Both the position numbers and the translations under genes were made by a program. A DNA stretch of 26,098 nt, taken from the NCBI GenBank assembly GCA_045863395.1, contig BTVJ01000098.1:1-26098 (forward strand). Reading direction: 5' to 3'. Source of the stretch: Myxococcales bacterium (GTDB lineage Bacteria; Myxococcota_A; UBA9042; JABWCM01; BTVJ01). Under the pieces are notes generated by a model that was not told where the DNA came from, made no database searches, and worked only from the letters and a program-made list of their open reading frames with translations. Of the stretch, positions 1-26,098 are shown in pieces; within the stretch, counting starts at the first letter, position 1, and every line of letters starts with the position of its first letter.

Positions 1-179
1 GCGTCGGCCAGCTCTGCCCGCGCCACCGCGACGGCCTCGTCGCCCCGGTGGAGGTTGCGGCGCGCTGCCTCGATCGCGGCTCCGAGTCCGGCCCATGCGA
101 CCGCGCTCGCCGGGGCCGCGGCGACCTCAGACGCTGCCTTTGCGACCCAGTCGTGATGGGTGGTGCGCTTGTCGTTCAT
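1..179 (-). CDS. N-terminal part of a hypothetical protein truncated by the window edge (MNDKRTTHHDWVAKAASEVAAAPASAVAWAGLGAAIEAARRNLHRGDEAVAVARAELAD...)
   Basis: Manually translated and absent from the ORF track. ATG at 179-177, with AGGAGG at 190-185 five nt upstream. The frame is open to the edge with GC-rich third positions, on the same strand as the upstream operon. Confidence 0.7.
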   Translation of the reverse strand, partial: MNDKRTTHHDWVAKAASEVAAAPASAVAWAGLGAAIEAARRNLHRGDEAVAVARAELAD

Positions 180-360
180 GCGAGCCTCCTGCTGCCCCGC
201 CGTGGGGGCCCTGACGCCAGGCATCCGCCTGCGACGCCCCGCCGCCCCGCCTGGCCGCGATCCTTCCGCGCTGCCACCAGCCGCACCGCATCCCGGGGAG
301 AGCCGCGTCGCGCCCCATTCTGACACGACCACGTCTTGGCGCCCACTCCTGGCGCCCCCC

Positions 361-1770
361 TCAGGGACGCAGCCGCTGGAACTTGCCGCGTTTGTCGTCG
401 ACCGGGAAGGGGGTCGCCGGTGGGGACTCGTCCGGGTCGTAGCCGCGCCCCAAGCCGGCGGCGAAGTCGCTGAAGGGGTCTACCTGGGCCTCCGCCAGGG
501 AGAGGCAGCCGATGTTCATGAGGCTCCTGACCTCCCAGGTGGCGGCCTGGCGGATGTTGTAGAGGTCGTCGGAGCCCGCCAGGTGGTAGAACTCGTGGGC
601 GAACATCTTCTCCAGCCGGGGAGCCTCCTCGGGGGTGAGCTCCTCGGGTGGCGTGAAGAGGACCGTGTAGTCGTAGTCCGGGCGGTTCGTGGCGTAGGAG
701 CGGCCCTGCCAGGGGACGTAGAAGAGGAAGGAGACCGACGTCGCGCCGTGGACGTCCATGGCGGACTGCCAGATGGCTCGGAGGGTGTCGGCGCCCGGGT
801 CCAGGAGGGGGTCTGCGGCGCGGAGCGCTCGGGCGATGTCCTCCTCGGCGGTCTCCACGGCGAGTCTGGGGGCGTAGCCCGCTGTGACGATCAGGCCGAT
901 CTCCACCGCGTCCTGGGTCGGGATCAGATCCATGGAGAGGCAGTTCTCCTCGAAGGTGCGGGCGCGCTTCACGACCCAGCCGAGGGCCGCCGTCGTGCGG
1001 TCCAGCACGTAGGCGCGCTCGCCCGGCTGGTGGACGCCCGTGTTGACGTCCACGAAGACGCCGTAGACCTGGTGGCGTCCGTCGAGGCCCAGCGTCGAGC
1101 CCACATAGGTGAACACCGAGCCGCGGTCGCGGAGGTTGCGCTCGTGTGAGATGGGCAGCACCCGGTCGCAGGGGATGCTGGGCGGGGCTGGCCGCGTCTT
1201 GACCCATGCGTCCGAGTGGGCCGGCTCGCCGCAGGCCGCCGGCGGGGGGCGGACGATGGTGACGCCGTCGGATCGCCGGTGGAGGAGGGCTGCGAGGGCG
1301 GCGATCAGCAGGAGGGCTGCCAGCGCGCCGGGCCACCGGAAGGCGCCGGGCGTCGCCGCCGGGCCGGCTCGCCTCGTGGGGCCGCCGCCGGGGGGCGAGG
1401 AGCCACCGCGGATCGGTCTGGTTGCGCCGCCCGCCGCTCCGCCACCTGTCGCTCCTCCTCCTGCCGCTCCTCCCGCCGCACCGCCACCCGCCGCACCGCC
1501 ACCCGTCGCACCGCCACCCGCCGCACCGCCACCCGCCGCACCACCTCCCGCCGCACCACCTCCCGCGGCGCCGCCCCCAGCACGCCCCCCAGCCCCACCC
1601 CCGGGCGACGGCACCGCCCCCGTGCGCTCCAGCGCGTACTGCCCCAGCATGGCCCGCGCGTCCGGCACCCCGCCCGGCGCGGCCCCGCACGGGCACCCAC
1701 CGGACTCAGGGAGCGCCGCCCCGCAGACCTCGCAGGTCCCAGCCCCAGGAGTGTCCGACTCAGGCGCCAT
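361..1770 (-). CDS. Membrane-anchored zinc metallopeptidase-like protein: N-terminal Cys zinc-ribbon, Gly/Ala linker, single TM helix, C-terminal HExxH domain resembling M6/immune inhibitor A
   Basis: 469 aa. CEVC...CPC at the N-terminus, TM helix WPGALAALLLIAALAALL, and motif AHEFYHLAGSDDLY (HExxHxxGxxD; HEFYH at 597-583) followed by SLMN, a Met-turn-like element. The start lies 3 nt after the upstream stop. Confidence 0.75.
   Translation of the reverse strand: MAPESDTPGAGTCEVCGAALPESGGCPCGAAPGGVPDARAMLGQYALERTGAVPSPGGGAGGRAGGGAAGGGAAGGGAAGGGAAGGGATGGGAAGGGAAGGAAGGGATGGGAAGGATRPIRGGSSPPGGGPTRRAGPAATPGAFRWPGALAALLLIAALAALLHRRSDGVTIVRPPPAACGEPAHSDAWVKTRPAPPSIPCDRVLPISHERNLRDRGSVFTYVGSTLGLDGRHQVYGVFVDVNTGVHQPGERAYVLDRTTAALGWVVKRARTFEENCLSMDLIPTQDAVEIGLIVTAGYAPRLAVETAEEDIARALRAADPLLDPGADTLRAIWQSAMDVHGATSVSFLFYVPWQGRSYATNRPDYDYTVLFTPPEELTPEEAPRLEKMFAHEFYHLAGSDDLYNIRQAATWEVRSLMNIGCLSLAEAQVDPFSDFAAGLGRGYDPDESPPATPFPVDDKRGKFQRLRP
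1475..1579. repeat. Coding tandem repeat: 7 units of 15 bp (consensus GCCGCACCGCCACCC) encoding (GGGAA)n on the minus strand
   Basis: Units start at 1475, 1490, 1505, 1520, 1535, 1550 and 1565, with degenerate copies continuing down to about 1425. Confidence 0.9.
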
Positions 1771-1773
1771 CGC

Positions 1774-2145
1774 TCACCACCCCGTCAGTGAGAGGCCCAC
1801 GTAGGCTGCCGCCGCCACCGCCAGGAGGCCGGCGCCGACGCCGGCGGCCACGTCCCGCGGGAGACCGTCCGCGCTCCGCGGGGCTCCGGCCCCCCTGCCG
1901 GTCGCTCCCCCCGCGGTCGCCGGCGCCCTCGTCGTGGCGACCACACGTTCGCCTGCTCCCGCGTCACCGCCGACCCCGCCCGCACGCGCCATCCACCGCG
2001 CGACGAGCCCCATCACGACGAAGAGGACCACCCCCACCGCCGCGCCCGCCAGCACCGGCGCCACGCGCTCCGCGGCCGCCTTCGCGAAGGATGGCACCGG
2101 GTCGCGCACGAGCAGCTCGGCGAACAGCGTCACGCCTCGCACCAT
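1774..2145 (-). CDS. Small integral membrane protein (2 TM), paralogue of 2149-2427
   Basis: 123 aa with hydrophobic segments VAPVLAGAAVGVVLFVVMGLVA and VAAGVGAGLLAVAAAAYVGLSL. There are 3-nt gaps to both neighbouring genes. Confidence 0.7.
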   Translation of the reverse strand: MVRGVTLFAELLVRDPVPSFAKAAAERVAPVLAGAAVGVVLFVVMGLVARWMARAGGVGGDAGAGERVVATTRAPATAGGATGRGAGAPRSADGLPRDVAAGVGAGLLAVAAAAYVGLSLTGW

Positions 2146-2148
2146 GGC

Positions 2149-2427
2149 CTACCCCACTCGGAAGACGAGGCCGAAGTACAGCGCCGAGGCGACCGCGATC
2201 AGCCCCGACAGCACCAGGAGCCAGCGCGCGCGGGCCTCGTCGTCGCCCTCGGTGTAGCGCCGGAAGATCGCCAGCGCCACCACGGTCCAGAGGACCCACA
2301 CGGCGAGCATGATCCCCGCCCCGGCCAGGACCGGCCAGAGGCGCTCCACGAAGAGGTCCCAGTACGCGAACCGGGGCTGGGCCATCGCGTCCGCGATCAC
2401 CGGAGCCCCAAGGACAATGCCACTCAT
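2149..2427 (-). CDS. Small integral membrane protein (92 aa, 2 TM)
   Basis: This is the C-terminal part of track ORF 2149..3246. The likely real start is ATG at 2427 (MSGIVLGAPV...), preceded by AGGAGGT overlapping the upstream TGA. TM segments are LWPVLAGAGIMLAVWVLWTVVALAIF and WLLVLSGLIAVASALYFGLVF. Confidence 0.75.
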   Translation of the reverse strand: MSGIVLGAPVIADAMAQPRFAYWDLFVERLWPVLAGAGIMLAVWVLWTVVALAIFRRYTEGDDEARARWLLVLSGLIAVASALYFGLVFRVG

Positions 2428-2432
2428 GTCGC

Positions 2433-5400
2433 TCACCTCCTGCGGAATGTGGGCTCGCCGGGATCCACGGCGAGGTCGGGGCGCGCGAAGGCGGGCGGCG
2501 ATGCCCACCCGGCCCCGGTGGAGAGGGCGAGCCCCAGGTCGTTCCAGTGGTCCGCGATCATGCGGGCCACGCCGAGGCCGCCCTCGCAGCCGTCGATGAT
2601 CAGCACACCGTGGCCGTCGTCGTCGGGCACCAGGTCCCCCACGCGCGCCGTCCCCGCCGCGCAGAGCACGGACAGGGCGGGTTGGAGCGCGACGAGGGCG
2701 CCCCAGAGGCCGACGGCAAAGGCGTGCGCCTCGTCGAGGCTCCAGGCGCCTCCGGTCACCAGCACGGCGTCCGTCGCGAAGACCGGGTCGAGCGGCAGCC
2801 GTGCGGCGAGCGCGCCGTCCTCGTGGAGCCGCCGTGCCACCAGAGACCCATCCGGGTGGTGGTAGGCGACGCCCCGGGGGCGGACGCGGACTCGCACGGT
2901 CCCTCGCCGGAACTCGAGCGTCGGGCGCCCCGCATAGGACTGCTCCAGCGGCGCTCCCAGGGCGGCCTCCAGCAGGTCGAAGGTACGCACCGGCAACGAG
3001 AAGCCCGCCCCGGCGCCGCGGGCGTCCTCGCCGAAGACCTCCCACGCCGCTCGCGTGCGGGCCGCCCCGTCTCGCCCGACGCGCCAGCAGAGCGGAGACA
3101 CGCCGTCGGTGCGGGCCCAGACCGCGCCGGGGAACGCCTGGAACAGATAGGTCGACGCGTCGCAGACGTATCGGGGCTCGACCCCGTCGGCGTCCAGCAC
3201 GCGCACGACCTCCATGTCGCCGGCGAGGGTGGGGGTCTCGGTGCACGGCAGGTGAGCCCCCGTCTGGCGCGGCGCGAGGCGGCGCGGTGGACTCCAGACC
3301 AGCCCGCCCTCCACCAGAGAGTACCCCCCGTGACTGCTCGCGATGTCTCCGAGCGCCTCGTCGGTCCGGGTGATCGCCTCGTCGTAGAGGTCCGCGCGAA
3401 ACGCCGAGAACGCATCCGCGTCAGGGCTCCACTGGTCCAGGATCAGGCGCGCCCACCGCTCGTGGGCGACGGGCAGGTGGGGGCTCGGCTCCAGCGGCCA
3501 CCGGGTCGCGAGCGCCAGCACCTCCACCAGCAGCCCCCCCAGAGTCTCCGCCTCACGGTCGGCGGTCCCGCCCGCTGCTCGCGGCAAGAGCGCGCCACGC
3601 TCAGCCGAGACTCCAAACGCGGCCGGGACTGCGCCGGACATGGCTCCACCGATGACTCCCAGCTCCCACTCCGCGTGGTCCACGAACACCACCGCGTCCC
3701 CGCGGCGGTATGGACCCTCCACGTTGGCGTTGAGCAGCGACAGCGCCCGGCGGCACCCGGGCAGCAGCGCGTCGCGGACGATGACGACGTGGGCGCCCGT
3801 CGGGTCGGGCCGCAGCATGGGCCAGCGCTTCGGGTCCAGCGCCAGGGGGGCGCGGCGCACCGTGGGCCACCACGCGTCACGTTGAAGCACGGACACGGGG
3901 ATTCCGGCCTGCCGGCAGGCGTCCAACACAGCAAACAGGGTCGGCGCGCCCACCTCCGTGCGGCACTCGGGGAGCAGGACCAGGTCGAGGTTGGCGGCGA
4001 CGGGGACTGCGTGGGCCGCCCTCAGGTCGGAGGCTGCAAGCTCCACGTGGTCAGCGGCCGTGGGCATGATTGCCTCGATCCACTCTCTGTCCCCGAGAGA
4101 GGGGACCGCGCTCGTCCCGAGCCAGACCGTGGGGGAGAGAGGCGACTCGGCCGACGACAGCACGACCTGAAAGGCGCGCAGGGTCTCGCGGAGCTGGGCC
4201 CGCTCCAGCTCCTCGAAGAGGTCCAGGTCCAGGACCGCGACCAGATTCACCTCGAGGAGGCGGCGGTCGCCGGCGGCCAGCGCTCCGCCCAGGGTGGAGA
4301 CTCCCATGACCGCGATGTCGGAGCCGCAGTCGGCCCCGACGGTGGGCCCCCCCTCGGCGAGCCCGGCCTCCTCCATCACGTCCTTGAAGGCGTCGACCTC
4401 GGAGGTCACCGAGCGGCGCAGGCTCAGCGAGTCTCCCCGGCAGGACGGGATGATGATCAGACACCGCGTTCGCGCGGACCCCTCGCCGTCCCCCTCGCCG
4501 GCCGTGGAGAGCAGCGCGTTGTGCAGCGCGACCCACCGGACGATGGTCGCCTTGCCGCACGCCGCCGGCCCATGCAGCACCTGGCACCGCCGCAGGGGGC
4601 GCGTGGCCTGCTCATTGCCCGGGAGCCGGCGGGCCGCCTCGTGGCTGAAGGGCAGGGGGATTGCCCCACTCTCGACGAAGAGCTCCGGACGCCAGTGTCG
4701 CAGCAGGCGCTCGATGAACGGCCGCGCCCAAGGCTCCCGGTGGACGCTCCCCGCTTCAGCGGCCAGCGTCGGACGCCGCACAGGGACGTCCAGCTCCAGG
4801 TAGAGCCCCGCAAACAAGGGGCCCGTCGCTGGCGACCCGACCCCGGAGACCGCCCCACGCAGCAGCGGCTGCCCGTAGGGGGCCGGGACGGTCCAGCCCT
4901 GCTTCGCGAGCACCTCGAGGACGTGGTCCTCTCGCCGCTCCTCGACGGATGGCGCAACCTCGCTCCCCGCCGCCCAGCACGGGGCGGAGTCCATGGCGAA
5001 GGCGGCCACCACGTCCAGCACGAACAGGAGCCCGGCGGCGAGCAGGGGCGCCGCGACGAAGGGGTCGGGGCGACCGGCGGCGTAGACACCCACCGCCACC
5101 ACCGCCAGGCCCGCGACCACCGCCACCACCGCGATTCCGCTGCGCCCCGGCGCCAGCAGGCGGTGGTGATCCAGCGCGCCCAGTGATCGCGCCCCTCCTG
5201 TCGCCGCCAGGGCCTCGCGGCTCATGCCGTGGTGGGTCAGCGTGTCCGCCTCGACTCCATGGCTGGCGCGCCCGGCGAAGGCCACCACGAGCCGGACGAC
5301 CGTCAACGCCGCGATCACCACCGCCACCGCCATGGCGCGTGACGTGGTGGGCGTCGGGGTGACTCCGAGGAGCGCGAGGAGCGGGTCCACGAAGGGGACT

Positions 5401-5690
5401 CCCGCGTCCAGCCACCACAGGGCCGCGGCGCCGGCGAGCCCCAGCAGGCCGCTGGTCACCGCCGCCGCCAGGAGGAACGGGCCTTGGTGGCGGGCCTGGA
5501 TGATCGTGGCGGTGGCGAGGTCCTCCTGGCTCCACTCGTCGGTCTCCTCGGGGAGGCGCCCATTCCCCGGAAGGGCGGCAGCGGCGCGGCCCCCCCGGCG
5601 GCGCGCACCCCCCTGGAGCCACCACACGACTCCGCACGGAACCACCGCCACCAGGACGGCCAACGCCGCGATGATGCCGAGCTCAACCAC
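2433..5690 (-). CDS. Multi-pass membrane protein fused to a degenerate SF2 helicase of the MrfA/YprA/SftH/Hrq1 type, with a C-terminal DUF1998-like region; probably an inactive pseudo-helicase
   Basis: 1085 aa, GTG start with GGAGGT RBS, and about 5 N-terminal TM helices. Helicase-like motifs occur in the correct order: GPAACGKA (4571-4548), LIIIPS (Ia), VAVLDLD (II, about 4241-4221) and LGTSA (III). AFPGAVW and IIDGCEGGLG (about 2600-2571) resemble the MrfA C-terminal region. Confidence 0.65.
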   Translation of the reverse strand: MVELGIIAALAVLVAVVPCGVVWWLQGGARRRGGRAAAALPGNGRLPEETDEWSQEDLATATIIQARHQGPFLLAAAVTSGLLGLAGAAALWWLDAGVPFVDPLLALLGVTPTPTTSRAMAVAVVIAALTVVRLVVAFAGRASHGVEADTLTHHGMSREALAATGGARSLGALDHHRLLAPGRSGIAVVAVVAGLAVVAVGVYAAGRPDPFVAAPLLAAGLLFVLDVVAAFAMDSAPCWAAGSEVAPSVEERREDHVLEVLAKQGWTVPAPYGQPLLRGAVSGVGSPATGPLFAGLYLELDVPVRRPTLAAEAGSVHREPWARPFIERLLRHWRPELFVESGAIPLPFSHEAARRLPGNEQATRPLRRCQVLHGPAACGKATIVRWVALHNALLSTAGEGDGEGSARTRCLIIIPSCRGDSLSLRRSVTSEVDAFKDVMEEAGLAEGGPTVGADCGSDIAVMGVSTLGGALAAGDRRLLEVNLVAVLDLDLFEELERAQLRETLRAFQVVLSSAESPLSPTVWLGTSAVPSLGDREWIEAIMPTAADHVELAASDLRAAHAVPVAANLDLVLLPECRTEVGAPTLFAVLDACRQAGIPVSVLQRDAWWPTVRRAPLALDPKRWPMLRPDPTGAHVVIVRDALLPGCRRALSLLNANVEGPYRRGDAVVFVDHAEWELGVIGGAMSGAVPAAFGVSAERGALLPRAAGGTADREAETLGGLLVEVLALATRWPLEPSPHLPVAHERWARLILDQWSPDADAFSAFRADLYDEAITRTDEALGDIASSHGGYSLVEGGLVWSPPRRLAPRQTGAHLPCTETPTLAGDMEVVRVLDADGVEPRYVCDASTYLFQAFPGAVWARTDGVSPLCWRVGRDGAARTRAAWEVFGEDARGAGAGFSLPVRTFDLLEAALGAPLEQSYAGRPTLEFRRGTVRVRVRPRGVAYHHPDGSLVARRLHEDGALAARLPLDPVFATDAVLVTGGAWSLDEAHAFAVGLWGALVALQPALSVLCAAGTARVGDLVPDDDGHGVLIIDGCEGGLGVARMIADHWNDLGLALSTGAGWASPPAFARPDLAVDPGEPTFRRR

Positions 5691-7092
5691 CGGCCACCTC
5701 CGGGCGGACGTCCAAGCAGCGCAGCTCCGAACGGTAGGGGCCGCACTCCAGGATGAGGCGGTCGCCGGTGGGGGTCGCGCGAAGCACTGGGGTGGGCGCC
5801 GAGGTGCCCCCCGCGCGAGCCCCCGTCGCGGCCTGCCACGCCTTCAGCGCCGTCGAGCACTCGCCGGCCAGCGTGGCGCGGGCGCGGGCCGTCACCCGGG
5901 AGAGGTTGTCGCGGGACGCGCGGAGCGCCTGTCTGAGGTCTGGTGGGGCGCTCCACGAGACGGTCTCCACGACCACGGGAGGCCGCCGGCGTCGCGTGAC
6001 CTCGTCGCGGTAGCCTCGCACGGCCCGGACGATGGCGTACACCCCGAGGACCGCGACACAGCCGCCCAGAATGGCCAGAGCGACGACGGAGGCTGCGCCG
6101 CCGGAGCTCCACGCGGAGAGTCTGCCGTAGGCGAGGCTCCAGGCGAGGGCGGCGGCGCCGAGCGCCAGAGCCCAACCCGTGGTCATGAGAGCCCCCCCTC
6201 CCGCCCGCTCGACGGTGGCGGACTCCGGTGGGGGAGCCGTCGGACGCTCCCTCCGTGTCCGCACGGGGACCGAGATGCGCTCCAGGGGGGTGTCGACGCT
6301 CTCCTCTCCAGCGCGCAGCCCCTCGATACGCTCCCGCTCCTCGTCACAGATGCGGTGGAGGCTGGCCGCGATGGAGGTCGCCTCGGCTTGGCGGGCGCCC
6401 TCGTCCGTGGACAGCGCCACGGCGATGACGCCCTGACCGCCCGGAGCGCCCCGGAGCAGGGTGCCGAGGCTCTTCGCCCCCTCCGGGGTCGCGAGCGCGG
6501 GCGCCAGCGTGCGGAGCCAGTCGGCCAGGCGGCGGGACCCGGCGCTCCGAAGCTCCGGCAGCACGGCGCCCAGCGCGGTGACCCGCACGCCGGGCACGTC
6601 GGGCGCCGCGGGAGCGTCCGCCGGGACGTGCGCGCTCACGCGGATGGCCCAGACCTCCGGTGCGTCGAGCCCCGAGACGACGGAGCGGGCGCTGGCGTCA
6701 TCTCGGAGCAGCCGCGCCACGGGCTCCGGGAGCGTCACGTCCGCGTCCGAGACGATGACCAGGCGCAGCCCCCTGGCGAAGGCGTCGTCGCTCCCCGGGA
6801 CGCGGAGCCCCAGGAGCCCGACAGCGTCACGGAGGGCGCCCACGAGCGCAGAGGCGTCGGTCACCGCGCAGGTCTGCGAGCGGAGGACGCGGAGCCACCG
6901 GTCGCGCCGAAGCGCCCAGGGCGCCCGCCAGCGGGCCGTGACCAGCTCGACGGCCGCCTGGGCAGCCCCGCCCACGCACCACAGGACGACCAGGCTGCCG
7001 ACGCGGCCGCCTTCGGTCGCGAAGCAGCCCCGCGTCGCCGGGTGCAGCACCCAGGGGGGCCACGTCACCTCGATGATCGTCTCTCCGCTCAC
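5683..7092 (-). CDS. Hypothetical membrane protein (about 469 aa) with a central two-TM hairpin
   Basis: Track ORF 5683..7116 starts at a TTG inside the tubulin gene; GTG at 7092, after a G-rich RBS-like run, is more plausible. TM segments are GWALALGAAALAWSLAY and VVALAILGGCVAVLGVYAIV. The end overlaps the next gene's start by 8 nt. Confidence 0.7.
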   Translation of the reverse strand: MSGETIIEVTWPPWVLHPATRGCFATEGGRVGSLVVLWCVGGAAQAAVELVTARWRAPWALRRDRWLRVLRSQTCAVTDASALVGALRDAVGLLGLRVPGSDDAFARGLRLVIVSDADVTLPEPVARLLRDDASARSVVSGLDAPEVWAIRVSAHVPADAPAAPDVPGVRVTALGAVLPELRSAGSRRLADWLRTLAPALATPEGAKSLGTLLRGAPGGQGVIAVALSTDEGARQAEATSIAASLHRICDEERERIEGLRAGEESVDTPLERISVPVRTRRERPTAPPPESATVERAGGGALMTTGWALALGAAALAWSLAYGRLSAWSSGGAASVVALAILGGCVAVLGVYAIVRAVRGYRDEVTRRRRPPVVVETVSWSAPPDLRQALRASRDNLSRVTARARATLAGECSTALKAWQAATGARAGGTSAPTPVLRATPTGDRLILECGPYRSELRCLDVRPEVAGG

Positions 7093-7102
7093 GGCCCCCC
7101 CC

Positions 7103-10100
7103 TCAGTCGAGGACAAACTCCAGCAGGGCCGCGTAGCGCTCGATGTCCGCCACGTAGTGCCCCGGGTAGTGCGCGCGCGTCCCCGGGATGGGGTCGTGCT
7201 TCGTGGCCATGCGCTGCTCGAGCTCGGCCTTGACGCGCGCCTTCAAGGCCGCGCGGGCCCCGGCGTCCAGGCTGCTCCGCATGACGTGGGCACCGACGGT
7301 CTCCGGCTGCAGCGCGAGCAGGGCGTCGTCCAGCGCGGCCACCGCCGACAGGAACAGCGTGAGGGCGCTCCGGGCCTCCGGGGACAGGCCGAACCGAGGG
7401 TCCCCCTCCAGCGCTGCCGTGCTGCGCCGCGCCTGCCTCACGATGGCGAGCAGGTCCGTCGCGCTGGTCGCGAGGCGGGGCTCCTCCCGCTGGAGCACCT
7501 CCACGTCGCCGGGGGCCCACTCCACCTCCAGGGCCCAGCGCGAGAGGTGGGCGGACTCCCGCACGTAGCGCAGGCCGAGCACCGCATCCCGGCCCTTTCC
7601 GGGCACGGTGATCGCGCGGCTCAGCAGGAGCAGCGCCAGGAGCGCGGCGCGGGTCTCCGCGGCCTCCACCTCACGCCCCGTGTGCAGCTCTGTCGCCTGC
7701 TCCGCCAGGCCGAGGAAGGGCAGGAGCGGGCGGCGGCGCACCGTCAGCCCATCGGGAGCCACGGACAGCTCGGTGAACTGCCGGGCCGTGAACAGGTCGG
7801 GGCCCGCCTCGCCGGTCTGGAGCTCGTTGAGCAGCACGTCCGCGTCGTTGGCGATCTCGTCGAACCACTCGGGGATCAGGGCCATGTTGCGGCGGTAGTA
7901 GATGAACACGTCCGGCGACAGCAGCGGGACGTGGCCCCGCACCACGCTCAGGCGACCGGCGCCCTTGGACTGGAGCAGCGCGATGAACTGGTTGCGGTCG
8001 TCGGCGAGGCGGCGCTGGTCGTCGGTGTCCAGGTTGGCGGTGGGCGGAGTCCCGATGGCGATGGCGGCAAAGGCCCCGGACTGCGGGCGGTCCGGGGCGC
8101 CGGCCACGGGGCTCACCCGGGCGAGGGGGCTCGACAGCAGGTCGTGGCAGCGCGCCACGACGGAGCCGACCAGGGCCTCGGCCCGGCCGTTGTGGAGCGT
8201 CGCGCGGGTGGTGCGGCCGCTGCGGACCCGGTCGTAGTAGGAGGAGAGGACGTCGACGCCGGACGCGGAGCCGGCCACGGCCTGCTGAGACAGCACGCTG
8301 AGCTCGCCGTAGTCCGCCTGCAGCGTGATGGCGCGCTCCAGGGTCAGCCTGGCCCGCAGGTACGCCTCCAGCTCGCCCTCGAGGGCCGCCTTGAGGCTGT
8401 GAGACGAGCGCCGCACGAGGGCCGCAGCGAGCTCGCGGCTGGACAGCCCCGCCACCTGGCTGCGGACCGCGGCCATGAAGCCGACGATGTGCGCGCCCAG
8501 GGTGTCCAGGGTCGCTCCCCCGTCGGGGGCGCCGCCCCCCAGGCCGCCGAACTGGCGCTTGATGTCCAGGTCGGCGACCTGGTCGAGGTAGTACCAGTGC
8601 CAGAGGCGCTGGTGCCCGTTGTGGTCGGTCAGCACCTCGTGATCGTGGAGGAACCCGCGACTCGCGGGCACGAGCAGCGCGTGGGACTCCTTGCGGAGCT
8701 CCTGGGCGGCTGCGTGCGCTGCCTCCGAGTAGCTCTCGTAGCCCGCGATGCGCACCAGCGCCGCCTGCCGGACGGCCGACGCCAGGCCGGAGACGACCAC
8801 CCACTGGAGCGCCTCGAGGGCGGGCTGCGCGGTCATCGCGTGCAGCTCGCCAACCAGCTTGTTGATCTCGCCTTGGACCTCCTCATCGGTGTTGTCCGCC
8901 GTCAGCTTTGACAGCCACTTCTCGAGGCCGGTCTTCGGGCGTTGGATCTCGTTGATTCGATCGGTCCCGGCTCGGACGTGCTCGTCAGCGCCCTTCAGCG
9001 CCGCCTCGAACTCTGCCCTCGCAGACTCCGCGCGGCTCGCCAGACGGGCGAGCGCGCCCGTGCCGAACAGCCCCGGGAAGCGGTCCGGGTGCAGCGCGCG
9101 AAGAGACTGCTCCACGTCCGAGGAGGGACCGTGACTCCAGTGGGGGAGCGCCGCAAACCACTCGTCCGGTGTCGCCGGCAGCGGGCTCGTGGCGTTCAGG
9201 TCGCAGGCCGTGATGGCGTAGAGGAGGCAGAGCTCGGCGACGGTCGGGAGGTCGGCGCCTGCGCTGGCGCTGCTCGCGGCCAGGTCCGACTCGGCCCCGA
9301 CCAGCGAGGTCCAGAAGGACGCAGACGACAGCTCGCGGGCAAACTCGGCGACCAGCGCGTCAGCCTCCCTCAGCGCCCCCGCCGCCTGGTTCTTGCGCTT
9401 GTTGACGACGGAGCTGAAGGTCGCCTTCTGCGCGTACAGGCCCTCCGCGAGGTGGGCGTCGAGACCACGGCTGGCACTCGTCAAGACCTCCTTCATCTTG
9501 GCGACGAGCTGCCCCATGAGGGTGCGGGTCGGGTGTGCCAGCGAGAGCGTCCGGGCCACCGACCCCCAGATGGACAGCTCGTTGGTGCCCGTCCCCAGGG
9601 CGCCGCGCATCTCCCGCGCCTCTGAGCAGCCGAGCTCCACCACGCTCGCGAGGAAGCACTTGCCGATGAGGGCCCTGCGCACGGCCGGAGCCGTCCGCGG
9701 GGCGGTGGCGGCCCTGGCCCGCTCCGCGTCGAGCCGGGTCAGCTCGGCCCGGCCTTGCTCGTCCGACGCGAGGCGCGCGAACTCCAGGTGGAGCGGCGAC
9801 GTGCGCTCCAGCACGTCCCCCACCACGAGCGTCGAGAGGTAGCGCACCAGCTCTTCTCGCGGCAGGTGGACCACGGCCGAGCCGTGGGCCGCGTAGCTCG
9901 CCGTGCTACCGGGGAGCCCGCTCTTCGGGCCGTAGACCTGGCTGAGCTGGAGCTGATAGTTGGCATGGTCGGAGGCGCTCGGCTGGTGGACTCCCTGGTA
10001 GGTAGCTGCAAACAGGGCCTCTGCGGCAGACTGATAGGCCTGGACTCCGCTCTGGCGACCGGTCTGCTCATAGAGGTAGACGTAGCTGAACGGCGCGCGG

Positions 10101-10984
10101 GAGATGTGTGTGACGGTGGACGAAGCCCACAGGGGGAGCTGCCCCTTGGCCGGGTCCGCGCCGGCCGCCTCGAAGCGCTCGAGGTAGGTCTTCGTGGCGG
10201 TCTGGCGGCCGAGCTTCTGGAAGTGCTCCAGCTCCATGAGCGCGGCGCAGCAGTTGGCCTCCACCCGCGTCGCGTTGACGCCATACTGGGCGGCGGTCAG
10301 CGCCGTGTCCAGGAAGGCGTGGCCCACGAAGTCGTGGCACAGCGGGTCGTTGCCGATGAGCTGGCGGAGCGCGGCGGCCACGTGGAGCGCGCCACCGGAG
10401 CCGGTCCCGCCAGCGAGCCCGAACACCACATGGACCTCGTAGCCGGCCTGCGGGTCCGCCTCCGAGACGGTGGCTCTGCGCTTGAGGAAGGTCTCCAGCC
10501 TGTCCATGAGGCCCTGGTGGTCCAGCGCGTGGTGGACTGCCATGCGCGTCACGAGTCGCCGCTGGCCGGCGCCCGGGAGCTGGAGCATGGTGACCGGTGC
10601 ACCGACGACGAGCCTCCCGTCGCTCACCGTGGTCTGGCGCGGAAGCCACGCCTCGAGCTGGTCGCGGACCCGGCTCGGTGGACCGGCCAGCGTGGCGTCG
10701 TACCACCGCTTGGCGCGCTCGATGTCGAGCGTGAACCGCTCATCGAGGTCCAGCCCGCTGCTGCTGAGCTCACCGCCGTCGGTGTCGATGGCCAGGTAGA
10801 GGTAGCGGGCGCCGACGCCGGCGTGGCCGGCAGTCGCGACGCCCGCCGCGTGCGCCAGCACCCTCTTGAATGACTGGATGGTCTTCACCCCGGAGCCTCC
10901 CACGCCGACCACCAGGAAGGTCCGCTGGCTGTAGGGGTTCACGAGGACGCGGCCTGCCTCTTCCATCGCGTGAGTGTGCGGCAT
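7103..10984 (-). CDS. Divergent tubulin/FtsZ-like GTPase (Tubulin_2 / FtsZl1-type) with a long alpha-helical C-terminal extension
   Basis: 1293 aa. Contains T1-like FLVVGVGGSG, YLAIDTD, T3-like GAGQRR, the tubulin signature loop FGLAGGTGSGG (AGGTGSGG at 10414-10391) and NCCAALMEL. AGGAGGT RBS lies at 11001-10995. Confidence 0.88.
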   Translation of the reverse strand: MPHTHAMEEAGRVLVNPYSQRTFLVVGVGGSGVKTIQSFKRVLAHAAGVATAGHAGVGARYLYLAIDTDGGELSSSGLDLDERFTLDIERAKRWYDATLAGPPSRVRDQLEAWLPRQTTVSDGRLVVGAPVTMLQLPGAGQRRLVTRMAVHHALDHQGLMDRLETFLKRRATVSEADPQAGYEVHVVFGLAGGTGSGGALHVAAALRQLIGNDPLCHDFVGHAFLDTALTAAQYGVNATRVEANCCAALMELEHFQKLGRQTATKTYLERFEAAGADPAKGQLPLWASSTVTHISRAPFSYVYLYEQTGRQSGVQAYQSAAEALFAATYQGVHQPSASDHANYQLQLSQVYGPKSGLPGSTASYAAHGSAVVHLPREELVRYLSTLVVGDVLERTSPLHLEFARLASDEQGRAELTRLDAERARAATAPRTAPAVRRALIGKCFLASVVELGCSEAREMRGALGTGTNELSIWGSVARTLSLAHPTRTLMGQLVAKMKEVLTSASRGLDAHLAEGLYAQKATFSSVVNKRKNQAAGALREADALVAEFARELSSASFWTSLVGAESDLAASSASAGADLPTVAELCLLYAITACDLNATSPLPATPDEWFAALPHWSHGPSSDVEQSLRALHPDRFPGLFGTGALARLASRAESARAEFEAALKGADEHVRAGTDRINEIQRPKTGLEKWLSKLTADNTDEEVQGEINKLVGELHAMTAQPALEALQWVVVSGLASAVRQAALVRIAGYESYSEAAHAAAQELRKESHALLVPASRGFLHDHEVLTDHNGHQRLWHWYYLDQVADLDIKRQFGGLGGGAPDGGATLDTLGAHIVGFMAAVRSQVAGLSSRELAAALVRRSSHSLKAALEGELEAYLRARLTLERAITLQADYGELSVLSQQAVAGSASGVDVLSSYYDRVRSGRTTRATLHNGRAEALVGSVVARCHDLLSSPLARVSPVAGAPDRPQSGAFAAIAIGTPPTANLDTDDQRRLADDRNQFIALLQSKGAGRLSVVRGHVPLLSPDVFIYYRRNMALIPEWFDEIANDADVLLNELQTGEAGPDLFTARQFTELSVAPDGLTVRRRPLLPFLGLAEQATELHTGREVEAAETRAALLALLLLSRAITVPGKGRDAVLGLRYVRESAHLSRWALEVEWAPGDVEVLQREEPRLATSATDLLAIVRQARRSTAALEGDPRFGLSPEARSALTLFLSAVAALDDALLALQPETVGAHVMRSSLDAGARAALKARVKAELEQRMATKHDPIPGTRAHYPGHYVADIERYAALLEFVLD

Positions 10985-11008
10985 GACGGTTCAGACCTCC
11001 TTTGAGGG

Positions 11009-13708
11009 TCAGGAGCAGAGGCCCGCAAGGCGGGACCAGGAGTAGATGAGCAGCGCGAGGCACCCCAGGATGAAGAGCCAGAGGTGCCACCGGATCGGGT
11101 GCAGCAGCGGACCAATCAGGTCGGCGAACGTCTCCCGCGCGGACCGCTTCTTCGCGCCCAGGCGGAGCTCGGCCCGCATGGGGTGGACGTCGCTGCCAGA
11201 GGCGGCCATCAGCCCCTCGGGGACTGACCGGACCGACTGGATCGGCAGCTTGCGCTTGGTGCGGAAGCCATCCTTGAAGTGGAACGTGATGTCTCCTCGG
11301 TAGTGCTTCGACGCGGGCTTCACGTAGAGGCCATACCTCACCGAGCCCGTGAACCACCGGGTCAGCATCCAGTTTCTCGCGCGCGCGCCGGGCGCATAGT
11401 CACCCTCCAGCGGGACGGGGCGGGTCTTGCCCTTCTCGTCGACGGTGGCGATCACGGAGATGTCTCGCAGCTCGCCGGGGAACCCGTAGGTGTTCACGAT
11501 GAGGAGCAGCGCGGCGGCCCCGAGCAGCAGGAAGAGGAGAGTCGCGACCACGGCCGCGCCGCGGCAGGTCCACCAGCCGTCCGACAGGAGGGGCTTGTGG
11601 AAGTCGAAGCGCTGCGAGCCGACGGGCACGGCGAAGCGGCGCGTGGGGAAGACCGTGACCACCGCCTCGTGGACTCCGTCCAGGCTGCACAGGGAGCTGT
11701 CCGTGCGGAGAGTGGCCAGCGAGACGGTGCCGCCCGCCGGGATCGTGAGGATCGGGGGCGCCAGCTCCACGAGGGCGTCCCCGGGGCTCGCCTCCGCGAC
11801 GAGGGTCACCTGCTCGGCGTCTCCGTCGGTCTTGACGTCCACGCGGGAGCCCACGAGGCAGATGGGGCACGCCGCCCCGTTGACCAGGGACAGGTGTGCC
11901 ACGTTTCCGGCGGCGGGGCAGGCGTCCCAGGGCTGGGCCTCAGCCCGGGCGCCGATGGCCGTCAGCTTGTCGAAGGGGTTGGTGAAGGTCAGGTGCAGGG
12001 TGGATCCCGGCGGTCCCCCGGGTGCGGGAATCGGCAGATCCACCGTAGACATGGCCGGGTCCAGCGCGCAGCCGTCGGCGTCCGGCTGGAACTTCACCGC
12101 GAGGTCGACGACCCAGGCGCCGCCCGCGTCCTGGCGGGGCGGCCCGTCCTGGGCGATGGCGAAGCACGCGGCGTGGGGGCCGTCCGGCAGGGGCACCACC
12201 ACGGACTTGTCCGGGCAGGCCTCCTCCAGCGGGGCGGTGACGCGGACGACCCGCGCGCTCTCCTCACAGCACCACGAGAAGGCGGCCTTCAGATCGAGTG
12301 GCTCCTTCAGCTTGCACGCGGCGCAGGAGAAGTCGCGTGCCGGGGAGAGGTCGACGGTCTGGCCCTGGCGTGTGGGGTGGTCCGCCACCACGCGGGCGGA
12401 CCAGTCTCCGCGCTTGCAGCGCCAGGGGGCGCTCGGGGCGTCGAAGACTCCAGAGGCTCCCACGCGGCCGAGCGCGAGAGTGGTCTCGGGCTGGCCCGTG
12501 CGCGCGTCGGTCACCACCACCCGGGCATTGCGCTCGTCGCAGCGCCCGGTCAGGTGCGTGCGGAAGCACAGCTCGGCGCCGACCGCGATGGGGTCGGGGT
12601 TTGCGGGGTCGGCGGGCCACAGCGCGGCGGGCGGACAGCCTCCGACCCCCAGGAGGAGGCTGCGGTCCCGAGCGTCGGACTGCTGCACGGGCACGAAGAG
12701 GGCCCGCCACACGGCCTCGGGCGGAGACACCTCCACGCGGAGCTGCGCCGCGGTCGAGGTGACGTGGTGGATGGCGTAGTGATATTCCTTTGAGGACTTC
12801 GAATACTGGTATGTGCTCTTCAGGGTCTCCTTCGCGGTGACGGACCCGGCGGTGTCCGGCGCTCCCTTCGGGTCGACCCCATGCACCGTCACCGTGAAGG
12901 CGCGGTCAGCCAGCACGAGCAGGCGCGTCTCTGCGCTGGTCATGCAGCCCTGGAGCGTGGGCACTTCGGGAGTCGCCTCTACGGCCTCGCTGTAGGCCGC
13001 CCCGACGCGGAGCGCCCCCGCGAAGGCCGACAGCAGTGTCTCGCCCGATGCCGTCCCAGTCGCGAGGGGGTCGCTCGTGCCCAGGGCGACGGGGAAGGAG
13101 ACGATGGTCCCGGCCGAGACGGCCGACTGCACCTGCTGGAAGCTCTGCTGGGACCCGGCACCGAGGGCGATGAACACGGACGGGATGGGCGAGGAGCGAC
13201 CGGTTGAGAGAGCCTGCAGCTCGGTAGCGTAGTCGCTCCCCGCGGCGCAGTCTCCATCTCCGAGGACGACCACGACCTGGGGTCGTTTGGGAGACTTGGC
13301 GTGGGCTGCGTCCATGGCCGGCTTCATGACCCGGAACCCGGCCCGGCAGTCAGTCCCCTCGCTGTATGCAGCGATAGGCCGGAGCGCCTTGAGATCCGGG
13401 GTCTTTCCGAGGGGAATGACGACCGAGGCGTCCGCGTGCTTGGCGACGAGGACCCGGTCGTCCGGCCCGAGGAGCGCCCCCAGGAGCAGGGTCGACAGCA
13501 CGGTCACCCGGGACGGGTCGTTTGCCTGCATGGACCCGGACACGTCGAGGAGGACGAAGTAGTCGACGCCGCGGGCGGGCGGGAGCTTCTTGGGGGTGCT
13601 GGCCGCGGCCTGGGCCGAGGCGAGGGCGAGGAGCGCTCCGATCACGAGGACGGCGCGCGTGCGATGTGCCCTTGCGTCGGCGATCATGGTGGCGAACGTG
13701 CTGGCCAT
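11009..13708 (-). CDS. Secreted, membrane-anchored von Willebrand factor A (vWA) domain protein
   Basis: 899 aa. Signal-peptide-like N-terminus (AVLVIGALLALASAQA), MIDAS DxSxS motif FVLLDVSGSM (13546-13529), then EGTD and VVVLGDG. A Cys-rich beta-strand stalk leads to TM helix AAVVATLLFLLLGAAALLLIV and a second C-terminal TM helix LWLFILGCLALLIYSW. Confidence 0.85.
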   Translation of the reverse strand: MASTFATMIADARAHRTRAVLVIGALLALASAQAAASTPKKLPPARGVDYFVLLDVSGSMQANDPSRVTVLSTLLLGALLGPDDRVLVAKHADASVVIPLGKTPDLKALRPIAAYSEGTDCRAGFRVMKPAMDAAHAKSPKRPQVVVVLGDGDCAAGSDYATELQALSTGRSSPIPSVFIALGAGSQQSFQQVQSAVSAGTIVSFPVALGTSDPLATGTASGETLLSAFAGALRVGAAYSEAVEATPEVPTLQGCMTSAETRLLVLADRAFTVTVHGVDPKGAPDTAGSVTAKETLKSTYQYSKSSKEYHYAIHHVTSTAAQLRVEVSPPEAVWRALFVPVQQSDARDRSLLLGVGGCPPAALWPADPANPDPIAVGAELCFRTHLTGRCDERNARVVVTDARTGQPETTLALGRVGASGVFDAPSAPWRCKRGDWSARVVADHPTRQGQTVDLSPARDFSCAACKLKEPLDLKAAFSWCCEESARVVRVTAPLEEACPDKSVVVPLPDGPHAACFAIAQDGPPRQDAGGAWVVDLAVKFQPDADGCALDPAMSTVDLPIPAPGGPPGSTLHLTFTNPFDKLTAIGARAEAQPWDACPAAGNVAHLSLVNGAACPICLVGSRVDVKTDGDAEQVTLVAEASPGDALVELAPPILTIPAGGTVSLATLRTDSSLCSLDGVHEAVVTVFPTRRFAVPVGSQRFDFHKPLLSDGWWTCRGAAVVATLLFLLLGAAALLLIVNTYGFPGELRDISVIATVDEKGKTRPVPLEGDYAPGARARNWMLTRWFTGSVRYGLYVKPASKHYRGDITFHFKDGFRTKRKLPIQSVRSVPEGLMAASGSDVHPMRAELRLGAKKRSARETFADLIGPLLHPIRWHLWLFILGCLALLIYSWSRLAGLCS

Positions 13709-13992
13709 GGGCCTCCCTCTTGGCGCTGCGTGCAGCCCCGCTTCATCGGGCCACAGGGCATGAGAGACGGGAGGCCGGGGCTTCTGACACGAGAGCGGCG
13801 CTGCACCTCAGGACGACGCCGCGGGGCGATGTGGCGGGTCGCCGTGCGTCCACGGGGGCGCCGCGGGAGCGGGCTGCGCGTCGCGCCGATGGACCCGCAG
13901 GCATCCTGGTAGCTGCTGGTTCCGCTCTCCCGTTGACGAGCCGTGGGGTGCTCTCGCATCATGGGGCCTCATGATCGACCGGGAGACGGACG
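13709..13992. promoter_or_regulatory. Divergent intergenic region presumed to carry promoters for the vWA-tubulin operon and the 13993 gene
   Basis: A 284-bp gap between divergent starts, with RBS-like GGAGG (13716-13712, minus) and GGGAG (13981-13985, plus). No -10/-35 elements were identified with confidence. Confidence 0.45.
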
Positions 13993-16362
13993 GTGGCAGA
14001 ACCCGAGAGCAAGGAGCTGGCCGACGAGACGCTCACCCTGCTGCGGCGCCTCGGCGAGACGACACGTAGCGGCCAACCTCACGCAGGCGTCCGGGACAGC
14101 TTGAAGCGGCTCGAGGCATTGGGCGCGCTCCCGCCCGAGGCGCCGGCACCGGACTGGGTGGCCAGTCCAGAGTTGGAGCAGGCGCTCCAGTTGGCGGGAT
14201 CGGCGGTCGGGATCCACCGCGCAAATGGCTCGAAGGCGCAGAAGAAGGGGCAGAGACCCTACCTGTGGGAGCTGCTCCACAGAGTCGCCGACCCCGCCTG
14301 GAAGACGACGCTTCAGGCATTGTTCGAGCGGATCACTGGCGTCCAGTACCCCAGACCTCCGAAGCGGCCGCCGCAGGACGCGTCACCGAGGCCCGTTGTC
14401 GCAAACGCCGCCACACCGAGGCGCTCTGTGGCGAGGCCCGCTCCGGGTCCCGCGCCGAAGCGCACGCCGCGGCCGAATCGGTCGCGGGAGCTGACCATCT
14501 ACATGGACGAGGTCTGGGACCCTGATTGCAGTACGCAGGGGGTCATCGCTGGGGTGGCGGTCGACGGCTTTCCCGCTCCAGGAGCTCTCCATGGGCCGGG
14601 GGCCTTCGGCCTTCCGCCAACGGCAGATCACCTGTGGCGAAACAGTCCCAAGACCGCGGACGAGCGGCTGACTGCGGTCCTCGGAAACAAGGAGCTGCGC
14701 CCGTTCGTGTTTCCGATTACAGCGGTGACCGGTAGGGCCCAGGCGCAACACGATGAGCTGGTGGTGCGGGCCATCGAGCTATTGCTGATTCTGCTGGACC
14801 GTTGGGAGCCGGTGACCCGTGGCCACCGATCCGTGCGCGTCTATCTCGACCAGCACGCCCCCCACAACGCCGGCGACGTCTGGACAGACTATGTCCGCGG
14901 GCGGCTCGATGGAGCGCGTGGTGGCGCCAGCCGCTGGCACGTCGACCACGTGGGGTGGTGTGATGGTCGTGCGGGGCTCATCCCTCTGGCTGACCTGCTC
15001 GCAAACCCGTTCCACCCGGCTGGGAAGGGGCGCACCCGACGGGATGATCTGCGCCGCCTCCCCCTCTATGCGGAGCTGTCGCTCAGTCTCCTTCCTGCGC
15101 TGCAGGCCGTGTGGAGCGACGAGACCCCACCGGGGCAGGGGAGGGTGAGTGGGCGCGCCGAGGCCATCGTGGACTTCTTCGGGCTTGCGAGCGGCAACCT
15201 GGGGGACGAGGTCCTTGGCCTCATCGGGACGCAGGTGCGACGCGACGACGCGCTGGCGCGTGCCGTCGCGCGTGAGCTGGACGAGCGGTTTCGTGCCAAG
15301 GACCGCGACCTGGCGCGGCTCCGTCGAACCTGCCGAGCGTGGGAGCAGGTCCTCCCGTTCGATGCTCCCGGTGTCTCCGTCGGAGTTCAGCTCCTGGCGC
15401 GAGCTGTCGCCATCCAGGAGGCGAACCACTCCGGTGCGCCGGAGCGGGCGCGAGTCCACGTGGAGGCCTACCGGTCCGGGCTTCGGCGCGCGGCTGCGGA
15501 CGCCCACCGCGAGGACGTGTGCTTCGCCGATCTCAACGTGGCGGTCTATCACGCGGACCGCCTCGAATTTGAGCGGGCGCTGAGGGTCGCCAACGATGTC
15601 CTTGGAGACCCGGCGTTCGGGGCGTTGAGCCCGCGGAGCCGGGGGCGCGCCCTGAGCAGCGCGGGCCAGTACCTGGCCATCTTGGGCGAGGCCGATGAGG
15701 CGGATGCCCGCTTCGTCCAGGCGATCTCGCAGTTCGAGGCGGCGGACCTTCCCGACGTCGAGCGTGCGGGCGAGCTTGCACAGACCCGCAGCTACCGGGC
15801 GATCAACGCCATGGACGCGCCGCTGGACGGGTGGCGGGAGCGCTTGTCCGAGCTGCTTGGGCCCCTCGACGCCGCCGCCCGGTCTTTTGCGCAGGATGCC
15901 GGCGGGTCGGCGGCAGACTACCGTCACCATGTCCTGCTTCGAGCGTGTGCAGGACCCCCGGACGACGTCCTCCGCTCCGTCTCCGAGGTGTATCTCGCGG
16001 AGCGGACCGCATGGAAGCGGGGCGCGCTCCAGCACCCCTGGGAGCTCATCCATCTCTACAGGGGTCTGTTGGTCGCCCGCGCAGGGCTGGGCGAGTCGGT
16101 CGCCGCGGAGTGGCTCGATGCGGCGCTGGAGGTGGCGTGTGCACCGGACCATGGGCGCGTCATCCGGCTCATCGGCGCGGCCATCGCGGTGGAGTCGGAG
16201 CGTGTCGTCCCTGGGCGATACGCAGAGAGGGCGCGAGGGCTGATCGGTCGAGTGCGCGAGGAGTGGCCGGAGGCGGCGCCGCGCTTGGACGTCATCGGCG
16301 CTGCGCTGGATTCCCCGGAGGCCTCGTCGTCGCTGCTCGCTCTGCCCTTCACCTATCGGTAG
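13993..16362 (+). CDS. Hypothetical protein: N-terminal helical domain, Pro-rich linker, DUF3800-like RNase H-fold domain and C-terminal TPR-like helical repeats
   Basis: 789 aa, GTG start with GGGAG RBS. Contains IYMDE (14497-14511) followed by VIAGVAV, VRVYLDQ and LIPLADLLA (14977-15003), which resembles the DUF3800 hYhDE...hADhhA pattern. An amphipathic TPR-like segment (RALSSAGQYLAILGEADEADARFVQAI) follows. Confidence 0.55.
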   Translation: MAEPESKELADETLTLLRRLGETTRSGQPHAGVRDSLKRLEALGALPPEAPAPDWVASPELEQALQLAGSAVGIHRANGSKAQKKGQRPYLWELLHRVADPAWKTTLQALFERITGVQYPRPPKRPPQDASPRPVVANAATPRRSVARPAPGPAPKRTPRPNRSRELTIYMDEVWDPDCSTQGVIAGVAVDGFPAPGALHGPGAFGLPPTADHLWRNSPKTADERLTAVLGNKELRPFVFPITAVTGRAQAQHDELVVRAIELLLILLDRWEPVTRGHRSVRVYLDQHAPHNAGDVWTDYVRGRLDGARGGASRWHVDHVGWCDGRAGLIPLADLLANPFHPAGKGRTRRDDLRRLPLYAELSLSLLPALQAVWSDETPPGQGRVSGRAEAIVDFFGLASGNLGDEVLGLIGTQVRRDDALARAVARELDERFRAKDRDLARLRRTCRAWEQVLPFDAPGVSVGVQLLARAVAIQEANHSGAPERARVHVEAYRSGLRRAAADAHREDVCFADLNVAVYHADRLEFERALRVANDVLGDPAFGALSPRSRGRALSSAGQYLAILGEADEADARFVQAISQFEAADLPDVERAGELAQTRSYRAINAMDAPLDGWRERLSELLGPLDAAARSFAQDAGGSAADYRHHVLLRACAGPPDDVLRSVSEVYLAERTAWKRGALQHPWELIHLYRGLLVARAGLGESVAAEWLDAALEVACAPDHGRVIRLIGAAIAVESERVVPGRYAERARGLIGRVREEWPEAAPRLDVIGAALDSPEASSSLLALPFTYR

Positions 16363-16417
16363 CGGTGCGGGCCGCCCGCGGACTCTTGGGGTGCGTTCTC
16401 CAGCCGCCGATGGCGCG

Positions 16418-17014
16418 TCAGGAAGAGCGTCCGAAGTAGTAGCGCGTCTTGCGAGCATGGAAGAGGTCGCCGCGGACGCGGTAGACGGCGAGCTGGATGG
16501 TCTCGGTGCCCCGGTTGCCCCGGCCGTCGTTGAGGTACGACTCCTGCTCCACGACCAGGGCAGGGCCCACCCTGTGGCAGGTGGGCGTCTCCCAGGTGAT
16601 GACGTCGTGAGAGTTGGCGGTGGGGACGTCGGGCGCGGACGAGCCGATCTCAGCGGCGGTCCCGAGCCAGCGCACCTCGCCGGTCACCTCGCAGTAGGTG
16701 TGGGAGGATCCTGCGGCCTCGAGGAGTGACGGGTCGCGGACTCCCGCCGGTTCCAGGGCATAGAGGACGCCCCACCAGGGTGGGGGCGCGTGGAGCCGCA
16801 GCCAGATCAGCGCCCGACTGCCGCCCGGTATGACCAGAGGGCCTGGGGCATCGTGGCGCCAGGGGTGATCCTCCACCAGCGCGGCCAGCCGTGCGTGGAC
16901 CTCGTCGGCGACCGGCGCGATGGCCGCCGCGTCGAGGACCAGCTTGAGCGCGAGCGGGCGGTCTCCGCCTTCGAGGGCTTCATCTGCCTTGTCGAGCAGC
17001 TCGTCGATGGACAT
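16418..17014 (-). CDS. Hypothetical protein (198 aa) with an N-terminal TPR-like helical hairpin
   Basis: ATG at 17014 with a GAGGAGG RBS upstream. ELLDKADEALEGGDRPLALKLVLDAAAIAP resembles a single TPR unit. The gene converges on the 13993 gene. Confidence 0.65.
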   Translation of the reverse strand: MSIDELLDKADEALEGGDRPLALKLVLDAAAIAPVADEVHARLAALVEDHPWRHDAPGPLVIPGGSRALIWLRLHAPPPWWGVLYALEPAGVRDPSLLEAAGSSHTYCEVTGEVRWLGTAAEIGSSAPDVPTANSHDVITWETPTCHRVGPALVVEQESYLNDGRGNRGTETIQLAVYRVRGDLFHARKTRYYFGRSS

Positions 17015-17316
17015 GGTCTGTGGTCCTCCTCTGCGTTCGTCCCCAATGATGGACGGCGAGTGCCGGGAACGCCAGCTCTCTCACGCGCAGTCATGTCGGT
17101 TCTCGACCTGGGCGGCCTGCCCGCACCGTGAGGGCTTCGCGAATCTTCCTGTCAGAGCCTTCCGCCGAGAGGTTCTCCGGCCCTGTGGGCTGGACGTGGG
17201 CATGGCCCTGTCCAGCGGTGTGCGGCATGTCGCTGCACCGGGCCGGCGTCCGAGGTGGGGCCGAAGGCTTCGTGAGGTCGCCGGCGCATCGTGTTCGCAG
17301 ACGTGTGAGGGAGACC

Positions 17317-20300
17317 ATGTCGAGGTTCGTAGGGATCGGGGCCGGGCGGGGACGCTCGGTGTGGTGGCTGGGGGCGGTCGTGGTGCTCGGGGTTCTGATG
17401 CCGCGGCTGGCGATGGCGCAGAGCGTCGCCTGGTACAGCCAGAATGACGCCAAGTGGAAGTCGAACAAGCTCGGGACGTGCTCGGGGCTGACCATCGGAT
17501 CTCACGGGTGCGTCGTGACCTGCATGGCGATGCTCCACACCGCGGAGACCAGCGTGGCGTCCGGGGTGGATCCCGGGGCGCTCAACACCTGGATGACGAA
17601 CAACGGCGGCTACGCTGAGGGCTGTCTGACGGACTGGGCCAAAGCTGCCGCCTACGACGGCGCGGGTGGCCTCGTCTACGTGGGGTCCAGCGGAACCTGG
17701 AACGACTGGGCCTACCTGGACGCGCAGCTCGCCGCGGGCCGCATGGTCGTGGTGAAGGTGGACTTCACGCCGACGACCGCGGACATCGCCGAGCACTGGG
17801 TGGTGGTGACGGGGCGCACGGGGCCGAGCGGGGTCCCGAGCTCCTACCCGATCAACGACCCGTACCCCACGACGTATGTGGCCCGGACGCTCCAGCACTA
17901 CTACGATTCCACCTCCAAGAACACCTTCTTCGCGGCGCGGTCCTTCGGTGGCACGTTCGGGTCTTCGGGGACGTGCCCGACGGCGGACGGCACGCTGATC
18001 AAGAAGACCTCGACGGCGGCCATCTACTACATGCTCCGCGGCAAGCGCTGGTGGATCCAGAACGAGACCCACTTCAACGCGCTCGGACTCTCGTTCTCCA
18101 ACGTGTGCGAAATGGCGGACTCCAAGGTGGACGCGATCCCGCTCGGGCCCACCATCGGCGCGAACGGGACGACCTTCAAGACCACCAGCGAGGTCACGGT
18201 GTGGAAGGTCGAGGGCACCCAGCGCAGGAAGTTCGACCTGGAGTGGGTGTTCAAGGACTGCTACGGCCTCTCCTTCGACGACGTGTTCGACAAGGCCACG
18301 ACGACATTCCGAAACCTGTTCCCGGAGGGGTCCAAGATGGCCTACGACTGCCAGCCGGGGAGCAAAGAGTCACAGTCCTGCGGAAGCTGCGGCGAGGGCT
18401 CCAAGTCGCGCACCTGCTCTTCGGCCTGTACGTGGGGCTCGTTCGGGTCCTGCGCGAACCAGGGGGTGTGCTCTCCGGGGCAGTCACAGTCTCAGCCCTG
18501 TGGGTCGTGCGGTGAAGGCTCGCAGACGAGGACGTGCTCGTCGTCGACGTGCCAGTGGGGCTCGTGGGGGTCCTGCGTGAACCAGGGGGTGTGCTCGCCC
18601 GGGCAGCAGGAGACCCTGGCGTGCGGACTCTGCGGGGAGGGTCTCATGAGCCGCACCTGCAAGTCGGACTCGTGCACCTGGGGGAGCTACGGCGCCTGCG
18701 GCGGGACGGGTCCCTGTGCGCCGGGAACCACGGAGTACTCGGCGTGCGGCACGTGCGGAGAGGGCCAGAAGTCCCGCACGTGTGACTACGCCACCTGCGA
18801 TTGGGGCGGGTGGGGCACCTGCGGTGGCGCGGGTGTCTGCGTCCCCGGCGAGGTCCAGAAGGAGGCCTGTGGCGCGTGCGGCGAAGGCACCCGCTCCAGG
18901 GTGTGCCAGGCCGGGACGTGCGGGTGGGGAGCGTGGGGACTCTGCGAGACGGGGGCGACCTGCTCGCCCGGTCAGAGCGAGACCCAGGCGTGCGGAGACT
19001 GCGGCATGAGGACGCGCCAGTGCTCGGCGGACTCGTGCACCTGGGCGGCCTGGGGCGCGTGCTCCGGTGAGGGTGTGTGCTCACCGGGAGAGACCGAGAA
19101 GGGCTCCTGCGGAGACTGCGGCTCGCGGGTTCGCGCCTGCTCCGGCGCCTGCGGGTGGCAGGAGTGGAGCGCGTGCTCCGGGCAGTGCAACGACGGAGAC
19201 GCCTGCAACGGTGTCGAGACCTGCACCGGAGGGGTGTGCCTGGCCGGGTCGCCTCTGCTCTGCGACGACGGGAACGCATGCAACGGCGTCGAGACCTGCG
19301 ACGCGAGCAGCGGCTGCAAGGCCGGGAAGCCGCTGGTGTGCGACGACGGCAACGCGTGTAACGGCGTCGAGACCTGCGCTCCGGCGCTCGGCTGCCTGGC
19401 CGGCTCACCGGTCGCGTGCCCGGCGAACCTCCCCTGCAACCCCGCCACCGGGACCTGCGCGGTCTGCGTGCCTGACTGCGCGGGCAAGGCGTGCGGCGGC
19501 GATGGCTGCGGGGGCTCCTGCGGGACCTGCGCCGGCGATCCCTGCGCACCGGCGGCCTGTCAGGCGGGGCAGTGCGTGTCTCTGCCCGTGGACTGCTCGG
19601 ACGGCAACCCCTGCACCACCGACGGCTGTGACCCGAAGACTGGCGCCTGCACACACGACGCCCTGGTCTGCGACGACAACGACGTGTGTACCAAGGACCT
19701 GTGCGTGGGCGGAGTCTGCCAGAGCGTCTGGTCCGGTGTCTGCACGTGCACCGTGGACGCCGACTGCCCCAACGACGGCGACCTGTGCAATGGCTCGCTC
19801 CTGTGCAAGGCGGGCCAGTGCGTGACGGACCCCGCGACGGTGGTGACGTGCGCGGGGGGAACGTCCTGTGCGCCGCAGACCGGGCTCTGCACCTGCACGC
19901 CATCGTGCGCGGGCAAGGCGTGCGGGGACGACGGCTGCGGTGGGAGCTGCGGCGCCTGCACCGGCTCGCCCTGCGCCACGAGCGCCTGTGTGGAGGGCAA
20001 GTGCCTGACGGCGCCGCTGGTCTGCGGCGACGGCAACCCGTGCACGGACGACGCGTGCGACCCGGCGGCAGGCTGTGTCCACACGCCGAAGAAGTGCGAC
20101 GACGGGGACCCCTGCACCGTCGGGGTGTGCGAGGGGGCGTCCGGCGCCTGCGTCCACCTGCCGAAGGGCTGCGCCTGCACCAGCGCCGCCGACTGTGGCG
20201 GAGGGCTCTGCGGAGACTCCCAGGCATGCATCGACCATGTCTGTGTCGCCGTCCCCGGGACCGCGGTGGTGTGCCCGGCCGGGACTGCCTGCGACCCGGC

Positions 20301-21129
20301 CTCCGGCGCCTGTGTGGGCTGTGTTCCCCAGTGCGACGGAGTCTGCGGAGACGACGGGTGCGGCGGGAGCTGCGGTGGCTGCGACGACGGCGACTCGTGT
20401 ACGGACGATGGGTGCGTCACCGGCGCGTGTGTGTTCACCTCCAAGGCGTGCGATGACGGCAATCCATGCACGGACGACGGATGCGCTGGGGGAGTCTGCA
20501 CCTCGGCGCCTCGCACGTGTGACGACGGCGTGGCGTGCACCCTGGACCTGTGCGACGGCCTCACCGGGGCCTGCTCCAACCTCGCCATGGACTGCGGATG
20601 CGCCACGGACGGTGACTGTGAGGACGACGGTGACCTGTGCAGCGGCACGCCACTCTGCGTCGAGGGGACCTGCGTGGCCGGCCCCAGCGTCACCTGCGCC
20701 GCCGGAACCTGCGACCCCGAGACAGGCGCCTGCGTCGTCTGCAAGCCGGCGTGCTCAGGGCGAGACTGCGGCGACGACGGCTGCGGCGGGAGCTGCGGCA
20801 CCTGTGAAGGCGCGTGCGAGGACGGCCGGTGCGCCTCCGCCTGCGTCTGCCCGCCGGGCGGTGAGCTGGTCTGCGGTGCGGATGGAGTCACCTGGGGCTC
20901 CGAGTGTCTCGCCGCTTGCGCCGGTGCGACCGTCGCACACGCGGGGCCGTGCATCGCCGCCGAAGCCGACGCCACGTTGGGTCCCACCGGCGGTCTCACG
21001 GTCGGCGTCCCGGCGGACGGCTCCGCGGACGGCGGGTGCAGCGCGGGCGGTCCGGCGGCCTCTGTCTGGGCCCTCCTGCTGATCCTTGGGGTCCTTCGAC
21101 GACGCCGGCAGGACCACGCATCCTTGTAG
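17317..21129 (+). CDS. Large Cys-rich cell-surface protein: signal peptide, C39-like papain-fold peptidase, two ~58-aa repeats, seven TSP1-like repeats, Cys-rich stalk, Kazal-type domain and MYXO-CTERM anchor
   Basis: The likely start is ATG 17317 after GAGGGAG (1270 aa), in frame with track ORF 17128..21129. Signal peptide ends LAMA|Q. YSQND...IGSHGC (Cys 17509), HWVVV (His 17794) and INDP (Asp 17857) form a C39-like triad. The C-terminus reads GGCSAGG-PAASVWALLLILGVL-RRRR. Confidence 0.85.
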   Translation: MSRFVGIGAGRGRSVWWLGAVVVLGVLMPRLAMAQSVAWYSQNDAKWKSNKLGTCSGLTIGSHGCVVTCMAMLHTAETSVASGVDPGALNTWMTNNGGYAEGCLTDWAKAAAYDGAGGLVYVGSSGTWNDWAYLDAQLAAGRMVVVKVDFTPTTADIAEHWVVVTGRTGPSGVPSSYPINDPYPTTYVARTLQHYYDSTSKNTFFAARSFGGTFGSSGTCPTADGTLIKKTSTAAIYYMLRGKRWWIQNETHFNALGLSFSNVCEMADSKVDAIPLGPTIGANGTTFKTTSEVTVWKVEGTQRRKFDLEWVFKDCYGLSFDDVFDKATTTFRNLFPEGSKMAYDCQPGSKESQSCGSCGEGSKSRTCSSACTWGSFGSCANQGVCSPGQSQSQPCGSCGEGSQTRTCSSSTCQWGSWGSCVNQGVCSPGQQETLACGLCGEGLMSRTCKSDSCTWGSYGACGGTGPCAPGTTEYSACGTCGEGQKSRTCDYATCDWGGWGTCGGAGVCVPGEVQKEACGACGEGTRSRVCQAGTCGWGAWGLCETGATCSPGQSETQACGDCGMRTRQCSADSCTWAAWGACSGEGVCSPGETEKGSCGDCGSRVRACSGACGWQEWSACSGQCNDGDACNGVETCTGGVCLAGSPLLCDDGNACNGVETCDASSGCKAGKPLVCDDGNACNGVETCAPALGCLAGSPVACPANLPCNPATGTCAVCVPDCAGKACGGDGCGGSCGTCAGDPCAPAACQAGQCVSLPVDCSDGNPCTTDGCDPKTGACTHDALVCDDNDVCTKDLCVGGVCQSVWSGVCTCTVDADCPNDGDLCNGSLLCKAGQCVTDPATVVTCAGGTSCAPQTGLCTCTPSCAGKACGDDGCGGSCGACTGSPCATSACVEGKCLTAPLVCGDGNPCTDDACDPAAGCVHTPKKCDDGDPCTVGVCEGASGACVHLPKGCACTSAADCGGGLCGDSQACIDHVCVAVPGTAVVCPAGTACDPASGACVGCVPQCDGVCGDDGCGGSCGGCDDGDSCTDDGCVTGACVFTSKACDDGNPCTDDGCAGGVCTSAPRTCDDGVACTLDLCDGLTGACSNLAMDCGCATDGDCEDDGDLCSGTPLCVEGTCVAGPSVTCAAGTCDPETGACVVCKPACSGRDCGDDGCGGSCGTCEGACEDGRCASACVCPPGGELVCGADGVTWGSECLAACAGATVAHAGPCIAAEADATLGPTGGLTVGVPADGSADGGCSAGGPAASVWALLLILGVLRRRRQDHASL
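17986..18340 (+). repeat. Two ~58-aa protein repeats (DGTLIKKTSTAAIYYMLRGKRWWI...F...GLSF / NGTTFKTTSEVTVWKVEGTQRRKF...F...GLSF)
   Basis: Visible self-similarity in the translation, directly after the peptidase domain. Confidence 0.7.
18349..19185 (+). repeat. Seven tandem ~40-aa six-Cys repeats (CxPG...CGxCGEGxxxRxC...CxWxxWGxC), thrombospondin type-1-like
   Basis: Counted in the translation: units begin CQPG, CSPG, CSPG, CAPG, CVPG, CSPG and CSPG, each with a Wxx[W/F/Y]xxC motif and an xRxC motif. Confidence 0.85.
19186..20835 (+). repeat. Cys-rich stalk: three CDDGNACNGVETC units followed by three ~140-143-aa super-repeats built from CxPxC...CGxDGCGGSCG and CDDGNPCTxD modules
   Basis: The CxPxC...DGCGGSCG module starts at 19465, 19894, 20320 and 20740 (spacings 429, 426 and 420 nt). 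Confidence 0.85.
20842..20952 (+). other. Kazal-type domain
   Basis: CVCPPGGELVCGADGVTWGSECLAACAGATVAHAGPC matches the Kazal pattern C-x-C-x7-C-GxDGxT[YW]xxxC...C...C. Confidence 0.75.
21031..21108 (+). other. MYXO-CTERM-type C-terminal sorting signal
   Basis: GGC motif, short spacer, hydrophobic helix and RRRR at the C-terminus. Confidence 0.8.
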
Positions 21130-21165
21130 GCAGGTTGCGCCCGGGCGGGTCGCCCTACCTCTGCG

Positions 21166-21216
21166 GGCAATCACACCGCCACGTGCCAGCGTGTGTCACG
21201 TCGCGGTGTGGCTGCC
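21166..21216 (+). terminator. Long GC-rich stem-loop downstream of the surface-protein gene; possible terminator or RNA stability element
   Basis: GGCAATCACACCGC-C-ACGTG pairs with CACGT-C-GCGGTGTGGCTGCC (about 18 pairs, 2 mismatches, 11-nt loop). No U-tract follows. Confidence 0.4.
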
Positions 21217-21457
21217 TCATCGACTCCGTCCGGTCCCCGACTCGTCTCACCTCCCCGAGACCAGTAGAGTTCGTGCGTGACATCTGCGGCGTCCTGCGAT
21301 ACGGTCCGCACTGCCAGCACCCAGGAGGGGACCGCCAGGAGGGAGACCTCAGGACCTGACCGCGGGGCCGTGTCAGATCGGGGCGGCCCGCGACTCCCCT
21401 CTCTCTGAGCCTGGAGTGAATCTCCGGGACGCGGGCACCACCTTCGGAGGACGACTC

Positions 21458-23377
21458 ATGGCAGAGCCAGACGTCATCGCGGCGCGCACCACCCTGGTGT
21501 TCGCCTTCCAGTGGGACGCGTCTGCGCGGACCGTCGCCGAGTGGGCGGACCTGGCGCTCTCGCGCCGGCTGCCCAAGCGGCGCGCCGACAGGGAGCCCTG
21601 CCCGGTGTGGCAGGGAGTCGACATCGGCAAGCGCGCCGAGCAGGTCCACGAGCTGTCCGGGTCCATTCGCGCCATGCTGGGCCTGACGCAGGGGGCGGAT
21701 GCGGCCCCGGGCGTCCCAGAGTCGGAGGGGCCGTCCATGCGGTGGCTCGAGCTGCACGCCGACGCCCGACAGGTGCTGTTCTCGAAGGCGGTGCTGACGG
21801 ACGGCAAGAAGGCCGCTCCGGCGGCGCGGCCACTGGTCGAGGGTGTGGAGCTGGTCGTCTTCCCCATCGGGGTCGGGGCGCTGCTCTTCCGCCTCGACTG
21901 GCAACCGAGGGGAGCGCAGCGTCTCCCCGCGACGCGCCTCCGCCACCTGGTCCACGTGGCGCGCACGGTGGTCGCGGAGGACGGCACGCCCGGGTGGCGG
22001 CTCGATGGGGCGCCCGCTCCTCTCCCCGACGGGTCTGCGCCGCCGCACCTGGACCCCGGCGCGCCGGAGCACGTCGACGCGCTCGGGCCCGAGCTGGTGG
22101 CCGCGCTCTACGGGAGTGCCTGCGTCGACCTGCGCACGGCCGCGACCTGGCTCCTCATGCTCCCCGGCGACCCAGAGGGTGAAGGCAAGCGGCGCCTCGG
22201 CCGGAGCCGGTACGCCTTCCACCAGACCGCGGTGGTGCTCGACGGGGCTCCAGATCCGGGTCTGGCGACCGAGCTCCTGTTCCACCTGCGGCGGGGCTAC
22301 GACGCGGAGTATGCGCCCCCGTCGGACCCGGGGCGCGACGTGGTCCTGGTGCCCCGCGCCAACCGCATGATGGGCGTGGCCCGCGAGGGGACCGCGAGCC
22401 TCTCGTGGGTCACGGATGACGCCAACGCTCCCTTCGAGACCCTGGACTGGCCGCTGCGCTTCACGCGCGGGGTCTATCTGGTCCTGGCGCTGTTGGTCCA
22501 GGCCGAGCGCGGAGCCCTGTCGCGGCTGGAGGAGCTGGTCGCGGCCCAGGTCGCGGCGGTGCTCCGTCTCAAGCGCCCGGCCGGCGGAGCGGACGCCGCC
22601 CATGCGGACAACGTGCGCGCGGCGCGGGACGCGCTGCGGACCCTTGCGGTGGACATGGTCCAGTACACGCTGAGCATGACCCCCGATGACACGGGCGCCA
22701 TCACGGACTACGACGACTTCTTCGACGCGCTGAACAGCGTCTATGGCGTCAAGGAGATGCAGGCCGCGGTGCGCGACGACCTGCGCGAGGTGGTCTCCCT
22801 GGTGGAGGCGACGTACCACGAGCTGCAGGAGATTCGGCAGCACGAGGAGGCGGTGGCCCAGGCCGAGCGTCTCCAGATGGAGCAGCGGGAGCGTGACGCC
22901 GACGCTCGAAGGCGTGAGGCCGAGCGTGCGGCCGATGAGGCGAGGCGTCTCGAAGGCGAGGCGCGGCTGAAGCGCCAGCGCCAGCAGGACCTCGACGAGC
23001 GCGAGCGCCACTGGAAGCTCGGCGAGCTGCGGGACCGCCGCGTCCAGGGCCTGGTGGCGGTCGCGGGCGGGTTGACGCTTCCCTTCGTGCTGGTGGCCAG
23101 TGTGTTTGGGATGGAGCTTCAGACTCTCCCGCAGTGGGACATCCGGGTGGTCATCGGTCTGGCGGTGGCTGCCTCGGTGACCCTGGGACTGTTCTTCTGG
23201 TGGTATCTCCGCCGCCCCTTGGAGCTGCCGTCGACGCCGGCCCGCTCGACGAACGGCGTGGCTCCAGACTCCAGGCTCCCCGCTGGCGGAGACGGAATTG
23301 CGCCCACGGGGGGGACGTCGAGCCGCGGTGGTGGGGCCGGTTCGTCCGATCCGCCATCGGGATTCACCGCCGGTTGA
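21458..23377 (+). CDS. Divergent CorA-like membrane protein (639 aa) with a large soluble N-terminal domain, an extended charged helix and two C-terminal TM helices; signature is GME rather than GMN
   Basis: ATG 21458 with GGAGG at 21446-21450. TM1 GLVAVAGGLTLPFVLVASVFGME (FGME 23105-23116), a short loop, TM2 VVIGLAVAASVTLGLFFWWYL and a basic RR tail give the CorA/2-TM-GxN layout. Confidence 0.72.
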   Translation: MAEPDVIAARTTLVFAFQWDASARTVAEWADLALSRRLPKRRADREPCPVWQGVDIGKRAEQVHELSGSIRAMLGLTQGADAAPGVPESEGPSMRWLELHADARQVLFSKAVLTDGKKAAPAARPLVEGVELVVFPIGVGALLFRLDWQPRGAQRLPATRLRHLVHVARTVVAEDGTPGWRLDGAPAPLPDGSAPPHLDPGAPEHVDALGPELVAALYGSACVDLRTAATWLLMLPGDPEGEGKRRLGRSRYAFHQTAVVLDGAPDPGLATELLFHLRRGYDAEYAPPSDPGRDVVLVPRANRMMGVAREGTASLSWVTDDANAPFETLDWPLRFTRGVYLVLALLVQAERGALSRLEELVAAQVAAVLRLKRPAGGADAAHADNVRAARDALRTLAVDMVQYTLSMTPDDTGAITDYDDFFDALNSVYGVKEMQAAVRDDLREVVSLVEATYHELQEIRQHEEAVAQAERLQMEQRERDADARRREAERAADEARRLEGEARLKRQRQQDLDERERHWKLGELRDRRVQGLVAVAGGLTLPFVLVASVFGMELQTLPQWDIRVVIGLAVAASVTLGLFFWWYLRRPLELPSTPARSTNGVAPDSRLPAGGDGIAPTGGTSSRGGGAGSSDPPSGFTAG

Positions 23378-23481
23378 CGCGCCCGCTCAGAGCGTGCCAG
23401 GGTCGCTACCACATGAAATGACGGCATGATGACGGGCCGGGCGCAGAGCAGCCGGCCCACGAGCCCGAGAGGGAGGCAGTG

Positions 23482-26098
23482 ATGACAGCAGCATACGCAG
23501 ACGCCCACGAGGCGGTGGCGAGGATCCTGGCCGAGGGCAGGGGAGGGGAGTGGCCGCTGCCGGTGGAGCTGCCGCTCCAGCACCTGGACGACGCGTTGCG
23601 GCGCGGGATGCCGGGCCTCGCCTTCGTGAAGGTGCGGGAGGTGGCCGAAGGGATCGTGCGGGTGGCGTGGTGCACGCTCCTGCACGAGGTCATCGAGTGG
23701 GTGCCGGCGGTGGAGTCCCTCGCCCAGCTCCCGGACGCGGAGCGGGAGGCCGTGGACGCGGTGCTTTCTTCGGCGACGAGCGGCGCCTTCACCTTCGGTG
23801 GGGCCTGCCATGTGGCGGCAGTGGGTCCGCAGGGCATCGCGAGGCCGCTCGCGGCGTTGGCCCCGGTGTTGGGGGGCGACTCGCTGGCTGGGGCGTGGCA
23901 CGGCGCGCTGGCGGCGGACAAAGGGCTGCGCGAGGCGCTCCACGCGCTGTGGGAGTGGCGCAATCACCGTTTCGCCCACGGCTTCGTCGGGGACGCGGAC
24001 GCCTACGCGGCGCTCTTCGATGAGCGGCTCACCGACCGGGACCGTTGGCGCAGGGCCATGGCGCCGGGGGCCGGGTCCCCGCTGCCGGCGCTGCTCGCCG
24101 TGCTGGAGCGAGCCAGCGGCTGGCTGGATCGGGCGTCCGTGGCGTTGCGCGCCCTCGGGTGGCCGAGCGCCGTGGAGGCGGCGGCGTGGGCGGGGGGCCC
24201 GGCGCTGGAGCCGTGCCCGGAGCCGGTGGCGTGGCGCGGCGGCCCGCGCCCCCTCTACCTGTGGGACCGCGCGAAGGGCTCCTCGCTGGACGTGGTGGAC
24301 GTCGCCGGGGGCGAGTCGAAGAGGCTCCCCCTGCCGGAGCGCCACCAAGCGCTCGCCGCGGCCGCGCGCGCGGCCCTGACGCTGCCGCCGTCGCTGTTCG
24401 GGCCCACGTGGGGCGGTGCGCCGTCGTCCGGGCGCGAGGAGCGCCACATCGTCAAGACCGACGCGCTGCTGGAGCAGGTGCTCGGCGCGGTGGAGGCCGG
24501 CCACCGGCGCGTGGGCATCACCGGGGCGGCCGGGGCGGGCAAGACGGTGCTCGGTCTGGCGGTCGAACGCGCGCTCGTCCAGGAGCGCTGGGCGGTGGTG
24601 CGGGTGGCGGCCGGCGCGACGGGCGCCATGGACGCGACGCGGCTCCCGCGCCGGGTGCAGGAGGGGCTGGAGCGCCAGCCGCAGCGCCTCCGGGGCGTCG
24701 TGATGGACCAGCGGGAGGTGTGCTTCGACGAGGCGGTCCTGCTGGCACAGGGGGACGCCGCCGCGCTGGCCCGCTGGTGGCGGGCGCTGGCGGCGGCCAA
24801 CCCGGGGCGACGCTTCGCGCTGATCCTGGACGGCCTGGACGAGTGGCACGCGGGGGGCACCGATGGCGCGTCCCTGCTGCCGCCCCTCGACGGGGCTGGC
24901 GCAGACGCCTTCACGGTCGTCCTCGGCTACCGCTCGCCGCGGGAGGTGGCGGCGTGGCTGCGCCCGGTGGTGACGGGCCTCCCGGACGCGGCGCGGGTCG
25001 ACGTGCAGCGGTGGCTCGACGCCCCTGCCGGGCGGGCGCTCCTCGACGGCTACCTGGCGAAGCACCACCCGGGGGTGCCCCCCGAGCGTCGGGCGGACGT
25101 CGCCGCGCGTGCGGACGGGCGCTTCTTGTGGGTGTACCACTACGCGCAGGGGCTGGAGGCCGGCTTCCTGAGCGGCGCGTCACCGGCGGAGTGGCCGGCG
25201 CCCGACGCGTTCTACGGCCGCTACTTCGCGTGGCTGGAGGACCGCATGGGCGGCGCGCCGGGCTACGTGAAGTGCCTCCGCCGCACGCTGCTCACCCTGT
25301 CCGCCGTGGGCATGCCGGTCAACGACCCCACGCTGGCGTGGCTGTGGCGCCTGGACGCGTCCCCCGGCGCCGAGGCCCCCGAGGGCTGGGTGGACTGGTT
25401 CGAGCCAGTGCTGTCGGATCTGCGAGGCTTCCTGGTACGGGGCCCGGTCTCCCTGCAAGCAGAGGACCCGGCGGAGGTCCGGGCGGCGCTGGTGGTGGCG
25501 CCGGACGCGGCGCGTGACTCGCGACATGCGGTCTGCCGGAGCCTCGCGCACCGGTCCCTCCAGGAGCACCTGGACGGGGGTGGTCTCGAGCCCGCCTGGG
25601 CGGAGGCGCGGGCCGAGGTGGCGCGCCTGCTGGCCGACCGGACCCGGGCGGCGATCCTGGGGCTGGGTGATGATCCGCCGGAGGCCCGCCCCGGTGACAA
25701 GGACGCGAGTGGGCGCCGCCCCTGGGACGCGGCGCCGCTCCGGCTGGCGCAGCAGGCATTCTGGAGGCTCCAGGCGGCGGCGGGCGCCTCGGCGCAGGAG
25801 CTGGAGGCGTTGGCGTGGCCGTACCGGGCGCTGCTCCCGGAGTGGGAAGCTGCGGTGGTCACCCCGTGGATCCTGCACGGTGCGGCCGGCGCCCGAGAGG
25901 GCTCGGAGATCCTCGAAGCTGGGAGCTCGGGCGCCGCGACGGCCGGGCGCGGCGCGCTGCTCCTCTCGGCCGCGCAGCTCCACTACGCTGCCCGGAGGCT
26001 CGCGGACGCCATGCGCCTCGCCGCTGACGCGGTCGCCGTGCGCCGGGCCCTCGCGCGACTGCCACAGGACAGACCTCCCACGCCCGACGAGCTCGCTG
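23482..26098 (+). CDS. HEPN-like domain + STAND (NACHT-type) NTPase + winged helix + start of TPR repeats; at least 872 aa, truncated at the window edge
   Basis: Manually translated and not in the ORF track. GGAGG at 23472-23476, ATG at 23482, and no stop to the end of the window. Motifs are WRNHRFAHG (R 23959, H 23977), Walker A GAAGAGKT (24523-24546), Walker B FALILDGLDE (24814-24843), sensor-1-like VVLGYR, GRFLW (25117-25131), HRSLQEHL (25549-25572) and TPR-like LLLSAAQLHYAARRLADAMRLAADAVAVRRAL. Confidence 0.85.
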   Translation, partial: MTAAYADAHEAVARILAEGRGGEWPLPVELPLQHLDDALRRGMPGLAFVKVREVAEGIVRVAWCTLLHEVIEWVPAVESLAQLPDAEREAVDAVLSSATSGAFTFGGACHVAAVGPQGIARPLAALAPVLGGDSLAGAWHGALAADKGLREALHALWEWRNHRFAHGFVGDADAYAALFDERLTDRDRWRRAMAPGAGSPLPALLAVLERASGWLDRASVALRALGWPSAVEAAAWAGGPALEPCPEPVAWRGGPRPLYLWDRAKGSSLDVVDVAGGESKRLPLPERHQALAAAARAALTLPPSLFGPTWGGAPSSGREERHIVKTDALLEQVLGAVEAGHRRVGITGAAGAGKTVLGLAVERALVQERWAVVRVAAGATGAMDATRLPRRVQEGLERQPQRLRGVVMDQREVCFDEAVLLAQGDAAALARWWRALAAANPGRRFALILDGLDEWHAGGTDGASLLPPLDGAGADAFTVVLGYRSPREVAAWLRPVVTGLPDAARVDVQRWLDAPAGRALLDGYLAKHHPGVPPERRADVAARADGRFLWVYHYAQGLEAGFLSGASPAEWPAPDAFYGRYFAWLEDRMGGAPGYVKCLRRTLLTLSAVGMPVNDPTLAWLWRLDASPGAEAPEGWVDWFEPVLSDLRGFLVRGPVSLQAEDPAEVRAALVVAPDAARDSRHAVCRSLAHRSLQEHLDGGGLEPAWAEARAEVARLLADRTRAAILGLGDDPPEARPGDKDASGRRPWDAAPLRLAQQAFWRLQAAAGASAQELEALAWPYRALLPEWEAAVVTPWILHGAAGAREGSEILEAGSSGAATAGRGALLLSAAQLHYAARRLADAMRLAADAVAVRRALARLPQDRPPTPDELA

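Follow-up and report, generated by a model that had tools for sequence, protein, structure and literature searches.

What a tubulin-like protein does at the center of a bacterial membrane operon is the question raised by a 26,098-nt stretch of DNA (the window), in which seven co-oriented genes bring together a vWA protein, an FtsZl1 protein, a membrane-anchored helicase scaffold, and a predicted metallopeptidase (Table 1). To our knowledge, no function has been assigned to FtsZl1 since 2010.

Table 1. Genes of the locus, with their positions in the window
Gene	Position	Strand	Product and remarks
Gene 1 (core), vWA protein	11009..13708	minus	899 aa
Gene 2 (core), FtsZl1 tubulin-like	7103..10984	minus	1293 aa
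Gene 3 (core slot 3), membrane protein	5683..7092	minus	469 aa; GTG start with G-rich RBS
Gene 4 (core), TM-anchored MrfA/DUF1998-like SF2 helicase scaffold	2433..5690	minus	1085 aa
Gene 5 (accessory), two-TM protein	2149..2427	minus	92 aa; codon score, RBS
Gene 6 (accessory), two-TM protein	1774..2145	minus	123 aa; codon score
Gene 7 (accessory), predicted zinc metallopeptidase	361..1770	minus	469 aa; sequence motifs

Organization of the locus and its recurring core

The coordinates of the seven genes agree with the predicted spacings of 24, 10, -8, 5, 3, and 3 nt, and each frame scored highest of the six in a codon model trained on the same genome. RBS-like purine runs precede genes 1–5, as had been claimed for several of the genes. 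A hydropathy scan placed TM segments in six of the seven products (genes 1 and 3–7) and only one borderline hydrophobic segment, near residue 1206, in that of gene 2, matching the original prediction of a single soluble protein. Parts of the window are contained in six RNA runs from three studies. In four of these runs, short low-depth contigs lie within and beyond the operon alike and DNA carry-over is possible; one such contig, subject to the same reservation, spans genes 3 and 4. A promoter and terminator scan of the locus gave no usable signal.

The seven genes had been proposed to form one conserved machine, a claim that had to be narrowed, as only genes 1–4 recur. Among the 65 FtsZl1 loci with at least 6 kb of downstream DNA, 38 have the order vWA, FtsZl1, membrane protein, and TM-anchored MrfA/DUF1998-like helicase, and the same order is found in 27/54 after leaving out 11 loci that were picked knowingly. 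Genes 1–4 are one copy of a four-gene set recurring across the phylum, and the anticipated co-occurrence of the tubulin and the TM-DUF1998 pseudo-helicase is conserved there. A second copy of the set is present in the same genome, and these two copies were mutually undetected by BLAST. Single-contig genomes with the module include G045, G072, G185, G267, and G339, and a locus of 41% GC from another lineage has the identical gene order. The tubulin and slot 3 are kept with the helicase missing in six loci, and the operon is split in three genomes. The stalks of the vWA proteins vary among loci (PKD, MopE-type, Cys-rich), and several loci are adjoined by kinase, PP2C, and VKOR-like genes, with one weak OmpA neighbor. 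Searches of viral contigs and of plasmids gave no match to the module.

Proteins of the core and their partners

Gene 2 matches the Tubulin_2 model (PF13809) with 110 bits (cut-off 27, E 2e-31), and both GTP loops are intact in the alignment (T1, GVGGSG; T4, GGTGSG, with AGGTGSG present). The adjacent gene 1 encodes a MIDAS (D55-S57-S59, probably joined by T120 and D151) and falls just short of the Pfam cut-off for VWA_2 (E 1.6e-5); the identities first proposed for both proteins stand. Gene 1 further encodes an N-terminal signal-like segment, a Cys-rich stalk, a TM segment (~713–744), and a C-terminal hydrophobic segment, and its vWA domain is predicted to face outward. The C-terminus of the tubulin did not match a profile built from 16 relatives, and a displaced tubulin C-terminal domain within FtsZl1 was not demonstrable by profile. 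The protein had also been called giant, but its 1293 aa are an ordinary size for FtsZl1 (PMC2875224).

The third slot is best understood from relatives of the locus, in which it follows the tubulin gene at a spacing of -4 to 37 nt (12 loci checked). A 30-sequence slot-3 profile of these relatives matched FtsZl1 (97.5%, E 8e-12), and when the model of one relative (pLDDT 78.5) was compared with 48,161 chains, the ten best were all FtsZ/tubulin (Z 12.5, rmsd 4.0, 217 aligned residues in the range 1–651). Two slot-3 subgroups were non-significant by profile, one of which has the tubulin fold by structure. The GTP loops are gone, and a helical insertion of roughly 400 residues carries a membrane tip. 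Slot 3 in relatives is predicted from these models to be a second, degenerate tubulin, its fold interrupted by a hairpin of helices with a tip in the membrane and its C-terminal half-domain lying beyond this long insertion; this character of the slot had been overlooked in the original prediction. We also considered a pore-forming toxin or dynamin, and rejected both as generic helical likeness (Foldseek TM ≤0.25, rmsd >24); BDLP, Mx, and Mgm1 gave TM <0.2 only. Gene 3 itself has a hydrophobic hairpin at about 300–360. It had no homologue of its own in sequence searches and no significant match to profiles, and its atlas model has a pLDDT of 0.40, with atlas matches <0.85. By its position and by analogy to its relatives, gene 3 is likely a heavily degenerate second tubulin.

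Gene 4 encodes about five N-terminal TM segments followed by an MrfA/DUF1998-like SF2 scaffold. No Pfam, NCBIfam, PADLOC, PHROG, or PDB sequence match was obtained for it, and a single-sequence search returned nothing from genome contigs or the PDB. A leave-out HMM of 35 sequences recognized it with E 5.4e-15 over residues 301–1056 (best reversed decoy, 0.14), hhalign gave 99.2%, and a profile search matched 6znp with E 7e-8; the homology seen with the HMM covers RecA1, RecA2, and the C-terminal domain. Neither gene 4 nor its homologues had been detected by an earlier HMM built from 14 sequences, and that of 35 sequences still missed P0002, P0021, and P0022. The best fold for the gene 4 model (pLDDT 45) was MrfA (Z 11.4, rmsd 22.7, 245 aligned), with DrmAB at Z 5.2. 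Walker A GK(S/T) is replaced by GKA, motif II reads LDLDL rather than DExH, motif VI (QxxGRAGR) is absent, and so is the C-terminal four-cysteine Zn site (MZB), which many relatives keep; many of these match Pfam DEAD or MZB. Across the family, DExH was found in 1/61 and a QxxGRxGR motif VI in 0/61, whereas both motifs are intact in a control, an ordinary DUF1998 helicase of the same genome (C59). Judged by its sequences, the helicase family has lost its motor and gained a membrane anchor, in line with the dead, membrane-tethered MrfA/DUF1998 helicase of the original prediction. Four full-length homologues of gene 4 were found among 1.84 billion proteins, and an alignment of the five sequences matched neither metagenome nor genome contigs, nor any of 106 other genomes of the class. 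Gene 4 is a distant family member, but these homologues (32–63% identity) share its degenerate motifs, including GKA in all four, so that it belongs to a maintained subfamily.

None of the 7,967 ORFs in the loci retrieved is homologous to genes 5–7, and gene 7 had no homologue across 300 other genomes; all three are likely local add-ons. Genes 5 and 6 had been described as a duplicated pair with two TM segments each. Both do have two, and they are weakly alike, with a score reached by 2/2000 shuffles and by 3/593 unrelated TM windows; gene 6 is a probable paralogue of gene 5. The predicted HExxH motif of gene 7 is present as HEFYH at residue 392, within an HExxHxxGxxD pattern with a downstream Met that might be that of an M6-like metzincin; it is preceded by an N-terminal Cys-pair (Zn-ribbon-like) segment, a Gly-rich linker, and one TM segment (143–165). 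No family or structure match was found for gene 7 in Pfam, NCBIfam, or structures. Peptidases are a recurring, interchangeable partner of the module, a feature absent from the original prediction: the loci of relatives contain 10 HExxH fusions and 4 transglutaminase-like peptidases, and the dead helicase is often the fusion partner. Gene 7 shares no homology with these fused peptidases, its product may lie on the opposite side of the membrane, and many loci are without a visible peptidase or kinase.

Possible functions of the module

We tentatively propose, with a probability of roughly 40%, that the module is a membrane-bound sensor or defense scaffold, switched by GTP, on the inside of the cell membrane. 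The TM-anchored vWA protein, with its observed MIDAS and predicted topology, would bind a putative outside ligand, and soluble FtsZl1 would bind GTP through its intact loops and may co-assemble with the slot-3 pseudo-tubulin. The hydrophobic hairpin of slot 3, from the fold predicted for a relative, would hold the polymer at the membrane. The pseudo-helicase, which by its MrfA ancestry could bind DNA, may sense nucleic acid by binding it, or serve as a docking platform, with no motor activity. Assembly might then switch on the recurring output enzyme, which would be the separate metallopeptidase here and, elsewhere, an adjacent kinase or a fused peptidase of HExxH or transglutaminase-like type. 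The most likely purpose would be conflict, namely the detection at the envelope of phage, of DNA entering the cell, or of a cell in contact. A constant core, variable effectors, and fast divergence form the pattern from which Kaur et al. inferred conflict systems for related neighborhoods of tubulin and vWA (PMC7159879). The T4 loop is recognizable in 81/88 FtsZl1 proteins, and its conservation beside the family-wide loss of motor motifs counts for a scaffold; the helicase-free loci, the split operons, and the many loci without peptidase or kinase count against one. The core contains no nuclease, which counts against defense, as do the lack of matches in PADLOC, viral contigs, and plasmids and the presence of FtsZl1 in 27/34 genomes of one family, steadier than most defense genes. 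Nor does the core hold an outer-membrane or secretion component, which leaves the trans-envelope machine first envisaged unsupported. A more elaborate version, which we regard as doubtful, would couple a tubulin heterodimer with a GTP-dead, membrane-inserted pseudo-tubulin to a dead helicase tethered to the membrane. This helicase would sense nucleic acid on its way across the envelope and trigger an interchangeable protease or kinase. Such a widespread cytoskeletal immune platform would have the helicase in place of the GTPase/GAP1 module of tubulin conflict systems.

Similarly doubtful is a membrane-remodeling or shape/vesicle machine, in which tubulin and pseudo-tubulin would copolymerize and, via the hairpin of slot 3, bend or scaffold the membrane, with the dead helicase as a structural subunit only. 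In outline, the slot-3 model resembles dynamin-type proteins, with a head of GTPase fold, a long hairpin of helices, and a tip that is hydrophobic, and the steady presence in one family and the six loci that do without a helicase also suit such a role. However, remodeling leaves unexplained both the variable peptidase and kinase outputs and why the whole MrfA scaffold is kept, often with its Zn site, and FtsZl1 is patchy outside that family (91/401 genomes). Remodeling was proposed for FtsZl1 by Makarova and Koonin (PMC2875224).

We consider it unlikely that the module serves cell contact (predation, kin recognition, or development), with the vWA protein recognizing another cell and the scaffold signaling to a kinase/phosphatase pair or protease. 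The outward vWA domain with its variable stalks, the adjoining kinase, PP2C, and VKOR-like genes, and a host phylum that is likely myxobacterial would fit this role, but the core is without a secretion, pilus, or outer-membrane gene, the 41% GC locus keeps the same order in another lineage, and the helicase scaffold is left unexplained. Very unlikely is a channel for taking up or transferring DNA, which the helicase-like protein would grip at the membrane: a DNA-helicase scaffold is anchored there, and there were weak matches to TIGR03817, a helicase from secretion neighborhoods, but the motor motifs are gone, no relaxase, competence, or pilus genes were seen in the scanned neighborhoods, and there was no plasmid match. 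Least probable is a decaying duplicate with genes 5–7 as unrelated passengers, as a second copy in the genome, the far divergence of genes 3 and 4 from their counterparts, and the lack of genes 5–7 elsewhere are set against seven intact frames with coding bias and tight spacing, and against the shared degenerate motifs of the gene 4 homologues.

Comparison with known systems

Operons of vWA and FtsZl1 are already described by Makarova and Koonin in 2010 (PMC2875224) and Kaur et al. in 2020 (PMC7159879). Those in the accessible part of PMC2875224 share with the window the order vWA, FtsZl1, and large membrane protein, an FtsZl1 of 1,000–1,300 aa, an intact MIDAS, and kinases as frequent partners; here, too, a MIDAS vWA gene neighbors FtsZl1 and a membrane protein (gene 3) begins 10 nt downstream. 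Their GTPase and OmpA partners are absent from the window locus, the downstream membrane proteins B1, B3, and B7 are not described as tubulin-derived in that part of the paper, and neither "helicase" nor "DUF1998" appears in its main text or six supplements. Related tubulin and vWA neighborhoods are read as conflict systems in section 29 of PMC7159879. As far as the accessible text goes, its GAP1-N2 DO-GTPase tubulin theme likewise has a coiled-coil tubulin (two tubulin genes in Firmicutes), an extracellular, membrane-proximal vWA with TM helices, and, in a sister theme, kinase/PP2C. In contrast, these systems are built on TRAFAC GTPase, GAP1, and FNIII proteins, the tubulin theme occurs only in Firmicutes and Actinobacteria, and the window module has a membrane-anchored dead helicase as its fourth gene. 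Tubulin aside, Pfam and NCBIfam revealed no TRAFAC (DO) GTPase among the seven genes, on a contig that ends 360 nt past gene 7, and no GAP1 or FNIII match, in libraries that may lack these models. "DUF1998", "MZB", and "DEAD" occur 0 times in two supplements of PMC7159879 (284,863 characters, possibly incomplete).

Gene 4 shares a homologous scaffold with MrfA/YprA and DISARM DrmAB. MrfA acts in repair as a soluble helicase with an active motor, and DrmAB is a sensor in defense; gene 4 differs in its added N-terminal TM bundle and its loss of DExH and motif VI, and PADLOC found no methylase or other DISARM gene at its locus. The 2023 PADLOC library gave 0 matches for 12 window proteins, including to the component models of DISARM, Druantia, and other catalogued defense systems. 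The helicase-bearing type is not described in the accessible text of PMC3495828 or 10.64898/2026.10.19.760177, and the original prediction that no described system has such a composition holds for the literature searched, subscription journals and bioRxiv supplements aside.

A four-part anatomy is now defined for the commonest context of FtsZl1 in loci sampled from the phylum, with a fourth gene from a helicase family that appears to have exchanged its motor for a membrane anchor. Should the module prove to serve defense or cell contact, it would provide one of the few examples of conflict fought with a copolymer of bacterial tubulin. The two adjoining tubulin-fold genes recall the heterodimeric tubulins (alpha/beta-tubulin, BtubA/B, and Asgard AtubA/B), and the slot-3 model matches BtubA with Z 12.3 and AtubA/B2 with Z 11.8. 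The predicted pair differs from these in that one partner, the membrane-anchored second tubulin modeled in relatives, is without GTP loops and carries a membrane-tipped helical insertion.

The operon and its pseudo-helicase

The seven-gene run that had been read from the sequence, on a contig of 26,098 nt that the window spans entirely, in a genome of 8.77 Mb and 71% GC, was confirmed, with gaps of 24, 10, -8, 5, 3, and 3 nt and with coding bias, as were hydrophobic segments in six of the seven products (in gene 2, a single borderline segment was seen). Myxococcota is suggested as the phylum by a MYXO-CTERM match in the window, a relative's protein labelled 'Myxococcales bacterium', and an atlas cluster. 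Pfam names two of the seven, gene 1 (VWA_2, below the cut-off) and gene 2 (Tubulin_2); among the window proteins, NCBIfam gave nothing above noise, and PADLOC and PHROGs gave zero matches. The operon may extend past gene 7, as an ORF with a ribosome-binding site (RBS) runs off the contig end.

Gene 4 has four full-length homologues (32–63% identity). A profile of 35 family members, from which the gene 4 subfamily was excluded, matched residues 301–1056 of gene 4 with an E-value of 5.4e-15 (best reversed decoy, 0.14), and hhalign placed gene 4 in the helicase family at 99.2%; an earlier, smaller leave-out profile missed it. The family profile matched MrfA (E 7e-8). An MrfA fold is predicted for gene 4: although its AlphaFold model is poor overall (pLDDT 45), MrfA structures rank highest among the matches to that model (Z 11.4, 10.2, and 7.1; next unrelated match, 6.0). 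At the motifs that read GKS, DEVH, and QQSGRAGR in the ordinary DUF1998 helicase of the same genome, gene 4 has GKA and LDLDL and lacks motif VI. Among 61 aligned family members, 15 keep GK(S/T), 27 GR, one DExH, and none QxxGRxGR. Because these motifs are degenerate, the family is probably devoid of motor activity. Two to five N-terminal TM segments occur in most full-length members, and the profile, model matches, and motif loss together back the original prediction of a dead, membrane-tethered MrfA/DUF1998 protein.

Features of the window and of related loci (L-numbers, fetched loci of this genome and of relatives; G000, the genome of the window; C-numbers, its contigs)
Feature	Location	Strand	Remarks
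Gene 1, vWA	window:13708-11009	minus	
Gene 2, FtsZl1	window:10984-7103	minus	
Gene 3, slot 3 (directly downstream of FtsZl1)	window:7092-5683	minus	
Gene 4, pseudo-helicase	window:5690-2433	minus	
Gene 5, two-TM	window:2427-2149	minus	
Gene 6, two-TM	window:2145-1774	minus	
Gene 7, predicted HExxH peptidase	window:1770-361	minus	
ORF, good RBS	window:3-179	minus	starts 181 nt after gene 7, runs off contig end
789-aa protein	window:13993-16362	plus	divergent from operon; weak coding bias, no family match; by eye, possible nuclease-like domain, then helical repeats
C39-like peptidase domain, Cys-rich repeats, MYXO-CTERM sorting signal	window:17128-21129	plus	
CorA-like TM protein, then STAND-like NTPase	window:21416-26097	plus	NTPase truncated by contig end, matches below Pfam cut-off; possible defence pair
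Second copy	G000:C32:20000-31979 (L004)		followed by SNF2-type gene
Third, weaker Tubulin_2 match	G000:C8:26400-31300 (L005:8409-13270)		E 2.9e-7; three-gene run, one gene with MIDAS-like motif; similar weak matches in several class genomes
Least-degenerate pseudo-helicase	L154:13200-16847		sole member with both GK(S/T) and DELH; motif VI absent
Two-ORF pseudo-helicase	L076:10866-13669		split gene or frameshift
Two-ORF pseudo-helicase	L112:5887-9339		split gene or frameshift
340–480 aa gene of no known family after helicase	L106:1266-2294		lipoprotein-like here; same position in L108, L115, L116, L120, L139, L154, L155
Module, then transposase-like ORFs (by eye) and large RHS/SpvB/FG-GAP repeat protein	L097:10507-19783		
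Split operon	L079, L080, L089, L161		
Kinase and VKOR-like cassette after pseudo-helicase	L028, L030, L076-L081, L087, L089		Pfam-checked in L028, L030, L087

Recurrence of the four-gene module

PF13809 was found in 21 of 61 close genomes; across the phylum it matched 96 places in 91 of 401 genomes. Sixteen neighbourhoods from the close-genome search, less one without a true FtsZl1, were combined with 60 more, picked for long contigs and spread (59 from the phylum-wide search and one from another search), to give 75 loci, 10 of which end within 6 kb. A same-strand helicase-like gene lies downstream of FtsZl1 in 38 of the remaining 65 loci; leaving out 11 loci picked knowing of a weak helicase match downstream, the count is 27 of 54. 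Many of the proteins counted had themselves trained the profile. An independent Pfam check (DEAD or MZB above cut-off) recovered three of these proteins in one scan and 12 loci in another. Four further loci hold a weaker candidate (best E 5e-6), and in L121 and L135 the helicase-like gene is 4–6 kb further downstream.

Tubulin and slot 3 occur without helicase in six loci of one clade (L107, L124, L136, L137, L147, and L158); in L107 these genes are followed by MoeA and a further vWA gene. In three genomes of one genus the operon is split, with slot 3, helicase, and kinase together and the tubulin on another contig. When 88 FtsZl1 domains, whose kin are not independent, were placed in a midpoint-rooted tree, the 51 helicase-linked domains all grouped on one side and 16 that lack a helicase on the other; the clade that holds gene 2 has a support of 0.94. 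The module probably reaches beyond Myxococcota, since its gene order is shared by a metagenome locus of 41% GC, for whose fourth gene a homologue is labelled Bacteroidota.

The PF13809 search returned three places in the genome of the window. In the second copy, the genes for a vWA-like TM protein and FtsZl1 are followed by one for a protein with two TM segments and then by one for a four-TM protein that matches DEAD weakly and carries a fused C-terminal DUF6782 metallopeptidase. BLAST does not connect it with the window copy, so their divergence is extreme.

Slot 3 and the accessory genes

Many slot-3 proteins are matched by the FtsZl1 profile, and a profile of 30 of them aligned to FtsZl1 at 97.5%, with a degenerate T1 loop. 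For a subgroup invisible to profiles, folded from 12 sequences (pLDDT 78.5), the ten top-ranked matches among 48,161 chains were all FtsZ, tubulin, or CetZ (Z 12.5–9.9). A tubulin fold is thus predicted for slot 3 of the relatives. As the tubulin alignment spans residue 1 to about 655, the fold would be split by a helical hairpin, modelled at ~400 residues with a hydrophobic segment at its tip. Such a split may be why Makarova and Koonin missed later tubulin elements in FtsZl1; the arrangement was looked for in FtsZl1 itself and could not be demonstrated. Gene 3 is shorter than these relatives, with zero homologues and zero significant matches, and the hhalign placement of its first strands against the slot-3 profile reaches just 0.2%; we tentatively assign it to slot 3 by its position and its hydrophobic hairpin.

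A C-terminal HExxH peptidase is fused to the pseudo-helicase in 10 loci, and an intact transglutaminase-like GDC motif in four, with one Pfam match and two degenerate forms besides. Other loci have a kinase and VKOR-like gene downstream and PP2C upstream; in some kinase/VKOR-like loci PP2C precedes the vWA gene or is fused to it. Gene 7 is a predicted third peptidase type, non-homologous to the fused ones and on its own TM segment, with no homologues in 300 other genomes. The expected conservation held in part: the order vWA, tubulin, slot 3, helicase recurs, but genes 5–7 have no homologues in the fetched loci, and the reading of all seven genes as one conserved machine was not supported. Genes 5–7 may still belong to the operon system, given their 3–5 nt spacing and the analogy with variable peptidases.

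Possible function and known systems

What is observed is the gene order, the kept FtsZl1 and vWA motifs, the lost helicase motifs, and the variable peptidases. Tentatively, with a probability of about 0.40, we read the module as a sensor or defence scaffold, in which FtsZl1 would form a copolymer, the assembly would be tethered to the membrane, nucleic acid would be sensed, and an output enzyme would be activated. Membrane remodelling is an unlikelier role, contact signalling is more doubtful again, DNA transport is improbable, and decay of the window copy is the least probable reading.

In prior work, tubulin and vWA are reported within GTPase/GAP1 conflict systems (PMC7159879). The original prediction knew of no system with this make-up, which is borne out for the helicase-bearing type within the open literature searched; closed journals and source tables may hold a description. 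Terms searched in the text and all six supplements of PMC2875224 gave no helicase-bearing type. In the literature searched, the helicase-bearing module appears undescribed, while vWA-FtsZl1-membrane-protein operons without helicase are already known from that paper: the operons of Makarova and Koonin share vWA, FtsZl1, and a membrane protein with the window module.

Follow-up and report, generated by a model that had tools for sequence, protein, structure and literature searches.

A membrane-anchored MrfA/YprA-like pseudo-helicase in a vWA-FtsZl1 tubulin operon of a Myxococcales bacterium

Why does a gene encoding membrane segments and an apparently dead helicase body lie in an operon with a tubulin-like GTPase, and what might its product do there? 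The gene, here gene 4 (2433..5690, minus strand), encodes a membrane-anchored MrfA/YprA-like pseudo-helicase of 1,085 aa and lies in a window of 26,098 nucleotides, the whole stretch of Myxococcales DNA that was analyzed (GenBank assembly GCA_045863395.1, contig BTVJ01000098.1). Its product is a divergent representative of a widespread family whose genes stand fourth in vWA-FtsZl1 tubulin operons. The layout of these operons is already published (Makarova and Koonin 2010), with no helicase noted. The role of the gene 4 protein is inferred.

Operon structure and coding evidence

The operon is read from the minus strand in the order vWA protein, FtsZl1 tubulin (PF13809), TM protein, and pseudo-helicase. 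This operon context had been missed by the initial annotation, which was made from the sequence alone. Gene 1 (11009..13708, minus strand) encodes a vWA protein of 899 aa with a signal-like N-terminal segment, a MIDAS motif (DVSGS, aa 55), and C-terminal TM segments; its match to PF13519 (E 1.6e-5, 25.9 bits) lies just below the cut-off of 27. Gene 2 (7103..10984, minus strand) encodes an FtsZl1/Tubulin_2 GTPase of 1,293 aa (PF13809, E 2e-31) with a GGTGSG loop at aa 192. Gene 3 (5683..7116, minus strand) encodes about 470 aa with one or more central hydrophobic segments, probably starting from a GTG at codon 9. Its product matched neither the third genes of related operons (E 0.043) nor tubulin (E 0.67), and its Atlas leads are weak (0.79 to MMR_HSR1 clusters); a weak similarity to tubulin is seen in the third genes of the relatives (68%, E 4.7e-5), with E < 0.01 for 11 of 31.

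The gene 4 frame is intact over 1,085 codons, as had been noted without a strand, and its GTG start overlaps the stop of gene 3. GC content by codon position (0.78/0.55/0.90) is similar to that of the neighboring genes, and the frame is unbroken in long contigs from other runs. An 879-aa open reading frame on the plus strand over gene 4 has the mirror-image GC pattern typical of a shadow frame. Contigs from RNA libraries span parts of gene 4 as well as its junction with gene 3; an unrelated region at 14 to 16 kb is covered too, so this coverage is no proof of gene 4 expression.

Predicted fold and membrane topology

Single-sequence searches with the gene 4 protein gave no Pfam, NCBIfam, PADLOC, or PDB sequence match, and the best MZB domain score was E 0.97. 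The MrfA/YprA-type fold proposed in the initial annotation is nevertheless supported by a structure model and Foldseek. A full-length model built from two rows reached a pLDDT of 30.4; the confident model of the gene 4 body (pLDDT 75.8, pTM 0.82) used 33 rows of the family, on whose alignment the similarity in fold therefore leans. MrfA was the top Foldseek match (E 3e-13) and ranked first among 48,161 chains (Z 17.0, rmsd 5.1, 525 residues aligned). Model range 1..748 aligns to MrfA 47..730, with the end of the model, residue 1062, at MrfA 728-730, and the predicted architecture of the body is RecA1-RecA2-WH-OB-CON-MZB.

The RecA1-like domain (about aa 315-550; 4041..4748, minus strand) matches the family profile described below at E 4.2e-11. 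The RecA2-like domain (3621..4028, minus strand) is shortened, with four strands in the model, and gave E 0.11 on its own against the same profile. Winged-helix, OB, and connector-like regions follow with approximate borders (2751..3620, minus strand), and then an MZB/DUF1998-like region without the four-Cys site and a Pro-rich tail (2436..2750, minus strand); the MZB region matches the family at E 0.0018 and the MrfA profile at E 0.014.

About five N-terminal TM helices had been reported, and five hydrophobic segments were indeed found within aa 4-232 (4995..5681, minus strand), at 4-22, 73-91, 114-132 (weak), 186-204, and 211-229; five occur in all four full-length rows of the clade formed by gene 4 and its orthologues. 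Their match to the family profile is E 0.025. Loops 1 and 3 carry 5 to 10 K/R and loops 2 and 4 carry 0 to 3 in four orthologues; loop length and K/R content point to an N-out/C-in topology, and the body is predicted to be cytoplasmic. A model of RecA1-RecA2-WH (500 aa) in complex with the tubulin domain (384 aa) scored 0.00 and carries no weight either way.

Loss of catalytic and zinc-binding residues

The catalytic positions are altered much as the initial annotation had read them. Walker A (GPAACGKAT, aa 374; 4545..4571, minus strand) contains GKA instead of GK[ST], motif II (aa 487; 4221..4232, minus strand) is LDLD in place of DExH, in a register with which the alignments agree, and motif III is TSAV (aa 526). 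The motif VI (QxxGRAGR) column holds LSLLNANV, and an alternative register from the pairwise MrfA alignment provides no motif VI counterpart either. No Gln stands at the aligned Q-motif column, in a region that aligns poorly. RecA2 appears to lack the DNA-binding motifs IVa and V, which both the multiple alignment and the family profile leave without a counterpart, the latter through a gap of 28 residues at MrfA motifs IVa-V; the RecA2 register is uncertain, however, and hhalign against MrfA alone places aa 639-678 on these motifs. The protein has no HExxH.

At the C terminus, the proposed likeness to DUF1998 applies to an MZB/DUF1998-like region that includes AHAF (aa 988) and IIDGCEGGLG (aa 1031), but two of the motifs cited for it belong elsewhere: AFPGAVW (aa 852) lies in the OB domain and FATDAV (aa 971) at the CON/MZB border. 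The CxC..GCPxC cluster is absent as described, the last Cys being at aa 1035, yet not through truncation. The chain extends about 25 residues beyond the place of the cluster, which indicates that the zinc site was replaced rather than cut off. The four-Cys site is found in none of six clade rows versus 25 of 26 canonical MrfA rows, and CxxC/CxC is absent from the last 150 aa of all six.

These losses are shared with orthologues. In the five compared, at 27 to 63% identity, GKA is retained in all and the Walker A Ser/Thr lost in all, and motif II reads LDLD, LDLD, LDLD, LDLH, and LDVD; none has DExH, even at 27% identity, so the decay is not strain specific. The clade orthologues share 102 invariant core positions. 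RecA2 is the most conserved part within the clade (26% of positions invariant, including QRDAWWPT at 3861-3884, minus strand), and within the soluble portion conservation is lowest in OB, CON, and MZB (6 to 10%). Strain variants comprise 8 synonymous and 6 nonsynonymous changes (pN/pS 0.29, P = 0.02).

The clade is rare, with five matches among 1.84 billion representatives. A four-row clade profile found it in 0 of 400 other genomes of the phylum. The gene 4 protein as a single sequence matched none of 60 relatives, tblastn with it located no paralogue in the genome, and two metagenome scans were likewise negative.

A family of pseudo-helicases in tubulin operons

Gene 4 was linked to a wider family only by profile-profile comparison; phmmer and an iterated family HMM missed it (E 1.3 to 3.1). 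A profile of four orthologues matched the tubulin-operon family, defined in the present analysis by 36 rows, at 99.3% (E 6.5e-21, 614 columns). Control profiles (one reversed and eight block-shuffled) gave E values of at least 1.8e-4 over at most 70 columns. Gene 4 fits the family in its colinear soluble-core profile, its N-terminal TM block, and its position two genes after the tubulin gene. The family profile itself finds YprA at E 1.4e-30. Independent decay of gene 4 from a housekeeping MrfA is rejected, as the direct profile match of its clade to MrfA is weak (E 0.011; E 0.16 with five rows) against the 6.5e-21 to the family, and an intact, canonical MrfA gene with an RNase H-fold neighbor is present on contig C59 of the same genome. 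That genome also holds two intact paralogous operons, which together with the normal MrfA provide built-in controls.

A related gene is present at 36 of the 58 other tubulin loci examined and is missing from 22, some of which are cut by contig ends. A scan of all species genomes yielded 12 distant tubulin loci, none with a related gene. Family-level matches occurred in 45 of 301 genomes, 10 of which had contributed no row to the family list, and all 45 are among the 72 PF13809-positive genomes; this co-occurrence comes from a model built from tubulin-linked genes, with three candidates scored per genome and kin that are not independent. The orthologue P0008 and the tubulin homologue P0005 have longest contigs of equal length (62,367), which suggests co-location. 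A plasmid search with one family member gave no match.

Erosion is widespread in the family. No member of 36 combines motifs I and II with both motif VI arginines; DExH is present in 1 and GK[ST] in 12, and 23 have no Lys at the Walker A column. Three to six hydrophobic segments precede Walker A in all 36, compared with none in the MrfA L039. The strict Cys4 pattern occurs in only 17 of the 36, and Dpd helicases are reported to have lost the Cys4 cluster too (bioRxiv 2025.09.15.676423, section 7), so this loss is not unique to gene 4. Some relatives carry the same body with a fused DUF6782 peptidase (HExxH) or a transglutaminase-like tail, and one paralogue, L038, has both the Cys cluster and HExxH. 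In a quick-version tree, the gene 4 clade sits on a long branch (2.2) beside a Cys-less family branch, with an SH-aLRT of only 85. Among the family rows examined, it is the most stripped version, with no Mg2+ ligands, zinc site, or fused protease, and thus marks the minimal needs of the proposed scaffold and a short list of invariant residues. Together, the losses shared with orthologues and family favor the initial view of a repurposed pseudo-enzyme over a pseudogene.

Comparison with known systems

Makarova and Koonin (PMC2875224) predicted that FtsZl1 tubulins drive a membrane machine; the literature searched yielded no experiments on these tubulins. Their Additional file 5 lists the vWA-FtsZl1-B5-B12 cassette (BACCAP_04121-04124, RUMLAC_01526-01529), which has the same order and similar sizes as the present operon: vWA, FtsZl1 (PF13809), a mid-sized gene, and a large membrane-associated gene. 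Gene 2 shows the FtsZl1 features of a tubulin-like N-terminal domain, a GTP loop, and a long helical tail, and the adjacent gene 1 has an intact MIDAS with signal or TM segments. Gene 4 is set beside B12 by gene order, size, and annotation only, and it has neither the Zn finger nor the fused zincin of B12. The word "helicase" does not occur in the main text or six supplements of that paper, and we found no description of a helicase in an FtsZl1 operon in the literature searched. A dead YprA helicase identity gives a structural model for what was a "hypothetical membrane protein."

Gene 4 is connected to the MrfA/YprA/SftH/Hrq1 helicases (Bacillus subtilis MrfA, PDB 6ZNP; PMC7797055) by its predicted domain order and by its best structural match, which spans the entire soluble part. 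Unlike them, it has five TM segments, GKA, LDLD, no motif VI or Cys4, and a shortened RecA2, and its neighbors are vWA and tubulin genes rather than MrfB. It resembles MrfA in fold only and is not counted as an MrfA/YprA member. The defensive YprA clades described in a 2025 survey (DISARM DrmA/B, Dpd, Druantia, ARMADA, BRIGADE, and TALON) likewise reuse the YprA fold outside repair, but are described as helicases partnered by nucleases or methylases, in contrast to the vWA and Tubulin_2 neighbors of gene 4; the main-text part of that survey mentions no tubulin, FtsZ, transmembrane, or vWA and does not include the gene 4 branch (bioRxiv 2025.09.15.676423). The GAP1-N2 systems, as treated in section 29 of Kaur et al. 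2020 (PMC7159879), also pair a tubulin-domain gene having a helical tail with a membrane vWA protein, and a regulated cytoskeleton-like assembly near the membrane is proposed there. Their core, in Firmicutes and Actinobacteria, consists of TRAFAC GTPases together with GAP1 and FNIII proteins, with no pseudo-helicase described in the passages considered; the 11 open reading frames scanned in the window gave no Pfam match to a TRAFAC GTPase or FNIII protein, and gene 3 has the weak Atlas leads to MMR_HSR1 clusters given above.

Putative role of the gene 4 protein

We consider it about an even chance (probability roughly 0.5) that the gene 4 protein is a non-catalytic membrane scaffold for the FtsZl1 tubulin-like machine. 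The exported vWA protein may use its MIDAS site to bind a surface ligand, and the TM proteins encoded by genes 3 and 4 would relay this signal inward. The hinged pseudo-helicase body would then offer a docking surface, with the invariant QRDAWWPT/RD..L..R of RecA2 as a candidate patch, on which the FtsZl1 GTPase would be recruited to the membrane or nucleated there. In relatives with a fused HExxH-peptidase or transglutaminase-like domain, the body may position that domain; the gene 4 lineage, with no fused output, would act through its partners only. The whole machine might serve in membrane remodeling or in a cell-contact or conflict response.

The initial annotation had left a choice between a scaffold and a nucleic-acid sensor, and the apparent absence of motifs IVa/V from RecA2 favors the former. 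A sensor would be a motor-less clamp, in which the RecA pair and the OB-CON-MZB canopy close on phage or conjugative single-stranded DNA at the membrane and trigger the tubulin-like GTPase for immunity or uptake. We regard this as possible but tentative. The model does predict the whole MrfA canopy, R418, R425, and R426 near motif Ia and R604 and R612 near motif IV are invariant in all five orthologues, DISARM, Dpd, Druantia, and ARMADA center on YprA relatives (bioRxiv 2025.09.15.676423), and tubulin and vWA genes occur together in the predicted conflict systems of PMC7159879, section 29. On the other hand, the core is net acidic (67 K+R versus 92 D+E), the canopy domains are the least conserved, PADLOC gave no match at E ≤ 1 for seven window proteins, and a Pfam scan of 11 open reading frames in the window found no nuclease or methylase. 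A bolder version, which we hold to be doubtful, would make the protein a repair helicase turned motor-less receptor that clamps single-stranded DNA or a phosphate-bearing signal at the inner membrane face and triggers GTP-driven assembly of a tubulin-like filament; the FtsZl1 operon would then be a cytoskeletal system for immunity or uptake that nucleic acids set off.

The invariant Lys380, with the arginines at motifs Ia and IV, suggests that the protein may have kept the capacity to bind a phosphate-bearing ligand. A retained P-loop could thus hold ATP or another such ligand without splitting it and report to the tubulin partner, which we judge rather improbable. P375, G379, and K380 are invariant in all five orthologues, the nearest family branch mostly retains GK[ST], and MrfA bound AMPPNP without Mg2+ through its Walker A Lys (PMC7797055); however, the hydroxyl of Walker A, the initial Asp of motif II, and motif VI have disappeared together, and most family members have dispensed with the Lys. 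An active atypical ATPase or helicase relying on other residues is very unlikely: relative L091 retains GKS and DELH and gene 4 keeps Lys380, but the clade has neither the catalytic Glu nor the motif VI arginines. A decaying pseudogene or strain-specific loss, to which the rarity and long branch of the clade might point, is the least probable reading and largely refuted by the orthologue alignment and strain-variant data, along with the intact frame and coding-type GC3. The scaffold reading fits these observations best.

Genes downstream of gene 4

Three genes on the minus strand follow the pseudo-helicase. The first, starting 5 nt after gene 4, encodes a two-TM protein of 92 aa (2149..2427), and the second a two-TM protein of 123 aa (1774..2145). 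The third (361..1770) encodes 469 aa, with no family or PDB match and an HExxH domain that matched neither the fused zincins (E 0.24) nor the HExxH gene after L068. Its product comprises a Cys ribbon, a Gly-rich linker, one TM segment, and the HExxH (HEFYH) domain, and the gene, closely spaced with those before it, is a candidate member of the system.

Window gene and its orthologues

The pseudo-helicase gene (positions 2433 to 5690, minus strand; 1085 amino acids) is a real feature, with GC contents by codon position (0.78/0.55/0.90) that agree with those of neighboring genes; a long plus-strand ORF overlapping 2433 to 5690 was rejected as a shadow frame by codon-position GC. Each motif quoted in the initial annotation was found in the translated sequence, as were five hydrophobic segments ahead of the soluble part, matching the "about five" N-terminal transmembrane (TM) helices described there. 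As a single sequence, the protein had no match in Pfam, NCBIfam, PADLOC, or the PDB; in the ESM Atlas, unnamed clusters of about 1000 amino acids came first (0.95 to 0.96), followed by clusters with PF09369 MZB and DEAD domains (0.92 to 0.95).

Word-based and exhaustive sequence searches, the latter covering 1.84 billion representatives and returning five matches, yielded the orthologues P0003 (63% identity), P0008 (39%), P0010 (37%), and P0011 (30%) and a fifth relative, the 137-amino-acid fragment P0012. In the five rows of this window clade that cover the core (the window protein, P0003, P0008, P0010, and P0011), Walker A is always GKA and motif II never contains DE, so that close orthologues do not retain DExH; the five hydrophobic segments recur in all four full-length rows, and the zinc-binding C-terminal Cys cluster reported missing from the window protein is absent from all six. 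The core has 102 invariant positions, densest in RecA2 (26%). In contigs of four other runs, the gene differs at 14 single bases; 8 of the changes are synonymous, and 6 are nonsynonymous (pN/pS of 0.29, binomial P of 0.02; the numbers are small, and one run is possibly the source of the window DNA). Long near-identical contigs from other runs contain no gaps in the gene. Given the shared motif losses, the invariant core, and the strain-variant pattern, the catalytic residues were, judging from sequence, lost long ago, and selection appears to act on the gene.

Operon context and published systems

Gaps to the same-strand upstream genes do not exceed 24 bases. These encode a vWA protein (PF13519, E = 1.6e-5; MIDAS intact), a Tubulin_2 protein (PF13809, E = 2e-31), and, directly upstream, a 470-amino-acid membrane protein whose stop codon overlaps the window gene start. 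Downstream lie two small TM genes and a minus-strand gene (361 to 1770) for a protein with an N-terminal Cys ribbon, a Gly/Ala repeat linker, one TM segment, and an HExxH (HEFYH) domain, for which no family or structure match was found. Elsewhere in the window, a 789-amino-acid ORF divergent from the operon (13993 to 16362, plus strand) had no Pfam match above the cutoff; we take its acidic motif near residue 170 to resemble an RNase H-fold start and the remainder to be helical-repeat-like. A 1333-amino-acid exported-looking protein (17128 to 21129, plus strand) has a Peptidase_C39-like domain, Dictyostelium-type Cys repeats, and what is presumably a C-terminal sorting-like tail, and a CorA-like membrane protein (E = 1.3e-5) is encoded at 21416 to 23377 (plus strand).

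FtsZl1-vWA operons were defined in PMC2875224, the accessible parts of which describe a vWA-FtsZl1-B5-B12 cassette in two genomes and name no helicase in text or supplements; B12 is a membrane zincin that carries a Zn finger, whereas the window clade lacks a C-terminal Cys cluster. Tubulin-vWA loci with TRAFAC GTPases are regarded as conflict systems (PMC7159879, in part). A survey of YprA clades (bioRxiv 2025.09.15.676423) reports loss of the zinc site (Cys4) in Dpd, similar to the window clade; the portion of its text available does not mention tubulin, vWA, or TM forms, and its supplements could bear on novelty. The available portions of PMC9871819 and bioRxiv 10.64898/2026.10.19.760177 add nothing further on the window gene, and full-text searches of the open literature, as distinct from subscription papers, turned up no account of a membrane pseudo-helicase in tubulin operons.

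A pseudo-helicase family in tubulin operons

PF13809 matches occur in 72 of 301 genomes of the phylum. A family HMM, started from nine fourth genes and then iterated while excluding canonical MrfA as well as P0003 and the window protein, found a related gene in 36 of 58 further tubulin loci, which include a second operon of this genome; the other 22 had none by this HMM, some of them stopping at contig edges. The HMM also detects canonical MrfA (E = 1.8e-29), and a 32-row family profile (L042, L066, L082, and L085 excluded) had Bacillus subtilis YprA as its top PDB match (E = 1.4e-30). The window-clade profile matched the family at 99.3% (E = 6.5e-21, 614 colinear columns; E = 2.3e-15 with a two-row version) and MrfA directly at only E = 0.011, while nine reversed or shuffled controls gave short stretches with E values of at least 1.8e-4. 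At a cutoff of E < 1e-30, which we set at the gap above MrfA-level matches, 45 of 301 whole genomes were positive, ten of them without a row in the family list, and all 45 were tubulin positive, a count that is partly circular, with three candidates scored per genome and nonindependent kin. Because a related gene is missing from all twelve of the distant tubulin loci taken from other phyla, the pseudo-helicase gene is a marker of one FtsZl1 operon subtype. The window gene is a highly stripped version of gene 4 in a catalogued operon type and does not belong to the active MrfA family.

All 36 family members have 3 to 6 hydrophobic segments ahead of Walker A; GK[ST] is kept in 12, DExH in 1, and both motif VI arginines in none. 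The strict Cys4 pattern occurs in 17 of 36 (two rows are incomplete, and a few have looser clusters) and in 25 of 26 canonical MrfA rows, which were picked by motifs and for which only the Cys4 count is an independent control. In several members, the C terminus holds a DUF6782 peptidase domain or a transglutaminase-like one. In a quick tree of 47 rows, the window clade (support of 100, long branch) groups with twelve rows, all lacking the Cys4 pattern (SH-aLRT of 85), which is only suggestive of kinship. One member (L091:12500-16144, plus strand) has both GKS and DELH, and its close kin L092 and L093 have DDLH, a natural pair for comparing any residual ATPase activity. In genome G259 the gene is in two pieces, a RecA part and an MZB-bearing part (L066:6590-10039, minus strand), similar to the DrmA/DrmB split, and apparently also in G181 (C72:31582-33530); either a frameshift or a genuine split may account for the two pieces. 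In several loci the next gene after the pseudo-helicase encodes a Ser/Thr kinase (L073:11990-14032, L076:6755-7879, and L089:12349-13521), and in others it is lipoprotein-like.

Predicted structure and possible function

A model of residues 315 to 1062, built from 37 rows (four clade and 33 family; L045, L066, and L085 excluded, no canonical MrfA), had a pLDDT of 75.8 and a pTM of 0.82. The proposed resemblance to MrfA-type helicases was borne out by the predicted structure: Foldseek placed four MrfA chains on top (E = 3e-13 to 4.5e-8, TM-score of about 0.45). VIA-align likewise put MrfA first, with Z = 17.2 within the set of leading Foldseek chains (a tie, as Brr2 chains lay within 1 of this value) and Z = 17.0 in a comparison with 48,161 representatives (525 residues aligned, model 1 to 748 to chain 47 to 730), where Lhr came second (15.8). 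RecA2 of SF2 helicases has six strands, with motifs IVa and V at the edge; the model has four. Where MrfA has motifs IVa to V, the family profile is 28 residues short, and a multiple alignment places the window clade likewise, whereas a pairwise profile alignment to MrfA takes residues 639 to 678 as motifs IVa and V. We prefer the former register because the strands at residues 635 to 639 and 666 to 671, together with the PWE-like turn after them, correspond to the final two core strands of MrfA. Loop charges suggest an N-out, C-in topology with the body in the cytoplasm.

Since the equivalents of the MrfA catalytic residues T83, D185/E186, and R384 (PMC7797055, the source, in part, of the MrfA anatomy used here) are all altered, ATP hydrolysis by the window protein is predicted to be very unlikely. 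Of the sensor or scaffold role at the membrane initially proposed, the scaffold part fares better: part of the RecA2 DNA surface is apparently gone, the core is net acidic, and RecA2 bears a new invariant patch, so we give roughly even odds (about 0.5) to a noncatalytic membrane scaffold that would link the FtsZl1 GTPase with a vWA receptor facing outward. The same surface loss and acidity make a motor-less DNA clamp rather unlikely, but we retain it because the arginines at motifs Ia and IV are invariant. The invariant P-loop lysine likewise keeps a nucleotide-binding switch under consideration, as a still more doubtful reading. An active enzyme is poorly supported and highly improbable, and a pseudogene, equally poorly supported, is the least credible of all.

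Other helicase-family genes in this genome

Canonical MrfA is encoded on contig C59, adjoining an RNase H-fold gene. The second operon (contig C32; L038:1948-17980, minus strand) has the order vWA-like, tubulin, TM, pseudo-helicase; its fourth gene keeps the Cys4 cluster, is fused to an HExxH peptidase (DUF6782), and has an SNF2 helicase gene after it. Three further MZB/DUF1998 genes beside MrfA (C44:98-3184, C41 near 9300-9536, and C157 near 5832-6053) are possibly defense-type YprA relatives.

Follow-up and report, generated by a model that had tools for sequence, protein, structure and literature searches.

CorA-type proteins act as immune effectors in type III CRISPR systems, and in the parts of the literature cited here they occur in CRISPR loci only, with an activator made by Cas10 (PMC10600005, PMC11229360). 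The effector of the B. fragilis Cmr system combines a large soluble domain with a two-helix CorA-type membrane end, and its residues for SAM-AMP are R152-R153 and D219-D220 (PMC10600005). A CRISPR CorA seems always to be accompanied by a degrading enzyme (Chi et al. 2023, PMC10600005), and Hoikkala et al. 2024 (PMC11229360) suspect that different CorA clades use different ligands. Proteins of the Avs/AVAST and bNACHT systems are composed of an N-terminal effector-like domain, a STAND NTPase and C-terminal repeats, and HEPN is listed among the effector types of bacterial NACHT proteins (Kibby et al., bioRxiv 10.1101/2022.07.19.500537; 10.64898/2026.01.04.697583). The window analysed here, 26,098 nucleotides from a Myxococcales bacterium (genome G000), contains a predicted CorA-like gene (A) directly followed by a predicted STAND gene (B).

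The window is the entire contig C98. Gene A (21458..23377, plus strand) runs from an ATG at 21458 to a TGA at 23377, encodes 639 residues and has GGAGGA 5' of its start codon. Gene B, on the same strand, starts with GTG at 23479 or ATG at 23482, and the gap from the stop codon of A is accordingly 101 or 104 nt, in agreement with the original prediction of two co-oriented genes about 104 nt apart. The 101-nt spacer (23378..23478, plus strand) ends in a ribosome-binding-like site, GGGAGG, and has no match to a sigma-70 promoter or a terminator; no sigma-70 promoter match is present in 21100-23600. Both genes are real, since their GC pattern by codon position is that of genuine coding sequence, which rules out shadow open reading frames of the opposite strand. 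A contig from a second study covers positions 20770-26073 with 35 differences from the window. Because it spans A and B, their adjacency is not the product of misassembly. RNA-library contigs extend over both genes, and one of them, X5 (22006-24261), crosses the spacer; such contigs are not informative on whether, and from which strand, the genes are transcribed or co-transcribed. A contig from a related strain contains the end of A, a heavily diverged spacer and the start of B, and both flanking genes are kept there; its A tail is nearer to the family member P0002 than to gene A (15 versus 12 of 19 residues). Upstream of A and co-oriented with it lies a gene for a secreted MYXO-CTERM protein with a Peptidase_C39-like domain (17128..21129, plus strand), whose membership in a module with A and B is without support. 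The Pfam comparison of the 17 open reading frames of the window recognised no cas genes, as had been predicted.

The protein encoded by gene A is predicted to comprise an alpha/beta soluble domain, a three-helix bundle and a long stalk, which is interrupted by a coiled-coil insertion, followed by two membrane helices and a disordered tail. The membrane helices, derived from the AF2 model and hydropathy, correspond approximately to residues 528-554 and 560-584 (23039..23209, plus strand). The model, calculated from a 47-row alignment, has a pLDDT of 84.3, and its predicted bundle, stalk and two C-terminal membrane helices place A in the CorA superfamily by fold. The match to Pfam CorA (PF01544) is weak (E 1.2e-5; 25.2 bits, cut-off 27) and confined to the C-terminal half (residues 434-586), while the family profile matches T. 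maritima CorA with E 8e-9. Foldseek returned nine matches to the model at E<=0.001, all of them CorA structures, with TM-scores of just 0.11-0.14. A wide structural search, in which the alpha/beta domain was outside the test, gave mostly helical bundles, with spectrin best (Z 12.4) and C. jejuni CorA at Z 11.2 (rmsd 2.5, 112 aligned). Sequence searches of the PDB with A alone and B alone found nothing significant.

Gene A shares with the housekeeping proteins CorA/ZntB/Mrs2 (PF01544) the three-helix bundle, the stalk, the two membrane helices and a loop at the GxN position. Unlike them, it is 639 rather than about 350-400 residues long, its soluble domain is unalignable with theirs, it carries GME (residues 551-553) in the position of GMN, and it is patchily distributed instead of near-universal. 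The family profile aligned to 17 housekeeping CorA proteins by hhalign over 79 columns only, at the membrane end, and the N-terminal part of A scored 0.4% against the housekeeping profile. Gene A lacks the combination of GMN/GVN and a full-length PF01544 match that marks housekeeping CorA, and the grouping with such transporters, which the original prediction had considered as an alternative, was not found. The host genome carries a separate ordinary corA (Pfam E 3.6e-65); a genome-wide search for weaker corA matches, carried out for seven of the nine loci, identified ordinary corA in six genomes and none in G410.

The GMN motif is kept in 19 of the 47 family rows and, by a rough pattern count, in 20 of the 27 eukaryote-like rows, which is compatible with ion transport. 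Together with the CorA fold, this could mean that A serves in housekeeping or stress as a divergent transporter of divalent cations and that its neighbour B is unrelated to it. The surroundings of some family members point the same way. The orphan loci L041 and L062, which are close relatives and represent two of the nine loci, are located among metabolic, housekeeping-type genes, the distant member L058 has housekeeping-type neighbours, and L072 is an intron-split eukaryote-like copy amid ordinary genes. Nevertheless, we regard a transporter role as improbable, given that the soluble domain of A is unrelated to that of housekeeping CorA, the host already has an ordinary corA, the spread of the family is very patchy, most rows have lost GMN, and the neighbourhoods contrast with those of housekeeping corA genes, as described below.

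The soluble domain of A has a counterpart in CRISPR loci. The family profile aligned by hhalign with six PADLOC-CorA-type proteins, four of which are adjoined by RAMP or Cas10 genes, over 437 columns (98.6%, E 1.2e-15, 15% identity), and the N-terminal part of A alone reached 87.9% (E 3.3e-6). Conserved Arg and Asp are shared in the soluble part. By profile comparison, the soluble domain of A is distantly homologous to CRISPR-associated CorA effectors, a relationship that the original prediction had offered as an analogy. The most strongly conserved motif of the family, RxNRxxGVxREG (residues 300-311; 22355..22390, plus strand), is paired by hhalign with GFTRYSG of the CRISPR-type set, and this region is a candidate ligand-binding patch. 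The PADLOC CorA model PDLC01043 is matched by 31 of the 47 members at E<=0.05, in several cases from profile position ~256, whereas housekeeping CorA matches it from 353 only. Relatives of A match CRISPR CorA profiles partially, with a best E of 3.4e-11. However, gene A itself has no PADLOC match at E<=1 and falls below all PADLOC CorA models, and in the tree the family forms a branch apart from the CRISPR-type set. A function shared with CRISPR CorA is therefore an extrapolation. Gene A also differs from type III CorA, compared here only through the PADLOC-CorA-type proteins, in its STAND neighbour, the coiled-coil insertion before the membrane helices and the amoebozoan clade of its family. 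No cas10, NrN, DEDD or SAM-AMP lyase genes were recognised on C98 or on C163, the contig that continues gene B, and no enzymes making or degrading second messengers adjoin A.

Gene A might be a displaced type III effector, activated in trans by the product of a Cas10 encoded elsewhere in the genome. The host has three Cas10 loci (on C2, C42 and C78), none of which has its own CorA among the open reading frames listed. A cas6 gene is located immediately upstream of the A-family gene at L033, a Cas10 (type III) operon is positioned 8.7 kb from the one at G408, and Cas10-palm matches were found in six of the ten genomes searched, the one in G406 resembling a diguanylate cyclase. However, G407, G409, G410 and G273 have no Cas10 match, and to our knowledge Cas10 is absent from amoebae. 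Inspection by eye, without a profile scan, recognised no NrN, DEDD or lyase gene at the three host loci, whereas a degrading enzyme seemingly always accompanies CRISPR CorA (PMC10600005). We consider activation in trans very improbable.

The first 873 residues of the B product are encoded in the window (23479..26098, plus strand) and comprise a predicted helical N-terminal domain, STAND NTPase, helical domains and first repeat; the frame is open to the contig end. The original prediction proposed recovery of the remaining contig. The window is already all of C98, and the continuation was found on C163, where positions 141-195 are the same as the last 55 nt of the window (26044..26098) and the frame of B carries on (L001:3-596) to a stop at 596. 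These 55 nt (plus strand) contain the start of a 62-residue TPR-like tandem repeat with at least two copies in this genome, which on C163 matches TPR_12 below the cut-off (E 5.6e-6). The segment from Walker A, GAAGAGKT (residues 349-356), to Walker B, LILDGLDE (448-455), occupies 24523..24843 (plus strand). All B motifs are kept in the orthologue P0165, which has 54% overall identity to B, ten near-identical 62-residue repeats and the entries NPHP3_N, AAA_16 and TPR. Walker A, a Walker B of the form hhhhDGLDE, the helical domains and the C-terminal repeats identify B, at the level of sequence, as a STAND NTPase. The Pfam matches are all below cut-off (AAA_16, E 2.1e-5; nSTAND_NTPase5, E 6.8e-4; AAA_22, E 0.032). 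The narrower assignment to the NACHT type is tentative, as there is no match to PF05729 at E<=0.1 and the nearest Atlas clusters are a mixture of NB-ARC, NACHT and NPHP3_N.

The RNxxxAH motif expected near the N-terminus is present as RNHRFAH (residues 161-167; 23959..23979, plus strand). It is a HEPN-type Rx4-6H motif (Rx5H), identical in P0165, and the helix that carries it is close to the end of a domain made up of helices only. The HEPN fold itself was not recovered: the N-terminus has no Pfam match, and the single-sequence model of residues 1-314 has a pLDDT of only 38.5 and no fold match. In hhalign comparisons with six RN..H domains from the loci, the motif helix alone aligned (0.4-2%), and the single sequence scored above all 40 random controls. 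The STAND, Rx4-6H and TPR-like elements of the predicted HEPN-STAND-TPR architecture are in place, and B appears to be an NLR-like protein with a putative HEPN RNase, a STAND NTPase and TPR-like repeats. Neither B nor P0165 matches an Avs model of PADLOC or NCBIfam. The PADLOC check proposed for the pair, negative for A, returned only AbiO for B in PADLOC 2.0 (E 0.071). Besides lacking an Avs-model match, B differs from Avs/bNACHT in its sensor of near-identical 62-residue repeats and in its membrane-channel neighbour; CorA has no occurrence in the main text of either report (10.1101/2022.07.19.500537; 10.64898/2026.01.04.697583).

Queried exhaustively, gene A matched 199 proteins at E<=0.001, whereas a word-index search retrieved only A itself and P0002, and the same search with B retrieved nothing. 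Full-length A-family members are present in two of the 107 genomes of the class, in 4 of 401 genomes of the phylum and in 5 of 401 of a Planctomycetota-centred sample. No A relative was detected by a conserved-peptide scan of GTDB, and the family has no match in plasmids or viral contigs. A degenerate DNA pattern yielded 30 loci in GTDB and 38 in metagenomes. Seven and four of them, respectively, encode family members, the remainder being chance matches; among these loci, L050 and L095 are the same as G028, L033 is the same as G346, and L066 and L072 are fragmented and eukaryote-like. A supported clade within the family contains four amoebozoan proteins (Acytostelium, Cavostelium, Arcella and Balamuthia), and alignment A1, intended to be bacterial, includes P0018 and P0030, which have a eukaryotic appearance. 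In the reading favoured here, the family is rare and horizontally spread. The literature covered, mainly open-access main texts, describes neither a CorA-like gene paired with a STAND gene nor amoebozoan members of the family, although such loci could be listed in supplements.

The arrangement of A and B is not unique to the host. In addition to the orthologous pair of the related strain, a planctomycetotal locus (L028) contains an A-family gene followed, after 29 nt, by a gene with an Rx4-6H (HEPN) motif and NACHT. RN..H-motif proteins are encoded within two genes of the A-family gene at G408 and G028, and the operon of the distant member L110 begins with a Csm6-HEPN/CARF gene. Together with the short, terminator-free spacer, these observations favour the dedicated, coupled system originally predicted, in which activation of B would open A by contact or through an RNase product. 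Conservation of the pair is nevertheless partial. A STAND gene is directly downstream in only two of the nine bacterial A-family loci and absent from that position in the other seven, and the L028 partner has no detectable relation to B (phmmer E 0.5-0.8). Gene B was found in one of the 107 genomes of the class, whereas A is also present in G028 with other partners, and the amoebozoan members cannot rely on B. We find a dedicated coupling of A and B unlikely, and the case for a single two-gene system is weaker than originally proposed.

Other A-family genes are accompanied by an NYN and Tubulin_2 operon (G028), vWA-Tubulin_2 (G407), vWA-PP2C-kinase (G409) and TerY-type genes. A defence role is unproven for the vWA, PP2C and Tubulin_2 genes. 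As a control, six housekeeping corA loci were taken from the genomes that carry A-family genes; none has STAND, cas, NYN, vWA or Tubulin_2 matches within ~7 kb, at a scan E-value of 1e-5 as against 0.01 for the A loci and with neighbour categories picked after the loci had been viewed. Gene A is probably an immune effector that has been put beside many different defence genes, and not half of a fixed two-gene system; it is most likely exchangeable and not a dedicated partner of B. With moderate confidence, we propose that the A family is a mobile membrane effector which is related to CRISPR CorA and has joined conflict loci of various kinds, and that in the window it forms an operon-like defence cassette with an NLR-like sensor.

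The window also contains a vWA-Tubulin_2 (FtsZl1) operon of the kind described by Makarova and Koonin 2010 (PMC2875224), and such operons are near two further A-family genes. Its Tubulin_2 (7103-10984) and vWA (11009-13708) genes form a minus-strand operon (7103..13708), divergent from A and 10.5 kb upstream of it; the portion that falls within the window has no recognised GTPase or MoxR gene. Membership in CATRA, considered as a candidate, was rejected, with no Pfam CATRA match and no occurrence in the paper checked. Gene A could be an accessory of these machines, perhaps in membrane remodelling or conflict, with B inserted later into the same island. Ten genomes encode an A-family or distant member, and Tubulin_2 was found in four of them. 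In three of the four, a distance of 5.6-13.8 kb separates it from the A-family gene, even though these genomes, of 4.9-8.8 Mb, have only one to three such genes each; for the fourth (G346), the contig is too short for such a comparison. At G028 the genes form one co-oriented run. However, six of the ten genomes have no Tubulin_2 match, Tubulin_2 and the A-family gene diverge in both G000 and G407, the intervening genes differ, and the three operons have little common sequence beyond tubulin, PKD and transglutaminase domains. Gene A is encoded on the strand opposite to the operon, and CorA is mentioned in neither main text on vWA-Tubulin_2 operons and tubulin-containing conflict systems (PMC2875224; Kaur et al. 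2020, PMC7159879). An accessory role in such machines appears unlikely.

For the recruited effector that we favour, a mechanism can be proposed. In STAND proteins, binding of an invader protein by the repeats is followed by oligomerisation of the NTPase, which brings the N-terminal domains together. The repeats of B may bind an invader protein in this way, and oligomerisation of its NTPase would gather the N-terminal domains, which could then cut RNA. Gene A may form a pentameric pore that opens on binding of a small ligand to the Arg-rich patch of the soluble domain; the ligand would be linked to infection and is probably a nucleotide. The resulting cation leak would depolarise the membrane, and the infected cell would arrest or die. 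We infer the anti-phage activity, the gating ligand and any coupling between A and B.

HEPN domains can yield short RNAs with a 2',3'-cyclic phosphate. We speculate, at low probability, that A-family proteins are CRISPR-independent nucleotide-gated CorA pores that open in response to the products of nearby immune RNases, coupling an NLR-like sensor to depolarisation without a dedicated cyclase, and that amoebozoa acquired them once from bacteria and retained them. The family is found mostly outside cas operons, near STAND, HEPN-motif, NYN and vWA-tubulin genes, which raises the question of what opens the pore without Cas10. The amoebozoan clade is a further candidate for bacterial immune components in eukaryotes, and a knock-out is conceivable in the social amoeba Acytostelium. 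If the speculation is true, a bacterial immune effector would have been retained in eukaryotes.

Gene A (21458–23377, plus strand, 639 aa) is followed on the same strand by the STAND NTPase gene B, which starts at 23479 or 23482 and runs to the end of contig C98 (873 aa). Depending on the B start, the gap is 101 or 104 nt, in agreement with the original prediction of two co-oriented genes about 104 nt apart. The terminal 55 nt of C98 correspond to C163:141–195, where the frame of B carries on through the 62-residue repeat to a stop at C163:596. Contigs from three further sequencing runs break off at 26073–26074, as expected from the near-perfect tandem repeat at that point, and one contig of another study spans 20770–26073, covering A and B from its start to near the end of its C98 part. 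The host genome (8.77 Mb, 70.9% GC, 186 contigs, with the window forming all of C98) encodes a MYXO-CTERM protein in the window, which points to a probable myxobacterial host, and DNA near-identical to the window is present in bioreactor, wastewater and sludge runs.

Further genes surround the pair. A gene with AlbA_2 and RecG-like C-terminal domains (L001:893–2167 on C163, plus strand) lies 296 nt past the B stop, and an AAA_14-DUF4143 gene (L001:2296–3543, minus strand) converges on it; both are common in variable islands. In the window, the minus-strand operon at 361–13708 contains vWA and Tubulin_2 genes together with genes for two membrane proteins, one with two helices and one resembling a degenerate helicase; the helicase label was given by eye, with no Pfam match. 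Similar layouts occur in G028 and G407, and C32 of the host genome has a second such operon. The 789-aa protein of 13993–16362 (plus strand) has an IYMDE ... VYLD ... LADLLAN pattern followed by helical repeats, which by eye resembles an RNase H-like (DUF3800-type) domain, a label that Pfam and NCBIfam do not support; it is possibly a further defence gene.

The Walker A and Walker B motifs of B are intact, as expected of the proposed NACHT-type NTPase, but the narrower class is less clear, because Pfam reports only sub-threshold P-loop families and the Atlas places residues 1–620 close to mixed NB-ARC, NACHT and NPHP3_N clusters. A profile search identified a single orthologue, P0165, which has 1623 aa, is 54% identical to B over 883 columns and shares its N-terminal RNHRFAHG. 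The predicted RNxxxAH motif stands, and on this motif the N-terminus is a putative HEPN domain. Pfam gave no match for this region; in profile comparisons with six RN..H domains of the family loci it scored 0.4–2%, with just the motif helix aligned, although the single sequence exceeded all 40 random controls. The repeats thought to begin at the contig end continue on C163 and number ten in P0165 (residues 889–1510), where they are near-identical and variable at few positions only. Members of the P0165 cluster with 1331 and 270 residues suggest length variation or assembly breaks. B resembles bacterial NLRs, yet lies outside the named Avs types, since no Avs model matches it. Among 107 genomes of the class, B is present only in its own.

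Pfam CorA covers only residues 434–586 of A, with a score below the cut-off. The AlphaFold model (47-row alignment, pLDDT 84.3, pTM 0.76) is confident and contains, in order, an alpha/beta domain, a three-helix bundle, a very long helix that carries a coiled-coil insertion, and two membrane helices. The loop motif is GME, and every significant Foldseek match is a CorA, albeit a weak one. An exhaustive search returned 199 relatives (E≤0.001). Full-length family members are scarce: they occur in 2 of 41 relatives, in 2 of the 107 genomes of the class, in 4 of 401 across the phylum and in 5 of 401 in a sample centred on a Planctomycetota genome. The weak C-terminal matches seen in 28 of the 41 relatives are for the most part ordinary CorA; the host also encodes one. 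That A is a divergent transporter seems distinctly improbable to us: the alignment of the family profile with housekeeping CorA extends over just 79 columns, and the first 335 residues of A score 0.4% against it, so that A does not group with housekeeping proteins.

The comparison with CRISPR CorA effectors made in the original prediction proved well founded. The PADLOC CorA model PDLC01043 matches 31 of 47 family members, and no PADLOC CorA model matches A itself. Proteins matching PDLC01043 came from 7 of 301 genomes; five of them, aligned with one protein from the type III operon of L109, made up the CRISPR-type set, and four of the six adjoin RAMP or Cas10 genes. Between the family profile and this set the alignment extends over 437 columns, with a probability of 98.6%, and residues 1–335 of A score 87.9%, which indicates that the predicted soluble domain is common to the A family and the CRISPR effectors. 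Chi et al. regard the N-terminal domain of the CRISPR effectors as a unique fold and propose that it senses SAM-AMP (PMC10600005). In a quick tree (85 rows, LG+G4, SH-aLRT only, with long-branch warnings), the A family forms one branch of 76 rows (96), separate from the CRISPR-type set. A resembles a CRISPR CorA effector, yet its locus has no cas10 and no degrading enzyme, and A falls below the profiles. Three type III loci with Cas10 lie on other contigs of the host (C2 290581–298582, C42 56555–66414, C78 1765–18308), with no CorA among their listed ORFs; that A serves them as an effector in trans appears very improbable.

Related architectures were observed elsewhere. In L109:9107–11755 (G549:C100), the family soluble domain lacks the CorA membrane end and is linked by a hydrophobic helix to a trypsin-like protease, which suggests that the domain can serve another output; at a distance of 2 kb is a type III operon that contains a CorA of its own along with a Card1-like gene. 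L108:1–2034 (G212:C15) combines a CorA-like membrane end with an N-terminal part that by eye is DHH-like. At L104:209–2805 and L106:395–2721, two CRISPR-type CorA-like genes each follow, as tandem pairs, a shorter gene with a weak match to the same N-terminal region and a terminal EQDQGR motif; cas genes are absent from the 4 kb read.

Nine core-family bacterial loci were readable, representing eight lineages because L041 and L062, both with housekeeping neighbours, are closely related. A STAND gene lies downstream in two: in the host, where B is followed across the contig join by the AlbA_2/RecG-like gene, and in L028 (G406, Planctomycetota), where the gene for a protein of 1001 aa, which has RNLTSH and a NACHT match (E 1.6e-12), begins 29 nt after the family gene; this protein has no detectable relatedness to B. 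On a contig of run X17, the A tail is shifted towards the relative P0002, the spacer is much changed, and B follows with its first 630 nt, which indicates that a related strain retains the pair. The STAND arrangement is thus present at two of nine loci, the pair of A and B itself in a related strain, and we consider a dedicated, coupled pair of A and B unlikely.

Some conflict-type neighbour is present at seven of the nine loci. The family gene lies directly downstream of cas6 in L033 (G346); in L038 (G408) it precedes genes for a ClpX-like ATPase and an RNLSCHAH-containing TPR protein, with cas10 8.7 kb upstream on the opposite strand. In G028 it ends a co-oriented run of PKD, Tubulin_2, helicase-like, NYN, RN-motif domain and GNAT genes, in G407 it is divergent from vWA-PKD and Tubulin_2, and in G409 vWA, PP2C and kinase-like genes, which we take to be TerY-type, converge on it. 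Four of 10 genomes have Tubulin_2 genes, which in three of them lie 5.6–13.8 kb from the family gene, a proximity absent from the original prediction; that A is an accessory of a vWA-tubulin machine is nevertheless quite unlikely in our view. As a control, the ordinary corA locus was scanned in six of the genomes, over about 7 kb on each side (one shorter). The 48 of 53 picked ORFs scanned (E≤1e-5) gave no STAND, cas, NYN, vWA or Tubulin_2 match; a DNA methylase gene and a kinase gene lie at one locus. Because the categories were picked with the family loci already in view, the control lends modest support. Among distant members, L107 has an RN..H domain gene next downstream, L058 has no conflict-type neighbour, and L110:1780–12615 (G775:C6) is an operon of a CorA-like gene, a TIGR02710-like CARF/Csm6-HEPN-like gene, two unknown genes and an S1-repeat DEAH helicase, with no cas genes among the ORFs listed over 13 kb. 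One protein of G028 (L025:6191–9490, C136) combines an RN..AH domain with a STAND-like NTPase and ends in a solute-binding domain of the NMT1/SsuA type, apparently an unusual sensor.

Among ten eukaryote-like matches that were looked up, four have source names, all from Amoebozoa (Cavostelium, Arcella, Acytostelium, Balamuthia), and six carry no taxon. The four named proteins share one 27-row branch (100), whose other 23 rows are labelled by composition; one row labelled eukaryotic by composition groups with bacteria. In the metagenome locus L072, the family gene is in pieces with an intron-like pattern. The tree fits one transfer between bacteria and eukaryotes, in either direction. Literature searches, together with passages of two preprints and of PMC10600005, PMC11229360, PMC7159879, PMC2875224 and PMC8195603, brought up no description of the family, the CorA-like/STAND pair or the amoebozoan members.

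STAND proteins oligomerize after detecting an invader protein, which activates their N-terminal domain. We give about even chances to the most likely reading, in which B is an NLR-like sensor with a putative RNase, A is an exchangeable ligand-gated pore, and both belong to one cassette. The repeats of B would detect an invader protein, and oligomerization would activate the RNase that we infer at its N-terminus; these steps follow the gene layout, established STAND biology and, in part, passages of bioRxiv 10.1101/2022.07.19.500537. By analogy with CRISPR CorA, A would assemble into a pentameric pore whose gating depends on a ligand bound to an arginine-rich soluble patch (R300, N302, R303 and R309, conserved in 43–47 of 49 bacterial-type rows). 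A and B probably act side by side within one cassette, and A would be exchangeable between loci.
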